From a virus, in the IMG/VR virus record IMGVR_UViG_3300005676_000004: a stretch of DNA of 64,000 nucleotides; one strand, written 5' to 3'. Below, piece by piece: positions 1 through 64,000 of this stretch (positions are counted from its first letter, which is position 1; each line of letters starts with the position of its first letter). The translations under genes were made by a program, and so were the position numbers. The notes beneath the pieces are model-generated. The model saw only the letters and a program-made list of their open reading frames with translations. It made no database searches and was not told where the DNA came from.

Positions 1-1
1 C

Positions 2-1339
2 AAAGTTGGAAAGATTAAAGATTGGGATTCCGACGCATACACGCGTGGTACTCGTGATTCATATATCATAGAAGGACATGAAGATATAGTTTTGACTCAT
101 GCCGAGATAAAGCAATTCATTGAATCTAATAAGTATACGGTTGGTGCAAATGGTGCATTCTATACCACAGATTCAATCGGACTTCTACCAGCAGTTTTAA
201 ACGACTGGTTTGATAAACGAGTTGAATACAAAAACGAGATGAAGAAGTGGGGAACTGCTGGTGATGTGGATAAATATGAGTTCTACAAGAAACGGCAACT
301 TGTACAAAAAATCTTGTTGAACTCACTGTATGGCGTCTTAGGCCTTCCCGTCTTTCGATGGTTTGACATTGATAACGCCGAAGCCGTTACTCTCACGGGC
401 CGCACGGTTATTCAGAAGACCCAGGATGTTATTAATTTGAAATACAACAGTGAGTTACAAAGTTCCGACGATCATGTCATCTATATTGATACCGATTCTG
501 TGTTTGTGTCGTGTCTACCACTCGTGAAGCATAGATACCCTTCAATAGATGTTAGGGATGATACTCTAATGGCTGAACGTATTTACGAGATAGCCAACGA
601 AGTGCAGGCATATGTTAACAAAATGTATGATGTTCTAGCTAAGAAAGTCTTTAATGCAAGCACTCATAGATTTGAGATAAAGCAGGAGATGATTGCTAAG
701 ACTGGATTTTGGACTAAGAAGAAACGCTATGCACTGAAAGTTATATCTGATAATGGCTTGCCAGTTGACGAGTTGAAGATAGTTGGCCTAGATGTGGTAC
801 GGTCTTCATATCCAACCTCGTTTAAGAAATTCATGAAGGAGATTCTGTCGGATATTTTGTTGTTCAAAGACAAAGCTGAGTTGGATGAGAAGATTATCTA
901 CTTCAAAAAGAATGTTGCCAAGGAAGCATATTCCGAAGTATCAAAGACATCTTCGGTGAAAAACATTGCTAAGTACGAAATACTAAACGATGATACTCTT
1001 GGTAAGTTTAAAACTCGGACCCCTTCGCATGTTAAAGCTGCTATAAATTACAATAGACTCTTGAAGCTGTTTAAGGTGCCACCTAAATATCCACCTGTAA
1101 AGAATGGTGATAAGATCAAGATCGCATACCTTAAGCAAAATCCATACGAAATACATGAGTTGGCATTTCGAGGTGAAAGCGATCCTTCGGTAATTCTTGA
1201 CTTCATCAAAGACAATTTTGACGCGGAGGCGTTATACAACTCGGAAATAAAAAAGAAACTAGATGTATTCTATGATGCAATGGGGTGGTCTTACCCATCC
1301 GAATACACGAAGTTAGCAGCCGAGTTCTTTTCGTTTTGA
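2..1339 (+). CDS. Family B DNA polymerase (T4 gp43-like), C-terminal part, 5'-truncated by the window
   Basis: Frame is open from base 2. PolB motifs KKRQLVQKILLNSLYG, YIDTDS and KKRY are present; the aromatic C-terminal tail (AEFFSF) resembles a clamp-binding peptide. Confidence 0.97.
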   Translation, partial: KVGKIKDWDSDAYTRGTRDSYIIEGHEDIVLTHAEIKQFIESNKYTVGANGAFYTTDSIGLLPAVLNDWFDKRVEYKNEMKKWGTAGDVDKYEFYKKRQLVQKILLNSLYGVLGLPVFRWFDIDNAEAVTLTGRTVIQKTQDVINLKYNSELQSSDDHVIYIDTDSVFVSCLPLVKHRYPSIDVRDDTLMAERIYEIANEVQAYVNKMYDVLAKKVFNASTHRFEIKQEMIAKTGFWTKKKRYALKVISDNGLPVDELKIVGLDVVRSSYPTSFKKFMKEILSDILLFKDKAELDEKIIYFKKNVAKEAYSEVSKTSSVKNIAKYEILNDDTLGKFKTRTPSHVKAAINYNRLLKLFKVPPKYPPVKNGDKIKIAYLKQNPYEIHELAFRGESDPSVILDFIKDNFDAEALYNSEIKKKLDVFYDAMGWSYPSEYTKLAAEFFSF

Positions 1340-1363
1340 AAATTCAACTTTTTTTAGTATATT
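1335..1363 (+). promoter_or_regulatory. Bacteroidota-type promoter (TTTG-N19-TATATT)
   Basis: TTTG at 1335-1338 and TATATT at 1358-1363, upstream of the clamp gene; same architecture as at 6473 and 28852. Confidence 0.65.
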
Positions 1364-1402
1364 GAAATACATCTACACACCGTAATTGATGAGGTCATCT
1401 TA

Positions 1403-2146
1403 ATGGATAAGCGAAACCTAACAAATTTTATCAGCAAGTACTTTCTGTCAGGCAATGCGCCATCCGTGGCTTGGGAAGTCGGCGATCAATTGAAAACGAG
1501 GTTCATAACCGATGATCGCGCTCTAGTCGGCGAGATTATACATCGAGAGCAGCTACATACTTCCGAGGGGGGTGTTGATTCTGCTGAGAAGTTGTCTATC
1601 TACAATACCGAACTCCTATTGAAGATGCTTAGCGTCTTAGGAACTGACATAACGTTTGAAATGGTTAAACGCGTAGAGAACTCTAGGGTGAATCATCTGA
1701 TCTTAGCAGATGGGAACACCACACTTAAGTACATGTTATCCGACCCATCAGTAATATCGCCAGTTCCAGAGATGAAGAAAGCTCTTGACTATGGGATAAC
1801 GATACAACTTGATAAAGACCTTAGTGATAGATTTCTGAGAGCAAGGTCTGCACTACCAACGGAAACTAAGTTTGTAATTTCCAAGGATAAAAAGAAAGGT
1901 ACGTATCAACTTGTTCTCGGTGGCTCCGGTAAGGACGTTAACCGCATCACACTAGATGTTATAACTAATGTTAAGTCCGACATAGCACCAATATCCTTTA
2001 GTGTAAAGTATTTCGCTGAGATACTTGCCGCGAATAAGGATGCTGAGACAGGAGCTATGGAGATTGCTGAGAACGCGCTTGCTAAGATTTCATTCAACAC
2101 TGAACTACAGTCTTCGACGTATTATCTGCTTCGTCAGGAGGATTGA
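1403..2146 (+). CDS. Sliding clamp (T4 gp45-like)
   Basis: 247 aa, lies between PolB and the clamp loader; C-terminus STYYLL typical of clamp folds. Confidence 0.8.
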   Translation: MDKRNLTNFISKYFLSGNAPSVAWEVGDQLKTRFITDDRALVGEIIHREQLHTSEGGVDSAEKLSIYNTELLLKMLSVLGTDITFEMVKRVENSRVNHLILADGNTTLKYMLSDPSVISPVPEMKKALDYGITIQLDKDLSDRFLRARSALPTETKFVISKDKKKGTYQLVLGGSGKDVNRITLDVITNVKSDIAPISFSVKYFAEILAANKDAETGAMEIAENALAKISFNTELQSSTYYLLRQED

Positions 2147-2556
2147 TAATGACTATGGACTTAAAAGAGCTTTCACGCGAAGATTGTTTTGTAACCACCA
2201 CACGTTTCTCCGTTGAATTGTGTAACAAGAATCTAGGATATTTGTTTGTTTTTGGGGATAATGAACAGCGTGTCGGAAAGGGTGGGCAAGCTATAATACG
2301 TGGTTGCCCCAACACAATAGGTCTCAGGACTAAACGTAGTATTGCAGAATTTTGGACGGATCGCGACTATCACCGGAATTGTAAGCTGATTGATGAGGAC
2401 ATTCACAGTATACTTTCTGCATTGTATCTTGGCTATCGAATTGTCTTCGCATCAAGTGGTTACGGCAACGGATTAGCTGAGTTGCCTGCACGTGCTCCTG
2501 AAACGTATTTGTATTTGAAAAATAAACTCGATGATTATTTCGGGTTTACATTTTAA
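2143..2556 (+). CDS. Conserved phage protein (FVFGDN..R.GKGGQA family; possibly macrodomain-like)
   Basis: Motifs FVFGDNEQRVGKGGQAIIR, PNTIGLRTK and GYGNGLAEL; overlaps the clamp stop by 4 nt. Confidence 0.6.
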   Translation: MIMTMDLKELSREDCFVTTTRFSVELCNKNLGYLFVFGDNEQRVGKGGQAIIRGCPNTIGLRTKRSIAEFWTDRDYHRNCKLIDEDIHSILSALYLGYRIVFASSGYGNGLAELPARAPETYLYLKNKLDDYFGFTF

Positions 2557-2582
2557 TTTGTAACATCTTTTATTGGTTTTTC

Positions 2583-3512
2583 ATGTCTGAACATTCATTG
2601 CTCGTAGAAAAGTACCGCCCGACGTCGCTGGACGAGTACATATGCTCTGAGACTTTACGAAAAAGTTTTACCGAGTATATTGAGAAGAAAGATATTCCTC
2701 ACTTGCTGTTGTATGGCGACGCTGGCTCCGGTAAGACAACGCTAGCTAAGATTTTTGCCAATACAATCTCGCCAGACAACTTCATGTATATTAACGCATC
2801 GGACGAGAACTCAGTTGACACCGTTAGAGACAAGATCAAACAATTCGCGTCTTCCATGGGGTTTGGTGGCTTAAAAATCATCATCCTAGATGAGGCTGAC
2901 TATCTGTCACAGAGTGCACAGGCGGCACTCCGTAATATCATGGAAACGTTCAGTAAGACTACTCGGTTTATCTTGACATGTAACTATGCAGAACGTATCA
3001 TTGAACCACTTCAGTCAAGATGTCAATCGTTCAATATAACTCCGCCATCAAAGAGAGATGTTGCTAAACACATCGTTGCGATGTTAAAGTCGGAGGGTGT
3101 TGAGTTTGATCTTGCGGACGTAGCAACTATTGTCAATGCAAATTACCCAGACGTCCGCAAGACTATCAATTCCATTCAGCGTAGTATAACTGGAGCCGTG
3201 CTAACCTTAGATCAGGAAGCTGTGGAACAGACTCACTACTACGGTTCTATACTAGAAATTTTGAAGTCGGAAAAGAAGACTAAGGATAAGTTTCAAGAGA
3301 TTAGGCAACTGATAGCGAATAACTACGTTAGAGACTATACTCCTATGTTTAGGTTTTTGTATGATAACGTTGATGGTTACGCTAAGACTAAAGTTGGCCA
3401 AGTCATCATTATCATTGCAGAGGCACACTACAGAGATGCATTCGTCATTGATCATGAGATAAATGCAATGTCAATGTTCATTCAGATCATAAATGAGATA
3501 GCTAGTAAATAA
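2583..3512 (+). CDS. Clamp loader AAA+ large subunit (T4 gp44/RFC-like)
   Basis: EKYRP, Walker A GDAGSGKT, Walker B IILDEAD and SRC motif. Confidence 0.96.
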   Translation: MSEHSLLVEKYRPTSLDEYICSETLRKSFTEYIEKKDIPHLLLYGDAGSGKTTLAKIFANTISPDNFMYINASDENSVDTVRDKIKQFASSMGFGGLKIIILDEADYLSQSAQAALRNIMETFSKTTRFILTCNYAERIIEPLQSRCQSFNITPPSKRDVAKHIVAMLKSEGVEFDLADVATIVNANYPDVRKTINSIQRSITGAVLTLDQEAVEQTHYYGSILEILKSEKKTKDKFQEIRQLIANNYVRDYTPMFRFLYDNVDGYAKTKVGQVIIIIAEAHYRDAFVIDHEINAMSMFIQIINEIASK

Positions 3513-3540
3513 TACAACTTATAACGAAGAGGAAGTTTAC

Positions 3541-3828
3541 ATGGTTAATAACGATAACATGTCCAATATCTTAGATCAAGCGTCGGAGATTGAATGTAAT
3601 GTTTGTGGAGGTATATTTTTTGCTGAAGTCTTTTTGTTTAAGAAGATCACACCCATCATTGCACCAGATGGTGTGGGTGGGGTAGTTCCAATCAAAGTCT
3701 TTAGTTGCTTGGAGTGTGGGTCAATAGCTAAAGAACTCATACCATGCACTATAAACAAATACGGTACTAGTGACGCCAGTGATGATACTTCTGCTAGCGA
3801 TTCAAATTCTCCCATTATAACAATCTAA
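3541..3828 (+). CDS. Zn-ribbon hypothetical protein
   Basis: CxxC...CxxC (CNVC, CLEC); in operon with the clamp loader. Confidence 0.7.
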   Translation: MVNNDNMSNILDQASEIECNVCGGIFFAEVFLFKKITPIIAPDGVGGVVPIKVFSCLECGSIAKELIPCTINKYGTSDASDDTSASDSNSPIITI

Positions 3829-3840
3829 CAGATGTGACGT

Positions 3841-4296
3841 ATGTCAAGAAATTTATTTGATCTTATAAAAGATGTTACAAGATCAAAACGAAATGTATCA
3901 GAGCTAACAGATGAAGATTGGAAGGTATGGAGTAACTTTATGGTTACTCGTTGGCTTTCAATGGATATTGATCTTGTTGAGTTCGCCAATGAAGTCCAAG
4001 TTTACAGTAATAGCGTCTTGACGCCGAAGGATTTTTATAGATTTCTGTATCATATCCTTCCCGAAGGCCCATTGTATCTGAAGTACGTAAAGCGTACGTC
4101 TGCATTTGAAATAGATGCGCAATTCATTGACATTATCCGTAATCATCTCCAAATCAGTAGGAGACGGGTATATGAATACATTGAATTGCTCATGAACGAT
4201 GGGGGTATTCAATACATAATTGATATACTCAACATGTACGGTCTTTCAGACGAATCCGTACAAAAATTTGTTACTCAAGTTTCTAAAAAGAGGTAA
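3841..4296 (+). CDS. Clamp loader small subunit (T4 gp62-like)
   Basis: Size and position; motifs LFDLI, FMVTRWLSM and YLKYVK. Confidence 0.7.
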   Translation: MSRNLFDLIKDVTRSKRNVSELTDEDWKVWSNFMVTRWLSMDIDLVEFANEVQVYSNSVLTPKDFYRFLYHILPEGPLYLKYVKRTSAFEIDAQFIDIIRNHLQISRRRVYEYIELLMNDGGIQYIIDILNMYGLSDESVQKFVTQVSKKR

Positions 4297-4298
4297 GT

Positions 4299-4703
4299 AT
4301 GAACATTACAGAGCGGCAGAACGTTAACTCCAAGAAAAATGCCGAGGTATTGGAAAATAATAAAGTTGATCATGTTGTAGAAGAGATGGAAGAACGTTAT
4401 CCACAGATGACAGCCGAGTTCAAACGAATACAACGAGAGCAATATGCACTATTCTGTCGGAAACAGAAAAACTATGGCCCTCACAACATTTCAATGGGTA
4501 CCCCACTTGACACAGAAGAAGATATACGATTTTCTCTTCAGGGTTTGTTCTTTAGATTGAATGACAAGATCAATCGTTTTAAGCAGATGGTATGTTTTGG
4601 TTCTGAGGATGCAGTGGGAGAATCATTGGCTGATACATTCAAAGACATTTCGGTGTACGGTATAATTGCGCAACTAGTACAGAATGGAAAATGGGGTAAA
4701 TAA
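4299..4703 (+). CDS. Nucleotide-modification-associated domain 1 (Nmad1/DUF1599-like) protein
   Basis: FCRKQKNYG, RLNDKINR and DTFKDISVYGII pattern. Confidence 0.75.
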   Translation: MNITERQNVNSKKNAEVLENNKVDHVVEEMEERYPQMTAEFKRIQREQYALFCRKQKNYGPHNISMGTPLDTEEDIRFSLQGLFFRLNDKINRFKQMVCFGSEDAVGESLADTFKDISVYGIIAQLVQNGKWGK

Positions 4704-5938
4704 TGAGCACATATCTTAAGACTAGTGAATATGTTTCTCCTGGTCATCCTGATAAAGTAGCCGATCAGATTTCAGATCGGATCGTTGACTTTTGTTTAAG
4801 CAAGGATAGAAACGCCAAGGTTGCATGTGAAACTCTCATCAAGGGTAACCACATTCATCTAGCAGGTGAAATTAGTAGCGATTACTTCTCGTTTTCTGAA
4901 TTTATTGCTGAGATAGAATCTGATATAAAATCTTTACTGTGGGATGTAGGTTATCACCGTAACAATTACATTGATAGCTTACAATTTTCATATAACATTA
5001 CCGAGCAATCTCCCGAGATAAATTCGGCGGTTGTGACTGATAATGGAACGGCTGCTGGTGATCAAGGTATTATGTTCGGGTACGCTTGCTATGAAACTCC
5101 GACATATATGCCACTACATGTTTTCTTAGCGAGAGAGGTTATCTTCTATTATTACAAAAAATTTGATTTTCTTGAGCCGGATATGAAAGCTCAAGTAACT
5201 GTGGAGTATGATGCAGATACTCATCAGCCGATTGCAGTCAAAACTGTAATTGTATCTTTATGCTATTCTCCTGAGCGGTTTGTATTACCTATTTCTGGAG
5301 ATAGATTTGCAGAGTTCAAACTAATAATAGAGGCTACTAAGCCGCAACTCATTGAACACCTTACTTCTCTATTAGCTCCAGATAGTCGTCCTCACTTTTA
5401 CGAGAAATACAAGAATTTTTCTACTGAATTTTTTACTGATGATACCGACTTCATAATTAATCCAGCAGGAGAGTGGACTAGGGGTGGTCCTGCTGTAGAT
5501 TGTGGTGTCACTGGAAGAAAGATAGTCGTAGACCATTATGGGTCGGCATCTCCTGTCGGTGGTGGAGCTTTCTCTGGTAAAGACCCTTCAAAAGTTGATC
5601 GGTCGGCAGCATATATGGCTCGGCACATGGCAGTATCTCTGTTGTTCCATGACGTAGACACTGTGGAAAGTGCTGTCCAAGTAGAATTAGCGTATGCGAT
5701 AGGACAAAAACATCCAGTTGCAGTTAGAGTATATAATCCCAATACTAACGTGCAAATTGATCATACTAAACTATTTAGTAATGATAGCTTGACGCCGGAT
5801 GCCATAATTTACAGATTTGGACTGAAGGCTAACGTGAAGTACGCTAGTGTAGCGCATTATGGTCATTTTGGGTGTGATGCCTACCCATGGAATTTTCCAG
5901 CCGTATTTGTTATACCAGACTTGGAGTCTATTGGATGA
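4703..5938 (+). CDS. metK: S-adenosylmethionine synthetase
   Basis: SEYVSPGHPDKVADQISD, GDQGIMFGY, GRKIVVD.YG and GGGAFSGKDPSKVDRSAAY. Confidence 0.96.
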   Translation: MSTYLKTSEYVSPGHPDKVADQISDRIVDFCLSKDRNAKVACETLIKGNHIHLAGEISSDYFSFSEFIAEIESDIKSLLWDVGYHRNNYIDSLQFSYNITEQSPEINSAVVTDNGTAAGDQGIMFGYACYETPTYMPLHVFLAREVIFYYYKKFDFLEPDMKAQVTVEYDADTHQPIAVKTVIVSLCYSPERFVLPISGDRFAEFKLIIEATKPQLIEHLTSLLAPDSRPHFYEKYKNFSTEFFTDDTDFIINPAGEWTRGGPAVDCGVTGRKIVVDHYGSASPVGGGAFSGKDPSKVDRSAAYMARHMAVSLLFHDVDTVESAVQVELAYAIGQKHPVAVRVYNPNTNVQIDHTKLFSNDSLTPDAIIYRFGLKANVKYASVAHYGHFGCDAYPWNFPAVFVIPDLESIG

Positions 5939-6465
5939 GACTAAATTCAGTTATAACCGCGTTGGTAACGGAGAACATGCCAGCGGCGGAAAGTAATTTT
6001 ACTCTCGTTGGTAAAATTGATGTGTATCATTACAGTAAACTAGATTTAGGTGATAAGGTAACTCTTAATCCAGAAGAGACAGTAAAACATCAATCTAGCT
6101 ATTCTAGAAATGACTATAAATTATCAAAATTCCCTAGGATGTTCTTCTATACTGACTTGAATAAGACAGAACATCTAGTTAAGTCTTCATCCAAAGCATT
6201 GTATAAGGCCGAAGTTGATGGTAGCTCAATATTGCTTCTACAGTCGGCGTTGTCCGCGTACAGAGAAAACAAGGAGGAGTTATCTCGTAAGAACAAGAAA
6301 GCCGCCTTGGTTATTCATGCTTTATTAGGCGAAGGGTACACTGATTGGGATGCTATGTTCAAGGAAGCTGCTAAGAATTTTAGCGGTGTGTTCTATGAGA
6401 CAGGCGGTGTACCTATGGTTGTTTTGTTTACTCCAGTTGACGCGAAGAAAATCCAACTTCCGTGA
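5935..6465 (+). CDS. Hypothetical protein, possible ADP-ribosyltransferase-like fold
   Basis: ATGA overlap with the metK stop gives start 5935. VYHYS...PRMFFYTD...LYKAEV pattern. Confidence 0.6.
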   Translation: MRLNSVITALVTENMPAAESNFTLVGKIDVYHYSKLDLGDKVTLNPEETVKHQSSYSRNDYKLSKFPRMFFYTDLNKTEHLVKSSSKALYKAEVDGSSILLLQSALSAYRENKEELSRKNKKAALVIHALLGEGYTDWDAMFKEAAKNFSGVFYETGGVPMVVLFTPVDAKKIQLP

Positions 6466-6472
6466 ACATAGA

Positions 6473-6502
6473 TTTGTAAATCTCAAAAAAGTTTCGTATA
6501 TT
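6473..6502 (+). promoter_or_regulatory. Bacteroidota-type promoter (TTTG-N20-TATATT)
   Basis: TTTG at 6473-6476 and CGTATATTAG at 6495-6504, upstream of 6519. Confidence 0.7.
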
Positions 6503-6518
6503 AGTAATAAAGGTTGCG

Positions 6519-7478
6519 ATGGCTATCTCATTTAGTCAATATTCAATTTGGAAGAATTGCAAGCTACAGTGGAAACTACGTTACTTTGACGGTAACTATG
6601 CATACGAGCCATCAATATCAACGTTGTTTGGCACTGCTATGCATAACACTCTACAACACTTCATCCAAGTTATGTATACTCAAACGATAGATGAAGCTAA
6701 CGCAATAAATCTAGAGGAGTATTTGCAAATAGAAATGATGGCGTTATACCAGCATCAAGTAGAGAATAACAAGAAAGTACATTTCAGTACTGCCGCTGAA
6801 CTTATTGAGTACTACGAAGACGGCGTTGAAATCATTAAGTGGTTCAAGACTCATCGTGTTGACTTCTTCACGAAGAAAGATTGGAAGTTATTAGGTATAG
6901 AGATGCCGATAAAGGTAAAACCTCTCAGTACTCATCCTAACGTAGACTTTGAAGGTTTATTGGATGTTGTACTTCAAAACACAAAGACTAATGAGATTGT
7001 GATCTATGACTTCAAAACGTCTACTCATGGCTGGGGTGAATCTACAAAGAATGATAAAACAAAAATTTCTCAGCTTATTTTGTATAAGACATATTATGCT
7101 GAGATGTTCAACATTGATCCAGACCTTATAAAAATTGAATACCTAATTCTCAAGCGCAAGATAAATGAAGATGCTGAGTACTCATCAATGAAGAAACGGA
7201 TACAACGTTTCTCCCCCGCTGATGGGAAACCTTCTCGCAATAGGGCGCGTAAAGACTTTGAGGCATTTATAGTTGAAAACTATAATAGTGACGGGACAAA
7301 AATTGAACACGATAGTTATCCAGCCACAGCAGGCCATTCTAACAACAATTGTACATTTTGCGCATTCAAGGATGACAATAAGCTATGTCCTTTTTCAAAA
7401 CGCATTATGAAGAGTCGAGAAATGCTTGAACACGAGAACTCTAACGCCACTTTACTAACTAAGGAAACTTCGCAATGA
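6519..7478 (+). CDS. PD-(D/E)XK nuclease, Cas4/AddB-like with predicted Fe-S cluster
   Basis: SFSQY...C at the N-terminus, GLLDVV, IYDFKTS, and C-terminal CTFC-x8-C. Confidence 0.85.
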   Translation: MAISFSQYSIWKNCKLQWKLRYFDGNYAYEPSISTLFGTAMHNTLQHFIQVMYTQTIDEANAINLEEYLQIEMMALYQHQVENNKKVHFSTAAELIEYYEDGVEIIKWFKTHRVDFFTKKDWKLLGIEMPIKVKPLSTHPNVDFEGLLDVVLQNTKTNEIVIYDFKTSTHGWGESTKNDKTKISQLILYKTYYAEMFNIDPDLIKIEYLILKRKINEDAEYSSMKKRIQRFSPADGKPSRNRARKDFEAFIVENYNSDGTKIEHDSYPATAGHSNNNCTFCAFKDDNKLCPFSKRIMKSREMLEHENSNATLLTKETSQ

Positions 7479-8539
7479 TTGTTAAGACTGCGTATACGTA
7501 TGATGACATTCAGATTGTACCTTCATTATCCGAGGTTGAATCTAGGTCACATTGCTCGTTATATACCAATTTTACCGAAAACGTGCCCATCACAATTCCG
7601 TTAATTTCCGCACCAATGGATACTGTAACTGAGGTGGCTATGGCATATACTTTGGGGGTACATGGCGCAGTAGGCATCATTCATCGATTTGATTCAATAG
7701 AAGAGCAAGTTAAGAAAACGGAAATGGTTCATCAGCAACTTGCATTGTTTTCAGATGTGATTCGTCCAACAGCCGCCGCTGTTGGTGTAGTTGGAGATTA
7801 CTTAGAACGTGCGCAAGCACTTGTTTATGCTGGTGCTAATGTGATTCTCATTGATGTCGCACATGGACACACGGAGCTTATGCGGAAAGCACTTCGTGAG
7901 CTAAAGAACTCTTTACCGGAGAGAGTTGACATAATCGCGGGTAATGTTTCGACAGGAGCGGGGGCTACGGCACTAGCTGAATGGGGTGCTAGTGCTATAC
8001 GAGTTGGTATTGGCGGCGGTTCGCTTTGTGAGACTCGTATACGTACTGGTGTAGGAGTTCCGCAGGCAACAGCCGTGTCTGACTGTGTTGCATCGTTAAC
8101 GTATTCAGGCTACGGTCACATTCCAGTAATTGCCGATGGTGGTATACGAACGCCTGGTGACGTTGCAAAAGCTCTAGCGTTAGGGGCGTCTAGCGTTATG
8201 ATTGGCTCAATTTTTGCTGGAACTGAAGAGACCCCAGGTGAAGTAATAAAGATTGGTCACTGGCCTAATGAAAAACGAATGAAGAAATATAGGGGGTCGG
8301 CCTCAATGGATGCTAAGATTGCATCCGGTAAACACACTACGCACGTAGAAGGTAATTCGGTTATGATTCCCGTTAAAGGTTCGGTCATGGAACTTGTTGA
8401 TGATATTTGTGACGGTGTAAAGTCTGCTATGTCGTATGTCGGCGCAACTACACTAAAGGATTTTATGTTACATGCCGAATTTGTACACGTTACGTCAAAC
8501 GGTGTCATTGAGGCACATCCACATCTTATGTTGAAATAA
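7475..8539 (+). CDS. guaB: IMP dehydrogenase/GMP reductase family protein (no CBS domains)
   Basis: [27 protein letters not shown] (catalytic Cys) and IADGGI; the flap lacks the Arg-Tyr dyad. Confidence 0.88.
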
Positions 8540-8553
8540 TAGGAGATAACTCA

Positions 8554-8784
8554 ATGACTGAGTCATTTAGGAAGATACCTATCACTGGATTTTTCGCTAG
8601 GCTACGAAACTCAATCCGTAAGTTATTCAGACGTCCATACTATGAGTTATATGAGGATGTTGAGACCAAAGAGCAATTTGCAATCGTCATCGGAGTTAAG
8701 GTTTCTACTCCTAGGAGTCCAAGTACGCGACAAAAGGTTCATAGAGTAAAAGATAATAATGCTGACTATACGGTAAAAAACTAA
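8554..8784 (+). CDS. Hypothetical protein
   Basis: AGGAG RBS upstream; fills the gap in the operon. Confidence 0.65.
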   Translation: MTESFRKIPITGFFARLRNSIRKLFRRPYYELYEDVETKEQFAIVIGVKVSTPRSPSTRQKVHRVKDNNADYTVKN

Positions 8785-8793
8785 TTTGGAGAT

Positions 8794-10209
8794 ATGTGCA
8801 TGGAAAATAAGAAGAGGAAGATATTATTGTTGTCTGATGATCTACGGTTGCACTCCGGTATTGCTACCGTGAGTCGTGACCTAGTTTTAGGTTCGGTTCA
8901 TAAGTATGATTGGGTTCAACTAGGCGCGGCAATTAATCACCCAGATAAAGGTAAAGTTTTTGATTTAAGTGAAGATACTGCTAAGTTGACAGGAGTTCCT
9001 GATGCAAACGTGAAGATATATGCGCATGATTCATATGGTAATCCTTTAGTATTGCGAAGTTTGTTAGATGCAGAACAGCCAGATGCTGTACTACACTTCA
9101 CCGACCCTCGTTTTTGGGACTGGTTGTATGCCATGGAGCATGAGCTTCGTGGCAAAATTCCTCTACTGTATTTGAATATTTGGGATGATTTACCCGATCC
9201 GTGGTGGAATCGACAAGCATACGCGTCATGTGACTTACTTATGGCAATATCAAAACAGACGTATGGTATCAATCAACGAGTACTTTCTAGATATGGTGAA
9301 CCTACCGACGGTCGTATAACGTATGTACCACACGGTATCAATTCCGAAATCTTTAAACCGCTATCACCCGACGATCCGGCGTATCCCGTATTTGAGACTG
9401 AAAACAATAAGTTTAGAAAAGACAACAAGGATCGTTTCATCGTCTTCTGGAACAATCGAAATTTACATAGGAAGCATCCAGGGGATGTTGTGCTTGCATA
9501 TACTGAGTTTTGTAACATGGTGAAGGCTAATGGCGGCGATCCGAGCACGGAATGCTTATTGTTTATGCACACAGCCCCTATAGACCCCAACGGTACGGAC
9601 ATTACTGCTGTCATAGATGAGTTATGTCCATACCAAGTGGCCTTTAGTACGGGAACTCTAAGTCCTCAGCAAATGAATATCCTTTATAATATTGCAGACG
9701 TTACTATCAACATAGCATCTAACGAGGGGTTTGGATTAACTACCGCCGAGTCCCTTATGGCTGGAACTCCAATCGTAGTTAATGTAACAGGCGGGTTACA
9801 AGATCAGTGTGGGTTTATAAACCCCGAAACGGGCAAATATTTTACGGAAGATGATTATGTTACAGTAGGTTCTCTGCATAGGAGAGAAGAGTGGAAGGAT
9901 GTCCTGAAAGAGAAGCATGGTGAGTGGGTTATACCAGTATGGCCATCTAATTTATCATTGCAAGGTTCTCCTCCAACTCCATATATCTTTGATGATCGGG
10001 CTTCATATCAAGAATCTGCTTCTGCACTATATGAGTGGTACAGTATGTCAAAGGAAGAACGAAAAGAGCGTGGGCTTCGTGGACGAGAGTTCATGGTTGG
10101 AGAATCAAATATGAGTAGAGATAACATGTGTAGACTTGCAATTGATAGCATTGAATCGTGTTTACAAACCTTCACGCCCCGTAGTCGTTGGGAAATGTTT
10201 CTAGTTTAA
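8794..10209 (+). CDS. Glycosyltransferase, GT-B fold (GT4-like)
   Basis: SGIATVSR and YVPHGI motifs, plus SNEGFGLTTAESLMAGTP (E-x7-E). Confidence 0.9.
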   Translation: MCMENKKRKILLLSDDLRLHSGIATVSRDLVLGSVHKYDWVQLGAAINHPDKGKVFDLSEDTAKLTGVPDANVKIYAHDSYGNPLVLRSLLDAEQPDAVLHFTDPRFWDWLYAMEHELRGKIPLLYLNIWDDLPDPWWNRQAYASCDLLMAISKQTYGINQRVLSRYGEPTDGRITYVPHGINSEIFKPLSPDDPAYPVFETENNKFRKDNKDRFIVFWNNRNLHRKHPGDVVLAYTEFCNMVKANGGDPSTECLLFMHTAPIDPNGTDITAVIDELCPYQVAFSTGTLSPQQMNILYNIADVTINIASNEGFGLTTAESLMAGTPIVVNVTGGLQDQCGFINPETGKYFTEDDYVTVGSLHRREEWKDVLKEKHGEWVIPVWPSNLSLQGSPPTPYIFDDRASYQESASALYEWYSMSKEERKERGLRGREFMVGESNMSRDNMCRLAIDSIESCLQTFTPRSRWEMFLV

Positions 10210-10213
10210 TAAT

Positions 10214-11551
10214 TTGGAAAATGATATGAGTATGACAATACATAAGCCACTTTTAGTATTCTGCGGACCAGTGCTTACACGCTCAGGCTACGGAGAACAT
10301 TCACGTGATCTATTACGATCGCTGAGAGAAATGAATAAATTTGACATTAAAATAATGTCAATAAATTGGGGAAACACACCAATGGATGCGTTGAAACCCG
10401 ACGAGAATGAATTTGATAAATGGATTCTAGATTCGATATTAACGTCGGCATTGCAATCACGTCCCGACATCTTTATGCATTGCTCAGTTCCTTCGGAGTT
10501 CAATCCGATTGGAAATTTCAACGTAGGTATAACTGCGGGTATAGAGACGGATTTATGCTCTCCGGCGTGGATAGAGGGTTGTAACAGAATGCAGTTGGTT
10601 TTAGTTCCTTCTGAACATGCAAAATCTGTCTTTATGAACAGTACATTTGCTAAATTCAACAGGAACACGCACCAGCCGGAGGGGGAGTTAGCAATAACTA
10701 CTCAAATTGAGGTTCTACCAGAAGGCGTACGCCTCGATGTATTTGATGCTAGTTTGGTTTCTGAAACTAACTTCACCACTGCATTGAACGATCGGTTGCT
10801 AACTGATTTTAATTTCTTGTTTGTCGGTCATTGGTTGCCAGGTGACTTCGGTCAAGATAGAAAAGATGTATCTGGGTTAGTAATGCAGTTTATAAAGGCG
10901 TTTTCGTCAGAAACACCTGCTTCGGATAAGCCAGGATTGATTTTGAAAACGTGTGCGGGTACATTCTCAGTTACCGATCGTGATCTAGTAATCTCAAAGA
11001 TAAACTCTATACGATCAATGGCAAATATTCCTAGAGAACAGCAACCTAACATCTATCTTCTCCACGGCGACCTTACAGAAAATCAAATGGCTGAGTTGTA
11101 TAACCACGCGAAGGTTAAAGCATTCGTTTCATTCACAAAAGGTGAGGGGTACGGACGTCCGATTGCAGAGTTCATTCCTTCAGGAAAGCCAGTACTGGTT
11201 TCAGGGTGGTCTGGACATGTTGACTTCGTAAATCCAGCATTTCATCAGTATTTGCCTGGTGAATTGACCACAATTCATCCTAGCTCAGTCTGGAAAGGCG
11301 TTATAGAGCCAGAATCAAAGTGGTTTACAGTCAATTACGAACAATCTATTGAGATTATGAAAGATTGTTATAAGAATTACAAGAAATTTTTGACTAATTC
11401 TAAGAAGTCTGTGTCACAATTCAAGTTAAAGTTCTCTTTTGAAGCTATGCACGACAAGTTTATGGCAATTTTAGACCAAAAGACACCGAAGATGCCAGAA
11501 AAAGTTACAATTCAACTGCCAAAGTTAGTCAAACGAGAGGAAGTTGTATGA
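10214..11551 (+). CDS. Glycosyltransferase, GT-B fold (GT4-like)
   Basis: TRSGYGEHSR, RKDV and KGEGYGRPIAE...GKPVLVSGWSGH. Confidence 0.9.
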   Translation: MENDMSMTIHKPLLVFCGPVLTRSGYGEHSRDLLRSLREMNKFDIKIMSINWGNTPMDALKPDENEFDKWILDSILTSALQSRPDIFMHCSVPSEFNPIGNFNVGITAGIETDLCSPAWIEGCNRMQLVLVPSEHAKSVFMNSTFAKFNRNTHQPEGELAITTQIEVLPEGVRLDVFDASLVSETNFTTALNDRLLTDFNFLFVGHWLPGDFGQDRKDVSGLVMQFIKAFSSETPASDKPGLILKTCAGTFSVTDRDLVISKINSIRSMANIPREQQPNIYLLHGDLTENQMAELYNHAKVKAFVSFTKGEGYGRPIAEFIPSGKPVLVSGWSGHVDFVNPAFHQYLPGELTTIHPSSVWKGVIEPESKWFTVNYEQSIEIMKDCYKNYKKFLTNSKKSVSQFKLKFSFEAMHDKFMAILDQKTPKMPEKVTIQLPKLVKREEVV

Positions 11552-12243
11552 AACTAGTGTATACAATAGCCGCATGTGACGAACATGAGGAGTTAACGCA
11601 ACTTTTGACGCAATTGACGAGTAAGACTCCGTTTGAGGATTATGCTATAGTCGTTGTTATTGATACTACCAAGATTAATGCACAGATGATGGCTACAGTT
11701 GCATACTTTTCAGTAAATCCGAAGATAGAGTTCGTAGATAACGCATTTAATGGAAATTTTTCAGATTTAAAAAATCTCATGAACAGTATGGCTACCAACT
11801 ACAACTGTAGATGGATTTTCAATATTGATGCTGATGAGACTCCAACTGATGAGTTTTTGCGCGATATAGAGCTTATCCTTAGTGCAGCAGATGATAGTGA
11901 CGTGGATGCAATATCAATACCTCGTGCAAATTATGTCCATGGTATAACGGACTATCACATCAATCGTTGGGGTTGGATCGTTGACACGCATGGAAGAATT
12001 AACTGGCCAGATTATCAAGTCAGATTGTATAGAAATTTACCACGATTAGTTTGGTCTGGCACCGTTCATGAGACACTTAGTGGGATAACACGACTATGGC
12101 CTCTGCCCGATAAAGAGATTCGTACTGACACCGGAGAGGCAACGACTCATCCACCTTTGTATTTCTTAAAGCATCCGAAGACAATTGAGCGGCAAGAACG
12201 GCAAAACAGTTTATATGCAGCAATGATTCACGGTACAGCGTAA
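11548..12243 (+). CDS. Glycosyltransferase family 2
   Basis: NFSDLKN, WIFNIDADE (DxD), WPDYQVRLY and VHE. Confidence 0.88.
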   Translation: MKLVYTIAACDEHEELTQLLTQLTSKTPFEDYAIVVVIDTTKINAQMMATVAYFSVNPKIEFVDNAFNGNFSDLKNLMNSMATNYNCRWIFNIDADETPTDEFLRDIELILSAADDSDVDAISIPRANYVHGITDYHINRWGWIVDTHGRINWPDYQVRLYRNLPRLVWSGTVHETLSGITRLWPLPDKEIRTDTGEATTHPPLYFLKHPKTIERQERQNSLYAAMIHGTA

Positions 12244-13217
12244 TGAAGACAGCATTTGTCTCCGAGATTCCTTACTTTGGAAAGTTCACACGTGAACATC
12301 CGAACATGCGAGTAGAATTTGCATGGATGGTTCAACACGATGCTACGCATTTTCCAATAGGCAACTATCAACAAGTTGAAGGATTTGATGAGGTATACGT
12401 CATAATTCCGAAGGGTGAACTAACCCTTAATGCAGTTGGAGCTGATTTACTTGCAGTTTATCCACCAACTGATACCAATCCCGTGAAGAAGTTTCTGGGT
12501 GAAAATATAATCCAAGTACTCAAAGGGAAGAATGTAAAGGTTTTTATAATCCAAGAAGGCCCGACTACACTTTTCAACGACTGGAGTGTTGAGACGCAAA
12601 TGCTATGGTACAGTAACGTCATGCAAAGCGACGGTATCTGTTGCCATAATACAAGTGATGTACCTTTTTATGAAGGGCTTTTCAAGGGATTAATCCCAGT
12701 GACTGTTAAGAAGACAGTAATGATTGATACTCTCCTTAAGAAACTTCAACCCGTTGACACCACTGATACCGTTATCATAGGTGGAAATTTCTCCCGATGG
12801 TACGGCGGATTTCAGAGTTGGATAGTTGCATCTGAACTGGTTGATGATTTGAATACGGCAGCATTTGTTCAGACTTCTCACTCTACACGGTTTTCTGAAA
12901 ATTTATACTTGAATGTGTTACCACGAATGTCGTGGATTGACTGGATGGATAGACTACGCCAGTTTAAGTATGCCGTACACCTTATGCCGACAGTTGCTGC
13001 TGGAACGTTTAATTTGAACTGCGCATACTGGGGTATACCATGTATAGGTAATAAGAAAGTTGACACCCAGAGGGAGTGCTTCCCTCTCCTATCCGTTGAT
13101 CCAGAAGATGTTCTATCGGCAAGTATATTAGCGCAACGTCTCAGGAACGAGAAAGAATTTTATACTCAAGTATCCGAACATGCCAAGCGCATTGCTCGTG
13201 AAAAATTTTTAATGTAA
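12243..13217 (+). CDS. Putative glycosyltransferase (GT-B-like)
   Basis: C-terminal AAGTFNLNCAYWGIPCIG resembles a GT-B nucleotide-binding motif; lies inside the GT cluster. Confidence 0.65.
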   Translation: MKTAFVSEIPYFGKFTREHPNMRVEFAWMVQHDATHFPIGNYQQVEGFDEVYVIIPKGELTLNAVGADLLAVYPPTDTNPVKKFLGENIIQVLKGKNVKVFIIQEGPTTLFNDWSVETQMLWYSNVMQSDGICCHNTSDVPFYEGLFKGLIPVTVKKTVMIDTLLKKLQPVDTTDTVIIGGNFSRWYGGFQSWIVASELVDDLNTAAFVQTSHSTRFSENLYLNVLPRMSWIDWMDRLRQFKYAVHLMPTVAAGTFNLNCAYWGIPCIGNKKVDTQRECFPLLSVDPEDVLSASILAQRLRNEKEFYTQVSEHAKRIAREKFLM

Positions 13218-13220
13218 ACT

Positions 13221-14885
13221 ATGAAGAATAAGTTTCGTATTATAACTCCATCGTATAATAATGCGTTGTGGCTAGAGTACAACGTTGCATCTGTACTCAA
13301 TCAGACCTATGCAAATTGGGAATGGATATACATTGACGACTGCTCAACTGATGGTACGTATGATCTAGTTAAGAGCCTTGTTGATGACCCTAGGGTTACT
13401 ATTATCCGTAACGAGACTAATCTAGGCGCAATGTGGAACTACTTTGAGATAGGTCTCAGAGACATTGAGGATGATACTATAGTTGTTCATTTAGATGGTG
13501 ATGACTGGCTATTTGACATTCATGTCCTAGAACGACTCAATGATTACTACAACCAACACGATGTATGGATGACATATGGAAAGATGTACGTGTGGCGTGG
13601 GGCGGATTCCACCGTTGAAGAATCCACACCTCAGAATAGTCCTGCGCCCGAAATTGTAATGCAACGTCGTTCGTTTAGAGAAGACATTTGGCGGTACTCT
13701 CATCTACGCACATATAGAGCATTTCTATTGAAAGCTATTAATAAAGATGATATGATTGATCCAGTTACGAATGAGTTCTATTGGGAAGCAAGTGATCTAT
13801 CGTTTCAGTATCCATGTCTAGAGATGTCGGCTCCCGATAAGATAGGGTGTGTTGACTTTCCAACTTACGTATACAATGCGAATCCGCTTCAAACATCTAG
13901 GACATCAACTCGACAGCATTCATCTAGACATTGGGAGATTGAACAGTCTATCCGAGGCAAGAAGAGATACAGTAAGGGTATTGGCCTCGGTAAATTACCG
14001 CAAGTTAATATTCATGGCTATCAATACGATAGCGACACGATACCAACAAAATTTAGTATTGTCTACAACGCTACTACTAACACTGAATATGATGTAACGG
14101 TGTTCACTGATTTTGATATACCAAAGTATATTAATAATCCTTCTCTAGTTGGTGGACTGGTGATTGCAGACTTACATGAGACGCGAGAGTTTTCGGAAGA
14201 CCTTAATCGAATTTATGATCTAGTGTATGACAACTACTCTCTGTTTGATTGCATTATAACACACGACGAAAAGTTGTTAACGTTGCCGAATGCTAAACTA
14301 CGATTTATAGCATGGCGAACGCACCTGTATCGGTACGACGTAAATAAGCCAGTTATTCGTGACCCAATGGAAGGGCTGTATTGTTACCCAAAGTCACGGC
14401 AAGTATCTTGTGTGTCTTCAAATAAGGCATTTCTCCCCGGACATCATAAACGTCTAGAGTTCGTACATTGGATGCGCCATAATGCTCCGCACGTTGATAT
14501 GTATGGTCGCGGGTTCAACGCGGTAGAGCAGAAGCTCGATGCTTTGCGTGATTATCGTTTCTCGGTTGTTATAGAGAATGCAGTTAGACCTAACTGGATA
14601 ACTGAGAAGGTGACGGACTGTTTTATTACGGGCACGATACCGATCTATTATGGTGCTCCGAATATAGGGGATTACTTTGATTCAAACGGAATATTACAGT
14701 TTGCAACTGTTGAAGAACTCCAGCAAATTTTGCAGATGATTGAAACATCTGGAGAAGAGTTATATAGAGACAAAATTGAATCGGTTATGGAAAATTTTAA
14801 GCACGGGTTACATTATACGCTAACACTTGACAAGTGGTTTGATGTATACATTCGGCCTATTATATGTGGAGGTAAGCGTGGGTAA
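13221..14885 (+). CDS. Bifunctional glycosyltransferase: N-terminal GT2 + C-terminal GT10 (alpha-1,3-fucosyltransferase)-like domain
   Basis: IITPSYN, YIDDCSTDGT and HLDGDDW; C-terminal YRFSVVIENAVRPNWITEKVTDCFITGTIPIYYG. Confidence 0.85.
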   Translation: MKNKFRIITPSYNNALWLEYNVASVLNQTYANWEWIYIDDCSTDGTYDLVKSLVDDPRVTIIRNETNLGAMWNYFEIGLRDIEDDTIVVHLDGDDWLFDIHVLERLNDYYNQHDVWMTYGKMYVWRGADSTVEESTPQNSPAPEIVMQRRSFREDIWRYSHLRTYRAFLLKAINKDDMIDPVTNEFYWEASDLSFQYPCLEMSAPDKIGCVDFPTYVYNANPLQTSRTSTRQHSSRHWEIEQSIRGKKRYSKGIGLGKLPQVNIHGYQYDSDTIPTKFSIVYNATTNTEYDVTVFTDFDIPKYINNPSLVGGLVIADLHETREFSEDLNRIYDLVYDNYSLFDCIITHDEKLLTLPNAKLRFIAWRTHLYRYDVNKPVIRDPMEGLYCYPKSRQVSCVSSNKAFLPGHHKRLEFVHWMRHNAPHVDMYGRGFNAVEQKLDALRDYRFSVVIENAVRPNWITEKVTDCFITGTIPIYYGAPNIGDYFDSNGILQFATVEELQQILQMIETSGEELYRDKIESVMENFKHGLHYTLTLDKWFDVYIRPIICGGKRG

Positions 14886-15852
14886 GAGGGCACTGATCAC
14901 TGGTATAAACGGTCAAGATGGATCATATCTATCGGAGTTTTTACTTGAAAAAGGTTATGAAGTTCACGGTATACTGAAGCGAAATTCTGTATCCGAGAAT
15001 CAGACAGCTAGGCTGAACGATAATGTATTTGCAGATGTTCGCCTTCATTATGGTGACATGCTTGATATACCATCAATCATCGCGGCTATTAAGAAGAGTA
15101 AGCCAGATGAAATATACAATCTAGCGGCGCAATCACACGTTAGGATTTCATTTGATCAGCCGATCTATACAGCCATGGCTACTGGTTTAGGTGCGTTGAA
15201 TCTACTTGAATCTCTGATTTCAACTGATTACGCTGACTCTAAGGTGTATCAAGCAAGCTCATCGGAGATGTTTGGTAACTCTATTGATGCAGACATGTAT
15301 CAGCGAGAAACTACTCCAATGTATCCAGTGTCTCCGTATGGTTGCTCTAAGTTATTTGCCTATAACATCTCTCGCAACTACAGAAATTCTTACGGCATGT
15401 TCATATCAAATGGGATACTATTCAATCATGAGTCACCACGCCGTGGAACTAACTTCGTTACAAATAAGGTTGTGAAGGAAGCGGTTAAAATTTCTAAAGG
15501 ACTTTCGGATAAAGTTGTGTTAGGTAATTTACATGCACAGCGCGATTGGGGACACGCTAAAGACTACGTTAGGGCAATGTGGGAAATCTTACAGTTAGAC
15601 CAACCGGATGACTTCGTATGTGCAACTGGAATAACGCACACGGTTCAATATCTGTGTGAATATACGTTCTCATCATTGGGATTGGACTGGCGGGAATTTG
15701 TCAAAACTGACGCTGTATATCAACGACCAGAAGAACTTCATGCGCTTCGCGGTGATGCTACCAAACTGAAGATTAAGACTGGATGGTCGCCCGAATACAC
15801 GTTTGAAACAATGTTAGATGAAATGATTGATTATTGGAAAGGTGTATTATGA
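14878..15852 (+). CDS. gmd: GDP-mannose 4,6-dehydratase
   Basis: GTG start. ALITGINGQDGSYL, YNLAAQSHV, YQASSSEMFG, SPYGCSK and RDWGHAKDYV. Confidence 0.97.
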   Translation: MGKRALITGINGQDGSYLSEFLLEKGYEVHGILKRNSVSENQTARLNDNVFADVRLHYGDMLDIPSIIAAIKKSKPDEIYNLAAQSHVRISFDQPIYTAMATGLGALNLLESLISTDYADSKVYQASSSEMFGNSIDADMYQRETTPMYPVSPYGCSKLFAYNISRNYRNSYGMFISNGILFNHESPRRGTNFVTNKVVKEAVKISKGLSDKVVLGNLHAQRDWGHAKDYVRAMWEILQLDQPDDFVCATGITHTVQYLCEYTFSSLGLDWREFVKTDAVYQRPEELHALRGDATKLKIKTGWSPEYTFETMLDEMIDYWKGVL

Positions 15853-16763
15853 GAGTATTAGTAACAGGCGGCAGTGGTCTCGTCGGTAAACATCTAGCCG
15901 AGCATGAGCCAACTTGGAACTACTTATCTTCGTTTGACGGAGACCTCCGAGATCGAAATACTGTGTGGGACATCTTTGAATTTTACCAACCGGATGCAGT
16001 TATACATCTAGCGGCGAAAGTTGGTGGTATCCAATCAAATAGCAGCCAACCGATGGACTACTTCACCGATAATGTTCTCATAAACACGAACGTAGTTCAA
16101 ACTGCCTTAGACTTTGGAGTTAGAAAGTTTGTAGGACTCATCTCATCATGCGCATACACCGACGTATCCCCGTCGTATCCTCTTCAGGAGAATCAGTTAT
16201 TTGAGGGTGAGCCGCACATGTTAAACTATGGATATGGTATGGCAAAACGTATGTTAGCTGCGCAGATAAAGATTGCTCGGCAACATCTAGGTAAAAATTT
16301 TTCATATCTCATTCCGTCAAATTTGTACGGGTTGTATGAGACTGGCGATATTAGTGTCAAGCATTTCGTCGGTGCTCTCATGGATAAGATCATACGTGCC
16401 GAGGAAGGCGACGGCATCGTAACATTATTTGGTGACGGAACACCGTTACGCCAGTTTACGTATGCGGAGGATGTTGCTAACATATTGCGGCGTGTAATTG
16501 AACAAGATGTCTCTGAGAATTTAAACGTTTCTATTGATGAAAACTTAACAATAGATCAGATAGCTAGGATAGCTGTATCCGTGAGTGATAATCCAAACCT
16601 AACTATTCAATACGATTCCAGTAAACCCAACGGGCAGTATCGCAAGGACATTGATACTACATTACTTAAGAAAGTATTTGGAGATTTCAAATTTACTCCG
16701 TATATTGAAGGTCTTAGAAAGACTTACAGATTTTACAAAAACAAATCACGTGATGAAAATTAA
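15849..16763 (+). CDS. fcl: GDP-L-fucose synthase (epimerase/reductase)
   Basis: VLVTGGSGLVG, HLAAKVGGI, SSCAY, YGYGMAKR, PSNLYG and GDGTPLRQF. Confidence 0.93.
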   Translation: MRVLVTGGSGLVGKHLAEHEPTWNYLSSFDGDLRDRNTVWDIFEFYQPDAVIHLAAKVGGIQSNSSQPMDYFTDNVLINTNVVQTALDFGVRKFVGLISSCAYTDVSPSYPLQENQLFEGEPHMLNYGYGMAKRMLAAQIKIARQHLGKNFSYLIPSNLYGLYETGDISVKHFVGALMDKIIRAEEGDGIVTLFGDGTPLRQFTYAEDVANILRRVIEQDVSENLNVSIDENLTIDQIARIAVSVSDNPNLTIQYDSSKPNGQYRKDIDTTLLKKVFGDFKFTPYIEGLRKTYRFYKNKSRDEN

Positions 16764-16780
16764 CATAGAGGAATCGCTGC

Positions 16781-18130
16781 ATGGATAATAAGGGTGAAAT
16801 TCTTAATCTAGTTGAACAGTACATTAACACAAAGAACTCCCAGAAGTCATGGACTCCTGGGGAAGATTGGGTTCAATATTCAGGACCATATTTCAATGCA
16901 GAAGAGTATGTCGCTGCGGTTGATACGTTATTAAACGGGTGGTTTATTCTAGGTGAGAAGGGTAGAGAATTTGAAAATAAATTTTCTAAAATGTTAGGTA
17001 AGCAAGATGGTGTCTTTGTTAACTCGGGAAGTTCAGCTAACTTACTGATGGTGTCTATGCTACGCACACGACGTGGTGGCAACTTACCAGTGGGTAGTAA
17101 ATTTATTACCCCAGTAGTGTGCTTTCCGACCACGATAAATCCACTCATTCAGAATGGATTTAAGCCTGTCTTCGTTGATGTTGAACTCCCAAACCTAAAT
17201 CTTAACTTAGATCATGTTGAGAAACTTTTGGAGGAAGATACTGAGAAGGAGATTAAAGGTATCATATTTGCACATGTGCTCGGTAACCCCCCTGACATGG
17301 ACAGACTGATGTCTATTGTTGAGAAGTATAATTTGATCTATCTTGAAGACACGTGCGATGCTTTAGGTTCAAAGTGGGATGGTAAGCCGCTAGGTTCGTT
17401 CGGTAAACTTTCAACATGTTCATTCTTTCCTGCGCACCACATGACGACGGGGGAAGGTGGGTTCGTAGCTTGTAACTTACCTATGCACCGAATGGCGTTA
17501 GCGTCTCTTCGAGATTGGGGACGTGGGTGCTATTGCAATACAAAGAAGCCTGGTAACGTTATTGACGGAACTGCATGTGGTATGCGTCTGAACTCTTGGT
17601 TTAAAGATTATCCAGAGATTCAATACGACCATCGATATGTCTTTGAGGAAATTGGCTATAATCTCAAGCCAACCGAGATGCAAGCTGCGATGGGATTGGT
17701 TCAGATCACTAAACTTGATGAGATGCACGAGAGACGAAAACATAATTTTGCTAGAATGTATTCTATATTCGAACAATACTCTGAGTTCTTCCATCTGCCA
17801 TATTCTCTTGAGAAGGCAGACACGAGTTGGTTTGGATTTCTGCTGACACTTAAAGACGGTTGCCCATTTGATAAGAGTGAAATTGTTGACCATCTAGAGA
17901 GTGCAAAAATTCAAACTAGGTCGTACTTCACTGGCAATGCGTTGTTTCATCCAGCATATTCAACCATGTTCAAAGAACAGTATCCAGACCCAAAGAATCA
18001 GTTTCCAGTAGCCACTAAGACTACAAAGGATACATTCTTCACTGGTGTGTATCCTGGCATTACGGACGACCAGCTTGATTACATAAAAGTTGTAGTTGAC
18101 AACTTTATGTCAAAGTATACAGCGAAGTGA
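16781..18130 (+). CDS. rfbH: NDP-4-keto-6-deoxyglucose 3-dehydratase (RfbH/DdhC/E1, PMP- and 2Fe-2S-dependent)
   Basis: NSGSSANLL; SFFPAHHMTTGEGG with His in place of the PLP Lys; RDWGRGCYC...AC and YDHRY Fe-S ligand pattern. Confidence 0.9.
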   Translation: MDNKGEILNLVEQYINTKNSQKSWTPGEDWVQYSGPYFNAEEYVAAVDTLLNGWFILGEKGREFENKFSKMLGKQDGVFVNSGSSANLLMVSMLRTRRGGNLPVGSKFITPVVCFPTTINPLIQNGFKPVFVDVELPNLNLNLDHVEKLLEEDTEKEIKGIIFAHVLGNPPDMDRLMSIVEKYNLIYLEDTCDALGSKWDGKPLGSFGKLSTCSFFPAHHMTTGEGGFVACNLPMHRMALASLRDWGRGCYCNTKKPGNVIDGTACGMRLNSWFKDYPEIQYDHRYVFEEIGYNLKPTEMQAAMGLVQITKLDEMHERRKHNFARMYSIFEQYSEFFHLPYSLEKADTSWFGFLLTLKDGCPFDKSEIVDHLESAKIQTRSYFTGNALFHPAYSTMFKEQYPDPKNQFPVATKTTKDTFFTGVYPGITDDQLDYIKVVVDNFMSKYTAK

Positions 18131-18139
18131 TAGATTACT

Positions 18140-18991
18140 ATGCAATACGTTTCCTTCCAATCTCTAGGAGAGATAGGTAACATGTGTTCTCAGATGCAAC
18201 AGTTTGCATCATTATGTGCTGTTGCATCTGAGACTGGTCATGAGATACGTTTACCAGAATCGTCAAAAAGTCGTGGGTTCGGAATACGAATGTTTGATCT
18301 TCTTGACGTAGAACCTCAATATGAGCCGGATGAGTTCTTTCAGGGCTTTAAGCGTTTCAGACTTAACGAGAAGACACGCGTTGACGATAGAGTCTTTGGG
18401 TTAGATAGTAGCTATTCGTATTTCGTTGACGGGAGATTTGATCTCTTTACGTATTGGTACCCTAAACATGCTCAGCATGTTCTTGGATGGAATATACGCC
18501 CACAATTTGTAGAGAAGGCAAACGAGTTCATTCGGCGAGTTAAAGACTCGTATGAAACTAACGTAAGAGTGGTTGCAATGCATATACGTTTGGGTGACTA
18601 CCTTTTACCAGAGCATCACCATTTCGTTAGATTATGGCAGACTGATTACTACACCAAGGCGATGCAAGTAATAACGGAAAAGCATGAACATGTTAAATTC
18701 CTGATATTCAGCAACGACATTAAATGGTGTCGAGAGAATTTACTCCCCGACTCTTCAGATGAAGACTTTGTAGATACTAAAGATGACTGCTTAGATTTTG
18801 CAATAATGGCTAGCTGTGACGACATTATCATAGCGAATAGTTCGTTTAGCCTATGGGCTGCATTTATGAATAAGAATCCTGATAAGACTATAGTATGTCC
18901 GACGCAGTACTTGTATGAGTATAGTGAGTTTTCCCATATCAATGGTAACTACTATCCTAACGATTGGACGTCAATTAATATGGAGTTATGA
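18140..18991 (+). CDS. Glycosyltransferase family 11 (alpha-1,2-fucosyltransferase-like)
   Basis: GNMCSQ, HIRLGDY, FSNDIKWC and IIANSSFSLWAA. Confidence 0.9.
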   Translation: MQYVSFQSLGEIGNMCSQMQQFASLCAVASETGHEIRLPESSKSRGFGIRMFDLLDVEPQYEPDEFFQGFKRFRLNEKTRVDDRVFGLDSSYSYFVDGRFDLFTYWYPKHAQHVLGWNIRPQFVEKANEFIRRVKDSYETNVRVVAMHIRLGDYLLPEHHHFVRLWQTDYYTKAMQVITEKHEHVKFLIFSNDIKWCRENLLPDSSDEDFVDTKDDCLDFAIMASCDDIIIANSSFSLWAAFMNKNPDKTIVCPTQYLYEYSEFSHINGNYYPNDWTSINMEL

Positions 18992-19980
18992 TTATGGTAG
19001 ATACGAAGATAGTATATGTCACAGGCTGTGCTGGATTTATCGGGTGCACGGTGGCAGAATTATGCCTCAATATGGGATGGTATGTTATTGGTGTTGATAA
19101 GATGACATACGCGTCATCGAATGATGCGGTTAAATATCTACAGCAGTTAGGTGAAGATAGATTTAAGATGCTAACGTGTGACATCAACGACCTAACGTTT
19201 CTGTACGATTGTGATTACATCATCAATTGTGCTGCTGAGACACACGTTGGAAATTCGATAGTAAATTCTGATGAGTTTATTCATTCAAATGTCCGAGGTG
19301 TTCATCACTTGTTAAAATTGCTTCGAGAGTATAGGCAAGAAAACGGCAAGACGCCAACACTACTTCATTTTAGTACTGATGAAGTGTATGGTGATATTCA
19401 GTCTGGATTCCACACTGAATCTGATATGCTTCGACCTTCAAATCCATACTCTGCAACGAAGGCTGCCGCTGATATGCTTATATTGGCTTGGAGTAGAACA
19501 TACGGAATTCCATACGTAATTGTTCGCCCGACAAACAACTATGGGATCGGTCAATATGCTGAGAAGCTAATTCCGAAAGCGGTAAAGTATCTTGGGCTAG
19601 GTAGGAAGATTCCTCTACATAACGGGGGGTCTCCCGTGCGGAGTTGGTTGCACGTGTATGACACTGGAGCTGCAATAATTGAGATAATACTGAATGGTGT
19701 TGTGAACGAAATTTTCAACATATCGGGTGGATTTGAACAGACTAATGAAGAGACTGTTCGTAAAATAATATCATGTTGGAATGACATTCACCGAGACAAT
19801 CCCGATATGATAGTTGAATATGAGTCGGTTGTCGATCTTGGAATACATCGCGAAGGCCAAGATGTTCGATATGCTCTTGATGACTCAAAACTACGTTCTC
19901 TAGGGTGGACCCCAGTCGTTAACTTTGACGACACTATTGGAAGTATAGTGGAATACTACAGTAACAAATTTTTGTGGTAA
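18988..19980 (+). CDS. rfbB: dTDP-glucose 4,6-dehydratase-like SDR
   Basis: VTGCAGFIG, DKMTYA, AAETHV, STDEVYG, PYSATKAA, NNYG and RSWLHV.D. Confidence 0.9.
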   Translation: MIMVDTKIVYVTGCAGFIGCTVAELCLNMGWYVIGVDKMTYASSNDAVKYLQQLGEDRFKMLTCDINDLTFLYDCDYIINCAAETHVGNSIVNSDEFIHSNVRGVHHLLKLLREYRQENGKTPTLLHFSTDEVYGDIQSGFHTESDMLRPSNPYSATKAAADMLILAWSRTYGIPYVIVRPTNNYGIGQYAEKLIPKAVKYLGLGRKIPLHNGGSPVRSWLHVYDTGAAIIEIILNGVVNEIFNISGGFEQTNEETVRKIISCWNDIHRDNPDMIVEYESVVDLGIHREGQDVRYALDDSKLRSLGWTPVVNFDDTIGSIVEYYSNKFLW

Positions 19981-19987
19981 TACGAAA

Positions 19988-20209
19988 ATGAAATCACTAA
20001 CAGATAATACTCCGTTTAGCGGTAGAGCTATCTCATTAACGTTGCGAGTTGAGTTTCTTGATGAGTATATCAAGGAAGATGAGCTACACGTTGAAGTTAT
20101 AGGAGACTCTAGAATTGAACGTGTAAAACTTAATGCAGAGACATTTAAAGGTCGCTCCATTGGTGACGTCATCAATGAGTTGATACAACAACTTAATATT
20201 CGAGCTTAA
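19988..20209 (+). CDS. Hypothetical protein
   Basis: 73 aa; stop overlaps the next start. Confidence 0.55.
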   Translation: MKSLTDNTPFSGRAISLTLRVEFLDEYIKEDELHVEVIGDSRIERVKLNAETFKGRSIGDVINELIQQLNIRA

Positions 20210-22179
20210 TGACGAAAGGTAATAAGATGACAGTCGCAGAAGCAATATTCGCGTTCCTTAAAGGTGCTGGCTTTGAAATTGGATTCACAGTTACGGGTGG
20301 TGGCGCGATGTTCCTTAATGAAGCACATCGAAAATCACAACTCTTGTCGGTACACCATCATCATGAACAAGCTGCGGCAATGGCTGCTGTTGGCTATTCA
20401 AAGTCTACACGGAAGCCGTCATTTGTAGTGTGTACAAGTGGGTGTGGATCAACTAATACGTTGACTGGGGTTCTTGATGCGTATCAAGATGGCGTTCCTG
20501 TCTTGTTTTTATCTGGAAATGCTAACGAACAGCAGTTAACAGAGACCCATATTAAAAACTACCCAACTATGCGAAAGTTAGGAGTTCAAGAAAATGATAT
20601 TAGACCGCTCGTCTTTTCCATTACTAAATGTGCATACACCATTACTTCCGCAGATGTTGGGGGAGAATATCTCGTTGAATTATTACAAATGTCCGTACGC
20701 TCCATGTTTCAGGGTAACCCTGGACCAGTTTGGATAGACGTCCCGTTAAATGTGCAGTCGTTACAAGTTGATACATCAATATTTCCAGAAGGAGATGATC
20801 GCTTCAATAGAGCTGGATTAATGACTAGAGACTCTTGCAATGATGTCAACAGAAGGATATTCAGCAAAGTTCCAGCGCAAAAATTACTTAACGCTATAGA
20901 CAAGATAACGAAATCGAAGAGACCGTTATTTCTAATTGGCAACGGCGCATATCAATGGCTTGAGTCCGCGCCATACAATGAAACTCATTTGAATCCAATT
21001 CCTAAAGTGTTTACGTATTTAACTGCTGGATATAGACGATTGCATGATCCAGATACACCCGGTCTAGGGGTCGTTGGTATAAAGGGAAATCGCGCTGCCA
21101 ACTATGCAATGCAACATTGTGATCTTCTAATAGTATTGGGTTGTTCATTATCTACTCCAGTTACTGGATATGACTTAAGTAAATGGATTCCAAACGCATC
21201 TCTTCTGGTAGTTGATGTCGACGACACCGGAACAAGTAAATATGTTTTCGATAAATGGGTTTCTGACAATATTTCCAACGGTAGAAAACCTGGTAGTGAT
21301 TTTCATGCTGATTTTTTGAGGCAAGATGTTAGTGCATTCATGGATGCCTTGCGTTGCTTTGTGCATCCAGAATTAGAGTTTAATTGGTCTCCGTGGAGAA
21401 AGTGGTGTCACGCGCTTGCACGTGAAATGCATATTGAAAGTGAACCACACACCCCAGAAGACGACGATGATTCAGCTTTGAACATCTATACGTTTTTAAA
21501 TTGGCTGAGTAATACAGTAAACGAAAGAACAGATGGTAAAATAACAACCATAGTATCGGATGCGGGCAGCGCATACTACACAGTTTCACAGGCGTTTGAC
21601 TTCGGCCCATGTACACGATATGTAACATCTGGTGCACAAGCCGATATGGGGTTTGCTATCCCCGCAGCAATCGGCGTCCAAGTCAGGCATTGGCCGAAAA
21701 GTAACGTACACCATACCATGGCTATAACTGGGGATGGGTCAATGCTTACAAATGTCCAAGAGCTTACAGTAGCTGGTGGTATGAATTTACCAATAAAATT
21801 TATTATACTAGATAACAATGGGTATCTATCCATACGAAACACTATGGACAAATTCTTTAATTCAAAATATTTCGGAACTGATTGTAACTCTGGACTAGCA
21901 TTGCCTACTGATTTTAAGTCCATAGCAGACATGGCGTCTCTTGCATATTACGAGGTCAATTTAGAAAATCTGTTTGACGAAGATACACGGCAGATTTTTT
22001 TGAATAATACTCCAGCACTTATAAGAGTACGTTGTCTGCAACAACAAGATATAATACCAACCGTAGCCTCGCGCACTATGGAGAACGGTGAAGTTGTATC
22101 TCAACCACTAGAAAATATGTATCCGTTCCTAGATACTATGCCGTCAATGTATGTACCACAAATTCCATCAAATGTTTAA
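20209..22179 (+). CDS. ThDP-dependent acetolactate-synthase-like enzyme (YerE-like by context)
   Basis: HHEQAAAMAA, TSGCGSTN, SGNAN, GPVWIDVP.NVQ, and ThDP motif GDGS...DNNGY. Confidence 0.9.
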   Translation: MTKGNKMTVAEAIFAFLKGAGFEIGFTVTGGGAMFLNEAHRKSQLLSVHHHHEQAAAMAAVGYSKSTRKPSFVVCTSGCGSTNTLTGVLDAYQDGVPVLFLSGNANEQQLTETHIKNYPTMRKLGVQENDIRPLVFSITKCAYTITSADVGGEYLVELLQMSVRSMFQGNPGPVWIDVPLNVQSLQVDTSIFPEGDDRFNRAGLMTRDSCNDVNRRIFSKVPAQKLLNAIDKITKSKRPLFLIGNGAYQWLESAPYNETHLNPIPKVFTYLTAGYRRLHDPDTPGLGVVGIKGNRAANYAMQHCDLLIVLGCSLSTPVTGYDLSKWIPNASLLVVDVDDTGTSKYVFDKWVSDNISNGRKPGSDFHADFLRQDVSAFMDALRCFVHPELEFNWSPWRKWCHALAREMHIESEPHTPEDDDDSALNIYTFLNWLSNTVNERTDGKITTIVSDAGSAYYTVSQAFDFGPCTRYVTSGAQADMGFAIPAAIGVQVRHWPKSNVHHTMAITGDGSMLTNVQELTVAGGMNLPIKFIILDNNGYLSIRNTMDKFFNSKYFGTDCNSGLALPTDFKSIADMASLAYYEVNLENLFDEDTRQIFLNNTPALIRVRCLQQQDIIPTVASRTMENGEVVSQPLENMYPFLDTMPSMYVPQIPSNV

Positions 22180-22192
22180 GGATAACAAAATC

Positions 22193-23215
22193 ATGGGAAA
22201 CTCAGAAATTAGAATTCAAGATGGTAGAACACATTTTGATGTTCAGAAACAAGTAAAGAAGAAGAAAACAATCACTGAGCTTCGTGAGATGCGACGTAAC
22301 GCTAGACCTATAACATGGATAACTGCGTACTCGTATCCAACTGCAACGGTTGCCGAGAGAGCAGACATTGATATGATCCTCGTTGGAGACTCAGGTGGAA
22401 TGGTTGAGCTAGGGTACAAGAGCACAAATCCAGTTACTATGGATGAGATGATTAGTATGTGTAAAGCCGTACGACGCGGCGCACCTAAAACATTTGTAGT
22501 CGGAGATATGCCTCAGGGGTCGTATGAGATTTCCGATGAAGATGCCGTTACAAACGCTCTTAGATTTATTAAAGAAGGTGATTGTGACGCTGTTAAATTG
22601 GAAGGCGGTGAGAGAGTTGCATCTCGTGTAAAGGCAATCCACAATGCTGGAATAATTGTTGTTGGACACTTGGGGCTAACTCCGCAGTCTGCACAATCAT
22701 TTGGGGGTTATCGAGTACAAGGACGGACAGTTGATGAGGTAAAGCAAATTAGACGCGATATGCGTTCACTTGAAGATAGCGGGGCAAGTATCATTCTCAT
22801 TGAAGCTACTCCATCTGCATGTGGTGTATATCTTTCGTTAGCAGCTCGTCCCGATACGATCGTCATGGGGATTGGGGCTGGTAGGGGGGTTCATGGGCAA
22901 CTAGCAATTTTTCATGATGTTGTTGGATTTTATCCAGACTTTAAACCGAAATTTATAAAGTCATTTATTCCCGACGTTATTGGACATTTCAATGATTGCG
23001 TAAAGATGGCTGAAAATACTAGGTTAGTTAATGATGCAGTAATTCCTGGGTTTGACGGTGTTTTGATGTTAACAACTTTAGCTGTTCGCGAATATGGCAA
23101 CCAAGTACGAAACAAGGCATTTCCATCTAATGAATACATCTATTCAAACAACGATGCCAATGAGGAAAGTATTATGGAACTGTGTAATCAGTTACCTGTG
23201 GCTCTACGTCTATGA
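22193..23215 (+). CDS. panB: Ketopantoate hydroxymethyltransferase-like protein
   Basis: ITAYSYP, ILVGDS, VGDMP, VKLEGG, GHLGLTPQS and IGAG; AAGGA RBS before ATG 22193. Confidence 0.9.
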   Translation: MGNSEIRIQDGRTHFDVQKQVKKKKTITELREMRRNARPITWITAYSYPTATVAERADIDMILVGDSGGMVELGYKSTNPVTMDEMISMCKAVRRGAPKTFVVGDMPQGSYEISDEDAVTNALRFIKEGDCDAVKLEGGERVASRVKAIHNAGIIVVGHLGLTPQSAQSFGGYRVQGRTVDEVKQIRRDMRSLEDSGASIILIEATPSACGVYLSLAARPDTIVMGIGAGRGVHGQLAIFHDVVGFYPDFKPKFIKSFIPDVIGHFNDCVKMAENTRLVNDAVIPGFDGVLMLTTLAVREYGNQVRNKAFPSNEYIYSNNDANEESIMELCNQLPVALRL

Positions 23216-24159
23216 TAATCGTAACTGGTGTGCGTGGCTACCTCGGTTCTCTTGTCTACGAGAAGCTAAAAAAAGATGGAAAACATACCGTTGTTGGTAT
23301 AAGTAGACAAGATGTTGACTTAGAAGACAATTACGAGGTATTGAAATTCTTTACAGCTCAAAATGACATTGAGAGAATTGAAACAGTGATTCACTGTGCA
23401 TCTGCTGGTAACTCCGTAACACCAACAGATGACTTCTCAATTATTCCAGCAAATGTTAAGATGATGCAAAACATTTTATCTTCTATAGACACATCTAATG
23501 TTAGATTCATCTTACCATCTTCTGGAGCTATGAGAAATCGGAGTTTCGCATTTCACATTGATGTGGAAGAATACTTACGTGTTCCAACTGATGCCTATGG
23601 GTTATCAAAATATTTGTGTTGGCAAATGGCAGTCAATTTACCGAATTTTCTAGGTATTGTTATCTATGGTTTGTTCGGGGACACCGAACCAGAGTATAGG
23701 TTCTTTAAGTCAGTTATAACAAACGCACTACGGGGCGATCCTATCTATGTTTATGACGCAACTAGCATTATGGACTTTGAGTATACACCGAATCTTGTAA
23801 ATTTTATAAGTGATGTTGCGGTTGATAATAGTTGGCAGGGAAAAGTTGAGGTATTCCGACCTGAGAGAGATTCTCTGTATGGACATGCCATTTGTATATC
23901 TGAAAAATGTTACGCATACAAACAGAAACTCATCAATAGCGGCGTATTAATAGAATCTAACCCATACTATGCTACTGGCGTAAGTTCTGTGAACTTCAGT
24001 GACAAATATAAACCGAAATTCAAGTCGTCGTATATTGCACAACGTAATGTATCTTTGCGTAACAGTATGTTAGGTGGGGCGAAACTTTTATCACTTGAAG
24101 AAGGAATTGATGAGATGATATGTAAACTTGCACCAACCATACTAGGAGTAGAAATATGA
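23212..24159 (+). CDS. NAD-dependent epimerase/dehydratase/reductase (extended SDR)
   Basis: IVTGVRGYLG, HCAS, SSGA, YGLSK (YxxxK) and YGLFG. Confidence 0.85.
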   Translation: MIIVTGVRGYLGSLVYEKLKKDGKHTVVGISRQDVDLEDNYEVLKFFTAQNDIERIETVIHCASAGNSVTPTDDFSIIPANVKMMQNILSSIDTSNVRFILPSSGAMRNRSFAFHIDVEEYLRVPTDAYGLSKYLCWQMAVNLPNFLGIVIYGLFGDTEPEYRFFKSVITNALRGDPIYVYDATSIMDFEYTPNLVNFISDVAVDNSWQGKVEVFRPERDSLYGHAICISEKCYAYKQKLINSGVLIESNPYYATGVSSVNFSDKYKPKFKSSYIAQRNVSLRNSMLGGAKLLSLEEGIDEMICKLAPTILGVEI

Positions 24160-25658
24160 TTCAACCTATAAGTTTTTGTATACCAGTAACTGATACCGAA
24201 ATTGAGTATCTTGAGTTGCTTTTAACTTCGTTGGAGAAATCAACGAAGGCAGATATGCATGAAGTAATTGTCTTCGTTGATTCAGTCCATCCAGACCCTA
24301 TTGTAGATATGTTGCGACAACGGAAGAACCTATTTTCGTCGTTTGTAATCATGACTCTAGGTAGTAGTATTCCCCATGCAATTGGATTGCAACAAAATAT
24401 GTCATTAATGGTGGATGACTGCAAAAATAGTATCTTCTGCCATCTACAATCAGATATGGTAGCTTCGCCTGGAATTGATGAAGTAATAACTAGATATTTG
24501 TATGAAGGAGAAGATACGTCAACACCTCATCTGAATAGAGTGGTGTCTCTTACACGGATAGAACCACCATTGCATCCACCAAGCCCCGAAAAGATAACTC
24601 ACGACTTTGGGAAAAATCCATCTGAGTTTAATAATTTGGGATGGGATTCCTTTGTGTCATTCGTTGATAATACTAAAGTTGCTAAGATAGCCAAAGAAGG
24701 GAAGAAGGAACTACTTGATCAATTTTTCTCTCCATTTGCGATGTTTAAGCAATCATACATTGACGTCGGGGGTTTCGATACTATATTCTTATGCTCACGG
24801 GAAGATTCTGACTTCATAGTTCGGCTTCATTCCCTTAACTATGAGCTAATACAGCCACTAGAGGCAATGGTGTATCATTTTACATGTGTTGCTTCGCGAG
24901 GAGTGAATTGGTTTGATAACGAGAGTGAAGACAACCCGTCTAACCCATCAAGCATATACCAGTGGGCAGATATGGCGGAGGTTCGTCGTTTTATTCGAAA
25001 ATGGGGAACATTTGCTCATAATATTGAATACACATCATTTTCACAGTTGCGTATTATACTTGATTCCGACGTAACTCCTATGGTGATTGACGCCCTCCTA
25101 GATATAGAGCCGTATTTCTACAATATTCAGATAGAAGGCCCACACTCTCAGTTCTTAGCACATTTTCTTAACGCTACATGTCAATTTAATTCGGAGTACT
25201 ATACTGCTCAAAAGAGAAAGAGAGACGTGAATTTGGGGTTCTATTATGGTTTTAGATTCAATAGTGTTTATCCTAACGTAGAACATAAACGTTTACCCCT
25301 TCTAAATTCAGAGTTGACGTTACCAGTTTCTGTATTGAAGAAGGTTATTAGTAGTAATCATATACGAGATTTTTATGAATCTGTCGGCACACTCCATTTA
25401 TTACCGAAGACGCATGAGCCTGGAGTATATGACATACAGATAGTTCCGAACTCTAAGATACCAAGTGTGCAATTGAATATTTTATCAACTGAAAATAGAA
25501 TTCCTTTTATCGTAAATCGTGATCGCGATACGGTATACGATGGAATTGGTAGTATATTCAATACTGTAATTCGAAGATATGAAAAAGATCATACACTGTC
25601 GGAATCATCAGAAGAATATGCAAATGTTATAGTTTCTTCGGCATATAACGACTGTTAG
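24156..25658 (+). CDS. Glycosyltransferase family 2 with C-terminal extension
   Basis: ISFCIP, CHLQSDM, RIEPPLHP, GGFDTIF..SREDSD and VYHFTC. Confidence 0.85.
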   Translation: MIQPISFCIPVTDTEIEYLELLLTSLEKSTKADMHEVIVFVDSVHPDPIVDMLRQRKNLFSSFVIMTLGSSIPHAIGLQQNMSLMVDDCKNSIFCHLQSDMVASPGIDEVITRYLYEGEDTSTPHLNRVVSLTRIEPPLHPPSPEKITHDFGKNPSEFNNLGWDSFVSFVDNTKVAKIAKEGKKELLDQFFSPFAMFKQSYIDVGGFDTIFLCSREDSDFIVRLHSLNYELIQPLEAMVYHFTCVASRGVNWFDNESEDNPSNPSSIYQWADMAEVRRFIRKWGTFAHNIEYTSFSQLRIILDSDVTPMVIDALLDIEPYFYNIQIEGPHSQFLAHFLNATCQFNSEYYTAQKRKRDVNLGFYYGFRFNSVYPNVEHKRLPLLNSELTLPVSVLKKVISSNHIRDFYESVGTLHLLPKTHEPGVYDIQIVPNSKIPSVQLNILSTENRIPFIVNRDRDTVYDGIGSIFNTVIRRYEKDHTLSESSEEYANVIVSSAYNDC

Positions 25659-25689
25659 ATACAGTGCTTTTAGCAAATACGCTGATATT

Positions 25690-25698
25690 TATTTATAG
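25690..25698 (+). promoter_or_regulatory. TATTTATAG putative late promoter
   Basis: Exact 9-mer also found intergenically at 32247, 36802 and 42815(-), always upstream of a co-oriented gene. Confidence 0.6.
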
Positions 25699-25732
25699 TG
25701 TAAGATTGTATGTTAAATTTATGTAGGCAAAC

Positions 25733-25927
25733 GTGATGAATACCGACGACAATACCAAAGAATCCGAAGGTTTGGGTGACACTATTGCAAAATTGTCTGA
25801 AATATTAGGAATAGACAAACTCGCAGACGGTGTAGCAAAGACTATGGGAAAGTCTGACTGTGGATGTAACAAACGCAGGAAGAAACTCAACGAGTTGTTT
25901 CCGTACAAACCTAAGAACAAGAAATAA
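25733..25927 (+). CDS. Small conserved phage protein (GLGD...CGC..RR..LN)
   Basis: SEGLGDTIAK...DCGCNKRRKKLNELFPY. Confidence 0.75.
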   Translation: MMNTDDNTKESEGLGDTIAKLSEILGIDKLADGVAKTMGKSDCGCNKRRKKLNELFPYKPKNKK

Positions 25928-25942
25928 GTTCTAGAGACATGG

Positions 25943-26389
25943 ATGCAACCACGCAATACGTTTGAACATAGTCAAATTTCTAGTATAACAAATCCAGCGG
26001 CATCTGGTGTACTAGTATTTTGTGAACCATCTAAAGAATTTCTTTTAGTAAAGCGACATCCTAGGGCAAAGGCATACGCTAACACGTGGGCTATACCGGC
26101 GGGAGAAATTAACGTTGAGATATTAGAGTCTGTGGACAATTGTGCTCGAAGGGAATTTGAAGAAGAGACCACCGTCACGATACCAGATTCAGTACAACTA
26201 TGGTGTATTGATCGGTATCTCACTGATGACAATCGCGTGTTCTTTCTCTTCCTGTGGAAAGTCCAAAAGAAGTTTTTTGTTCGTATAAACAGTGAGCATA
26301 CCGAAGTTGGTTGGTTTTCGGGTGATAATTTACCTGAACCAATTACAGATCAAGTTAAGGATGCTATTCATCGGGTGTTGTCGCTATGA
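25943..26389 (+). CDS. NUDIX hydrolase
   Basis: Nudix box variant AGE...ESVDNCARREFEEET; FLLVKR and EHTEVGWF. Confidence 0.9.
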   Translation: MQPRNTFEHSQISSITNPAASGVLVFCEPSKEFLLVKRHPRAKAYANTWAIPAGEINVEILESVDNCARREFEEETTVTIPDSVQLWCIDRYLTDDNRVFFLFLWKVQKKFFVRINSEHTEVGWFSGDNLPEPITDQVKDAIHRVLSL

Positions 26390-26739
26390 AAATACAAGAA
26401 ATTAAAGATGCTGATTATGTGATTAGTTTATTACGCGAAGCGTTATATAGACATCGCCAAATAACATACACTACGAAAGATAGTGATCGACTCCACTCAA
26501 AAGTAAGAGAACCTCTTACAGACAAAGAGAGAGAAGAGCGATACGAGAAGATGAAGACCCAGATGGATAGAAGAAATCTCAAGACTACGGGGGTTGATCC
26601 TACGTTAGACAGATATTTAGATATGGATACGCACGTGGATCGTGCATCCTATATGACAGACCCCGACGACGAGCAAGAAAATAGTGACATTGAGGCACAA
26701 TTTGCCGATGTTGAGGATATTAGCAAACTATTTATGTAA
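26386..26739 (+). CDS. Hypothetical protein (candidate head-internal)
   Basis: ATGA overlap; charged; N-terminal ...ISLLRE. Confidence 0.65.
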   Translation: MKIQEIKDADYVISLLREALYRHRQITYTTKDSDRLHSKVREPLTDKEREERYEKMKTQMDRRNLKTTGVDPTLDRYLDMDTHVDRASYMTDPDDEQENSDIEAQFADVEDISKLFM

Positions 26740-26766
26740 TAAGGTAAACTTTTTACGGAGATATAC

Positions 26767-27858
26767 ATGTCGACCTCAAAGTCTAAGACGAAAACAACAC
26801 CAAACAAGAAACAAAAAGTAGTTTCTAAGATCATACGTGAGGAAGTTCAGCGAGAAGTGGCTAAACGAGCTATAACTCGGAAGCTAGATACCGAACTTCA
26901 AGAGCTTAGAGAGGTTTTCTCTGCCGCAGAAGCTCTTCGTGAAGCGAAGACGGCAAACGGTAAAAAGTTAGCAGCGAAGAAGCTACCAATTCTTGAGCGT
27001 AAGATTTCGCACATTAAGAAGAATATCATGAATCTACGCGAGATGCACCACGAGATTGAGATGTCCGATGACGTATCTTCTGTTATAGAACCGACGATGA
27101 GTCCCGATGTGAGTGGTGCGGAAGACCCGATGGACTTTGATGTGTATGAGTGTTTAATTGATACTATTGAAGCGGCTAAGACTCTTTACATGGAAATTGA
27201 GTTAGATGCTCCGATTGATTCCCTCATTCTACAGTCTATAAAGAATGCTAACGCTGAGATTAACATTGCACTTGATACTTTCTCACGTGCAGAGGCTAGT
27301 TTAGAGATTGATACTAATCAAGATGCAAGTGATAGGTATCTCTACCCAAACGGTAACGACGCCGAAGACTATGGTGATGATGATGATTTTTATGATGATG
27401 ACGACGATGACGATTGTGATGAATGTAATGAGAGTAAAAAGAGTCGGGTGAATAAAAAAGTAGTTGAAGCTGTAAATAAGCCTGTTTTTACTGAAAAGAA
27501 TGTTAAGAGTATAATGAATAAGTTATCAAGTACATTTCTTACAATTCCTCCACATCCGATGCGCCATGCTGACGCGGATGTTATGCGAGTGGAGTTAGGA
27601 AGTGAGAAGGTAGATGATAAATTAGCGTTAGATATTACAGTATCTGGCTCTATAAAAGGTAAAGTTGGTAAGACTCCAACCGAGGTAGTATTTAGATGGC
27701 TTGATGACGGAACGTTTACATTGTATCATCATGAATATCCAGGCCCTGGTAATCCTCCAAAGTTACAACCAAAAGTCGTTACGTCCTTAGAACAAGTTCG
27801 GCAAACAATTATATCGTATATGAAGACGTATTATGATAATGTTAAAAAAACTAATTGA
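26767..27858 (+). CDS. Coiled-coil/acidic protein with C-terminal domain paralogous to 27833..28318
   Basis: Basic N-terminus, heptads, poly-Asp tract, and C-terminal FRWLDDGTF...YPG...YMKTYY. Confidence 0.75.
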   Translation: MSTSKSKTKTTPNKKQKVVSKIIREEVQREVAKRAITRKLDTELQELREVFSAAEALREAKTANGKKLAAKKLPILERKISHIKKNIMNLREMHHEIEMSDDVSSVIEPTMSPDVSGAEDPMDFDVYECLIDTIEAAKTLYMEIELDAPIDSLILQSIKNANAEINIALDTFSRAEASLEIDTNQDASDRYLYPNGNDAEDYGDDDDFYDDDDDDDCDECNESKKSRVNKKVVEAVNKPVFTEKNVKSIMNKLSSTFLTIPPHPMRHADADVMRVELGSEKVDDKLALDITVSGSIKGKVGKTPTEVVFRWLDDGTFTLYHHEYPGPGNPPKLQPKVVTSLEQVRQTIISYMKTYYDNVKKTN

Positions 27859-28318
27859 ATCTACTAGTCAAACAGTTTTTACTGATAAAGACATCGACAG
27901 CATCATTCGAAAAATTGATGGTACGGGTACTGTTCAACACAAAGGTGCATTGAACGGGGAATGGTCGTTCCATCTAACTGTAGATAATCGAGATAAAGAT
28001 TCTTATCAGTTTGCGGGTGGAGATGAATATGATGGCTACTCCGAAGATGGTAAATTATTCATAGACATTGCTGTTAGTGGTAATGTTGCACGAAAATCTA
28101 GGACTAAAGGTAATGAACATAGTCCATTCTCCCCTGTGATCTTTAGATGGGTTGAGGATGGAACATTCAAGTTGGTGTATGATGAATATCCAGGTTCGGG
28201 TGGTGCTCCTAAATTTCAACAGAGAAAGATTACAAATGTTGAAGAAATTATAACAGTAATAAAAGTGTATATGAAAGAATATTACAATAAAGCTGTTAAG
28301 GATTTCAAATTAATGTGA
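27833..28318 (+). CDS. Hypothetical protein (candidate head-internal)
   Basis: N-terminus MIMLKKLIE; FRWVEDGTF...YPG...YMKEYY. Confidence 0.75.
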   Translation: MIMLKKLIESTSQTVFTDKDIDSIIRKIDGTGTVQHKGALNGEWSFHLTVDNRDKDSYQFAGGDEYDGYSEDGKLFIDIAVSGNVARKSRTKGNEHSPFSPVIFRWVEDGTFKLVYDEYPGSGGAPKFQQRKITNVEEIITVIKVYMKEYYNKAVKDFKLM

Positions 28319-28560
28319 ACGAGGCAAATATGACAAGTTTCAACATTCCGTTTATGTTTGATTGTGGTGCGGTGAGAGGTATGCCTTTCATTTTCTCAAT
28401 GGAAGGCCGGATTTTGGGCTTGACGGAAGACGACATTAACAACTATAGAGAAGAGAATGCACTTTCCGATGATAATATCAAGACAATAGCATACGCATTT
28501 CTCGCAAAGCAGGGGTTTGCTGACTTTTCTAGTACAATATTGACTGAGGTGGTTTCGTAA
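28315..28560 (+). CDS. Hypothetical protein
   Basis: Overlaps neighbours within the operon. Confidence 0.55.
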   Translation: MNEANMTSFNIPFMFDCGAVRGMPFIFSMEGRILGLTEDDINNYREENALSDDNIKTIAYAFLAKQGFADFSSTILTEVVS

Positions 28561-28844
28561 TGAATTTTGATACACGCACCGTCCTAGACATAATCTATCT
28601 AGACGGTAAATTAGCCAAGCAGCTTGAGACTCTCATCACAGAAGAACGTTATCTGTGGACGAAGACTGGAAAGAGTAGTCCGAACCAGTTTATCAAGACT
28701 ATTATACCAGTAGTCAAAGATGAGCTTCGGATAACGTTACTAGCGTCTCTTGCTAACATGAAGATGCCGTTTATATCGGGGTTTATTGATTTTGATAAAG
28801 TAGATTACTATCAATTGATACCAACAATAGCTCAGATAACGTAG
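28560..28844 (+). CDS. Hypothetical protein
   Basis: Stop/start overlap with the previous gene. Confidence 0.6.
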   Translation: MNFDTRTVLDIIYLDGKLAKQLETLITEERYLWTKTGKSSPNQFIKTIIPVVKDELRITLLASLANMKMPFISGFIDFDKVDYYQLIPTIAQIT

Positions 28845-28851
28845 AAAACGC

Positions 28852-28880
28852 TTTGAAATTTCAAAAAATTTTCGTATATT
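28852..28880 (+). promoter_or_regulatory. Bacteroidota-type promoter (TTTG-N19-TATATT)
   Basis: TTTGAAATTTCAAAAAATTTTCGTATATT, closely similar to the 6473 element. Confidence 0.7.
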
Positions 28881-28928
28881 TAAGTTTGCGCTTGAATTGA
28901 GTGCACTTCTACTGAAAGGTTTCGTCGT

Positions 28929-29084
28929 ATGAAAGAAATAACTGATTTCCTGTCCTTGTTACTGTCTAGCTTTGCATTTCTTGTGCTAGTGGCAGTTGCC
29001 ATCTTTGTAGTTACCTTCTTAGTTGGCATACCAGCATACTTCGGCATCCAAGCGGCAATAGCCGTAGCAACGATGATAGTGTAG
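28929..29084 (+). CDS. Small membrane protein (51 aa, below the ORF-track cutoff)
   Basis: MKEITDFLSLLLSSFAFLVLVAVAIFVVTFLVGIPAYFGIQAAIAVATMIV; first gene after the 28852 promoter, with AAAGG upstream. Confidence 0.65.
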   Translation: MKEITDFLSLLLSSFAFLVLVAVAIFVVTFLVGIPAYFGIQAAIAVATMIV

Positions 29085-29164
29085 CGTTGGGAACTGCTGT
29101 GAAGAAACGTGTTCCCACCGTACCTAAGAAACGTCCCCCAAAGAAGAGAAGAAGGGAGAAGATA

Positions 29165-29356
29165 ATGCCTACTTATGATTACTTATGTAACCGCTGTGGA
29201 ATTTACTTAGAACGTATTGTACCAATTGCGGAACGTGATGAGCAGTTTTGTCAATGCACCGAGGCGTATAAGTTAGAACGCCTTGAAATATTTCCAACAT
29301 CCCCGCCTATCTTAAAGGCCACGGGGTTCTATCAGACCGATTATAAAAAATCTTAA
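29165..29356 (+). CDS. FmdB-family zinc-ribbon protein
   Basis: MPTYDYLCNRCG...C.C...ILKATGFYQTDY. Confidence 0.85.
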   Translation: MPTYDYLCNRCGIYLERIVPIAERDEQFCQCTEAYKLERLEIFPTSPPILKATGFYQTDYKKS

Positions 29357-29374
29357 TTTCTAAAGGAATGTATT

Positions 29375-29734
29375 ATGCCTGAACCAAATTTCCCAGCGTT
29401 TCGTAATGGATCGGATATTGATGTACGGTTTGCCCCGAACCTCGGTGTTATTGAGTGTTCGTATACGCATCTTAAGCGCACCTTCGGACTACCGACATAT
29501 AGGTCGGATAACAACGATGTATTTGAAGGTAATGAACGCTGTGTGTGGATGATTCAATTTGAAAATGGACCTACTGTCTCTATCACCGAACATATTGAGT
29601 TTGGGATGAAAAGTGATGACGAAGAGAGTGACGCCCCTTACGTGCGAAGCACCCGTTGGCGCATTAATTCAAATCACAGAGAAACGTACCAATGGGTAAA
29701 GAGTGCGATCATCTATTCAAATCCACAGCCATAA
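29375..29734 (+). CDS. Hypothetical protein
   Basis: AAAGGA RBS; 119 aa. Confidence 0.7.
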   Translation: MPEPNFPAFRNGSDIDVRFAPNLGVIECSYTHLKRTFGLPTYRSDNNDVFEGNERCVWMIQFENGPTVSITEHIEFGMKSDDEESDAPYVRSTRWRINSNHRETYQWVKSAIIYSNPQP

Positions 29735-29741
29735 AAATCAC

Positions 29742-29763
29742 CAATACGTAGTTCTACGTATAG
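29742..29763. promoter_or_regulatory. 22-bp palindromic operator CAATACGTAGTTCTACGTATAG
   Basis: ATACGTAG-TT-CTACGTAT dyad; identical copy at 45359-45380. Confidence 0.65.
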
Positions 29764-29825
29764 CATAAATAAACGCATTTCCGTAGATTTATACTCAAAC
29801 AACAACATTCCATGAAAGAATTGTA

Positions 29826-30620
29826 ATGATCTGTCCAATTGTTTTGCACTCCAAGTCACCACTAAATCCGCTGAATCGGAGCTGTCCGACTGTAAACTCG
29901 GAAACCATTTCATCAGTTTCCGATGAGACTATACAGTCTATCGTGAGCGATCTCCAAGATTCTTTGGAATTTGCCGATGGACTAGGTCTTGCGATCAACC
30001 AATTGTATCGCCGTGGTAATGATGAACGTCTAGTATACGGTAGTGAAGAAATTGCATCTGTCATCGTCCGCCTAGGATACAACCCACAAGATACGTCTGC
30101 TTCAACTGAGACTATCGTGATGATTTCCCCTGTTATTGTAGATCACTCTCTAGAGGTCGTTGACTCTCAAGAGGCATGTCTATCAATTCCAGGAATAAAT
30201 CACACAGTCACGCGATATGCTTGGGTAGAAGTTAAATACTTCAATGAACTCCGGCAAGAGGTTACACGGAAGATTTCATTCCCAGACTCGGTAGTAGTTC
30301 AGCATGAGATAGATCATATTCAAGGGATGACGTTGCTAGATCACATGACTCCGATGGCGAGGCAGTTAGCATCGAACAAACTTAAGAAGATTGCACGTGG
30401 TACTGTGAAAATTCCGTATGTAGCGGTAACAGTAAACGAAAGTAATAACCGTACAACTACACGTGTAGTTGGCTTTGAGTATCTAACTCAAGCCCGTAGA
30501 CTTCAATTCATGCCGTTCTTTATGGGAACCAAATCTATTGAAGAGTCGTTAGATGAAATTCAAGACTCTGTCGGTGACGAAGTTGTCGCCGATGAAACAA
30601 CTGAAAAATCAATTTTTTAA
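29826..30620 (+). CDS. def: Peptide deformylase
   Basis: Motifs GLGLAINQ, EACLS and QHEIDH. Confidence 0.93.
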   Translation: MICPIVLHSKSPLNPLNRSCPTVNSETISSVSDETIQSIVSDLQDSLEFADGLGLAINQLYRRGNDERLVYGSEEIASVIVRLGYNPQDTSASTETIVMISPVIVDHSLEVVDSQEACLSIPGINHTVTRYAWVEVKYFNELRQEVTRKISFPDSVVVQHEIDHIQGMTLLDHMTPMARQLASNKLKKIARGTVKIPYVAVTVNESNNRTTTRVVGFEYLTQARRLQFMPFFMGTKSIEESLDEIQDSVGDEVVADETTEKSIF

Positions 30621-30642
30621 CATTTTCCAAAGGAGTTTTACA

Positions 30643-31077
30643 TTGTTAAGACTAATAGGATTTCTAGCGGTGATATGTATGATTTCCGCCGGAACAGTAT
30701 TTGCTCAGAGTAGTGCCAAGACACTTGTTGTAGGTGGAAATGGTAAGGTATCTCTCGGCCAAGTAATATCTGGATTCAATCGTGGGCATGTTGGTATTCG
30801 TATGCCAATTTCAACGACGTCTGGAATTATGGACGAGGATAACCCACTGATTCCATTCAGTGGTAAATTCTTCCCGAATCCATGCAACGGTGTAGTTCAA
30901 TATACTGGACCTACTCTCCGATCAATTCAAGCATTCACCATCCTCGGTAATGAACTTGAATCTTCGGCTGTCAGCTTAGAATCACAAACGATTACGTTTC
31001 CTGCTCGTGGTACTTACATAATCAAAATTGTAACCGAGCTAGGATTGCGTAAATCTTTTACAATCATTTACAAGTAA
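30643..31077 (+). CDS. Small secreted protein with T9SS C-terminal sorting domain
   Basis: TTG start after AAGGAG; signal peptide ...GTVFA|Q; C-terminal FFPNP...ILG...GTYIIKI...KSFTIIYK. Confidence 0.75.
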   Translation: MLRLIGFLAVICMISAGTVFAQSSAKTLVVGGNGKVSLGQVISGFNRGHVGIRMPISTTSGIMDEDNPLIPFSGKFFPNPCNGVVQYTGPTLRSIQAFTILGNELESSAVSLESQTITFPARGTYIIKIVTELGLRKSFTIIYK

Positions 31078-31103
31078 CAAATTTTTCACTAAAGGATAAA
31101 AAA

Positions 31104-32150
31104 ATGCGTCATCTTTTACTTGCTCTCGTAGCAATGTTTTCCGTAGCAGTTGCATCGTCACAGACTACACTGCAATACCAAGCTCATTCGCGTACACCGA
31201 GGACATCAATTATGTTCTCTGCGTACATTGCGGATAGCACATTTAACGAAGATTCACACCTTAACACTTCGGCGTTCTGGTATGTTGAGAACCAACAAAT
31301 CTTTGTTGAGAATGGGGTCGTAAACGCGACACTAGCAAACATACCAGACTCGGTGTTTAACGGGCGAGAAGGGCAACTATTTGTCTTTGGTTACGTGGAT
31401 GGACAAAGTCTAGGAAGACTCCCTATTAATACGTTACCATACTCACGATTCTCAACAAACGCAACTAACGCGTTGAACTCTCAGTTCTCAGACTCATCAA
31501 GGTCCTCAAACTTCGCAGTGTGGTCGGACTCATCTGGATTCGCCGGAAGAGCATATCAATCTGACTTTGCAGATAGTGCTAAATATTCCGACTCATCTAT
31601 GTTTGCAGATCGAGCTGATGTTGCGGGTGTAGCGTCGTTAGCAACTACAGCTCTTAAGGCTGATACCGCTATTGAAGCATTATCTGCCGATTGGTCGCAA
31701 TATTCCGATACTGCTACGTATTCTCATGAAAGTGGTTTAGCATACCTTTCAAACTCAGTTTCAAATAACGGGGTATCTGCGTATGCGATCAGTGGAGGGC
31801 AAACTGCACCAGCGGGGTCGGTTCTCACGAAGGGTGTTGGTAATACACTTGCGTGGCAGACGAATCCGCAATACTACACGGCTGACGTGATGATCTTCAC
31901 GGTAGCCCCTGGAGTTATCCCTTCAAACGTTCGTTACGTGGTATCGCGCGTAGCGTCAAATTATAGCATCGTTGCGCCTAGCAACCCCGAAACAAATCGT
32001 TTAATTACGATCTATAACGGAGCTACATTTAACAATGTAGTAATTAATGCTAGTACATGGGGTCTTGACGTCGGAGGAAACTTCACAATCTCCCCTGGCC
32101 AAGGCAAGACGCTCTGGTACAGTGGTGCGAATTGGGTGATTATTAACTAA
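31104..32150 (+). CDS. Secreted fibre-like protein with Ala/Ser/Asp repeats
   Basis: Signal peptide ...AVASS|Q; QYQ...NGVVNATL...TLPYS N-domain; repeated (A/S)xx(A/S)D units; beta-rich C-terminus ending YSGANWVII. Confidence 0.75.
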   Translation: MRHLLLALVAMFSVAVASSQTTLQYQAHSRTPRTSIMFSAYIADSTFNEDSHLNTSAFWYVENQQIFVENGVVNATLANIPDSVFNGREGQLFVFGYVDGQSLGRLPINTLPYSRFSTNATNALNSQFSDSSRSSNFAVWSDSSGFAGRAYQSDFADSAKYSDSSMFADRADVAGVASLATTALKADTAIEALSADWSQYSDTATYSHESGLAYLSNSVSNNGVSAYAISGGQTAPAGSVLTKGVGNTLAWQTNPQYYTADVMIFTVAPGVIPSNVRYVVSRVASNYSIVAPSNPETNRLITIYNGATFNNVVINASTWGLDVGGNFTISPGQGKTLWYSGANWVIIN

Positions 32151-32177
32151 TCATCGTTGATAGTTTGTAACCAAGTG

Positions 32178-32220
32178 GGGTAGTTGATTGTTATACAACA
32201 GTTAACTACCCTTGTTCTTT
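32178..32220 (+). terminator. Intrinsic terminator-like hairpin
   Basis: GGGTAGTTGA...TTAACTACCC stem followed by TTGTTCTTT. Confidence 0.6.
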
Positions 32221-32246
32221 TAGGGGTGGTAATAGTACCACTAGCA

Positions 32247-32255
32247 TATTTATAG
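32247..32255 (+). promoter_or_regulatory. TATTTATAG putative late promoter
   Basis: Follows a GTGGTA-atag-TACCAC hairpin; upstream of 32346. Confidence 0.55.
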
Positions 32256-32345
32256 TATGTACCGAGCTTACATGCTTGGTACACTTTTAAGTTTTGTAAA
32301 ATCATTTACAGTAGTTCTACGGATAGTTTCCAAGGAGTTTGTCGT

Positions 32346-35300
32346 ATGTACAATACATTTTTCAAGAATATCTTATTAGCGTTATCAGTGTTGGTTGGGA
32401 TAACAACCGCAGATGCGCAGACGTATCGGCGTATAGACCTCACGGAAGGTCGTCGGTATATGGTGGCATTCCCCAAGGTATGGGCTAGCAACACTGAGCT
32501 GCCACTTCCTCAGCCTATGCAGTTGCTTATTTCATCCAAGGTACGAGCGAAGGTACGGATATTCACGCCCGCTGTTATCAATGACGCTGGTGGAATTGAT
32601 CGCGAAATAATCGTAGAACCTAATAAGACAGCAAAAGTTCCAGTCTCTATATCGTATCTCCCGCAACCGGATGAGTCTGAGCGTCGTTTAGGATATGGTA
32701 TCCAAGTAACTAGTGATAAACCAATATCAGTTACTACCTACCAAGCGTGGATGGGTAACGGAGAATATGCAAGACACCTTCCAGTTGCATCTTGGGGTAA
32801 GACATATTATTCAATGAACTTCTATCAAGATCGTTACGGTACTGGTTCTCCATATAAAGAACGTCCTAGTCAAATCATTGTCATCGCTGATAAAGACAAT
32901 ACAGTAGTAACGTATACACCAACCGTTGGTACACAAGGTGGTATAGATGCACCAGCGACTCCAAAGAATTCATCAAGGACAGTAACACTACAGCGTGGTG
33001 AAATCTTCGTCATTAATGACAAAATTATTTCATCACAGATAAAAGAATTTACCACTGACTTGTCGGGTACATACATCCGAGCGTCTAAACCAATTGGCAT
33101 TGTCACGGGACACACTAAAGTAGCAATTATGAGGTATCCCGACGTATTACCTCCTACTGGTGGTTTTATGACGGAAGCACATTTCGTGCGTAATAACGTT
33201 CATGATGCTCAGATACCAAACGAGATGGCAGGGACGCGTTTTGTTACTGTACCAGTGATGTATACTGACAGCCGTGTTACTGGTATAGGTGCACAACAAT
33301 TTGGCATAGATGATGACCGTGGAGATGTGGTTCGTATTGTTGCAACTGAAGATGATACACGTATTACCGCACAACGAACTGATGGTAGCGGTATGAAGCC
33401 AGTTGCTCTTCTTCGTAAGAAGGGGGATTCGTATTTAGAGGTGTCCTTAGAGACGGCAACCTATTGGGAAGCTGACAAGCCAGTTCTCATAGGACAATAT
33501 GGTAAATCATATGCAAAGATAATACCTCCCGTCTTTGGCGTCGAGGATCGTAAGAAAACGATTTGGGATGTTCCGCAAGGACACCCAACAGTTGAGGCTG
33601 GTATGCCAATGTTACAATATATACCGCCTATCAACAGATGGGTTACCTACGGTGCATTCAATTCACCAGATCAGATGGATAACTTCTTTAACATTGTCTT
33701 TAACACTGGCGATCAGACTCGAATCAAATTTGATGGTCGTTTTATCGGAAGCATCTTTGGTGGGGCAATTAAACAGTTAGCAGGAACTCCGTACTCTTTC
33801 ATACGAGCTAGGATTCCGTCTGGAGATCATACTGTAGAATCTTCCGATGAATCTGTTAAATGGTCAGCATGGAATTATGGTTCGTTTGATGGCTTGCAAC
33901 AAGGCAGAGCGTATGGTACACCCATAGCAATTGATTTAGCACTGCCATGCGACGATACCATCCTCGTTGAAATTGATTCAACATGTGGTGACTGGAATGG
34001 TACAGTACGAATACAGTCAACTACTCCTGGATGTGCAAGTCTATTTGATATATTTTTAGATGATGAAGTTAATGCTACGTTGGCGTACAATGAAGATACA
34101 CAACCAACCCCACAAGGCGTTAGCGTTCCATTCGTAATTACAGTCGTTGACAAGACAAAGGCAGCATCAGGAACGTTATACGTGACCTCTAGGTCAGGCC
34201 TTCAATACAGCATACCATTTGAATATAAGCCAAATGCAATCTCTATAATTCCAGAGTTAATTGACTTTGGAGTAGTAGCGAAGGATCAACAAGTATGTAA
34301 GTCGTTGTTCATAACAAACAATGGTAATAAAGAGTTTTACATATCATCTATTCGCGCAAAGTCAAGTCCACAACTCATCAGTATAACCCCAAATCAAGTT
34401 CGTATACAACCAGATCAAACTGTAGAGTTTCAAGTATGTATAACCGGAACATTTAATGGGTCAGTTGTTGACACTGCGGTAATCTCGTATGCGGCATTCA
34501 TTGAAGATCAATTCTGTTATGAAGTGTCTCCAATTGAAATTCGAGCGCGTGTTGATGAGCCAGACTTCTTTGCGGGAGATCAAGATTGGGGTATAATTGG
34601 AAAGAACCAACGTGCTACGAAGACAATAACTCTCTTGAATGCTGGTAATGCTGACGTGGAAGTTTATGACTACAATCCAAAGTTGTCTGGGCCTAACTTC
34701 TCAAATCTCGTCGTTAACCTACCACTGCGGATAGCTAAGGGTGAGCGCGTCATCCTAAATGTAGACTATACTCCAAACGGAGAAGTTGGCGTAACGCACA
34801 CTCAACGAATTGATTGGGTAACAAATGCTACAAAAACAAAACTGTACTCAGACTTAAAAGGTCAAGGTGCTGACGCTGCACTTGAGATTACAAATTTAAC
34901 GTGGCTTGAGCGCGTCATAGATCAATGGCAGCGTGATCAAGGTATTAATGAATACGTAGATACGATATTCATCTCCAACGTTGGCTTGCGGAAGGCACTA
35001 ATTTCATCAATTACCATAGAAGGTCAAGACGCATCAAATTTCAGGATTGTTGATCAGTCGGGTGTTATAATGAACTCTGACGGTGGTATATCTAACATGC
35101 CGCTACTAGTTTCTTTTATACCTACAGAAATTCCTAATACTAGAGATGCAGAACGTTCATACAGAGCCAACGTTGTGATCAACTATAGTGTTGATGGTGA
35201 CGCTGCAACTGTTACGGGTGAGCTTAGCGGTACGGCTACACAACCTAGGCCATCTGCTACTGGATATAACTTCGGTACGATTTCAGTTAACGGTGTTGGT

Positions 35301-36749
35301 GCTGGAAATGTATTTATCTATAACGTTGACTCGGTGTTAACGAATGTGTTAACAAACAATGCCGACGGTACTATGGACATGCAACTGTTTGAGTTGACTA
35401 TTCCCGACAATACACCGTTTGTATGGGCTAGGTCTAACAGCAAAGTTCTCACGTATACACCACCAATAAATGTCCGCCCTGGTGACGCGTACTATGCCAT
35501 GGAAGGTGTGCGTTTTGAACCTACTACTGTTGGATCGTTTACTACACAATATGATATAAAGTACAATGGTCATGTAGTTGTACGTCCAACGTTGACAGGT
35601 GTGGCTGAGCAAACTATTCAGTTATCAGTTACAAACCTCCATCTTCTACAATGGATCAATCATTCTGTTGACGGTTTCTTTGAAGCATCATTGACTGCGG
35701 ATGGTGTAATTTCGGTAGATGATCCGTCGTCTGGTGACGCATTGAACTTCTCAATAGTCGGGTGGTCTACCGATGGTGGTACAACCATTAATCCTAACTA
35801 CCAGCAAATTCAATTGTCGGCGAACCAAGTGGCTAGAATTTATGTCCGATTTACACCTTCAATGGTAACGTCAGCAGGACTTAAAGCTGGCCAGTCCTTA
35901 AATGGAAGGCTTCCATATCGAGATGCAACATTTATGACGTCAGTTAAAGTACGTGAGCTACAATCTGGATTAACGGCGGATGCAGCAATCACAGGCGACG
36001 GAAAGTATCTTGAGACAACAGTGTACATTCCGGACTACACTAACGTAGGACTTGGTAAAGAGCATGTTGTCTACACATACTTACGTCCTACGCCGGAGCC
36101 AGTGGCAGAAGGTAAAATTCGTCAATTCAGAGCACGTCTATCATTTGATAATCGGATGCTGTATCCGTTGGGGGTTGTTCAACAAGGAACACAAACTGAT
36201 GGATGGCGAGTTGTATCGTACACTGTAATCGGTGGTAATATGATAGAGCTTGATATGAAGAGCGACAATCCAGTGAATGTTCTCGTGGATAATCCAGTAC
36301 CAATTTTTGGTATCAAATATCAGACGCTTATGGCACGTTCAACGTCAACGCCGCTTCCGATCCAATTGTATTGGGTCGACCTTGAGCAAAAGTTTGATGA
36401 GGATAGATTGTATACCGTCTTCAACTACGAGCCAGGAAGTATTAATGTCTTGACTCCATGTACCGGAACTATGCGTCTAGTCAACATGTTCTCCACGACG
36501 TCATATATACGAGTTCCAAATCCAGTAGTAGACGACAACATCTTAACGGTTAATTATGGAGTTCCAGTACCTTCAACCGTGTCCATGACGTTAACTTCAT
36601 ATGATGGTAAGCAAGTTTCACTTGTCAACGGCAAGCAATCAAATGGAGAGTATTCCTTAGAGTATGACATGAATACTCTTCCAACGGGAGTATACTTCGT
36701 ACGCTATAGTCACCTTCCAGATAACGTCATCCAGATCATAAAGCGATAA
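32346..36749 (+). CDS. 1467-aa secreted surface protein: IgGFc-binding-like N-domain, Ig-like (choice-of-anchor D-like) repeats, cohesin-like domain, T9SS C-terminal domain
   Basis: Signal ...TTADA|Q; ARHLPVASWGKTY, ITSDKPI and YGS.DG...AYG motifs; IDFGVV/QDWG/YNFG Ig repeats; C-terminal VPNP...YDGKQV...LPTGVYFVR. Confidence 0.85.
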   Translation: MYNTFFKNILLALSVLVGITTADAQTYRRIDLTEGRRYMVAFPKVWASNTELPLPQPMQLLISSKVRAKVRIFTPAVINDAGGIDREIIVEPNKTAKVPVSISYLPQPDESERRLGYGIQVTSDKPISVTTYQAWMGNGEYARHLPVASWGKTYYSMNFYQDRYGTGSPYKERPSQIIVIADKDNTVVTYTPTVGTQGGIDAPATPKNSSRTVTLQRGEIFVINDKIISSQIKEFTTDLSGTYIRASKPIGIVTGHTKVAIMRYPDVLPPTGGFMTEAHFVRNNVHDAQIPNEMAGTRFVTVPVMYTDSRVTGIGAQQFGIDDDRGDVVRIVATEDDTRITAQRTDGSGMKPVALLRKKGDSYLEVSLETATYWEADKPVLIGQYGKSYAKIIPPVFGVEDRKKTIWDVPQGHPTVEAGMPMLQYIPPINRWVTYGAFNSPDQMDNFFNIVFNTGDQTRIKFDGRFIGSIFGGAIKQLAGTPYSFIRARIPSGDHTVESSDESVKWSAWNYGSFDGLQQGRAYGTPIAIDLALPCDDTILVEIDSTCGDWNGTVRIQSTTPGCASLFDIFLDDEVNATLAYNEDTQPTPQGVSVPFVITVVDKTKAASGTLYVTSRSGLQYSIPFEYKPNAISIIPELIDFGVVAKDQQVCKSLFITNNGNKEFYISSIRAKSSPQLISITPNQVRIQPDQTVEFQVCITGTFNGSVVDTAVISYAAFIEDQFCYEVSPIEIRARVDEPDFFAGDQDWGIIGKNQRATKTITLLNAGNADVEVYDYNPKLSGPNFSNLVVNLPLRIAKGERVILNVDYTPNGEVGVTHTQRIDWVTNATKTKLYSDLKGQGADAALEITNLTWLERVIDQWQRDQGINEYVDTIFISNVGLRKALISSITIEGQDASNFRIVDQSGVIMNSDGGISNMPLLVSFIPTEIPNTRDAERSYRANVVINYSVDGDAATVTGELSGTATQPRPSATGYNFGTISVNGVGAGNVFIYNVDSVLTNVLTNNADGTMDMQLFELTIPDNTPFVWARSNSKVLTYTPPINVRPGDAYYAMEGVRFEPTTVGSFTTQYDIKYNGHVVVRPTLTGVAEQTIQLSVTNLHLLQWINHSVDGFFEASLTADGVISVDDPSSGDALNFSIVGWSTDGGTTINPNYQQIQLSANQVARIYVRFTPSMVTSAGLKAGQSLNGRLPYRDATFMTSVKVRELQSGLTADAAITGDGKYLETTVYIPDYTNVGLGKEHVVYTYLRPTPEPVAEGKIRQFRARLSFDNRMLYPLGVVQQGTQTDGWRVVSYTVIGGNMIELDMKSDNPVNVLVDNPVPIFGIKYQTLMARSTSTPLPIQLYWVDLEQKFDEDRLYTVFNYEPGSINVLTPCTGTMRLVNMFSTTSYIRVPNPVVDDNILTVNYGVPVPSTVSMTLTSYDGKQVSLVNGKQSNGEYSLEYDMNTLPTGVYFVRYSHLPDNVIQIIKR

Positions 36750-36761
36750 CGTAAAAATTTA

Positions 36762-36798
36762 ACAGGGGGCAGTGAGTAGAAATATTCGCTGCCCCTGT
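36762..36798 (+). terminator. Terminator-like hairpin
   Basis: ACAGGGGGCAGTGA / TCGCTGCCCCTGT stem, followed by CCTTATTT. Confidence 0.65.
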
Positions 36799-36801
36799 CC
36801 T

Positions 36802-36810
36802 TATTTATAG
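36802..36810 (+). promoter_or_regulatory. TATTTATAG putative late promoter
   Basis: 30 nt upstream of the endolysin ATG. Confidence 0.6.
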
Positions 36811-36839
36811 GTAAGAGATGTTACACAAATTGAGAGACA

Positions 36840-37445
36840 ATGGTGAATATAAATTCATTGAACGGAATCATACCGTCGCACGTTTTAGCGGAGTTACCAT
36901 CCGTAATTGATAAGTTTCACATTAACACCCCCCTTCGCTTAGCACACTTCTTAGCTCAGTGTGCTCACGAGAGTGGTGGTTTTAAGCATGTCAGTGAAAA
37001 CTTAAATTACTCCGCCGATGGGTTACGTCGGGTATTCGCTAAATACTTCAAGCAAGGTGGGCTAGCGGAATCGTATGCTAGGAAGCCTGAGCTTATAGCT
37101 AGTAGAGTATATGCTAACCGTATGGGCAACGGAGATGAGGCTTCGCGTGATGGTTGGAAATTCCGTGGTAGAGGGTTTATTCAACTCACGGGAAAGAACA
37201 ACTATTCTGCATTTAACGACTTCGTCGATGACGACGTTGTATCTAATCCCGATCTCGTCGCTTCAAAGTATCCATTGACTTCCGCCGGATGGTTCTTCTA
37301 CAAGGCTGGGCTGAATGCTATCGCAGATAGAGGGTCTTCCGACGCAGTGGTCACTAACGTGACCCGTCGTGTTAATGGTGGTACGCATGGGCTTGCCGAT
37401 CGTATCAAGTATTTCAAACGGTATTATCCAATCCTAAACTCATAG
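36840..37445 (+). CDS. Glycoside hydrolase family 19 endolysin
   Basis: LAHFLAQCAHESGGF, ENLNYS, YANRMGNG, FRGRGFIQLTGKNNY and RRVNGG.HGL.DR. Confidence 0.92.
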   Translation: MVNINSLNGIIPSHVLAELPSVIDKFHINTPLRLAHFLAQCAHESGGFKHVSENLNYSADGLRRVFAKYFKQGGLAESYARKPELIASRVYANRMGNGDEASRDGWKFRGRGFIQLTGKNNYSAFNDFVDDDVVSNPDLVASKYPLTSAGWFFYKAGLNAIADRGSSDAVVTNVTRRVNGGTHGLADRIKYFKRYYPILNS

Positions 37446-37455
37446 AGAGATTATA

Positions 37456-37794
37456 GTGCTAAACAGTTTTTGGAGTTCGCTAGGTGGTAGTCTTGAAGAC
37501 TTAAATTATGTCGTTCGAGAAGATGTTGATGAAGTTACATCTGACCTAGAAGAGAACAACATTCGCACTATGACTATGATCGATCGTCTCATAGAACGGA
37601 TTAACACGTTATCGCTACGGCACAGTGACTTTGACATCTTTGAAATGAAGACTAGTATCTACGTCTTGACGTGGATAGCACACAGACTATCTATTGATCC
37701 GCGTAACCAATTATCAGATGATGGCTACGAGTATATACAAGAGTTATCTCTACGTTTCACTAGAAAATTAGAGGAACTTCAAAAGGGAAGTTAA
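37456..37794 (+). CDS. Hypothetical protein
   Basis: GTG start just after the lysin. Confidence 0.55.
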   Translation: MLNSFWSSLGGSLEDLNYVVREDVDEVTSDLEENNIRTMTMIDRLIERINTLSLRHSDFDIFEMKTSIYVLTWIAHRLSIDPRNQLSDDGYEYIQELSLRFTRKLEELQKGS

Positions 37795-38631
37795 CCCATA
37801 CGAAGAGACTTCAGATTGTAACGGTATTACATTGCCCCAATATTGCTCAAAGTGGTATTGGGGCATATTTTCTTGTGGGACTTGTGAAGACGGTCTAATC
37901 CAGTACGTTGTAACACCTAAGTTGTCAGTGGAGATTGGTGTCGTCCCGACGAAGAAGAACTGTTTATTTAAGTCCTTCGCTACTTGGTCAAACAGGAAGT
38001 GATCAGACACTATGAATGAGCTGTCTTTAAGTGTGCTGTAAAATTCTGTTATTCCTGCGTAAATTCCTTCTGGGTTAAAGACGATAACTTCCCCACGCTT
38101 TGCCGTCTGCTTTACCGAGGAAATTACAGAATCTCGTATAGGACTGTTTACACATACTAGTATCTTTTTCTCATTATTACTTTGAGATTTCTCTACACGA
38201 AGCCGTCGAACGTGGTGGGTGACTGGCGAATCTATGAGTGTTATTGGTGCATCTATACCTTCCGCCGTTAACATACCCTTTGCACTTACAGAGGACACCG
38301 CATGGATAGTTGCCATAGTTGATATAGTCTTCAGAAGAGAGCTGCTGAGTGGAGAGTCTTCTTCGCTTATGCTCCGCAAATGGCCTTCTAACACGATGAC
38401 GTTAATCCCCATGTCTCGCATCATAATTGATACTAAGAGCTTTGTCTCCGAGTAGCCATATAGTATGCAATGTGTGATGGCTGGTAACGTTGAAATCTCA
38501 ACAAAGACTTCTGATACTCTCTTGTCTTGAAGGTCGACAAGGCGATAGTCTTTACCTCTACGCTCTAGTTCTTTAATAATTGGATAATACATTACATAAT
38601 CAATATGATCGTCTTGCACAAATAACGTCAT
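37768..38631 (-). CDS. Degenerate UDP-GlcNAc 2-epimerase (WecB)-like protein
   Basis: CILYGYSET (cf. VLVQGDT), VLEGHLRS (cf. HVEAGLRS), IHAVSS (cf. LHFAPT) and FIVSD (cf. LTDSGG). Confidence 0.55.
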   Translation of the reverse strand: MTLFVQDDHIDYVMYYPIIKELERRGKDYRLVDLQDKRVSEVFVEISTLPAITHCILYGYSETKLLVSIMMRDMGINVIVLEGHLRSISEEDSPLSSSLLKTISTMATIHAVSSVSAKGMLTAEGIDAPITLIDSPVTHHVRRLRVEKSQSNNEKKILVCVNSPIRDSVISSVKQTAKRGEVIVFNPEGIYAGITEFYSTLKDSSFIVSDHFLFDQVAKDLNKQFFFVGTTPISTDNLGVTTYWIRPSSQVPQENMPQYHFEQYWGNVIPLQSEVSSYGLTSLLKFL

Positions 38632-38646
38632 GAAATATCTCTCGTG

Positions 38647-39561
38647 TTAAACTCGTATAGGAATATCTTTTGCGATGGGTAAGCATGAAAATATATGAGC
38701 GAGGACGTCTACAGTCCATCCATTTCCTAACATCTTTCTAGCTTGTGTTTCGGATACTACCCCATCAAAATAAGTATCTGGAACAGTTTGTAATCTACAA
38801 TATTCTTTCAATGTGTAATATCTAAACGGTAACTTATTTCCAAAGGGATCGGTATACCTTCCAGGCGGCAGTGGGCTTAACACATTATCTTTGTCTACCG
38901 TTGTTAGGCAATTGCTTTTATCAGTATTGGTTGTGCGAACTTCTAGACATTGAACTAGTGGTATGTTTTTATTGTAGTCGTCTCGTACTCCACGTTCATT
39001 TATACGTCTTCCAACTATAACACCTTTATTCATTTTTGTCTCACTAGGTTCTAAAATATCTGATAATAAAATATTGCTATCGGGCGGTTGGCTTACTGAA
39101 AAATTAGTCCAATAGAGACGTTTTCTCTGCTGTGCCGACACTAAGGAGCTATTAATTTCAATTGGGGCGACACCTAGATAGTTGCTAATGATGTCTATGA
39201 ACTCTTGTTTCATGACAACATTTTCAAGTAACCAAAATGAAGGTTGGCATTCGCGAAGTATTCTGACAAACTCAAAGAAAAGGGCACTGCGATGGTCGTC
39301 AAAGTTCAATTGCTTTCCGGCGAACGAAAACCCTTGACATGGACTGCCGCCTATCAGCAGATCAATCTTAGGTAAATCTAGGGGGTTGATCGTTGTAACA
39401 TCACCGAGTTGCACGGTATCGGGAAAATGATGCTGAGTTAAACGTATGGCATGTCTATCAATTTCGCTAGCAAAATATGTGGAGTAGTTTATACCACTGC
39501 GCTGAAGTGCTAGCTGTCCACAACTCATTCCGTCAAATAAGCTCAGTACTGTTAAACCCAT
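38647..39561 (-). CDS. dcm: DNA (cytosine-5) methyltransferase
   Basis: LSLFDGM, SEID, GGSPCQ, LENV, RKRLYW and LGNGWTVDV. Confidence 0.93.
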   Translation of the reverse strand: MGLTVLSLFDGMSCGQLALQRSGINYSTYFASEIDRHAIRLTQHHFPDTVQLGDVTTINPLDLPKIDLLIGGSPCQGFSFAGKQLNFDDHRSALFFEFVRILRECQPSFWLLENVVMKQEFIDIISNYLGVAPIEINSSLVSAQQRKRLYWTNFSVSQPPDSNILLSDILEPSETKMNKGVIVGRRINERGVRDDYNKNIPLVQCLEVRTTNTDKSNCLTTVDKDNVLSPLPPGRYTDPFGNKLPFRYYTLKEYCRLQTVPDTYFDGVVSETQARKMLGNGWTVDVLAHIFSCLPIAKDIPIRV

Positions 39562-40105
39562 GGAGCACGTCCGTAATAAATTGATTTACATGTTCTTGTG
39601 GCATCTCGCCTAAATCTTTGTATGGAGCTGGAACTTGAACTGCTGTGTGGCCAACCTTTGCTAGCAATTTTCCTGCGTTGTCATTGTCACACATTACTAT
39701 GATGTGTTGAGGTAGTAACTTGAACCATCGTAGAGCATCCTTGTTCACAGTACTCGTTAACGTCGCAATCGCTGGATAGCCAGCATTGTGAATCTTTATG
39801 CAGTCAAAAATCCCTTCGGTCACAAACAGATATTTAGAATGAATATCGTATGTATTTACACCGTAGAAACCATAAGACTTCGGTGCTACTCTAGTAATGT
39901 AACGTTGTTTTTCTTCTATAATGTAATCTTGATGTTTCGGAGCTGGCCTCTGTTTCGTTCCAGAAGGATTGTATCGCTGATACCCCATAAGTTTACCAGA
40001 GAGGTTAAACAGTGGAAAGTATGCAACTGTATACTGATCATCAAAGAGTAAGTGTGTCGTGCGGTAATCTACACCACGCTCCCGCAAGTGGTCTATGAGT
40101 GTCAT
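39533..40105 (-). CDS. Stand-alone TOPRIM (primase-like) protein
   Basis: YFPLFNLSGKLMGYQ, LFVTEGIFD and CDNDNAG (DxD); no zinc-binding domain. Confidence 0.8.
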   Translation of the reverse strand: MTLIDHLRERGVDYRTTHLLFDDQYTVAYFPLFNLSGKLMGYQRYNPSGTKQRPAPKHQDYIIEEKQRYITRVAPKSYGFYGVNTYDIHSKYLFVTEGIFDCIKIHNAGYPAIATLTSTVNKDALRWFKLLPQHIIVMCDNDNAGKLLAKVGHTAVQVPAPYKDLGEMPQEHVNQFITDVLHGFNSTELI

Positions 40106-40140
40106 GGCTTTTCAAAACATAGTGTTGTGTCGGTTTAGAT

Positions 40141-40170
40141 GCAATATACGAAAAACTCATTAGTGAGTTA
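40141..40170 (-). promoter_or_regulatory. Promoter -7-type element with adjacent dyad
   Basis: Minus strand reads TTTTTCGTATATTGC; AACTCA-ttag-TGAGTT dyad at 40154-40169. Confidence 0.55.
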
Positions 40171-40225
40171 CACATTCCCGTAGAAGACTACAAGTCGTTA
40201 TATACCAACGACTTAACTGCATATC

Positions 40226-40552
40226 TTATTTAGTATCTGTCGCCGCTGTTACCATCTCACGTATTGCAAGCAACACCGAGTTGGAGTACTCCTTGGATAC
40301 ATACAGATGTATAGTGCTCTGTGTTGGGTCGGTTGAAGATACTATAACCTTCATTCCTGATGAAGCATCTGGATGGCCTTTATAGAGACAACTGCGCAGT
40401 TTTTTAGCAGTCAACATATCTCGTAATTGCTTTAGAAACGATTCCGGTATGCAAATGAGATCGTACTTGCCAGCGTGATGGTCCACGTATATACCAAATT
40501 GTTCTAGGTCAATAGCTTCACCTAAGAGATTTTTAAGTTTAATTGGTTTCAT
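40226..40552 (-). CDS. Hypothetical protein (candidate head-internal)
   Basis: N-terminus MKPIKLKNLLGE. Confidence 0.7.
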   Translation of the reverse strand: MKPIKLKNLLGEAIDLEQFGIYVDHHAGKYDLICIPESFLKQLRDMLTAKKLRSCLYKGHPDASSGMKVIVSSTDPTQSTIHLYVSKEYSNSVLLAIREMVTAATDTK

Positions 40553-41594
40553 GTTCGTCATCCTCATTAGCTGGTACATTTAGTGAAAATACCTTTCTAT
40601 ATTGATTGTAATTTGCCACAACCCACTTCATTACTTCATCAAGAGGACCCTTCTTTAATGTCTTCTTTCCACCTCGCACTATTGCATTATTTTCATCAAG
40701 CCAATCAATTGGTACAAAGTCTTTTGCCGTTGGAGATGAAAATACAGTCTGCATTTCACGATCTGCATAGTGATACATCGTGATGCCGCTTGCACGGAAC
40801 ATCACTGCCGAATATCCATACCTCCAGAACTTATCTGGCTCTTTTAAGAGATAATCCACCGTATATGCAAAGTGGTACTTATTCTTAGCGTCTTCTCCTG
40901 GAATCATGTCGTAGAAACCAGTAGACCAGCTTACAAACATAGGATCGCCGACTCCCCTCTTAAAGCCGCTTTTTATTATTTGATCCCGATTATCCTCTCC
41001 CGTAAAGTGTATCATCCACGTGTTTCTTTCAACTGTTGGATCAGTTAGCCAAAACCAAGATGGAAACACTGCATTTAACTCCGGAGGTTCTCCATCTTCA
41101 ACGGATTTAACTATAGCTTCTGCGAAATATCTCACCTCGTCAGCAGCATCATCTAATGTATCTATGTTGCCAGAATGCATTATGATTTCACGGAATATAT
41201 TCTCTTCAACGAATGTCCGTATCTCCTTAGGAATGTCTTTAGGCACTGCATTAGAGTTTTGCGCACTAAACCAGTACTCATAATACATTTCTTCTTCATT
41301 GCTGGCGATCAGTGTATCAGCTTCCTCAGAATCTTCATCCATATCTGGCTCGTCGTCTCGTAGTCTCTCAATCGCTAAGTCTCTAATCATACTTTGAAAC
41401 TCGTCAAAACCAGTTAGCTGGTCATATTCAAGCATCCATTTACCAACTGTGGTAAACGTGATAATAGCTTCCCATAAGCTAGCAATTTTCTCTTCATACG
41501 AATAGTTGAGAATACTACTAAGTTCTGCTACGTGTTTAGTAGTAAACTCGGTGATAATATTTTCTGCTATATTTTTAAGTTTTATGGGTTTCAT
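40539..41594 (-). CDS. Acidic protein with C-terminal ADP-ribosyltransferase-like motifs (candidate head-internal)
   Basis: N-terminus MKPIKLKNIAE; WMIHFT....DQIIKSGF, FAY and DREMQTVF. Confidence 0.6.
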   Translation of the reverse strand: MKPIKLKNIAENIITEFTTKHVAELSSILNYSYEEKIASLWEAIITFTTVGKWMLEYDQLTGFDEFQSMIRDLAIERLRDDEPDMDEDSEEADTLIASNEEEMYYEYWFSAQNSNAVPKDIPKEIRTFVEENIFREIIMHSGNIDTLDDAADEVRYFAEAIVKSVEDGEPPELNAVFPSWFWLTDPTVERNTWMIHFTGEDNRDQIIKSGFKRGVGDPMFVSWSTGFYDMIPGEDAKNKYHFAYTVDYLLKEPDKFWRYGYSAVMFRASGITMYHYADREMQTVFSSPTAKDFVPIDWLDENNAIVRGGKKTLKKGPLDEVMKWVVANYNQYRKVFSLNVPANEDDEHETN

Positions 41595-41606
41595 AGAGTT
41601 ACAGTG

Positions 41607-42776
41607 TTAAAACATGCGACACCCAATCGCAAGTACAGTTTTGTCAAAAAATTTAGAAATTTCCTTTATCTCTTCTTCTTTATATTTCATCTTCTTAAGA
41701 TTCTTCTCAACTGCCGATTGAAAAGCTACTGTGTAGTTCGGACCTTGTTTCTTCCGAATGGAAGCGGTCCAGATGATAGCTTGCATTTCATGAGGTGCCA
41801 TATTATGTTTCTTCGCTAGCTGTTGCGTTATCTTTGCAAGATACATGTACGTAGACTTTGAAGCTAAGGATTTTTCCTGCTCTGCCTTCGTCATGTGAGG
41901 GTAGAAGAACGCAACCATCCACGTATCTATCGTTACGGGCATCCATCCAGTATCATGGTATTTGAATGACGGGTCAAGTAGATTTAACGTAAACGATAGT
42001 ACTTTCTCGGCTGATATGAATGAATCAGATTTAATGGTGTGTGTCACGCTAAGATGTTTGGCAACTTCTCGAATAACGTCCGACTTAGAAAACACCCAAT
42101 TTTTTGACTTATACAATTTTAGTACATTGAGGAAATTTTTAAGGAATACGTTAATGAACAACGCTCCCGTGACAGCTCCTTGAACGCATTTTAGCTCCGA
42201 AAATTCACCAGATTTAATTCTGACTAGTGCCTCGGATGACGATAGTGAAAGTAGTTTATCTAGAAGTGCATGACTTTCTGGATTTTCTAAATCTTTCTTT
42301 ATTCCACAAAATACTTGAGATGCTAACCTAAGGTTACCTTCTAGCTTTTGTTTTGGTGAGAAGATTGCAAGCAATATCAAGAAGAGACAACCATCAGATT
42401 CCCCTAAAATTTCAAGGGCTGTCTTATTCATAGATGTATACCAATCCTTCGCCTCAAGTCCGACGTCTATCGCCTCGGTAATAGTCTTTAAAACTTTTTT
42501 ATCAATTGCCACGACAGTCCCACCCGCTTCCAAGTCTTTTATGCTAGTGGTGACGTCACCGCGTTTAGATGAAGCAGCGACGGAGCGCATTGATACTGGC
42601 TCATCTTCGTGTAGCGTATCTTCAACGAGAACATCTAGCTCACCGCCAAAGACATTTGCGACTCGTTCAATGTCCTGAAATGCATCTTTAGAGAGGGTAA
42701 ATCTAACCTTGTCTCCCGCTATCTCCGTATCAATGTCTTCTGACGTTATCTTACGTTTTACGGTTTGTCGTCTCAT
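41607..42776 (-). CDS. Helical protein with HhH-GPD/glycosylase-like phage family motifs
   Basis: AKDWY, LAIFSPKQKLEGNLRLA, EKVLSFTLNL, VTIDTWM and MAPHEMQAIIW. Confidence 0.6.
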   Translation of the reverse strand: MRRQTVKRKITSEDIDTEIAGDKVRFTLSKDAFQDIERVANVFGGELDVLVEDTLHEDEPVSMRSVAASSKRGDVTTSIKDLEAGGTVVAIDKKVLKTITEAIDVGLEAKDWYTSMNKTALEILGESDGCLFLILLAIFSPKQKLEGNLRLASQVFCGIKKDLENPESHALLDKLLSLSSSEALVRIKSGEFSELKCVQGAVTGALFINVFLKNFLNVLKLYKSKNWVFSKSDVIREVAKHLSVTHTIKSDSFISAEKVLSFTLNLLDPSFKYHDTGWMPVTIDTWMVAFFYPHMTKAEQEKSLASKSTYMYLAKITQQLAKKHNMAPHEMQAIIWTASIRKKQGPNYTVAFQSAVEKNLKKMKYKEEEIKEISKFFDKTVLAIGCRMF

Positions 42777-42803
42777 TCACGTATCCAAGTTTTTAAACAA
42801 TAT

Positions 42804-42838
42804 AAGGTTGATGACTATAAATATGTATCATCAACCTT
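42804..42838. terminator. 11-bp hairpin whose loop holds the TATTTATAG motif (minus strand 42823-42815)
   Basis: AAGGTTGATGA-ctataaatatgta-TCATCAACCTT. Confidence 0.65.
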
Positions 42839-42868
42839 TTAACTGTGTTTTTTCGTACGTGTAGATGT

Positions 42869-43711
42869 CTACGAGAGCATTAAAACCTTCACGACTATGG
42901 CTAGAATATTCAACAAGGGAACTATACAGTGGTTACCGATGAATAGCCATAGCAATAGTGCCATAAACGCAGGGAGTGAGACAGCTTTGTACAATATGAG
43001 TGCATCGTGCAGGGACGCCTCTCCAGGTAATAGCATAAGTTTACGAATAAACACCAACGCTACAGCTTGGACAGCTATGAGAGGTGTTATGCTTGGAATA
43101 ACTACGTATGGGATAATCATAATTGGTATTGAGAGCACGAGACCAACACTTGAGAGGGTGTAGAACATCCGAAACAGTCCAGATTGGTTCGGTCTACCAT
43201 CAACGGTAACATCTCCTCTGATAACTCGATGCGATGCCTCGTTCTCAACGAATATCAGTGCAACGTCAAGAGCCAACGCTGTGAATGACAAGAACGCCAA
43301 TGTGACGATTAACGGTGCAGCTACACTCCAAATGGAAAAGCCAAACATTATCGGCGTTAGCACCGAGACGCCAACCGTGAACAGTAACGAGTACAGATAT
43401 GCCGACTTCAGCGGTATCACCATGAGGAGTGCAGAGAATAACTCCTTTAGTTCTACTAAGCCGAACATCCTACACCTTTCAACTAGTTCTCGAAGTTTGT
43501 CTCCGAAAACCGTGGTGTATATTAGCATATCGTCGTCTGGGCGTTTCATTGTGTCGTGTTCAGCACGTCTATTATTCATGTGATGTTCTAGGAAATCCAT
43601 AATCCGCCAACCAGTCATAAAACCAAGGGCGGTAGTTAGCATATATGAGTCAACCCATGCTGTTATAAGAGTAATTGTCTGTATAACGAGGGTGAGACTC
43701 ACATAGTACAC
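42869..43711 (-). CDS. Multi-pass membrane protein
   Basis: Several long hydrophobic segments. Confidence 0.7.
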   Translation of the reverse strand: MYYVSLTLVIQTITLITAWVDSYMLTTALGFMTGWRIMDFLEHHMNNRRAEHDTMKRPDDDMLIYTTVFGDKLRELVERCRMFGLVELKELFSALLMVIPLKSAYLYSLLFTVGVSVLTPIMFGFSIWSVAAPLIVTLAFLSFTALALDVALIFVENEASHRVIRGDVTVDGRPNQSGLFRMFYTLSSVGLVLSIPIMIIPYVVIPSITPLIAVQAVALVFIRKLMLLPGEASLHDALILYKAVSLPAFMALLLWLFIGNHCIVPLLNILAIVVKVLMLS

Positions 43712-43770
43712 CTATTTTATATTGAAGCTACTGCATCTACGCGCAGACTATATCTATACATACAAATCAA

Positions 43771-44226
43771 TTATGGTAATTGATCTGGGTTTGATAGTCT
43801 TGATACTCTCAAACAAGTGGAATACGATGACGTTGGTGGGGTATTGTCATGTTCCATCACTGCATCCGTATGGTTGTAGTACGTGTAATCGAGATGAGAG
43901 ATTTCACCAGTTGGTGGATGTGGTAGCGGAAAGACTTTTATTGAACGTGCGATATACTTTTGTCTCATAGTCTTAGCAAACGCCAAGACGAAGATGGGCC
44001 ACATGAACCAACCGAAGGCAACACCTAGTATTGCCGACGTCATCACGTTCACAATTGGGTTTTCATTCGTGAAGATTTTACGCCGTTTCTCGTGACTCCG
44101 ATCTTTTTTAGGTATCGGAATGAGACAGATAAACGAGATAACTCCACTTATCCAGAAGTAAACTTTCCAACTAGTTAACAGTGCAATGAGTTCTATCATA
44201 TAATTTGTTTCCAGGTTTATTATCAA
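43771..44226 (-). CDS. Membrane protein
   Basis: Two hydrophobic segments. Confidence 0.65.
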   Translation of the reverse strand: MIINLETNYMIELIALLTSWKVYFWISGVISFICLIPIPKKDRSHEKRRKIFTNENPIVNVMTSAILGVAFGWFMWPIFVLAFAKTMRQKYIARSIKVFPLPHPPTGEISHLDYTYYNHTDAVMEHDNTPPTSSYSTCLRVSRLSNPDQLP

Positions 44227-44238
44227 GATGAAACGTTT

Positions 44239-44601
44239 TTAACTCTCACTTTCAAGGATAGACTGATCTAACTTCAAAAGTAGGTCTAGGTAGCGTGTGA
44301 CAATGCCACTGCAATATCCTAGTTGATACGAATTTTTAGTGATAATTTCGGTTAATATCTGTACTCTGTCTTCGTCGGTGCCTTCATTGAATTTCATTCG
44401 ATTTTCTATTTGTGGACATTTTACTGCATCATGTATCTCTATGATAAGTGACATGAGCATGTCCTTTAGGATGGAGTTCTGAGTAGCTAGATTTGTTTCA
44501 TGAAGTTTTGTAATTTTGTCTAGAATCTCGTTGGACTTTACCAATCTATGCGAGACTAGATTCTCTACTAGAGCGGTGTATGCTTCGTCAACTGTATTCA
44601 T
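44239..44601 (-). CDS. Hypothetical protein
   Basis: Fills the minus-strand gene block. Confidence 0.65.
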   Translation of the reverse strand: MNTVDEAYTALVENLVSHRLVKSNEILDKITKLHETNLATQNSILKDMLMSLIIEIHDAVKCPQIENRMKFNEGTDEDRVQILTEIITKNSYQLGYCSGIVTRYLDLLLKLDQSILESES

Positions 44602-44652
44602 TGTGAATCTTGAAGGTGTGTGCTTAAAATGTATAGTGGGTGGGTGAACGTA

Positions 44653-44844
44653 TTACCGCCACCCAACCATCTTTGAAATTGCAACGTGGTCAACATCTTT
44701 CCTCTTCTCATTCATGACGGAAGTGAAGTATTCCCACGTTTCCTCATCTGCGAAGAACGTGTCGCCCACTGGTGCAAACCTAACCAGCCGTAACATGTCT
44801 TCATACGAAGCATTGTCAATCCAGTTTTTCTGTTCAGTAGTCAT
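44653..44844 (-). CDS. Small conserved phage protein
   Basis: AAGGA RBS; WIDNASYEDMLRLVRFAPVG...SK.VGW. Confidence 0.7.
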   Translation of the reverse strand: MTTEQKNWIDNASYEDMLRLVRFAPVGDTFFADEETWEYFTSVMNEKRKDVDHVAISKMVGWR

Positions 44845-44882
44845 CTTGGTTTCCTTGTGATGAATTTGTAAAGAGTTTGCTG

Positions 44883-45284
44883 TCAGTCTAGCCGAGATTC
44901 TACATAGCACTCAATACCATGTTCGCGAAGTTCGCGGCAGACCGTAGTTGCAAACTTAACATTTCGTTCGTATGACTGTGATTGAGTCCACGTGCCTGCA
45001 CTCATAGATGCAGCCTTATTATATTCGGAATACCGAAAATGTCCTGTCTTTATGAGTTCCTTCGTTACACGCTTACGAGCGTCAGGAACTAAAACGTACC
45101 CGAAGCCACAGACACCTTCGGAGACGTACCACGCCTTATCTACTGGCGAATGATCATCCAATGGATTTGTGTGCTGTGCAACCATCATCGGAGTCGGTGT
45201 AATACTCTCAGCCTCACGAATTGCAACTCCGATTGCATTTAACAGAATTGCCTCAACGTCCATTGTCTGCTTCGGTGACTTCAT
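44883..45284 (-). CDS. Conserved phage hypothetical protein
   Basis: GAGGA RBS; EGVCGFGYV...SRLD. Confidence 0.7.
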   Translation of the reverse strand: MKSPKQTMDVEAILLNAIGVAIREAESITPTPMMVAQHTNPLDDHSPVDKAWYVSEGVCGFGYVLVPDARKRVTKELIKTGHFRYSEYNKAASMSAGTWTQSQSYERNVKFATTVCRELREHGIECYVESRLD

Positions 45285-45358
45285 ACTGTCCTCGTCCGCG
45301 TGATAGTGATTGTGTGTTTGTTTAACGCCACTAACTTACGTCTATTCTATACCACGGA

Positions 45359-45380
45359 CAATACGTAGTTCTACGTATAG
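45359..45380. promoter_or_regulatory. 22-bp palindromic operator (copy 2)
   Basis: Identical to 29742-29763; overlaps ATTG-N20-TAAGTT on the minus strand. Confidence 0.65.
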
Positions 45381-45391
45381 TAGACTCATGG

Positions 45392-45616
45392 TTATTGATT
45401 GCGGAAGAACTTCCCAATACGTGAAGCTAAAAACTTAAAGATGCTTACTGTCTCATCGGGTACTTCACGGCTAGTGTCTATGAAGTTCATTGGACGTATT
45501 TCGGTGTCTAGCTCATTAATGTTGTTTGCATTTTTGTCAAGTATAATCTGTGCAAGTTTCATACCTGCTCTTGACCATTGCCCCTCATCTTTTATTTCAT
45601 TGTTCATTAGGTTCAT
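45392..45616 (-). CDS. Hypothetical protein
   Basis: In the minus-strand block. Confidence 0.55.
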   Translation of the reverse strand: MNLMNNEIKDEGQWSRAGMKLAQIILDKNANNINELDTEIRPMNFIDTSREVPDETVSIFKFLASRIGKFFRNQ

Positions 45617-45950
45617 CCCATCTCGTCCATAAGTTGAAAATACGACTAAACTGACGTGTAATCATCTGTTCAATGACTAGATGATCAACAAGTACGATGT
45701 CGCCTGAATAAGATCGTGTAGGGTCGTCATAACGACCATCGTCGCTGAAATAAACTTCTATGCGAATGATGTTCTTAAACTTGTTGTCAATTAAACTTCG
45801 TACGTAATGTACTTGATTCAAATCATTCACGCGTATAATAACACGCCGACCTTCATTTTCAGATACAAGTCGTTCTGCTTCTCTGACCATTCTAGTTGTC
45901 CGTCCAGTTCGACGCTTTGCGTCAAACATACTTTTAAGGGTATCTGTCAT
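45597..45950 (-). CDS. Hypothetical protein with P-loop-like RRTGRTT
   Basis: RRTGRTTRM...VLVDH. Confidence 0.65.
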   Translation of the reverse strand: MTDTLKSMFDAKRRTGRTTRMVREAERLVSENEGRRVIIRVNDLNQVHYVRSLIDNKFKNIIRIEVYFSDDGRYDDPTRSYSGDIVLVDHLVIEQMITRQFSRIFNLWTRWDEPNEQ

Positions 45951-46176
45951 GTGTCACCATGTTGTGATTATATAATTGATGCGATCGTCCTAGTCCATTC
46001 GGGTAAAAATGATCATCTGCCATACCTTCGCCATGACCACGTTTAAGTGTCCATCCGAATTCATTATCAGCGTAACCATACCCAGTTTGATAGAATATCC
46101 CAGCACCTTCACCAGTACCGTTTCCTTCATCTATCAACGGAGTTAATTCGTTACTCAGTATGATTGGATCATTCAT
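45934..46176 (-). CDS. Gly-rich hypothetical protein
   Basis: GNGTGEGAG...GYG...GHGEG. Confidence 0.6.
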   Translation of the reverse strand: MNDPIILSNELTPLIDEGNGTGEGAGIFYQTGYGYADNEFGWTLKRGHGEGMADDHFYPNGLGRSHQLYNHNMVTHDRYP

Positions 46177-46481
46177 GATTTCTCTTCAAATGCAGGAATG
46201 TTCTTGATTGATTGAGTAGCGACGTCGGTACATGGTATAATTTCACACGCATCGAGGATGTGCATCGGCTCTACCACTGTCATTGAAAATATACAGTCAC
46301 TTTCTTTACCTTGTGCTACTCCCATAACGGCAAGTCCGGATAATGAGAACGATGATCTCCACTGTATCAATCTGCGTGATTGTCGTATGACTACATCGCG
46401 CCCTTCGTGTTTTACGTATTTGCCGAAATGCACTCCCGCATCTCGTGCTCGTACAATGACATGTTGCCCAGGACTAATCAT
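46173..46481 (-). CDS. Conserved phage protein (VIVR...AGV.FG...EIIPC; DUF6948-like)
   Basis: VIVRARDAGVHFG, SRRLIQW and CEIIPCT. Confidence 0.7.
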   Translation of the reverse strand: MISPGQHVIVRARDAGVHFGKYVKHEGRDVVIRQSRRLIQWRSSFSLSGLAVMGVAQGKESDCIFSMTVVEPMHILDACEIIPCTDVATQSIKNIPAFEEKS

Positions 46482-46846
46482 GTTCTCTCCATGTTACTAT
46501 ATTCTTTCATAAATGAATACCGAAACCAATCCGGTGCATCTAACATATCACAGTATTCATGCCACTCGCTCGTGAAGAACCCTAAGTCAGTGACACCTTG
46601 TTTCCACATCTTGATATGGAGATTTACGGATGCTTTCGTGGTAATTAACGTTCGTAAAATATTTGGATGTTTGGTTGGAACTAGTTTTCCTTGTGAATCG
46701 TAAAGCATAAATGCTCGTAGTCCATTGAGCGACGTGCGTGAATATACTATATCGGGAATAACTCGTCCTGATATTTCAAATCGATGACGATTCCTAAGAT
46801 AGAATCTAACGTCTCGGATAAATCTATCTGATAGCTTCTTTTTCAT
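46478..46846 (-). CDS. Hypothetical protein
   Basis: ATGA overlap with the next gene. Confidence 0.6.
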   Translation of the reverse strand: MKKKLSDRFIRDVRFYLRNRHRFEISGRVIPDIVYSRTSLNGLRAFMLYDSQGKLVPTKHPNILRTLITTKASVNLHIKMWKQGVTDLGFFTSEWHEYCDMLDAPDWFRYSFMKEYSNMERT

Positions 46847-47153
46847 CGTGTCTGTCTTGTTGCAAAATCCAATTTCCATGAACAGTTATCCAGCGACCAG
46901 TGTGACGTTCTTGAAATTTGATTTCGTCACCTTCTTGATAAATGATCTTAGCGACGTGATACGTCGATACAAATTTACCATCAACGCCGAGAACAGTAAT
47001 GGTGTAATGCTTTTTGTATTCATCTTCTTCTTGATGTTGACCAATATACTGCTGAAGGAAGATAAATAATACCACAATTCCAATACCGCATACAAAGCCA
47101 ATGATAATTCTTCTTGCAATCATATCGGCATATGCATCTATGAATCCATTCAT
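46824..47153 (-). CDS. Membrane-anchored hypothetical protein
   Basis: N-terminal TM helix. Confidence 0.65.
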   Translation of the reverse strand: MNGFIDAYADMIARRIIIGFVCGIGIVVLFIFLQQYIGQHQEEDEYKKHYTITVLGVDGKFVSTYHVAKIIYQEGDEIKFQERHTGRWITVHGNWILQQDRHDEKEAIR

Positions 47154-47344
47154 ATCTTCCTCGTTGATCGTTCTAGTGTTTGCGGATACTTAGAATTGAT
47201 TGATCCGAATAACTGTGCATCAATCTCACAACTTACAACATATTTCCGACAATTCCAAACGCTTTCTAGAGATAGCCTAACTATTTTCTCGTGGTCGTTT
47301 GCAAATGACACGATTTCTTTGTAAGTTGTATCTGCTATATTCAC
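47150..47344 (-). CDS. Hypothetical protein (shortened from the track ORF 47150..47581)
   Basis: GTG start avoids overlap with the + strand gene; stop overlaps the next start by 4 nt. Confidence 0.4.
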   Translation of the reverse strand: MNIADTTYKEIVSFANDHEKIVRLSLESVWNCRKYVVSCEIDAQLFGSINSKYPQTLERSTRKI

Positions 47345-47365
47345 AACTAACACCCAAGGCAAGAG

Positions 47366-47644
47366 ATGCGAAACTATGAAATAAGACAACATGCACAGAA
47401 CGCTATAGTGGCAGTTCTCATAGCGTGTGGGTTTATAGGATTGGCTGTCTTGATACATAATCTTTTCCCACCAAAATCCTGGACGGCGACGATTACACAT
47501 TATCACCCAAATGGGTTGTTTGATGTGTACAAGGTAAAACATGATGAACTTGAGATTAAAGGTAACACGATTCATATACACCGTCGGGGATTGGTGCTCG
47601 GTGGAGACTTTACTATCAAGTACACTACCGACACTGTACAGTAG
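47366..47644 (+). CDS. Membrane-anchored hypothetical protein
   Basis: TM helix AIVAVLIACGFIGLAVLI; first of three + strand genes. Confidence 0.6.
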   Translation: MRNYEIRQHAQNAIVAVLIACGFIGLAVLIHNLFPPKSWTATITHYHPNGLFDVYKVKHDELEIKGNTIHIHRRGLVLGGDFTIKYTTDTVQ

Positions 47645-47658
47645 ACGAGAAGATAATC

Positions 47659-47898
47659 ATGAAGATTCCAAGACCAAGTGTAGGCGGTGTCTACTGGTAC
47701 ATCGATACACGTACAAACATTTCACGTGTAACTAGGTGGTTCAACACGGTAGAAGACGAGCATAGATATTCCCAAGGAAATGTTCATAGGGCAAGGCAGT
47801 CTGCTGAGCGTTGGTGGACTGAATTCCGTTTGGAGTCTAACTCTAATGGGCGAGATAGGCTTCGCGGTACTAATTGGACTCGGGCATTTGTAATGTAA
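47659..47898 (+). CDS. P..G..Y...W..R...GN family protein (paralog of the 56.8-59.6 kb array)
   Basis: PRPSVGGVYWYID...RWFN...HRYSQGNVH. Confidence 0.7.
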   Translation: MKIPRPSVGGVYWYIDTRTNISRVTRWFNTVEDEHRYSQGNVHRARQSAERWWTEFRLESNSNGRDRLRGTNWTRAFVM

Positions 47899-47927
47899 TT
47901 GTTTACCTAGATTTCAAAAAGATCATT

Positions 47928-48284
47928 ATGAAAACGTGCGCAAGCTGTGAACATTATCGCCATAGAAGACAGGAGTGTGGTCACCCGTCTGGCATTCATA
48001 CAGAAACAGACCCTATATCGGGATATGTTGAAATTACATATCCATGGGTGAAGATTATGAGAGGCATTGAAAGACCTAGCCGTGGTTGGCTTACTGGTGA
48101 GATGGCGTATAGTCCAAAACAAATTTGTGGGTTGGATGGTAAACTGTGGGAACCAAAGAAAAGAAGACTAGCTGGTAACTTTACATCATTCTTGTCACGT
48201 GTGTTTAGTAAAGTCTTTCGTTCTATACCAGGGCTTCGGCGTGTTAAATTACTATCAAAAATGATAAATAAAAAAGAGGAATGA
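47928..48284 (+). CDS. Cys-rich protein (paralog of 59572 and 60625)
   Basis: CASCEH...C...DPISG...CGLDGKLWEPK. Confidence 0.7.
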   Translation: MKTCASCEHYRHRRQECGHPSGIHTETDPISGYVEITYPWVKIMRGIERPSRGWLTGEMAYSPKQICGLDGKLWEPKKRRLAGNFTSFLSRVFSKVFRSIPGLRRVKLLSKMINKKEE

Positions 48285-48305
48285 CTTTTTGTGCATCATT
48301 CCTCT
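48275..48305. terminator. Hairpin between convergent genes (likely bidirectional terminator)
   Basis: AGAGGAATGA-11 nt-TCATTCCTCT with A/T-rich flanks. Confidence 0.6.
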
Positions 48306-48353
48306 CTTTGAATAGCGACGGTTGGGCTGTGCGCTATACGAAATATTCAGTGA

Positions 48354-48965
48354 TTAGCTAGACTTAGTAGTGTATTTTGGTACATCGTGTTCATTTGGTA
48401 CAATGTACAAATCTTTAAGTTCGTAAAATCCATATCGAATGCCTGGTGAATAATAACCATTCTTATCAAATGGAACCCAAGAGCATTTGCAAATTCCTTC
48501 ATCACGTAGAACGTATTCTACATTCATCTTATATGGATGATCAAAGCACACTACGGTTGTCCCTACTGTGATATAATCGTCTGGTACTTCATCACTATAA
48601 TCGTCGGCAGACGATTCATCGTTAGTAACATTTACAGTGCCGCAACTATTAACTGGAGACTGAAGTATTTGATTGATTATCTTCAGATTTTCAGCCGCTT
48701 CTTGCATAGGTTCACTTATGTTTTTTGGCAACTCCCAGTTAGATTTTTTACAAATAGATATAATTTCACCTACTGCTGCGCTCATTACTAGGTACACTGT
48801 GTCTTGGAGCATAGACACCTTAACATTTCCACTCTTATCTTTGAGATTGAGATATCCATCTTGAAATTTCCACGTTGTAATGTCGTGGATGAACGTAGTA
48901 AAATTTTGAACATCAACAATTAATACACCATTTGGATTTGACAATGGTGGTTGTGTGTTTTTCAT
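48354..48965 (-). CDS. Hypothetical protein with C-terminal YodC/DUF2158-like domain
   Basis: VGTTVVCFDHPYKMNVE...CKCSWVPFDK...LYIVP. Confidence 0.65.
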   Translation of the reverse strand: MKNTQPPLSNPNGVLIVDVQNFTTFIHDITTWKFQDGYLNLKDKSGNVKVSMLQDTVYLVMSAAVGEIISICKKSNWELPKNISEPMQEAAENLKIINQILQSPVNSCGTVNVTNDESSADDYSDEVPDDYITVGTTVVCFDHPYKMNVEYVLRDEGICKCSWVPFDKNGYYSPGIRYGFYELKDLYIVPNEHDVPKYTTKSS

Positions 48966-49002
48966 GGTAGTAACCTTTACATTAAAAAATTAGTTGGCGA
49001 TG

Positions 49003-49416
49003 TCAATCTAGTGCTAGAATTGCAGTCTGAACTGCCGTCTTAAATGAAACTAGATCGTTTGAAATCGTCTTTGACGTAGAGCCGCGTATCATACGAACAT
49101 TACAAACTAGTTGTGAGTCAATTACCCTGAAACGGAAGTGAATTCCGTTTTTGATAACTTCAATAATTACGGCATTGTCTATCGTTGGTGTAGTGAAGTG
49201 AGGGATAAAGCCACTTGAGTATAGCTCTGCCAGTAGATTTACTGCTCCGGTAATAGCAGTCGGATTAGGGCTAGGAGACCCATATCCATCCCAATTATTA
49301 CCTAGTTGGTAAAATTCTTGTAAATTCTTCTGGTGTAATGAGTACAATCGTTTAGCATACTCATGGTATGTCTCTACTGTGGATTGATCCTTAGTATGTA
49401 TTGCTTTGGTTTTCAT
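49003..49416 (-). CDS. Hypothetical protein (NWDGYG family)
   Basis: LGNNWDGYGS.SP...A. Confidence 0.65.
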   Translation of the reverse strand: MKTKAIHTKDQSTVETYHEYAKRLYSLHQKNLQEFYQLGNNWDGYGSPSPNPTAITGAVNLLAELYSSGFIPHFTTPTIDNAVIIEVIKNGIHFRFRVIDSQLVCNVRMIRGSTSKTISNDLVSFKTAVQTAILALD

Positions 49417-49439
49417 GTCACTAGCGAGTTGTTTGTATT

Positions 49440-50168
49440 CTATGATGTAGGAGCATTGCTTGCTCCTTTAAATTCACCATTTGCATCAAACGATACTTTA
49501 CGATCTCCATATTGAACATCATATCCGTTGGTGTTCGGTTGAATTGACATCGGGCGATCAATACCGAGATGCGTATTGATGATGCTGATGAAAGTAGAAA
49601 CCGTTCTCAGCCACTGAGGTGAGCAGTCCGGTTCCGGTACTATATACAATTCATCTATATTGTACGTGCTTCGATGTATGTTTTTGCTCCACTCGCCACT
49701 CTTGTCAAACGAAAACCATACACAAGTACATGTATTCAATTCTAAATCAAATCGTTCAACCGTCATCGTAAATGGATGATCATCACACAATACAAGTGTG
49801 CCGATCTCCATACCGTTTGGTATTGTTTGTGTTTCCATGCTAATGCCTTTCAAAAATGTCAGTGTATGCGATTTCAATTGAACTTCGTGATGCATCGTTC
49901 CAGTTTCATCAAATTTCCAATTTACTTCGTTCATTTTAGGACCTTCTTCTTTAGGTAGCCATCCTATTGCATCTGTAAGAAATGACTTCAAATGCTCCGA
50001 TGTAAATCTCACGTATGATTGGTGTGGTATGTGTACAAGTTTACCTGGAAATTGAATAATAACTTCCACTGGGTCTTCTGGAAAAGTTTCCATTGATCTG
50101 AGTTTAGACGGATCAACCTCATGATCTACCTCAAAATAAAGGAATTGTATTTCTAATTTCGTTTCCAT
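49440..50168 (-). CDS. Hypothetical protein with YodC/DUF2158-like domain
   Basis: IGTLVLCDDHPFTMTVE...CTCVWFSFDK...LYIVP. Confidence 0.65.
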   Translation of the reverse strand: METKLEIQFLYFEVDHEVDPSKLRSMETFPEDPVEVIIQFPGKLVHIPHQSYVRFTSEHLKSFLTDAIGWLPKEEGPKMNEVNWKFDETGTMHHEVQLKSHTLTFLKGISMETQTIPNGMEIGTLVLCDDHPFTMTVERFDLELNTCTCVWFSFDKSGEWSKNIHRSTYNIDELYIVPEPDCSPQWLRTVSTFISIINTHLGIDRPMSIQPNTNGYDVQYGDRKVSFDANGEFKGASNAPTS

Positions 50169-50169
50169 A

Positions 50170-50370
50170 TTACTGATCCTCATTAAGTTTATTGATTCGT
50201 CGTTGTTTCTCTTCCCATCGTGACCGGAAGTATTCCATCACCAGCTTGTCATCTTCTGTAACTGGATACCTTGTTTCATCACGATACTTTGCAAGTATAC
50301 GTTCTTTCTCTTCTGGGCTAGTGTTTGCCCATGCCTCTTTGAGGCGTTCCAATACTGTTTTATCTTCCAT
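50170..50370 (-). CDS. Small charged hypothetical protein
   Basis: MEDKTVLERLKE; start is 1 nt after the upstream stop. Confidence 0.6.
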   Translation of the reverse strand: MEDKTVLERLKEAWANTSPEEKERILAKYRDETRYPVTEDDKLVMEYFRSRWEEKQRRINKLNEDQ

Positions 50371-50371
50371 A

Positions 50372-50821
50372 TTAGTATTGCTTTTTCGTTTTGTTCTTTT
50401 TATTCCACCGCAACAACGTTGAGATAACCCAGCTAGATATGGATTCGACTGCGTTCTGTATGTCCATATCCTTAGTACTGTGATAATCTCTGATATAGAT
50501 GTCGCCCATATACTCGGATACAATTTGATCGCTGTCGTCAGTATGATCGGTTAGAATTAATGAGATTTCAGTACTGTCGCCCCAACGTCGACTAACACTC
50601 ATAATACATTTGCAATTATCATCCAAGTTTGATATTGCATATACGAGTTCATAGTTAGCATCCAAATTTGGCGTCAGTCTAAGGTGTAACTCAAATCCTA
50701 ATTTGGTAAATATGTCACGGATTAAATTGTCAAACCGTGTCTCCACACCCCGAGGGATTCTTGGTTGCTGTAATATCCAAGGGGTGTAAACAAAGAACAC
50801 ATCATTTCTAGAATCACCCAT
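50372..50821 (-). CDS. Hypothetical protein
   Basis: TATTTATTAG variant motif upstream at 50875-50866. Confidence 0.6.
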   Translation of the reverse strand: MGDSRNDVFFVYTPWILQQPRIPRGVETRFDNLIRDIFTKLGFELHLRLTPNLDANYELVYAISNLDDNCKCIMSVSRRWGDSTEISLILTDHTDDSDQIVSEYMGDIYIRDYHSTKDMDIQNAVESISSWVISTLLRWNKKNKTKKQY

Positions 50822-51008
50822 TATATTTTCTTTCTTGTTTTTGAAACCATACAAAACTTGTTATACTAATAAATATGTGCCTACTATTGAACTATGTCGT
50901 TATTCTCTTCTTCGTGCCTAGGACAACCTTTACCAGTACAGTCAAATTGAAAGCTCATGGGATTTTAAGCGTTATGAGTTTTTATGTAAATTTATGTGTT
51001 GCAGATCA

Positions 51009-51383
51009 TTATTCTAAGTAGTCAAGTCCCGCGATCGCACGTCGGTAGACGTCCTCTGGTCGCATTGGCGTCCATCCTTTACCAGCGGAATCAAGCCACC
51101 ATGTGACGTATCCATATACGTCGAGTGATGCAATGCAGAGTCCAACGCGTTCAAATTTTCCGTAACCCTGCACTACATACATCTCACCATCTTTTGGGTA
51201 CTCATCTTCCATCTTCTTCCAACGTAGCTGATCTGCAAGATGACCTTCTAAGATAGTGACATGCTTATCTTGAGCACTGAATATATCTTCGGCTCCGCCA
51301 TTGCTGTGCACTGCGGAAATTACTAGAGTGCCAGTGTCATGATAATCCACAGTATCAACCTTGCCTTCAAGTATTGTCTTCAT
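51009..51383 (-). CDS. LRWRK-family paralog 1
   Basis: TILEGHLADQLRWKK...YRRAIAGLDYLE. Confidence 0.75.
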   Translation of the reverse strand: MKTILEGKVDTVDYHDTGTLVISAVHSNGGAEDIFSAQDKHVTILEGHLADQLRWKKMEDEYPKDGEMYVVQGYGKFERVGLCIASLDVYGYVTWWLDSAGKGWTPMRPEDVYRRAIAGLDYLE

Positions 51384-51394
51384 TGTGTAGTACC

Positions 51395-51739
51395 TTAAAG
51401 CTCTTCTAGGTAATCCAGCCCTGCGATCGCGGGGCGGTAGAAATCGTGGGCCCAAATACCAATTAAAACCTCGCACTTGTTCTCCCATCTGCTAGACATG
51501 TGGCCGTAGCGTCTGAATATGCAAACGCCGTAACCCTGCACAACATACTTAGCACCATCTTGCCACATCGTTCCTTCCGGCGTTGCCTCCGGCTCCTCCT
51601 CCCACACCTTCCTCCACCTCAAACTCTCCGCCAAGTGACCTGGTAGAATTGTGACATCACCACCTGCAAAGTCTTCCGGAACATCGCCAGTGTAATCGAT
51701 CACTCCACGATGATCAATGTGTGCTTCAATCGGATTCAT
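51395..51739 (-). CDS. LRWRK-family paralog 2
   Basis: TILPGHLAESLRWRK...YRPAIAGLDYLE. Confidence 0.75.
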   Translation of the reverse strand: MNPIEAHIDHRGVIDYTGDVPEDFAGGDVTILPGHLAESLRWRKVWEEEPEATPEGTMWQDGAKYVVQGYGVCIFRRYGHMSSRWENKCEVLIGIWAHDFYRPAIAGLDYLEEL

Positions 51740-51755
51740 CTTGTGGTCTCCGTGT

Positions 51756-52079
51756 TTAAGTTTCCACATAATCGATCCCAGCGACTTCTAGACGATAAAG
51801 ATCGTGATCTTCGCACTCACTCAGTGAGCCGTGCTCGTGAGATATCCAAACCCGATCCCCGTCACCATCAAACCCAAATCGGCATACACCTAAGCCGTCT
51901 ACCTTATACAACTTCTCCTCCTCCGGCTCCTCCTCCCCCACCTTCCTCCACCTCAACGACTCCGCGAGATGTCCTGGTAGGATGGTGATAGGGGTAGTAC
52001 CCATGTACTTATTGACAATAAAATCATTACACCAATCGCCGTAAATATGACTCGGTGCAAATGCTTCTATTAGCTCCAT
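51756..52079 (-). CDS. LRWRK-family paralog 3
   Basis: TILPGHLAESLRWRK...YRLEVAGIDY. Confidence 0.75.
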   Translation of the reverse strand: MELIEAFAPSHIYGDWCNDFIVNKYMGTTPITILPGHLAESLRWRKVGEEEPEEEKLYKVDGLGVCRFGFDGDGDRVWISHEHGSLSECEDHDLYRLEVAGIDYVET

Positions 52080-52093
52080 CGCGCGGTCTCCTT
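52077..52093. repeat. 17-bp direct repeat CATCGCGCGGTCTCCTT (second copy 52906-52922)
   Basis: Identical RBS+start junction at two LRWRK genes; degenerate third copy at 51737. Confidence 0.8.
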
Positions 52094-52102
52094 GTTTAAG
52101 TT

Positions 52103-52537
52103 TCATAGATAATCGATTCCTAGTATGGCGGGACGGTAAGTGTCGTCGGGCATAACTTCATAGCGATCGAGCGGATTCTCCCAAACGCTTATGCCGTTCT
52201 CACGTCGCATACAGCATACGCCAAGCTCAGTAACCACGTATAGAGTGCCATCACACCATTCTGTCGCATCCACTGTGAGCTTAGGGTACTCATCCCCCAC
52301 CTTTCTCCATCGTAGCGACTCCGCATGATGTTCTAGCGGCGTAATCTCTTGTGGTTTTCTAGTAGAGTATACTATATTGAACTGACGTGTGGTAATCATC
52401 TTCTGTCCGCATGATTCACAACACATTTCTACGCTTATGCTCGTATCGTCAAACCATTCGTTAGTGAGGCTCTGCTCATGCCCACAATGAGGACAGACGG
52501 CTTCGGCTGTGTTCTCGTGATTGAATGTCGTACTCAT
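52103..52537 (-). CDS. Zn-ribbon + LRWRK fusion (paralog 4)
   Basis: HENT.E.VCPHCG...CESCG followed by HAESLRWRK...YRPAILGIDYL. Confidence 0.75.
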   Translation of the reverse strand: MSTTFNHENTAEAVCPHCGHEQSLTNEWFDDTSISVEMCCESCGQKMITTRQFNIVYSTRKPQEITPLEHHAESLRWRKVGDEYPKLTVDATEWCDGTLYVVTELGVCCMRRENGISVWENPLDRYEVMPDDTYRPAILGIDYL

Positions 52538-52908
52538 TTTGTAGACTCATCATTTAGTTTTTCTGGGTAATCAATACCAGGTATAGCGGGGCGGTAGAGG
52601 TCGTCAGGGTACACCGAGTACAACGCCCCAGTCGACACGTGATGCCACCTAAATACACCATCTCCAATGGGTTGGTAGCAGGCTAGCCCGCATTCGTCAA
52701 CAACGTATTTCTTCTTCTCTTCCGGCTCCTCCTCTCCCACCTTCCGCCACCTCAGCGAATCCGCGAGATGGCCAGGGAGGATGGTGACTGGAACGCCAAT
52801 TTCACGCAATGCTCCGGTGCTGCTTGTTGCACACATTGTCAGGATAGCCGTGCCATCATCAGTGAGGTAATCGATTAGTTCGAGGTCTGCTTGAATTATC
52901 GGCTTCAT
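52534..52908 (-). CDS. LRWRK-family paralog 5
   Basis: TILPGHLADSLRWRK...YRPAIPGIDY. Confidence 0.75.
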   Translation of the reverse strand: MKPIIQADLELIDYLTDDGTAILTMCATSSTGALREIGVPVTILPGHLADSLRWRKVGEEEPEEKKKYVVDECGLACYQPIGDGVFRWHHVSTGALYSVYPDDLYRPAIPGIDYPEKLNDESTK

Positions 52909-53114
52909 CGCGCGGTCTCCTTTGGTTTGCTAGTGGAATATTTAACGTCAAACTCACGTGTAATGATCATCATAAGCCCACACGATCCGCATTCGGATTC
53001 TGTGCTGTCGTCGCAGTAGTCATAACTGAAGAAATCCCAACTATCGCGATGCTCGTATCCACAGTGCGGGCATACAATTTCATCTGTGTTGTCATGGTCA
53101 ATTTCTTTATTCAT
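52905..53114 (-). CDS. Zn-ribbon protein
   Basis: HDNTDEIVCPHCG...CGSCG...ITREF. Confidence 0.75.
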   Translation of the reverse strand: MNKEIDHDNTDEIVCPHCGYEHRDSWDFFSYDYCDDSTESECGSCGLMMIITREFDVKYSTSKPKETAR

Positions 53115-53716
53115 TTTCGGGAGGTCTTAATACTGTTGTAAGATTCCATAATTCGCTCTTTGAATGGGAAGATGCCGCACTTGTATGGTATACAAGTACT
53201 CAAGACTTGTGTTTCGAACTCGCCTGTATTTGGCACAAGAAAGTGTCTGTAGTTTATGTCCACGAGTCCGGTATGCTCATCTTGACCACTCGTTGCAATG
53301 TGAAGATGTAAATGAGCGTAGTGTAGACTGTTGTCAGCAAAGAGAAGAATATCGACGTCTTTGTTCATGTCTAAGGCGTTGACGATAGTGTGCTCTGTAC
53401 CTTTAGACTCACCATCCCACAAAGCAAAAATCTCGTCAGAAGCATTGATGATGTCCATATTGCGGACAAATCCTGCACGTTTGCCATACTTGTCCCAATC
53501 AGGACGAAGTATGAGACTGGGCAACAAATTAGCATTGGCAAAACATTCAGCTAATGTGTCTGCACCTTCAGCACCTCCAGAAACAATTTGAACAGGCTTG
53601 CCTATTTGATTAATTCTGTGTTTGAGACAGTAGGCCAAGATGTCGTAGAAATCAGACGTGAAATGCCTGCTTCCGACGACGCCAATGCTGTATAGCTTGG
53701 TTTCAGCGTCCATCAC
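53111..53716 (-). CDS. SLOG-family protein (YspA/DUF2493-like)
   Basis: IGVVGSR, VSGGAEGADTL, PDWDKYGKRAGFVRN and WDGESKGT. Confidence 0.85.
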   Translation of the reverse strand: MMDAETKLYSIGVVGSRHFTSDFYDILAYCLKHRINQIGKPVQIVSGGAEGADTLAECFANANLLPSLILRPDWDKYGKRAGFVRNMDIINASDEIFALWDGESKGTEHTIVNALDMNKDVDILLFADNSLHYAHLHLHIATSGQDEHTGLVDINYRHFLVPNTGEFETQVLSTCIPYKCGIFPFKERIMESYNSIKTSRK

Positions 53717-54123
53717 ACTGCTTCCATAGAAAGGGCTTCAACTAGTGCATTAGCATAGGATACTGCGCTGTGAGCAACTTCTTGCCGGATGGTGTGGATT
53801 GACTCACCAGCTTCCTTGAAAATTCCAACCTCTCCTTCCGCGTCGTACAGCGGTATTTTAATGATTAACACCTGCATTGCCAAGGCTGCGAAGTAGTCTC
53901 TCCTGCTAAGTACTCCCCGAGTTGATGCAGTAGGTTCTCTCGGTAGCTCCGTACTTTTTTCAGCAATCCTTTGAAGTAACCCCTGTTCAAGTTCAGTCAG
54001 TCTATTAATTTCGTTAGTAACTGCCGTTAGAGCATCATCAATTGAAAGACTACCAAAATTATCATGATCCAACTGGGCACTATTGAGTTGCTGAAGAATC
54101 TTCAAGGCAAAATTTATATCCAT
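53713..54123 (-). CDS. Conserved phage protein (RDYFAA.AM family)
   Basis: SRRDYFAALAMQ...AVSYANAL. Confidence 0.7.
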   Translation of the reverse strand: MDINFALKILQQLNSAQLDHDNFGSLSIDDALTAVTNEINRLTELEQGLLQRIAEKSTELPREPTASTRGVLSRRDYFAALAMQVLIIKIPLYDAEGEVGIFKEAGESIHTIRQEVAHSAVSYANALVEALSMEAV

Positions 54124-54129
54124 AGGAGC

Positions 54130-54510
54130 TTAGCTTTCTGTTTTTTCATCGTTAGAATCTTCGTGTTCTTCATCACCATTTCCACTACCATGGTAGACTT
54201 CTAACTGTTTCAAGTATTCTTCCCAACCTAACTCACGGGCGGCGAGAACATGATTTGTTGATGCTTGCATCATCGCTCCAGTTGCACCGGAGTCCACAGT
54301 AAGCATGGCTTTCTGAAGTTTCTTCATGTCTTCATTTTCATCAGCGGTCAGTCCATAAATGTTTTGGAACTGTGTGAACTCTGGCTTAGCGTCTGGATTC
54401 TCATCAAGCCACGCTAGTCCGGCAAGTACCATATCTTGGCAACATTTTTCATATCCACCGCCAAAACCGCTGATATAGTCTGCTCCTTCTGGGTATTTAC
54501 GTTCAATCAT
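54130..54510 (-). CDS. Conserved hypothetical protein
   Basis: ISGFGGGYE...GATGAM; GGAG RBS. Confidence 0.7.
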   Translation of the reverse strand: MIERKYPEGADYISGFGGGYEKCCQDMVLAGLAWLDENPDAKPEFTQFQNIYGLTADENEDMKKLQKAMLTVDSGATGAMMQASTNHVLAARELGWEEYLKQLEVYHGSGNGDEEHEDSNDEKTES

Positions 54511-54788
54511 ACTAGTTCTCCTTTAATGTTAACCAATTTCCCTTGCGGGTGATATTCAACTTTATGGGTTGTCATGTAGTCTTTAATTTGTTGTGCCGAA
54601 GGCCATCCGCCTTTTATGGCTAAGTCTTCCTCACTCGTTGCTCCATCAAAATTTCTCTCCAAGCCCTCTATGACGGCGTAACAATAGTCTCGCAATAAAT
54701 CGGTTGGGAATGGAGGTCTATTCTGCTCTGGAATAATCAGGCGTGGTGCTAACTCTTCGGCAGAGTCGACCTTAGCCGTTCTACGCAC
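54507..54788 (-). CDS. Hypothetical protein
   Basis: Stop overlaps the next start; own start uncertain. Confidence 0.5.
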   Translation of the reverse strand: MRRTAKVDSAEELAPRLIIPEQNRPPFPTDLLRDYCYAVIEGLERNFDGATSEEDLAIKGGWPSAQQIKDYMTTHKVEYHPQGKLVNIKGELV

Positions 54789-54925
54789 TCCGCAAAGACA
54801 GTACTGTAGTACGTACTGTTTTCATCCTGAAGTGCTTCGGCGTTCTTCTTTTCATTCTTAATAAATTCAATAAATTGAATATCACTCATAGAGTGAAGTA
54901 GTTCTTTCATTTCAGTTGTAGCCAT
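54749..54925 (-). CDS. Small protein (58 aa, not in the track)
   Basis: MATTEMKELLHSMSDIQFIEFIKNEKK...; AAGGG RBS; starts 5 nt after the previous stop. Confidence 0.6.
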   Translation of the reverse strand: MATTEMKELLHSMSDIQFIEFIKNEKKNAEALQDENSTYYSTVFAECVERLRSTLPKS

Positions 54926-54930
54926 AGTTG

Positions 54931-55428
54931 TTACCCTTCTATGCTATTGGTAAAATTTTGCAAGCGTTGCTCGTATACTAATCCAGCGTCGTGTAAAGCA
55001 TCAATGATATTGACAGCAAAACTTTTCAAGTATTCTTCGCCGTACCCATCATACGCGTACGTCGCAAACGTGTAATCAAGATCATGTTGGAAGTCACAAC
55101 CTATCAGCCAATGTACTGATGGCTTCTTCCACCTATACTGATCATCATCCCACGTGTCAAATCCTCTGCTCTCTTCTCGTCGAATGTGTTCTGGGAAGTA
55201 TCGTTCTAACTGTAAAGCATGGAGACGTTCTTCCACTGACTGAATAGTGTCATCTGCCGTGAACACACAATTTATACCAGGCCATAACATTATGTACACC
55301 CACTCTCGATTCTTCCGTTGACCTTCCGATGGTGGACAAATGATTGTCTTAAAGCGAACGCCACGGTAGTCGTAGAATTTCTCATTGCGGTCAAGAGAAA
55401 TTGGTTCTAGTTCGTGTTTGATGCTCAT
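54931..55428 (-). CDS. Hypothetical protein
   Basis: WLIGCDFQH; 165 aa. Confidence 0.65.
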   Translation of the reverse strand: MSIKHELEPISLDRNEKFYDYRGVRFKTIICPPSEGQRKNREWVYIMLWPGINCVFTADDTIQSVEERLHALQLERYFPEHIRREESRGFDTWDDDQYRWKKPSVHWLIGCDFQHDLDYTFATYAYDGYGEEYLKSFAVNIIDALHDAGLVYEQRLQNFTNSIEG

Positions 55429-55444
55429 GTTGATCCCGTGTATT

Positions 55445-55506
55445 AGTGTACCCCATTGGGTACATTTCTTTCAGTAAACAGTTTTATGTACCCAATGGGG
55501 TACACT
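55445..55506. repeat. Perfect 21-bp inverted repeat with self-palindromic arms
   Basis: AGTGTACCCCATTGGGTACAT-20 nt-ATGTACCCAATGGGGTACACT. Confidence 0.9.
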
Positions 55507-55521
55507 GAGTTGATACCCCGA

Positions 55522-55875
55522 CTACTCAGTTCTCCAGACTCTAATGGTAATACCACTAGTAGCTTGATCTCCCGTAGAGTTTCTATAACCTCGTTTACGA
55601 CGACTGCCGCATAGACGACCAGAAAATTTTTTCTTTGTTGATCGACCTCGTGAAGCTAATAAGTTTCGGAAAAATACATCATTCATATTTTCGGGTAATG
55701 TGACTACAAACGAATCTCCAACTTCTAACGCATCTAGGGTCTTGTAAACTTTATCTCTGAATTTGCTAGAACTAGTGGAACGTGGGGGAATGACTACCCC
55801 CTTCTCAATTACAAATTCATAGTTCTCGTCAACGTGTGTCGCGATGTTTTCGCTAGTGTTCGTGGTTGTCTTCAT
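55522..55875 (-). CDS. Putative small DNA-binding protein (IEKGV.IP...LEVGDSF...IRVWR family)
   Basis: IEKGVVIPP, LEVGDSFVV and IRVWRT; basic. Confidence 0.65.
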   Translation of the reverse strand: MKTTTNTSENIATHVDENYEFVIEKGVVIPPRSTSSSKFRDKVYKTLDALEVGDSFVVTLPENMNDVFFRNLLASRGRSTKKKFSGRLCGSRRKRGYRNSTGDQATSGITIRVWRTE

Positions 55876-55879
55876 TTGA

Positions 55880-56047
55880 TTACTCCGTCGTTACGTGAAT
55901 AGTATAATCATCGTGCTGTTCTTCCGGCATATCACGAAACTCCTTTACAGATTTTGATAATGCTCGTTGTCTATCAAAATCTTCTTGAGATTCTAGTGAA
56001 TGAAACGAGCGTGTGCAGGAAGATCGATTACAAATTTCGCAAGCCAT
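55880..56047 (-). CDS. Small Cys/His protein (55 aa, not in the track)
   Basis: MACEICNRSSCTRSFHSLESQEDFD...; GAGGAGG RBS. Confidence 0.7.
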   Translation of the reverse strand: MACEICNRSSCTRSFHSLESQEDFDRQRALSKSVKEFRDMPEEQHDDYTIHVTTE

Positions 56048-56069
56048 AGGTCGGCAACCTCCTCAGTGA

Positions 56070-56390
56070 TTAAAGATTTTCAATTAAGCCTCTAGTATCA
56101 ATGGGTACGCTGTATAACCCAAGAGCTACTTGAATTCGATGCGCCTCAACTAGGGCATCCTCTAACCGAACAAAGGAGTTAATTGTGACTCGGTTCAAGG
56201 CCACCTTAAACTCACCATTGAATTTAGAAACTCCGACCACTGGCTTTGGAATTGTTTCCTCCAATGATTCTATCAATCGAACAGCTTCCTTAAATATTTT
56301 TGCATTCTTTGCATGTCTACGTCCGTAGCCATACTGCTGAAATATGTCTGCTATTCTTAGAAGTTTGCCAATGACAATGCTTTTATCCAT
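56070..56390 (-). CDS. Hypothetical protein
   Basis: GAGGA RBS. Confidence 0.65.
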   Translation of the reverse strand: MDKSIVIGKLLRIADIFQQYGYGRRHAKNAKIFKEAVRLIESLEETIPKPVVGVSKFNGEFKVALNRVTINSFVRLEDALVEAHRIQVALGLYSVPIDTRGLIENL

Positions 56391-56410
56391 GATGTCCTCG
56401 TTGGGTCTGG

Positions 56411-56761
56411 TTAGTAGTTGCTAGATACGTGGTTGTAGAAACTAAGGAAATTTACAAACTCCCGTGTTGACGAAAACCGATGGGTTGTAATGGAGTGCGA
56501 ACTAATGTTCGTGACCTTAATCGTAGTCGGATCGAAGTCAACCACCAGTGTAGCATCAATGAGAGGTGAGTCCTTCCATGAGAAACATCCCACTCGATTG
56601 GTGAACACGAGTGTAATCTTCCCGCTTGCACTCCAATTAAGACTAGGCCCGAGGTCATCACTCATGTAACGAATGAGACTTTCTACTTCCTTGACGTTCG
56701 TGTCTGGAAATAGCTGACGGTATGCGCGGAGTTGAAGTTCCATCATTTTTTGCGTTGTCAT
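56411..56761 (-). CDS. Hypothetical protein
   Basis: AAGGAG RBS before ATG 56761. Confidence 0.65.
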   Translation of the reverse strand: MTTQKMMELQLRAYRQLFPDTNVKEVESLIRYMSDDLGPSLNWSASGKITLVFTNRVGCFSWKDSPLIDATLVVDFDPTTIKVTNISSHSITTHRFSSTREFVNFLSFYNHVSSNY

Positions 56762-56780
56762 AAGGTTCTCCTTGTGTTTC

Positions 56781-56844
56781 TGCAACATACGAAAAATCAC
56801 CGAGAAAGATTCAAGGAGATTTTGAAATTACGTATTTATACGCA
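56781..56844 (-). promoter_or_regulatory. Promoter (TTTTTCGTATGTTGCA) with upstream degenerate TACGTA-N4-TACGCA dyad
   Basis: -7-like element at 56791-56781; dyad at 56829-56844. Confidence 0.5.
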
Positions 56845-56846
56845 AG

Positions 56847-57320
56847 TTACTTCTCTGCTCTATTCTCTAGACGTATATCCTCAACGTCTTGACCAACGAG
56901 GTGTTTAGCGATAAAATGTAGACCTCGGTGAACCTCGTACGCGGCTCTAATAGCTCCAACTAGTTGCTCTACTGTTCTTCTTGATAATGATGCATTTGTT
57001 AAACCTTCCTTCACGGTAGTGTCTAGGCGTTTCGTAATCTCTTCAACAATTATCGCATACCTTTCTAGCGTCTTACTAATATCGTGATACATATTTAGCA
57101 TGTATTTGGGTAAATCAACTACAAAGGCACAACCATTAGCAATATCTCGCAACTGTTGAGCGTGAGTTTCCGCCTCTTGTTCAGTGTTAAAGCAGTTACC
57201 GAAGTTATAGCAACCTTGATCAAAATGATTATCACCCTCCCAAAGTCTATAATCTACTGTACCAAATCCGGTAACGTAGTAGTAAACATCTTTGTATTTC
57301 GGTTTAAATCGTTCCATCAC
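56847..57320 (-). CDS. RFKP...GNCF family paralog
   Basis: ERFKPKYKDVYYYV...W...GNCFNTEQEAE. Confidence 0.75.
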   Translation of the reverse strand: MMERFKPKYKDVYYYVTGFGTVDYRLWEGDNHFDQGCYNFGNCFNTEQEAETHAQQLRDIANGCAFVVDLPKYMLNMYHDISKTLERYAIIVEEITKRLDTTVKEGLTNASLSRRTVEQLVGAIRAAYEVHRGLHFIAKHLVGQDVEDIRLENRAEK

Positions 57321-57724
57321 ATCCCCTCCAGTTCGTCGGCGTAGTAGTACGAGTTACCAATGATGTACCAAACCCTGTCGGGGTTAGGTGTGCCGTGAGT
57401 TGCCTGATCATACACCTTCACCATAATTTCCCTCGGTGGTGGGGGAGTTGGTTGAAAGTATATAATTTTAGCTTTTACGCTAGGTAGATCGGCGGTGCTT
57501 TCCACTTCAAACCCTTCCGGCACATCAACAACAACAGCGCGACCTGAAGCGATACGTTTGTCACGGTCTATCTTGGATTGGGCCTCCGCTTCAGTGCGGA
57601 AGCAGTTACCAGAATCATATCGGTATTTGTCTATGTTGTCGCCACACCATTCACTTTGTGATGGTGGATTATCTCTGTTGATAACGAAATACGTCTCCCC
57701 CTTCTCTGGCTTAAATCGTTCCAT
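57317..57724 (-). CDS. RFKP...GNCF family paralog
   Basis: ERFKPEKGETYFVI...GNCFRTEAEA...VYDQATHGTP. Confidence 0.75.
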   Translation of the reverse strand: MERFKPEKGETYFVINRDNPPSQSEWCGDNIDKYRYDSGNCFRTEAEAQSKIDRDKRIASGRAVVVDVPEGFEVESTADLPSVKAKIIYFQPTPPPPREIMVKVYDQATHGTPNPDRVWYIIGNSYYYADELEGM

Positions 57725-58163
57725 CGCAATCCCTCCAATTCATCTCGTCGTTGTAATAATAATACTGCTTAGAAAGTGTATGCGTGTAAGTATACATCCG
57801 TTCGCGATCTGGTTCGCCATGTATATGTACATCATAAACTTTTACCGTGACCTCTTTCGGTGGTGGGGGAGTGCGACTCATTAAGTATACACGCATAAGC
57901 GGCACACTTTGCGCATCAGTGGGTGGTATAACCTTCCCCATCTCATATCCTTCCGGTATATCAACAACAGCGGCACGGCCTGAAGCGATGCGCATGAGCA
58001 TGTCACGGTGGGCTTCGGCTTGCTCTTTGGTCGGGAAGCAGTTACCAATTGCGTATCGACGCTTGTCTACGCAGTCGCCATCCCACGAACTATGCACAAC
58101 TGTGTTGTCAATCGCAATGAACCAGTACCTCTGCCCCTTCTCCGGCTTAAATCTGTTTGTCAT
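57711..58163 (-). CDS. RFKP...GNCF family paralog
   Basis: RFKPEKGQRYWFI...GNCFPTKEQAE...VYDVHIHGEPD. Confidence 0.75.
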   Translation of the reverse strand: MTNRFKPEKGQRYWFIAIDNTVVHSSWDGDCVDKRRYAIGNCFPTKEQAEAHRDMLMRIASGRAAVVDIPEGYEMGKVIPPTDAQSVPLMRVYLMSRTPPPPKEVTVKVYDVHIHGEPDRERMYTYTHTLSKQYYYYNDEMNWRDCDGTI

Positions 58164-58789
58164 GAAATTTCCTTTCGCATCGGTTGTTCATCGTTTGATG
58201 TGTAATGTACTTCTAGCTTTGAATTAGTTAATCCTTCAACAATGGTTTTATATTCTGTCCGCCATTTCATTTCTCGTATTATCTGTTGTACTAGGTAATC
58301 CCATTCAACGCCCTTTGTCCATTTCTTCCATTCGTTGATTGACCATTCATCTTTATTAGAAACTGATACACTTTTACCCCATTTTCCTTTAGAGTAATCT
58401 ATCATGAACATTACAGATTCACAATTGATCTCCACATAAATTTCAGTAGGAATGTCATGATTATCATCACTGTTTGCCCATGATTCTACATCTGCAAATA
58501 ATTGACGTAATCGATCATCGTCAGTTGGCCAAGATGTGTCGTAATATTTATTTGGTTCATTTCGCAACAAGTGAAATATAAACTTTATCATTTGTCGTTT
58601 ATTCCATACGCGAGTGTCTCTTGCTATCCACAGAAGCCATTCAAGTCGGTTACAAGATTCAATTGCTTCGCTAAGAGAATTAAATTTGTCTGCAAATTCA
58701 AGACCAGGGCCACATGCATTTAGATATTTGAGTGCTGTTACATGTGGCTTAGTGATTTCCGAAGTATTAGATGCTTCGTTGTCTGTCAT
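58160..58789 (-). CDS. Hypothetical protein (LNAC..G...WLLW family)
   Basis: LKYLNACGPGLEF...RLEWLLWI; GGAGG RBS. Confidence 0.7.
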   Translation of the reverse strand: MTDNEASNTSEITKPHVTALKYLNACGPGLEFADKFNSLSEAIESCNRLEWLLWIARDTRVWNKRQMIKFIFHLLRNEPNKYYDTSWPTDDDRLRQLFADVESWANSDDNHDIPTEIYVEINCESVMFMIDYSKGKWGKSVSVSNKDEWSINEWKKWTKGVEWDYLVQQIIREMKWRTEYKTIVEGLTNSKLEVHYTSNDEQPMRKEIS

Positions 58790-59217
58790 ACGTACCTCCA
58801 TTTTGGTGTATCATCGCCATCGATGTCGCTAAGATAAAAGTATCTACCTCCACCCGGTAGATACCAATAACGACGAGAGTCGTCTGGTTCACCATGCTCG
58901 GTGATAGTATAGATATGTATAGCTGCCTGTTCTGGTTGGGGTGGATTGGGTGGATTGGGTTCAAACCGAACAATACAGTGATCATCTTCGTACTTTGTAT
59001 CCACATATTTACAGTTATCAGGAATAAACACTGCAACCGCCTTTTTGTTTAATAGTCCTACAACATCATCTGCCTCTTTTTGAGTTCTAAAGCAATTACC
59101 ATTAGAAACAAGGTGTATGTGGTCAGGATTAAACAGATCAAAAAAGTCTGTACGAGACATACCATTTTTGTCCACATACCAAAAACGTTCATATTCTTTT
59201 GGTGTCCACTTCTTCAT
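58786..59217 (-). CDS. RFKP...GNCF family paralog
   Basis: WTPKEYERFWYV...GNCFRTQKEA...HGEPD. Confidence 0.75.
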   Translation of the reverse strand: MKKWTPKEYERFWYVDKNGMSRTDFFDLFNPDHIHLVSNGNCFRTQKEADDVVGLLNKKAVAVFIPDNCKYVDTKYEDDHCIVRFEPNPPNPPQPEQAAIHIYTITEHGEPDDSRRYWYLPGGGRYFYLSDIDGDDTPKWRYV

Positions 59218-59257
59218 TACTGTGCCTCTTGTATTATAAGATTTGTAAATGTTTGAC

Positions 59258-59575
59258 TCATTGACTCCATGGCAATTGAATTGCAATCAAGTCATGTTTG
59301 GTTAATTGTATGAAGTGCAAACGATACCACTGCCATCGTACTTCTTGTCGATCATTGAAATTTTCGGGCAACACTATGTTATTAGATATGACTTTGTGTA
59401 TCATGTCAATGTATGTTAGTGCAGCTCCAGGAGTCTTGTGAACATTGCCTATTGAGAAGGCAAACTCATCACGTAGAGTTCCATGCCATGATGATCTTCG
59501 TACATCTTCAGCCTCAAAATCTATGTAGTAATATTCATCGCCATCTTCGGGGTACGGGCGTTCTGTGTTCATCAT
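59258..59575 (-). CDS. RFKP...GN family paralog
   Basis: PYPEDGDEYYYID...W...IGNVHKT. Confidence 0.7.
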   Translation of the reverse strand: MMNTERPYPEDGDEYYYIDFEAEDVRRSSWHGTLRDEFAFSIGNVHKTPGAALTYIDMIHKVISNNIVLPENFNDRQEVRWQWYRLHFIQLTKHDLIAIQLPWSQ

Positions 59576-60012
59576 GGCATCGCCGCTATAATGATGAGCG
59601 CGGCACAGCAAAGCACGGCAAGTATCCAAATCATTACGTCGCCAAAATCCAATTTCTTCTCTCCTGGCGGCTCCGGTGCTTCACCTTCTTTGATCATGCG
59701 AATTGCAGGACCCGAAGGAGTAGTTTGAATAAACTCTTCTTTCGGTTCAAATCGTTTGCCTTCTATACCACACAAATACTTATTTAAACGAGCATTTTCA
59801 CATGATCGGTAACGCGTGTCATCAACTAACGTACCATTCACTACGTTTATACTTTTGCTTGGTTTGGTAAAAAGATTGCATACATCAAAAGATGAATAAC
59901 CACTCCGAGGTGTAGATTTAGAACAATGTTTACAATGTATGCAAAGTTTAACATCTAGAGAGTTTGCATCTACGGTCGGAGTTCTCTGCTCAATTGTATC
60001 ACTGTATCTCAT
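59572..60012 (-). CDS. Cys-rich protein with C-terminal TM anchor
   Basis: CIHCKHC...CENAR...CGIEGKRFEPK, then a hydrophobic tail. Confidence 0.7.
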   Translation of the reverse strand: MRYSDTIEQRTPTVDANSLDVKLCIHCKHCSKSTPRSGYSSFDVCNLFTKPSKSINVVNGTLVDDTRYRSCENARLNKYLCGIEGKRFEPKEEFIQTTPSGPAIRMIKEGEAPEPPGEKKLDFGDVMIWILAVLCCAALIIIAAMP

Positions 60013-60373
60013 TATTAAATCTCGATAGTAATTTAACACGTATCATCCTAGGGACAGAACTCAGTTTTTGTAAGCCGCGCGGGATTCTTAAAATAAGCTC
60101 AAAAAGACCCCAGACTACAAGAACTGGAGGGACTATGAGTATAGCTACGGGAACCAATATCCATCCGATCATAAACGAAAACATAGCACCTTCAACTAGA
60201 AAAAATGCTATGTTACTAATCTTACTTAGGAAATGAGGTTCCTCGGTAGCTCCAGTCTCCTTGTATTCGTTAAGAGCGTTTATATATCTACCAAAAGTGA
60301 TTGCAATAGTTGCTAAAGAAGCAAATATTAAATACTCAGTTAGAAAATCAATTCCAAATAATGTTAGAAGCAT
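59999..60373 (-). CDS. Membrane protein
   Basis: Hydrophobic segments; GAGGA RBS. Confidence 0.65.
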   Translation of the reverse strand: MLLTLFGIDFLTEYLIFASLATIAITFGRYINALNEYKETGATEEPHFLSKISNIAFFLVEGAMFSFMIGWILVPVAILIVPPVLVVWGLFELILRIPRGLQKLSSVPRMIRVKLLSRFNNEIQ

Positions 60374-60424
60374 AGTGCTTTCCTCTATGGTGTGTCGGAA
60401 AAAGTTTCTTTAAGACAAAACTGT

Positions 60425-60628
60425 TTAGAAGATGGATATGATAGACATTAGGAACCACGCAGTAACAGCTAAGAATCCTACTAGAAGCATAAGTGCCATA
60501 GCACCAAATGCACAAGTGAGGAGGAGCATCAATACACGATCCCCACGCTCTTGTAGTGACTTGTCCGTTGAGTTATCTCCGTCTAATTGAACTTTGGACG
60601 ACATAGGCATGTATATGTAGTCAATCAT
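60425..60628 (-). CDS. Small membrane protein
   Basis: C-terminal TM segment. Confidence 0.6.
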   Translation of the reverse strand: MIDYIYMPMSSKVQLDGDNSTDKSLQERGDRVLMLLLTCAFGAMALMLLVGFLAVTAWFLMSIISIF

Positions 60629-60828
60629 GTGCTCCTCCGTATGAACAATTCAAAAAACCGCGCAGCTCTTCCACACATGGTTTCGTCGTTTCTCATTTGA
60701 TTCGGAGACTTCGCAAACCTTTGGTTATGCCAACCTTTAAGTGTAATGCTAGGTGCATTGGACTCGTGATCACAAACGTGCACGTGATTAAAGTCACTGA
60801 AGTATTTACAGTCGGTGCAGTATTTCAT
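60625..60828 (-). CDS. Cys-rich small protein
   Basis: MKYCTDCKYF...CDH...MR...MCGRAARFFE. Confidence 0.7.
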   Translation of the reverse strand: MKYCTDCKYFSDFNHVHVCDHESNAPSITLKGWHNQRFAKSPNQMRNDETMCGRAARFFELFIRRST

Positions 60829-61094
60829 TGAGGATGTCTAAAGCTCATGGTGGATTTGTAACCATTTTGTTTCGTAAGGTTTATAAACGTTTCAAACGAA
60901 TCAAACGCAATAAAGTCAACTGTCTTAGCATGGAAAGACCATTCAAACTTAGGATAGTCGTCATCTTTCACGCTAACGAAGTCTTGATTAACAACCCAAT
61001 ATGTATTACCTTTGAAAAATATTGGGTCTAGCCGTTTTGTGAATATCATTACGCCGTAATCATCTACTTTCGGCGTGGTCTTGTCAATTTTCAT
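60825..61094 (-). CDS. Hypothetical protein
   Basis: ATGA overlap with the next gene. Confidence 0.6.
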   Translation of the reverse strand: MKIDKTTPKVDDYGVMIFTKRLDPIFFKGNTYWVVNQDFVSVKDDDYPKFEWSFHAKTVDFIAFDSFETFINLTKQNGYKSTMSFRHPQ

Positions 61095-61097
61095 TGC

Positions 61098-62900
61098 TCA
61101 GCTCTTCTTGAAGTTAGGATAGTGTATAACGGGTGATGGGCCGTCCATAGGTTTAAGGGATTGTACTGGTAATTTCATGAAAGAAGTGAGATACGCTCCC
61201 ACATATTTCATAACATCCGCAGAATTAAATGACAAGTCATCGTCTTCGGTAATCCGGTCATAATATCCTACGATGTATTCATCAACCCGGTTTCTGACTT
61301 CATCAAATGGGTGTCTGCGTTGAAGTTGTCCATTAAGAAAAACGGGTTGTAATATATTTTCTTTAGAATCAAATTGTTCTTTATCCATGTTTACCGTAGT
61401 ATACGTCATGACGTCTTCTATATTTTCACGGCCTTCATACTCAGAAGGTTCTTGAGCTACCAATCCAACTCTACCACGGAATGAACGTTTACCTGGGTCG
61501 GTTATTGGGTCTTTCCAGATGTCAACTACCTCACCATCAATATGAACTTCAGTGGCTTTGATTGCAAATCCCAACGTGTCACGCGAATGATAACGAAGCA
61601 GTCCACCCACACCAACGACAAGATTTTGTACTGAATAACCCATCTGTTGCATCGTGTGTAAGATGTCACGGTATCGCTGGAGATACATACCATCTCCGTA
61701 GATTAGACCAACCTTTGGGTTCAGCACCTTATACCCTCGCTCGTTGTACGTCGACCCGAACAACTCATCAAGTAGACGAAGTAAACCCTTCTCCTCGTTT
61801 GTCGGTTCATATGATACGGCAATCTTTTTCCCATCTTGAATTTTGACGAGATAATACTCTGAGTCAAATGTAGAATACAATATATCCCCATCTTCATAAT
61901 TTTTGAGGTGTTTATCCTGGTATTCTTCCGTCGTATATTTAAAATGATGATTAATAGATTGAATGCAGCCGCATAAAACATACTTCGGATCACCACTGTC
62001 TGGACGGAAAACTACCTTACCGTCGCGAGACACAATGTCATCATAAAGTTGTTTAGCAATACTCGTTACAACGTTGTACACGTCATACGTGTCGCTAACG
62101 ATAGATACGATTCCCGTTGGATACGTCGCAAGCATGTGACGAAACGCGTTGATCTCATCTTCCCTACCGTAGGAACACATTACAGAATGCTCAGACGCTG
62201 GGACTGACGACATGAAATTTTCTTTCGGGTTAGACGGAAGAAAATAGTCATTTATAAATTTCTTTGCAACGATAGTGTCTGAACCAGTAAATGACAGCAA
62301 GTGTGCCGCCCCTGAAATCATAGCACTCTCTTCACTAGTATCGCCACGATAACCGAAGTCATGGACAGCATACAACTTCAACCAGTGTGAGGTAGCATCA
62401 ACCGACTTATTGTAGAATTCTTCAACAGTCATCCTGTAATGAAGACAACATGTTGCCACCGTCGTGGGATACCATACTTTCAATAGCAACGATTCGACAA
62501 ACCCGACGCACCAATGAAAGCCATCAATTGTGTTCTCAATAGTCATCAATACGTTACCATTGTCAACGACAGTTCCTTCTGGCACTGCACGAATATCTAG
62601 TGGCCAATGTCCTAGTTCAATGAGAGAGTTGATCTTTTGCTTAACGTCATCGCTCGGTTCTATACCAAGAACATCTCGATATGTTTCAAAGAACTCATCA
62701 GCCATCCACTGCTCAAGTGGAATACTAAGATACTTTTCAATAATGTATTGTAGCCCAAAGAACACTGCTACGCGAAATGTTTTCTTACTTCTCGCGACGA
62801 GATGAGAGAATACACGTTGTGTTCCTGGTTTATATTGAACCATGTGACCGAGCTTATAGACGTCGGTAAGCAACAAAGGATTTATGGTATTTGTTTTCAT
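61098..62900 (-). CDS. Nicotinamide phosphoribosyltransferase family protein (Namat-like)
   Basis: LLTDVYKLGH, HDFGYRG, VPASEHSVM, SIVSDTYD, VFRPDSGDP and IYGDGM. Confidence 0.92.
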   Translation of the reverse strand: MKTNTINPLLLTDVYKLGHMVQYKPGTQRVFSHLVARSKKTFRVAVFFGLQYIIEKYLSIPLEQWMADEFFETYRDVLGIEPSDDVKQKINSLIELGHWPLDIRAVPEGTVVDNGNVLMTIENTIDGFHWCVGFVESLLLKVWYPTTVATCCLHYRMTVEEFYNKSVDATSHWLKLYAVHDFGYRGDTSEESAMISGAAHLLSFTGSDTIVAKKFINDYFLPSNPKENFMSSVPASEHSVMCSYGREDEINAFRHMLATYPTGIVSIVSDTYDVYNVVTSIAKQLYDDIVSRDGKVVFRPDSGDPKYVLCGCIQSINHHFKYTTEEYQDKHLKNYEDGDILYSTFDSEYYLVKIQDGKKIAVSYEPTNEEKGLLRLLDELFGSTYNERGYKVLNPKVGLIYGDGMYLQRYRDILHTMQQMGYSVQNLVVGVGGLLRYHSRDTLGFAIKATEVHIDGEVVDIWKDPITDPGKRSFRGRVGLVAQEPSEYEGRENIEDVMTYTTVNMDKEQFDSKENILQPVFLNGQLQRRHPFDEVRNRVDEYIVGYYDRITEDDDLSFNSADVMKYVGAYLTSFMKLPVQSLKPMDGPSPVIHYPNFKKS

Positions 62901-64000
62901 CGTAGTAGAAGGTCCTTCGCAGTAATGAATGGTGTGTAGTTGTACCGATTAGTTAAAGCTAGACGGTTGTTGAAGTTTACCATGCTATAGACTTTGTCAA
63001 AGCATTGCGGGATACCGTTTTCATCTCGTTTCAGTAGAGGGTCGAGCGCATTAAACGAGAAGATACCGTGAGTTACAATTAGTCCTAGACGTTTTGGGGT
63101 TGAGTTCTGACGAATTGATTGTCCTAACGAAATGAACGTTCTACCGCCATCACAGATGTCGTCAACGACGACGACAAATTTGTCGTTCAACGGGCTGTAG
63201 TCATGAATGTATTGACTAATCCCTTCAGATGTTCTATGCTTTATTGCCGTGACGATAGTTTGGATACCAAACGTTTCTGCGAATTTATGTGCTCGTTTTT
63301 CTGCACCAGCATCGGGTGCAACGACAGCAACCTCTGAGAACGGAACTGTCTGATAAACAAAGTTATAGTACGAGTTACGCCAGAACATGGCTAACGCTTC
63401 GTCTAAGATAACGCAACGATTAAGTAGAGCTGATGAAACATACGAGTGCGGATCAATCACAAACACGTTCTTCAAGTCTAGGCTATTAATGATGTCTGCA
63501 AAGACTTTACTAGCAAGTGACTCTCCGAAGTGAACAACACGATCTTGACGTGCATAGGGAATGTACGGCATAACCAACGAAATGTCGTCAATGCCGAGAT
63601 TGCGAATAATGTCAACTACATTACAAATCTCAAGAATATGATCAGAGTGAGTTACGTGAGTCCAAAGAATGACTTTATCACATGACGTCTGAATATATTC
63701 CGCATCTTCTTGATTTAACTTGACCTTTACCTCACCACCAGAGTACTTGTCAACAACTGGGCTGATGACATTTCGCATTGAGTTGTCATATCTGTAGATG
63801 GTATCAAAGATTCCTTCTACATTAACTTGCAATGCTTTATTGTTGTTGGGTGTATTTTTCACATAACATAAGTGTGCCAGATCAATGTGCGCCGTACGAA
63901 GGAGGTCGCTAGCTACAGATGGAGGGGCAGTAATATTTTTTTCGTTGTTTACGTATACTTCCATGGTGTTAATCCTAATTGGTTTCTGTTCAATCATCAC
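62897..64000 (-). CDS. Ribose-phosphate pyrophosphokinase family protein (Adps-like); start at or near the window edge
   Basis: YSGGE, PYIPYARQDR, IDPHS, APDAGA, VVVDDICDGGRTF and VTHGIFS. Confidence 0.9.
   Translation of the reverse strand: MMIEQKPIRINTMEVYVNNEKNITAPPSVASDLLRTAHIDLAHLCYVKNTPNNNKALQVNVEGIFDTIYRYDNSMRNVISPVVDKYSGGEVKVKLNQEDAEYIQTSCDKVILWTHVTHSDHILEICNVVDIIRNLGIDDISLVMPYIPYARQDRVVHFGESLASKVFADIINSLDLKNVFVIDPHSYVSSALLNRCVILDEALAMFWRNSYYNFVYQTVPFSEVAVVAPDAGAEKRAHKFAETFGIQTIVTAIKHRTSEGISQYIHDYSPLNDKFVVVVDDICDGGRTFISLGQSIRQNSTPKRLGLIVTHGIFSFNALDPLLKRDENGIPQCFDKVYSMVNFNNRLALTNRYNYTPFITAKDLLLR

Follow-up and report, generated by a model that had tools for sequence, protein, structure and literature searches.

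The window examined here is a 64,000-nt stretch of the phage record IMGVR_UViG_3300005676_000004, which measures 253 kb in full and has a CheckV completeness estimate of 100%. On its plus strand, positions 16781 to 24159 hold, in order, an E1/RfbH-type 3-dehydratase, a GT11-family glycosyltransferase, a 4,6-dehydratase, a 73-aa ORF, a ThDP-dependent carboligase, a PanB homolog and an SDR; a GT2-like gene follows. The original prediction, drawn from the sequence alone, had named five of these genes (E1, 4,6-dehydratase, ThDP enzyme, PanB and SDR), and all five were confirmed at their positions. It had omitted the GT11 gene between E1 and the dehydratase, and had missed the 73-aa ORF (19988-20209, function unknown) in an apparent 228-nt gap ahead of the ThDP gene. 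This ORF fills the gap, with a stop codon that overlaps the start of the ThDP gene (TAATG), and the run is therefore coupled along its whole length; elsewhere, the ThDP gene directly adjoins the dehydratase or a different gene.

The first gene (16781-18130) encodes an E1/RfbH-type, PMP- and [2Fe-2S]-dependent NDP-4-keto-6-deoxyhexose 3-dehydratase, which passes the NF011936 equivalog cut-off (440 bits against 423). Its His219 aligns with His220 of E1, replacing the usual Lys, and all four [2Fe-2S] cysteines (C193, C251, C253 and C261 of E1) are kept, with a longer last spacer. The protein shares 51-64% identity with its E1 counterparts in most related loci. Next come the fucosyltransferase-like GT11 gene (18140-18991; PF01531, E 4e-27) and an RmlB-like, dTDP-glucose-type NDP-hexose 4,6-dehydratase (18988-19980) carrying the GxxGxxG, TDE and YxxxK motifs. 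Beyond the 73-aa ORF lie the divergent, putatively C-branching ThDP enzyme (20209-22179), with its three domains (PF02776, PF00205 and PF02775), and the PanB-family 2-oxo-acid hydroxymethyltransferase (22193-23215, with an alternative start at 22151). The extended SDR (23212-24159; PF01370) starts within an overlap with the PanB stop. Its TGxxGxxG motif, Ser104 and Tyr129-x3-Lys133 are kept across 29 SDRs of related cassettes, and from these catalytic motifs and its position we infer that it is likely the branch ketoreductase, in a YerF-like role; no direct comparison with YerF or ErwF underlies this assignment. The GT2-like protein (24156-25658) gave no match in a Pfam search and was recognized by ESM Atlas features (0.98) and structure (TM 0.69 to viral GT2 clusters). 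Homologs of its gene come after the SDR in two related loci (L001 and L051), and it may possibly be the transferase for the sugar discussed below, although this is only inferred.

Immediately upstream of the run are a GDP-mannose 4,6-dehydratase (GMD; 14827-15852, plus strand; TIGR01472, 381 bits; PF16363, E 9e-115), 64% identical to the GMD of L001, and a GDP-fucose-synthase-like (GFS-like) SDR (15834-16763, plus strand), which matches PF01370 and scores below cut-off for NF047922 (160 bits against 500). The two genes likely represent the GDP-fucose arm of the same glycan island; together with GT10 and GT11 they would make that arm self-sufficient.

Several genes are missing from the phage. 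A profile search of the 253-kb record detected no NTP_transferase domain, hence no nucleotidyltransferase; no Fer2 or NAD_binding_1 domain, hence neither an E3 (AscD-type) partner for E1 nor a ferredoxin; no PanC or ApbA/PanE; and no KARI_N or ILVD domain, the marks of ilvC and ilvD. As a positive control, the same search does recover PanB. The absence of ilvC, panC and panE, initially noted in the window only, thus holds for the whole phage and extends to ilvD. Since no E3 is encoded, E1 would need a host reductase. No aldolase is found within the run; PanB occupies that place.

A recurrent cassette in uncultured phages

The co-localization of rfbH, yerE and panB, which the original prediction had proposed to search for, turned out not to be rare: the cassette is widespread in uncultured phages, with dozens of loci. 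Among 68 IMG/VR loci containing this ThDP family, 38 carry a PanB gene adjoining the ThDP gene. Counting the window's own, these represent 29 distinct PanB and 32 distinct ThDP sequences, with identities down to about 34-40%. The arrangement is conserved: of the 39 loci with PanB, the window among them, 36 have the ThDP gene followed by PanB at a gap of -26 to +30 nt, and then by an SDR. E1 and the dehydratase may lie upstream or downstream of this triad, in an order that varies between loci, so that the triad survives rearrangement. More generally, dozens of viral loci combine the ThDP family with E1, a 4,6-dehydratase and an SDR.

Phylogeny also ties PanB to its neighbor. All PanB-linked ThDP enzymes, including that of the window, fall in a single clade of 40 rows (SH-aLRT 97), and the presence of PanB requires only 7 changes on the ThDP tree, compared with a mean of 20.6 after shuffling, a value matched in none of 500 label shuffles. 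These are 'quick' trees with long branches. Some members of the clade lack PanB, namely L001, L002, L041, L082, L083 and the alphaproteobacterial MAG loci L003 and L004. In the PanB-less clades, an HMGL-type aldolase often adjoins the ThDP gene; the best NCBIfam match of this HMGL-like protein is 4-hydroxy-2-oxovalerate aldolase. We consider it likely that the phage PanB and the so-called 'acetolactate synthase' gene belong to a sugar cassette and not to vitamin or amino-acid synthesis.

Identity of the ThDP enzyme and of PanB

The ThDP protein aligns with the catalytic Glu53 and the GDGS...NNGY motif in place. A profile of its family scores 500 bits against JanthE (8RPH) and 354 against PpYerE (5AHK), with acetohydroxyacid synthases (AHAS) at 300 or less; the window sequence taken singly shows the same ranking (208, 162 and at most 141 bits, respectively). 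When the profile is run on 401 Pseudomonadota genomes, scores are bimodal, from 447 to 597 bits and then at 382 or below. Placed between YerE and IlvB, as had been suggested, the protein groups with YerE-like enzymes, and a branch of 3.09 with 100% support sets its family apart from E. coli IlvI (again in a 'quick' tree with long branches). Its placement as a YerE-like carboligase, much closer to JanthE and PpYerE than to AHAS, is well supported, while carboligation itself is only inferred. The window enzyme sits on a very long branch (2.02) and has several insertions, so its activity could differ.

PanB passes the cut-offs of both TIGR00222 (235 against 207) and NF001452 (283 against 272). 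Residues D45, S46, D84, K112, E114, H136 and E181 (E. coli numbering) are kept in all 29 cassette PanBs, and in the window protein every Mg-binding, carboxylate/2-oxo-acid-binding and base residue is intact. Compared with canonical PanB, also a check proposed at the outset, the cassette proteins thus retain the catalytic residues and form a separate lineage by signature: seven fixed substitutions (G83, D109, A125, I126, L212, I214 and F225) that are missing from 16 of the 17 canonical PanBs examined. The window belongs to a sublineage with a Leu47-to-Gly change and an insertion of about 29 aa; in 18 cassette PanBs, Leu47 is kept and the insertion is absent. The signature is also found in a PanB from a non-sugar bacterial locus (L016), and the lineage is therefore not confined to the sugar pathway.

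These results bear on the label commonly used in virome surveys, under which the two genes would be independent auxiliary genes, PanB boosting pantothenate and CoA in the host and the ThDP enzyme acting as an acetolactate synthase for branched-chain amino acids. In its favor, PanB passes the equivalog cut-off with an intact active site, a viral 'pantoate transferase' from the ETNP virome has been taken as a vitamin B5 auxiliary gene (PMC8940887), and viral ilvB has been placed under valine and pantothenate pathways (PMC8226683). However, the 253-kb phage has no panC, panE, ilvC or ilvD, the ThDP protein clusters with YerE-like enzymes and not with AHAS, 29 distinct cassettes have PanB fixed between the ThDP gene and the SDR, beside E1 and a 4,6-dehydratase, and its lineage signature is absent from nearly all canonical PanBs examined. 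We regard this explanation as very unlikely.

A putative route to a branched deoxysugar

Taken together, the likely role of the phage genes is to make a carbon-branched deoxysugar, in a pathway to which PanB is functionally linked; this is inferred from sequence alone, and there is no biochemistry for any member. The YerE-type, branched 3,6-dideoxysugar pathway put forward by the original prediction is well supported by the ThDP scores and by the co-occurring E1, 4,6-dehydratase and SDR.

In the first predicted step, the RmlB-like enzyme, whose class is assigned by homology, would turn host NDP-glucose, most likely dTDP-glucose, into NDP-4-keto-6-deoxyglucose. That the sugar carrier is dTDP and not CDP, as first proposed, is likely and fits the relatives of the dehydratase, from which the nucleotide is inferred: its score for TIGR01181 (285 bits) is under the cut-off of 365, but a CDP-type model yields only 74 bits, and its ten best PDB matches are all dTDP-glucose 4,6-dehydratases. 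About 30 loci have a homolog (55-66% identity), placed either immediately before the ThDP gene or a few genes after it. As a caveat, the related L001 has only GMD and no RmlB, and L002 is without any dehydratase.

The same chemistry could also run on GDP, with GMD feeding GDP-4-keto-6-deoxymannose to E1 and the RmlB-like enzyme serving another sugar. The GMD and GFS-like genes are indeed immediately upstream of E1 in the window, and in L001 GMD is the sole 4,6-dehydratase beside E1, the ThDP gene and the SDR. We find this version unlikely: the phage E1 is much nearer to the CDP-type Fe-S E1 (3BCX, 316 bits) than to the GDP-specific ColD (170 bits), GMD and its GFS-like, GT10 and GT11 companions already make up a fucose arm, and most PanB loci have an RmlB-like gene directly upstream of the ThDP gene or by E1 downstream of the triad, most of them without GMD.

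Continuing with the dTDP-linked reading, the Fe-S E1 would strip the 3-hydroxyl to give NDP-4-keto-3,6-dideoxyhexose, with a ferredoxin or flavodoxin system of the host as electron source. PanB, with methylene-THF and a host 2-oxo acid, would form a gamma-hydroxy-2-oxo acid, either ketopantoate from 2-oxoisovalerate or 4-hydroxy-2-oxobutanoate from pyruvate. The YerE-like enzyme, by analogy with ErwE of the erwiniose pathway, would decarboxylate this acid and add the acyl anion to C4 of the keto-sugar. The SDR would then reduce the side-chain ketone, and the GT2-like enzyme or another glycosyltransferase of the island would move the sugar to an unknown acceptor. ErwE itself does not accept pyruvate; its preferred substrates are 4-hydroxy-2-oxo acids (PMC9306805), precisely the class to which PanB products belong.

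Sequence does not reveal whether the PanB or the ThDP step comes first. That PanB makes a hydroxymethylated 2-oxo-acid donor was part of the original prediction and is now the best-supported reading, given the fixed position of the gene, its intact residues and the aldolase-bearing relatives; its alternative, modification of the branch by PanB, is rather unlikely, though not excluded. In such post-coupling tailoring, the ThDP enzyme would add a pyruvate-derived acetyl group as YerE does, PanB would hydroxymethylate the enolizable acetyl branch of the NDP-sugar, and the SDR would act last. The gene order is compatible with this possibility, and the seven fixed substitutions near the active site, plus the Leu47-to-Gly change and the 29-aa insertion of the window sublineage, could widen the pocket for a bulky substrate. 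However, PanB keeps all residues that in canonical PanB hold the carboxylate and keto group via Mg, and the 18 cassette PanBs with Leu47 do without the insertion. Donor synthesis before coupling is also favored by the sister loci that carry an aldolase and by what has been published on ErwI/ErwE (PMC9306805). On balance we lean, by inference only, towards PanB making the donor keto acid before coupling.

As a whole, our slightly preferred interpretation, likewise inferred, is a phage route to an acyl-branched (C4-branched) 3,6-dideoxyhexose of the yersiniose/erwiniose kind, with PanB replacing the pyruvate aldolase. A bolder reading, which we are somewhat reluctant to adopt, specifies a dTDP-3,6-dideoxyhexose with a PanB-derived C4 branch, installed by soluble phage glycosyltransferases on virion or host-surface glycans. 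An example of such a branch is 1,3-dihydroxy-2,2-dimethylpropyl, from ketopantoate. If true, the sugar product is so far undescribed, and the viral 'panB' and 'ilvB' genes tallied as vitamin or amino-acid auxiliary genes in viromes would largely be markers of this glycan pathway.

Comparison with known systems

Yersinia pseudotuberculosis makes CDP-linked yersiniose A with E1 and a dedicated E3, YerE and YerF; YerE uses pyruvate, and no donor-forming enzyme is required. The phage similarly has an Fe-S E1 with His for Lys and, by inference, a ThDP C4-branching enzyme and a side-chain reductase. It differs in having PanB as putative donor-maker, a dehydratase probably of dTDP type and no E3.

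Among solved structures, JanthE (Janthinobacterium sp. HH01) and PpYerE come closest to the phage ThDP family, at only about 30% identity. JanthE can use bulky as well as 4-hydroxy 2-oxo acids for the donor, with ketones as acceptors (PMC12188165); to our knowledge, its physiological substrates have not been identified. The window protein has GDG where JanthE has CDG, and contains additional insertions. Canonical PanB (E. coli 1M3U, M. tuberculosis 1OY0) shares fold family and catalytic and Mg-binding residues with phage PanB, which is distinguished by its seven substitutions, by G47 and the insertion in the sublineage, by the lack of a panC or panE partner and by its sugar-cassette setting.

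The closest parallel is the erwiniose cluster of Pectobacterium atrosepticum, with the aldolase ErwI together with ErwJ, the ThDP enzyme ErwE and the reductase ErwF (PMC9306805). It belongs to a 'unifying scheme' for acyl-branched sugars, including caryophyllose and gastriose, in which an aldolase is followed by a ThDP enzyme and a reductase (Steitz et al. 2022, PMC9306805). In this scheme the donor, a hydroxylated 2-oxo acid, comes from a class II pyruvate aldolase. As in erwiniose, the inferred phage roles comprise an E1-type 4-keto-3,6-dideoxy NDP-hexose, a clustered donor-maker, YerE-like coupling and an NAD(P)H reductase, and the PanB-less viral relatives, like ErwI and ErwE, place an HMGL-type aldolase beside the ThDP gene. 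In contrast, the phage-borne system has a dehydratase that is probably dTDP-type and not CDP-type, lacks E3 and a nucleotidyltransferase, and has a methylene-THF-dependent PanB as putative donor-maker instead of a pyruvate aldolase; because of this replacement, the predicted branch differs from that of erwiniose, being hydroxymethyl-derived and possibly gem-dimethyl. We found no description of PanB paired with a YerE-like ThDP enzyme in the literature searched. The branched-sugar scheme itself is already known; what appears to be new, as an inference, is the use of PanB as a putative donor-maker.

The glycosylation island and its gene run

The phage record (253,401 bp in IMG/VR; CheckV completeness estimate 100%) has T4-like replication genes: the DNA polymerase belongs to family B and the clamp loader is of the gp44 type. 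Positions 8794-25658 of the window form a single glycosylation island with all genes on the same strand. Within it, the run at 16781-25658 comprises E1/RfbH (16781-18130), a GT11 glycosyltransferase (18140-18991), an RmlB-like 4,6-dehydratase (18988-19980), a 73-aa ORF of unknown function (19988-20209) whose stop overlaps the start codon of the next gene, a three-domain ThDP enzyme (20209-22179), PanB (22193-23215; alternative start 22151), an extended SDR (23212-24159) and a 500-aa protein (24156-25658) that falls among viral GT2 enzymes in the ESM Atlas. Every gene junction in this run shows either a start/stop overlap or a spacing of at most 17 nt. The original prediction had placed a gap upstream of the ThDP gene; this did not hold, since the 73-aa ORF occupies that space. 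In related loci, the dehydratase or another gene directly adjoins the ThDP gene at this place. A scan of the run for sigma-70 promoters and terminators returned no more sites than shuffled sequence.

In the remainder of the island (8794-16763), GT4, GT2 and fused GT2+GT10 genes are joined by one for a 445-aa GT-B-like protein, which has an Atlas TM of 0.94 to viral GT1/GT4 clusters; a gene for a GDP-mannose 4,6-dehydratase (GMD) and a GDP-fucose synthase (GFS)-like gene complete it. The island as a whole has at least seven glycosyltransferase domains. Both the GT4 and the 445-aa protein have homologues that accompany the cassette, that is, the ThDP-PanB-SDR triad with E1 and the RmlB-like gene, in about 20 other phage loci. 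Further downstream, a large secreted protein of 1467 aa (32346-36749) combines Ig-like repeats and an IgGFc-binding-like domain with a C-terminal Por_Secre_tail (T9SS) domain, for which the match is weak (24 bits, below cut-off). This domain is our sole hint of a host, and a Bacteroidota host is no more than a possibility inferred from sequence alone.

Assignment of the cassette enzymes

E1 scores above the RfbH equivalog cut-off, and its alignment with Yersinia E1 (3BCX) is full-length (316 bits versus 170 for ColD). Its His219 lies at the position of Yersinia His220, and each of the four [2Fe-2S] ligand positions has its cysteine. A ColD/colitose assignment for E1 together with the GMD and the GFS-like gene was dropped, the Fe-S E1 being far closer than ColD and the four cysteines being kept. 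The RmlB-like dehydratase scores 285 bits with TIGR01181, below that model's cut-off of 365, versus 74 bits with the CDP-type model, its best PDB matches are all dTDP enzymes, and TDE and YxxxK motifs are seen. It resembles dTDP-glucose 4,6-dehydratases, the nucleotide carrier itself being only an inference from these similarities. The SDR retains TGxxGxxG, the Ser and YxxxK.

The 4,6-dehydratase varies among related loci: L001 (IMGVR_UViG_3300025736_000018) has GMD only and L002 has none. L001 contains E1, GFS, GMD, GT10, the ThDP gene, an SDR and a GT2-like gene, without PanB or RmlB, and its frames remain open across the contig only when TGA is read as Trp (code 4).

When the ThDP enzyme was searched as a single sequence, the YerE-like enzyme JanthE (8RPH; PMC12188165) ranked first, PpYerE (5AHK) second and acetohydroxyacid synthase (AHAS) third. 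A five-member family profile gave 500 bits for JanthE, 354 for PpYerE and at most 300 for AHAS. In 401 Pseudomonadota genomes, profile scores were bimodal, with 21 genomes at 447-597 bits and the rest, corresponding to AHAS, at 382 or less. When the tree ('quick' search) is rooted on E. coli IlvI, a branch of length 3.09 (SH-aLRT 100%) splits the viral family from the root. Profile scores and tree leave little doubt that the viral family sits with YerE-like enzymes, apart from AHAS, although its activity is inferred. No member diverges more than the window enzyme, which sits on a terminal branch of 2.02 and carries several insertions. In L002 (10001-11841; about 361 + 251 aa), as in L074-L076 and L079-L084, the ThDP gene consists of two adjacent ORFs, which could reflect either a true split enzyme or a frameshift.

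The window PanB clears the equivalog cut-off for its family, and D45, S46, D84, K112, E114, H136 and E181 (E. coli numbering) are all retained. We ruled out that PanB and the ThDP enzyme represent a PEP mutase and a phosphonopyruvate decarboxylase (E 1.7e-85 for PanB versus 6e-4 for PEP_mutase).

Conservation of the cassette across viral loci

An IMG/VR scan guided by the ThDP profile found the family in 68 viral loci, and synteny was mapped by tblastn and clustering of 1,437 ORFs. PanB is present in 38 of the 68, or 39 loci with the window, among which 29 PanB and 32 ThDP sequences are distinct, with identities down to about 34-40%. The order ThDP, PanB (gap of -26 to +30 nt), SDR is found in 36/39. 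E1 (51-64% identical in most PanB loci) and the RmlB-like gene (55-66%) occur in the majority of loci, in either of two arrangements: E1 ... RmlB-ThDP-PanB-SDR or ThDP-PanB-SDR-E1-RmlB. Because these two genes may lie on either side, the triad outlasts rearrangement.

PanB-linked ThDP enzymes all fall within one clade (40 rows, SH-aLRT 97). The PanB label requires 7 changes on the tree, whereas shuffled labels need 20.6 on average; none of 500 shuffles matched the observed 7. Among the 68 loci, PanB is absent from all remaining ThDP clades, which include giant-virus MAG contigs. In eight loci of these PanB-less clades, the ThDP gene adjoins an HMGL-family protein whose top NCBIfam match is 4-hydroxy-2-oxovalerate aldolase (82 bits, below cut-off). 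In five loci without PanB (L051, L062-L064 and L069; about 9000-13800), the HMGL-type aldolase lies upstream of the ThDP gene; downstream is a protein of 459 aa that has a PurF-like phosphoribosyltransferase domain, joined in some loci by a HAD phosphatase. These loci may represent another, distinct branched-sugar variant.

Cassette PanBs share a signature (G83, D109, A125, I126, L212, I214, F225) in 29/29 sequences (28/29 at position 125). It is missing from five canonical PanBs (E. coli and Listeria-, Staphylococcus-, Microcystis- and Acinetobacter-associated records, two of the five adjoining panC) and from 11 of the 12 Pseudomonadota PanBs examined. Two sublineages can be distinguished: one of 18 sequences, found in phages only, keeps Leu47 and lacks an insertion; the other, of 11 sequences including that of the window, has Gly/Ala at 47 together with about 16-29 inserted residues (27-29 in 10/11). 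The signature recurs in all of the 123 nearest database proteins, among them one encoded on an Algoriphagus contig and another on a 6.5-Mb contig; P0066 (Algoriphagus) and P0068 are the bacterial members. A signature-type paralogue also occurs on a bacterial metagenome contig (L016:9747-10640), with an IclR regulator on one side and an octopine-dehydrogenase-like gene on the other. Its wider surroundings (5219-16362) hold glycine-betaine ABC and MFS transporters as well as two methyltransferases of the MttB family, and folate-linked quaternary-amine catabolism is conceivable there. Since this locus is not a sugar locus, the signature lineage is not limited to sugar cassettes. A Pseudomonadota PanB-like paralogue (L099; G028:C1:959486-963193) has a partial signature (LGDALILF), with D84 replaced by C and E114 by Q.

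No cassette-type PanB was found in the 401 genomes, which sample Pseudomonadota only, and none of their 21 YerE-like loci has a PanB within 1.5 kb. Nor did we find the cassette in GenBank phage records: megablast of the run gave no match there, and tblastn with the PanB and ThDP proteins recovered only housekeeping panB/ilvB in contaminated or bacterial 'phage' records.

Role of PanB and relation to known branched-sugar pathways

Viral panB ('pantoate transferase') was the most abundant 'vitamin' auxiliary gene of a marine virome and was read as boosting CoA (PMC8940887), and viral ilvB has been placed under valine and pantothenate synthesis (PMC8226683). Searches of the phage record, whose method recovered PanB as a positive control, found no match for PanC, PanE/ApbA, KARI or dihydroxy-acid dehydratase. 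As PanC and PanE are absent, pantothenate synthesis cannot be completed with phage genes alone. Nucleotidyltransferase, Fer2 and FNR-type reductase (E3) were likewise searched without match. Given these absences, the proposed pathway must draw NDP-glucose, 2-oxo acids, methylene-THF and reductants from the host.

In the erwiniose cluster, the BphI-like pyruvate aldolase ErwI adjoins the ThDP enzyme ErwE (Steitz et al., PMC9306805), which rejects pyruvate and prefers 4-hydroxy-2-oxo acids (PMC9306805). The PanB product belongs to this class, ketopantoate being 4-hydroxy-3,3-dimethyl-2-oxobutanoate. The ErwI/ErwE precedent, the alternation of aldolase and PanB in viral loci and the match in product class suggest that PanB may be the donor-forming enzyme of this variant, in the aldolase's stead. 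We favor this simplest reading by a modest margin; it rests on analogy and is not demonstrated. Hydroxymethylation of the acetyl branch by PanB after coupling seems unlikely, yet is not excluded.

If the donor-forming reading is true, a folate-dependent hydroxymethyltransferase replaces the aldolase in a new route to branched-sugar side chains, bacterial and viral; a new monosaccharide is predicted; and a recurrent annotation error, viral panB/ilvB as vitamin or amino-acid auxiliary genes, is corrected. The cassette is common in uncultured large phages, and all pathway steps are open to in vitro testing with published surrogate substrates. ThDP enzymes of this type are sought-after catalysts for tertiary alcohols. 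A full-text search found no paper linking YerE-type enzymes to clustered PanB; the over 200 YerE-like clusters surveyed by Krug et al. (2024; cited in PMC12247030) lay outside its scope.

The original prediction had PanB repurposed for a branched deoxysugar. The chemistry remains inferred, without biochemical data. The cassette is real and conserved, and very probably a variant of the scheme known for acyl-branched sugars, with an acyl-branched 3,6-dideoxyhexose as proposed product. Caryophyllose and gastriose were brought by generalisation under the same scheme as erwiniose, from aldolase to ThDP enzyme to reductase (PMC9306805), and compared with it the viral loci present both versions, aldolase with ThDP enzyme or ThDP enzyme with PanB.

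Follow-up and report, generated by a model that had tools for sequence, protein, structure and literature searches.

Does a lytic-type jumbo phage place proteins of its own on the cell that it infects by way of the host's type IX secretion system (T9SS)? The question is raised by three adjacent genes, here called g1, g2 and g3, all on the plus strand of a 64,000-nucleotide stretch of DNA (the window) from the virus record IMGVR_UViG_3300005676_000004. The initial annotation had treated these genes as a three-gene locus for secreted cargo that remodels the host surface. Their positions, and those of their domains and neighbours, are given in Table 1.

The locus and its viral context

The record is 253,401 bp long with a CheckV completeness of 100%, carries a gp23 capsid gene and represents a T4-like freshwater phage of ~253 kb. 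A chimeric assembly was ruled out by synteny in independent contigs and by composition. A second phage contig (L004) retains the order p119-deformylase-g1-g2-g3-endolysin at 30-42% identity, which argues against a chimera, and g1 and g2 are retained together in 49 of 52 further phage loci. The GC content of g1-g3 is 41-46%, compared with 41% for the window. These results uphold the viral origin of the genes that had been assumed at the outset.

The genes surrounding the locus are non-structural (deformylase, endolysin, methyltransferase and primase). In 36 of the 52 listed related phage loci, g2 or g3 is followed by an endolysin ortholog of 61-68% identity, with the g1-g2(-g3) block immediately upstream of it; phage L003 has an ortholog in this place as well. 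The deformylase is restricted to a sub-lineage of g3-carrying phages: it lies alongside g3 in L087, L089 and L173, whereas none of the remaining listed g2 loci has it, not even L144, where g3 is present. In a blastn comparison of the region with GenBank phages the endolysin was the sole match, and look-ups in the Protein Atlas returned unnamed clusters only.

We compared the arrangement of the genes across the related loci. Instead of a single operon, as the description of a three-gene locus implied, the region comprises a conserved phage-specific pair, g1-g2, fixed in ~50 freshwater phage contigs, and a separately acquired, host-derived g3, which some phages carry as an insert between g2 and the endolysin. 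Two observations show that the genes do not form a single unit: terminator-like hairpins follow both g2 and g3, and g1-g2 is fixed while g3 is optional; the hairpin at 32177-32212 closes the g1-g2 unit. The T4 late-promoter motif TATAAATA occurs 5 times in the window, which is no enrichment over the 5.4 sites expected, and was absent from the sense strand upstream of g1-g3. A sigma-70 scan of the window gave a result below the shuffled expectation.

Table 1. Predicted features of the g1-g3 region, with positions in the window.
Feature	Position	Strand	Basis
Peptide deformylase, upstream neighbour	29826..30620	+	PF01327 1.1e-25, phrog_2890
g1, small predicted T9SS type-A cargo	30643..31077	+	TIGR04183 family matches
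g1 signal peptide	30643-30705	+	cleavage VFA/Q
g1 conserved passenger, ~55 aa	30706-30870	+	motif K.LV.GGNG..LGQV..G...H.GIR.P
g1 sorting domain	30871-31074	+	TIGR04183
g2, predicted Sec-exported fibre-like protein, 348 aa, no sorting domain	31104..32150	+	alignment, structure model
g2 signal peptide	31104-31160	+	ASS/Q
g2 N-terminal beta-sandwich	31161-31424	+	structure model
g2 Ser/Ala-rich repeat shaft, length variable	31434-31772	+	alignment/model
g2 C-terminal tailspike-type beta-sandwich	31881-32147	+	structural match
Terminator-like hairpin with T-run, 3' of g2	32177..32212	+	16-pair stem
g3, 1467-aa predicted T9SS type-A cargo	32346..36749	+	Pfam and NCBIfam
g3 signal peptide	32346-32420	+	ADA/Q
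Host-like tract in g3 (residues ~35-400)	32448..33545	+	closest to Ignavibacteria bacterium UBA2333 ortholog
g3 head, IgGFc_binding	32778-33857	+	PF17517
g3 Ig-like/choice-of-anchor-D	34236-34493	+	Pfam/NCBIfam
g3 sorting domain	36516-36746	+	TIGR04183, PF18962
Terminator-like hairpin, 3' of g3	36765..36796	+	14-pair stem, 7 GC pairs
GH19-type endolysin, downstream neighbour	36840..37445	+	phrog_181 1.6e-70, PF00182

Export signals and domains of the three proteins

We assessed the signal peptides with a crude rule-based check. The Sec signal peptides followed by glutamine that had been read in the three adjacent genes were confirmed on this basis (g1 ...AGTVFA/QSS, g2 ...VAVASS/QTT and g3 ...ITTADA/QTY, the slash marking the predicted cleavage). 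Each has a basic n-region, a hydrophobic core of 12-14 residues and small residues at positions -1 and -3, and these features are conserved in relatives. Only 13 of the 316 ORFs in the entire phage genome were flagged by the same rules, so three neighbouring signal peptides are not a chance cluster. Signal peptides that follow the Q-rule have been noted in phage proteins (Matrishin 2023, PMC10367356).

Sorting domains were judged against the curated cut-offs of 23 bits for TIGR04183 and 27 bits for PF18962. The g1 reading frame (30553/30643-31077) encodes 174 aa from the first ATG or 144 aa from a TTG at 30643; homology favours the TTG, and an upstream ATG at 30592 is possible. Residues G, Q, V, G, I, R and P of its passenger are invariant, and the passenger was not found among 401 sampled bacterial genomes of the phylum. 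The C-terminus (FFPNP...RGTYIIKI...TIIYK) contains the PNP, D.xG and G.Y motifs of sorting domains. For the T9SS-type C-terminal domain claimed for g1, the motifs and the family speak in its favour: all 29 aligned members match TIGR04183 at E<=0.01 (best 1.4e-10), and the database relatives P0194-P0196 carry PF18962. The window copy itself scores 20.9-21.5 bits and at best falls 1.5 bits short of the TIGR04183 cut-off.

The corresponding claim for g3, which ends in VPNP...LPTGVYFVRY, holds when the search is made with the C-terminal 140 aa or on the genome. Against TIGR04183 the whole protein scores 20.6 bits, the last 140 aa 27.0 bits and a six-frame genome search 27.7 bits; against PF18962 the whole protein scores 24.0 bits and the six-frame search 28.5 bits. 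We also recovered the IgGFc-binding-like/Ig-repeat architecture first described for this 1467-aa protein. IgGFc_binding (PF17517) matches residues 145-504 above its gathering score (136.3 bits, E 1.7e-39), and there are further matches to Ig-like and choice-of-anchor-D domains. The choice-of-anchor D model NF012200 scores 40.8 bits, below its cut-off of 45, and NCBI names the orthologs accordingly. A signal-peptide-like N-terminus is common to all g3 relatives. For the head, a Foldseek search against the PDB gave a best TM of ~0.1 and no informative fold match, a PDB profile search gave 0 matches and the best Z of a wide VIA structure search was 7.4, which is chance level. T9SS export is not universal for phage g3, because the C-terminal domain of the largest phage g3 subclade (~1410 aa; L004, L089 and L144) matches no T9SS model.

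The reading of g2 as fibre-like was supported by its structure model, in which both end domains have a pLDDT of 80-90 and the shaft ~30. The C-domain matches the Acinetobacter phage Solidus tailspike gp83 (Z 11.5, rmsd 1.9, 84 aa) and the Mu fibre (Z 10.0), and scores 21 bits against PF25692 (Phage_depo_C; cut-off 25). Relatives of g2 number 72 in metagenomes, none of them named; its Atlas cluster is 100% viral, and a full-length relative was not found among the 401 sampled bacterial genomes. All 20 aligned relatives (37-48% identity) have a signal-peptide-like N-terminus. A complex prediction of mature g2 with mature g1 scored 0.00, a value that says nothing either way. A further idea, in which g2 copies the tip of the phage's fibre and serves as a decoy, is without sequence support because no paralogs of g1, g2 or g3 were found elsewhere in the phage genome.

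Host counterparts of g3

Full-length orthologs of g3, with 36-43% identity, occur in 70 bacterial loci from Ignavibacteria/Kapaibacteria MAGs. Their neighbourhood is conserved and includes an Lpt-like gene, a 1330-aa paralog, ksgA, PAP2 and xerD. The orthologs carry PF18962, and the 1330-aa paralog matches IgGFc_binding (PF17517) at 184 bits. Judged by homology and gene neighbourhood, g3 is a phage copy of a putative core surface protein of Ignavibacteria/Kapaibacteria. The SprA model (TIGR04189) was above its cut-off in four of the five g3-ortholog MAGs, including UBA2333, in agreement with the host T9SS that the initial annotation had presumed. The GldM model had no match anywhere, controls included, and is uninformative. 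Gene similarity, from which the host is assigned, suggests an Ignavibacteria lineage like UBA2333.

A scan of viral contigs with a single g3 protein as the query returned 0 loci, and an alignment-based query returned 2. In the g3 tree a 15-row phage clade is split from the bacterial clade at a support of 100, and dN/dS is 0.17-0.20. With this separate clade and dN/dS, g3 has been long resident in phages.

The window copy combines sequences of different affinity. Its host-like tract has 77-92% amino acid identity to the UBA2333 ortholog (P0003/L015), whereas P0001, the closest phage relative, shares 39-80% (mostly 48-66%) with it; a blastn alignment over positions 32445-33955 has 69.9% identity. 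The domain tree pairs the window head with L015 at a support of 100, and an AU test of the head tract rejected placement in the phage clade (p 5e-13). As far as these alignments and trees indicate, the window g3 is a mosaic in which residues ~35-400 are UBA2333-like and the remainder is phage-type, the head having probably been swapped in from a host allele. In phage L003, the host-like g3 occupies the site equivalent to that of the window g3 and matches a host MAG at 95.7% nucleotide identity. The match begins right behind the signal peptide and runs on for 63 nt beyond the stop; the GC content of this g3 is 49.5% versus 42-43% in the phage flanks. Head identity is 55-73% over 545 aa, with conservation in the phage copies equal to that in the bacterial ones, whereas in its stalk and sorting domain the old phage clade has diverged far, to 14-31% identity with any host. 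The mosaic could come merely from recombination requiring a conserved head region.

Possible roles and comparison with known systems

We propose that the locus is probably a phage module whose products would be envelope proteins of the infected cell; the signals and domains give good support to the predicted export route to the cell surface. All three would cross the inner membrane by Sec and be cleaved by signal peptidase I. The type-A C-terminal domains of g1 and g3 would then be recognised by the host T9SS, and both proteins would pass through the SprA translocon to be released or anchored on the cell surface. There g1 would carry outward its short, highly conserved, phage-specific passenger, and g2 would be a phage-specific fibre reaching at least the periplasm. 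As the phage version of a large host surface protein, g3 would have a beta-rich conserved head on an Ig-like stalk. It would retain its own signal peptide and stalk while exchanging the head with the host allele, and such exchange would imply that the head has to match some partner or ligand of the host. The likeliest purpose, a tentative suggestion that we hold with some doubt, would be to re-dress the infected-cell surface and so lower adsorption of further phages or of the phage's own progeny, with g3 replacing or diluting the host protein. A more specific scheme, which we think unlikely, is mimicry by allele tracking. The endolysin-adjacent slot would repeatedly receive or part-convert a host T9SS surface protein, with the head from the current host and the signal peptide and stalk from the phage. 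A compatible but altered subunit would thus enter the host coat or receptor array. The passenger of g1 and the g2 fibre would be exported as its partners and act on that structure too.

Cyanophages supply psbA or the exported phosphate-binding PstS during infection, and phage psbA copies are refreshed from host alleles. By analogy, g3 could be an auxiliary gene that sustains a host function such as a surface coat, adhesion or nutrient capture, supplied by the phage because host expression stops in a long infection, with g1 and g2 as unrelated neighbours. Phage g3 copies have been repeatedly refreshed from host alleles like psbA, the L003 copy is nearly unchanged from the host and the head is equally conserved in phages and bacteria. 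Such tracking of host alleles fits upkeep of a host function, or mimicry, at least as well as the receptor masking, exclusion, aggregation or grazing defence proposed in the initial annotation. We nevertheless regard an auxiliary role as somewhat unlikely, given the divergence of the stalk and sorting domain in the old phage clade, the loss of a recognisable sorting domain in one subclade and the fact that most related phages are without g3, which makes the gene dispensable for replication.

The position of the genes invites a different reading, in which g1 and g2 are lysis or lysis-timing parts (periplasmic or outer-membrane partners of the endolysin, like spanins or T4 rI/Spackle) and g3 is a passenger inserted there. 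T4-type phages use small exported proteins for lysis timing and superinfection exclusion, g1-g2 lies ~0.4-1.7 kb upstream of the endolysin in 36 of the 52 loci, and the shared conserved backbone includes a 51-aa two-helix membrane protein (28929-29084). The adjacency to the endolysin may mean nothing, however, because backbone gene order is conserved in general. Moreover, neither g1 nor g2 has a lipobox Cys after the signal peptide or a hydrophobic core long enough to anchor it in the membrane, the sorting domain would direct g1 outside and not to the periplasmic face, and a separate candidate spanin pair, a membrane protein with an overlapping lipoprotein, lies at G000:C1:49844-50583. Taken together, this makes a lysis function quite improbable. 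A place in the virion for g2 and possibly g3, as fibre or decoration with unused signal peptides, would agree with the matches of the g2 C-domain to tailspike and tail-fibre domains (Z 9-11.5), a domain common to many viral fibre proteins. We consider it very improbable in view of the N-termini conserved in the aligned g2 and all g3 relatives, the non-structural neighbours, the lack of g2 paralogs elsewhere in the genome and the chromosomal location of the bacterial g3 orthologs.

The proposed envelope module shares features with several known systems. In cyanophage auxiliary genes, psbA recombines with host alleles and PstS is exported via Sec; like them, g3 appears to be a working copy of a host gene with intragenic phage-host mosaics. 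Those genes have known metabolic roles, whereas g3 would need a second, phylum-specific secretion system. The superinfection-exclusion proteins of the envelope (T4 Imm and Spackle, T5 Llp and lambda-type Cor) are also phage-encoded and bear export signals, and the proteins described here may likewise act at the envelope. In contrast, the former are small and use Sec or lipoprotein routes in Proteobacteria, and none of them is known to copy a host surface protein or to use T9SS. The S-layer of Tannerella forsythia consists of two large T9SS-secreted proteins, TfsA and TfsB, whose genes lie side by side, and the host g3 locus encodes two large paralogous T9SS cargo proteins, of ~1330 and ~1500 aa, whose genes are separated by a few kb. 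This likeness is one of gene arrangement. If it is true that the host protein is a receptor or coat subunit, the locus would represent a new way in which lytic phages edit the surface of infected cells.

The initial annotation knew of no earlier description of such a strategy, but phage T9SS cargo had already been reported by Bellas et al. 2020, Nat Commun (PMC7468147) and de Jonge et al. 2019 (PMC6949934). The "Cryophage" of Bellas et al. encodes, in metagenomic islands, several T9SS type-A cargo genes (an endoglucanase, a GH39 and a PA14 protein) that vary among phage variants; the authors suggested that the phage hijacks host secretion, with possible effects on competition or superinfection (PMC7468147). 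Both Cryophage and the phage studied here are uncultured phages of the Bacteroidota type with multiple genes bearing T9SS type-A sorting domains. Whereas Cryophage carries enzymes and a PA14 protein, the phage studied here has a probable copy of a core surface protein of the host, which exchanges sequence with host alleles, and beside it a small conserved passenger with a fibre-like partner, a pair fixed in ~50 phage contigs. In crAss-like phages, ORFs bearing T9SS sorting domains adjoin BACON-repeat ORFs close to the head and tail genes, and a structural or carbohydrate-binding role was considered possible for them (PMC6949934); unlike in that report, a host ortholog and recombination with it were detected here. 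T9SS-tagged phage genes had thus been noted in metagenomes, and the present cargo has a clear host counterpart, so phage and host g3 are directly comparable. The exchange of heads between phage and host points to the part of g3 that matters and suggests a UBA2333-like host for this uncultured jumbo phage. A third handle is the phage-only pair, a small passenger and a predicted secreted fibre, conserved across the freshwater contigs.

Export signals and viral context of g1–g3

The adjacent genes g1, g2 and g3 are co-oriented between a peptide deformylase gene and an endolysin gene, and the N-termini and C-termini cited for them in the initial annotation were all found in their ORFs. We judged signal peptides by a simple rule over the 316 ORFs of the whole phage genome. 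Because only 13 of these were flagged, and most of the other flagged ORFs are lipoprotein-like, chance does not account for three neighbouring exported products. Outside the window, two genes overlap by 4 bases: the first encodes a 121-aa protein with a membrane helix at its N-terminus and the second a 125-aa predicted lipoprotein (MKTILLILMIVIG|C), an arrangement that fits i-spanin/o-spanin pairs. Elsewhere in the genome, small predicted lipoproteins of 70 and 85 aa (...LS|GC, ...LT|GC) are neighbours.

Sec export signals are present by this rule in g1–g3, as are a T9SS export signal in g3 and a probable one in g1. The CTD models TIGR04183 and PF18962 have cut-offs of 23 and 27 bits, respectively. 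The assignment holds directly for g3, which scored 20.6 bits (whole protein), 27.0 bits (last 140 residues) and 27.7 bits (six-frame search) against TIGR04183, and 28.5 bits against PF18962. At 20.9–21.5 bits, g1 itself falls slightly below the TIGR04183 cut-off, though all 29 aligned g1 relatives match this model (best 1.4e-10) and three database relatives contain PF18962. A sorting domain was absent from g2 in every domain library searched, and g2 has no known route across the outer membrane. In the largest phage subclade of g3 (~1410 aa), the PNP and LPxGxY motifs are gone; the C-terminal domain can still be aligned with the sorting domain, matches no T9SS model and could be a decayed or retargeted tag.

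The window is part of a virus record of 253,401 bp that is rated complete and carries a T4-type gp23 capsid gene, and the genes around g1–g3 are phage-typical and non-structural. An independent 39.8-kb viral contig, L004, also has the order p119 (a conserved neighbour gene)-deformylase-g1-g2-g3-endolysin, at 30–42% protein identity to the window (endolysin, 66%). This shared order rules out a chimeric assembly and bears out the reading of the DNA as viral. A holin-like candidate of 51 aa, with two hydrophobic helices, keeps its backbone position in related phages, where versions of 55–60 aa lie upstream of a Zn-ribbon gene and p119.

Features of the g1–g3 locus, related loci and the wider phage genome
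Feature	Location	Strand	Remark
Sugar-enzyme run	8794-25658	+	upstream of g1–g3
51-aa holin-like candidate	28929-29084	+	
Peptide deformylase	29826-30620	+	upstream neighbour of g1–g3
g1	from TTG 30643	+	144 aa; 174 aa if first ATG used
g2	31104-32150	+	348 aa
g3	32346-36749	+	1467 aa
GH19-type endolysin	36840-37445	+	downstream neighbour of g1–g3
Spanin-like gene pair	G000:C1:49844-50583		full record, outside window
Small predicted lipoproteins	G000:C1:128700-129166		full record, outside window
C-terminal domain without T9SS match	L004:13775-14194, L089:15700-16119, L144:11305-11724		~1410-aa g3 subclade
Extra 53–60-aa gene	L090:9373-9534, L109:9356-9538, L112:9353-9535, L172:9373-9534		upstream of g1

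The conserved g1–g2 pair

Scans with the g2 alignment returned 78 metagenome and 20 viral loci. Among the 52 long enough to judge, g1 lies immediately upstream of g2 in 49 and an endolysin lies downstream in 36, mostly at 0.4–1.7 kb. The two genes are a fixed, phage-specific pair: a search of 401 sampled genomes of the phylum turned up no g1 passenger and no full-length g2, and the Atlas cluster holding g2 has viral members only. Between its signal peptide and the sorting domain, g1 carries a passenger of ~45–55 residues, its most conserved part, with invariant G, G, Q, V, G, I, R and P. In g2, the signal peptide is followed by two conserved beta-sandwiches, the second at the C-terminus, joined by a Ser/Ala-rich repeat shaft whose length varies. 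The C-terminal sandwich superposes on a phage tailspike C-terminal domain (Z 11.5, rmsd 1.9 Å, 84 residues) and also matches the Mu tail fibre (Z 10.0) and CBA120 TSP4 (Z 9.0). Several related phages have an additional gene immediately upstream of g1, whose product, the third small exported one of the module, has a signal peptide and a Lys/Cys-rich tail (...KKDHSCCKKD...).

Host origin of g3 and recombination with host alleles

g3 is of host origin. Its full-length relatives (36–43% identity) occur in 70 bacterial MAG loci, labelled mostly Ignavibacteria or Kapaibacterium. These orthologs share one conserved chromosomal neighbourhood with an Lpt-like gene, a 1330-aa paralog (the g3-type head domain plus a sorting domain), ksgA, a PAP2 phosphatase, another T9SS cargo and xerD; the SprA translocon is encoded in 4 of 5 MAGs with g3 orthologs. 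Contigs L009, L010, L023, L028, L029, L037 and L055 have this Ignavibacteria/Kapaibacteria-type neighbourhood under discordant labels, including Didemnitutus, Bradyrhizobiaceae, Chitinophaga pinensis, Patescibacteria and Hyphomicrobiales, which are probably binning or labelling errors. The IgGFc_binding head gave no informative structural match.

In the g3 tree, a fully supported branch splits 15 sequences (the window, the related proteins P0001 and P0002, and the ~1410-aa group) from 44 bacterial ones, and all members of the 15-sequence clade with known context are on phage contigs. Within this clade dN/dS is 0.17–0.20, with dS saturated, and g3 has long been retained under purifying selection. 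The initial annotation treated the three genes as a single unit. However, few g1–g2 phages carry g3 (the window, L004/L173, L087, L089 and L144) and terminator-like hairpins flank it on both sides; it is therefore an optional insert outside the g1–g2 operon. The deformylase was seen in g3-carrying loci only (the window, L087, L089 and L173), and is missing from L144, which has g3, and from all examined g2 loci without g3.

Two points go beyond the initial annotation. One is a host-like g3 in L003, a different phage (134 kb; clamp loader, helicase, terminase and sheath genes), directly upstream of the endolysin. It is 95.7% identical in nucleotides to an Ignavibacteria MAG from 65 nt inside the ORF, immediately past the signal peptide, to 63 nt beyond the stop, a stretch that takes in the host terminator. 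With a GC content of 49.5%, the copy lies between its phage flanks (42–43%) and the host contig (53.8%). It was acquired recently, by capture or by allele replacement.

The other is that the window g3, judged from its sequence, is a mosaic. Residues ~35–400 are 77–92% identical to the ortholog of the Ignavibacteria MAG UBA2333, versus 39–80% (mostly 48–66%) to the closest phage relative; from about residue 540 on, identity is 45–61% to the phage relative and only 14–31% to UBA2333. UBA2333 is also the best bacterial DNA match (69.9% over 32445-33955). In separate trees the head groups with UBA2333 and the rest of the protein falls in the phage clade (support 100 each), and an AU test rejected keeping the head inside the phage clade (ΔlnL 254, p 5e-13). 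The 5' junction lies immediately past the signal peptide in both the window and L003 copies. The mosaic may be partly a product of where recombination can occur, rather than of selection.

Possible roles and relation to known phage cargo

The strategy had been thought undescribed in phages, but phage T9SS cargo is already published. Like the window locus, 'Cryophage' carries such cargo, in three genes for which hijacking of host secretion was proposed (Bellas et al. 2020, PMC7468147), and crAss-like phages likewise have T9SS-domain ORFs (de Jonge et al. 2019, PMC6949934). Signal peptides following the Q-rule (Bochtler et al. 2018) occur in Porphyromonas phages (Matrishin et al. 2023, PMC10367356). 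New are the conserved g1–g2 pair with its fibre-like, predicted secreted g2, a type of cargo that copies one of the host's core surface proteins, and the repeated exchange of this copy with host alleles.

The products of g1–g3 are probably made in the infected cell, where g1 and g3 would reach the surface via SprA. The g3 head would probably have to stay compatible with some host component, leaving the Ig-like stalk free to diverge. Our favoured, still tentative, reading is that the proteins re-dress the surface and lower further adsorption; the strongly diverged stalk and the lack of g3 in most relatives fit this. Ranked second, and rather doubtful, is that g3 keeps up the job of the host protein. 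Such upkeep is favoured by the conserved head and by the L003 copy, which is almost identical to that of the host, whereas the stalk divergence and patchy occurrence count against it. We consider a lysis-linked role of g1–g2, or a virion role of g2, less likely than either.

Upstream of g1–g3, on the same strand, lies a long series of glycosyltransferases, an aminotransferase and sugar-modifying enzymes. Lipopolysaccharide is the anchor of T9SS type-A cargo, and a tie between this run and surface remodelling is conceivable.
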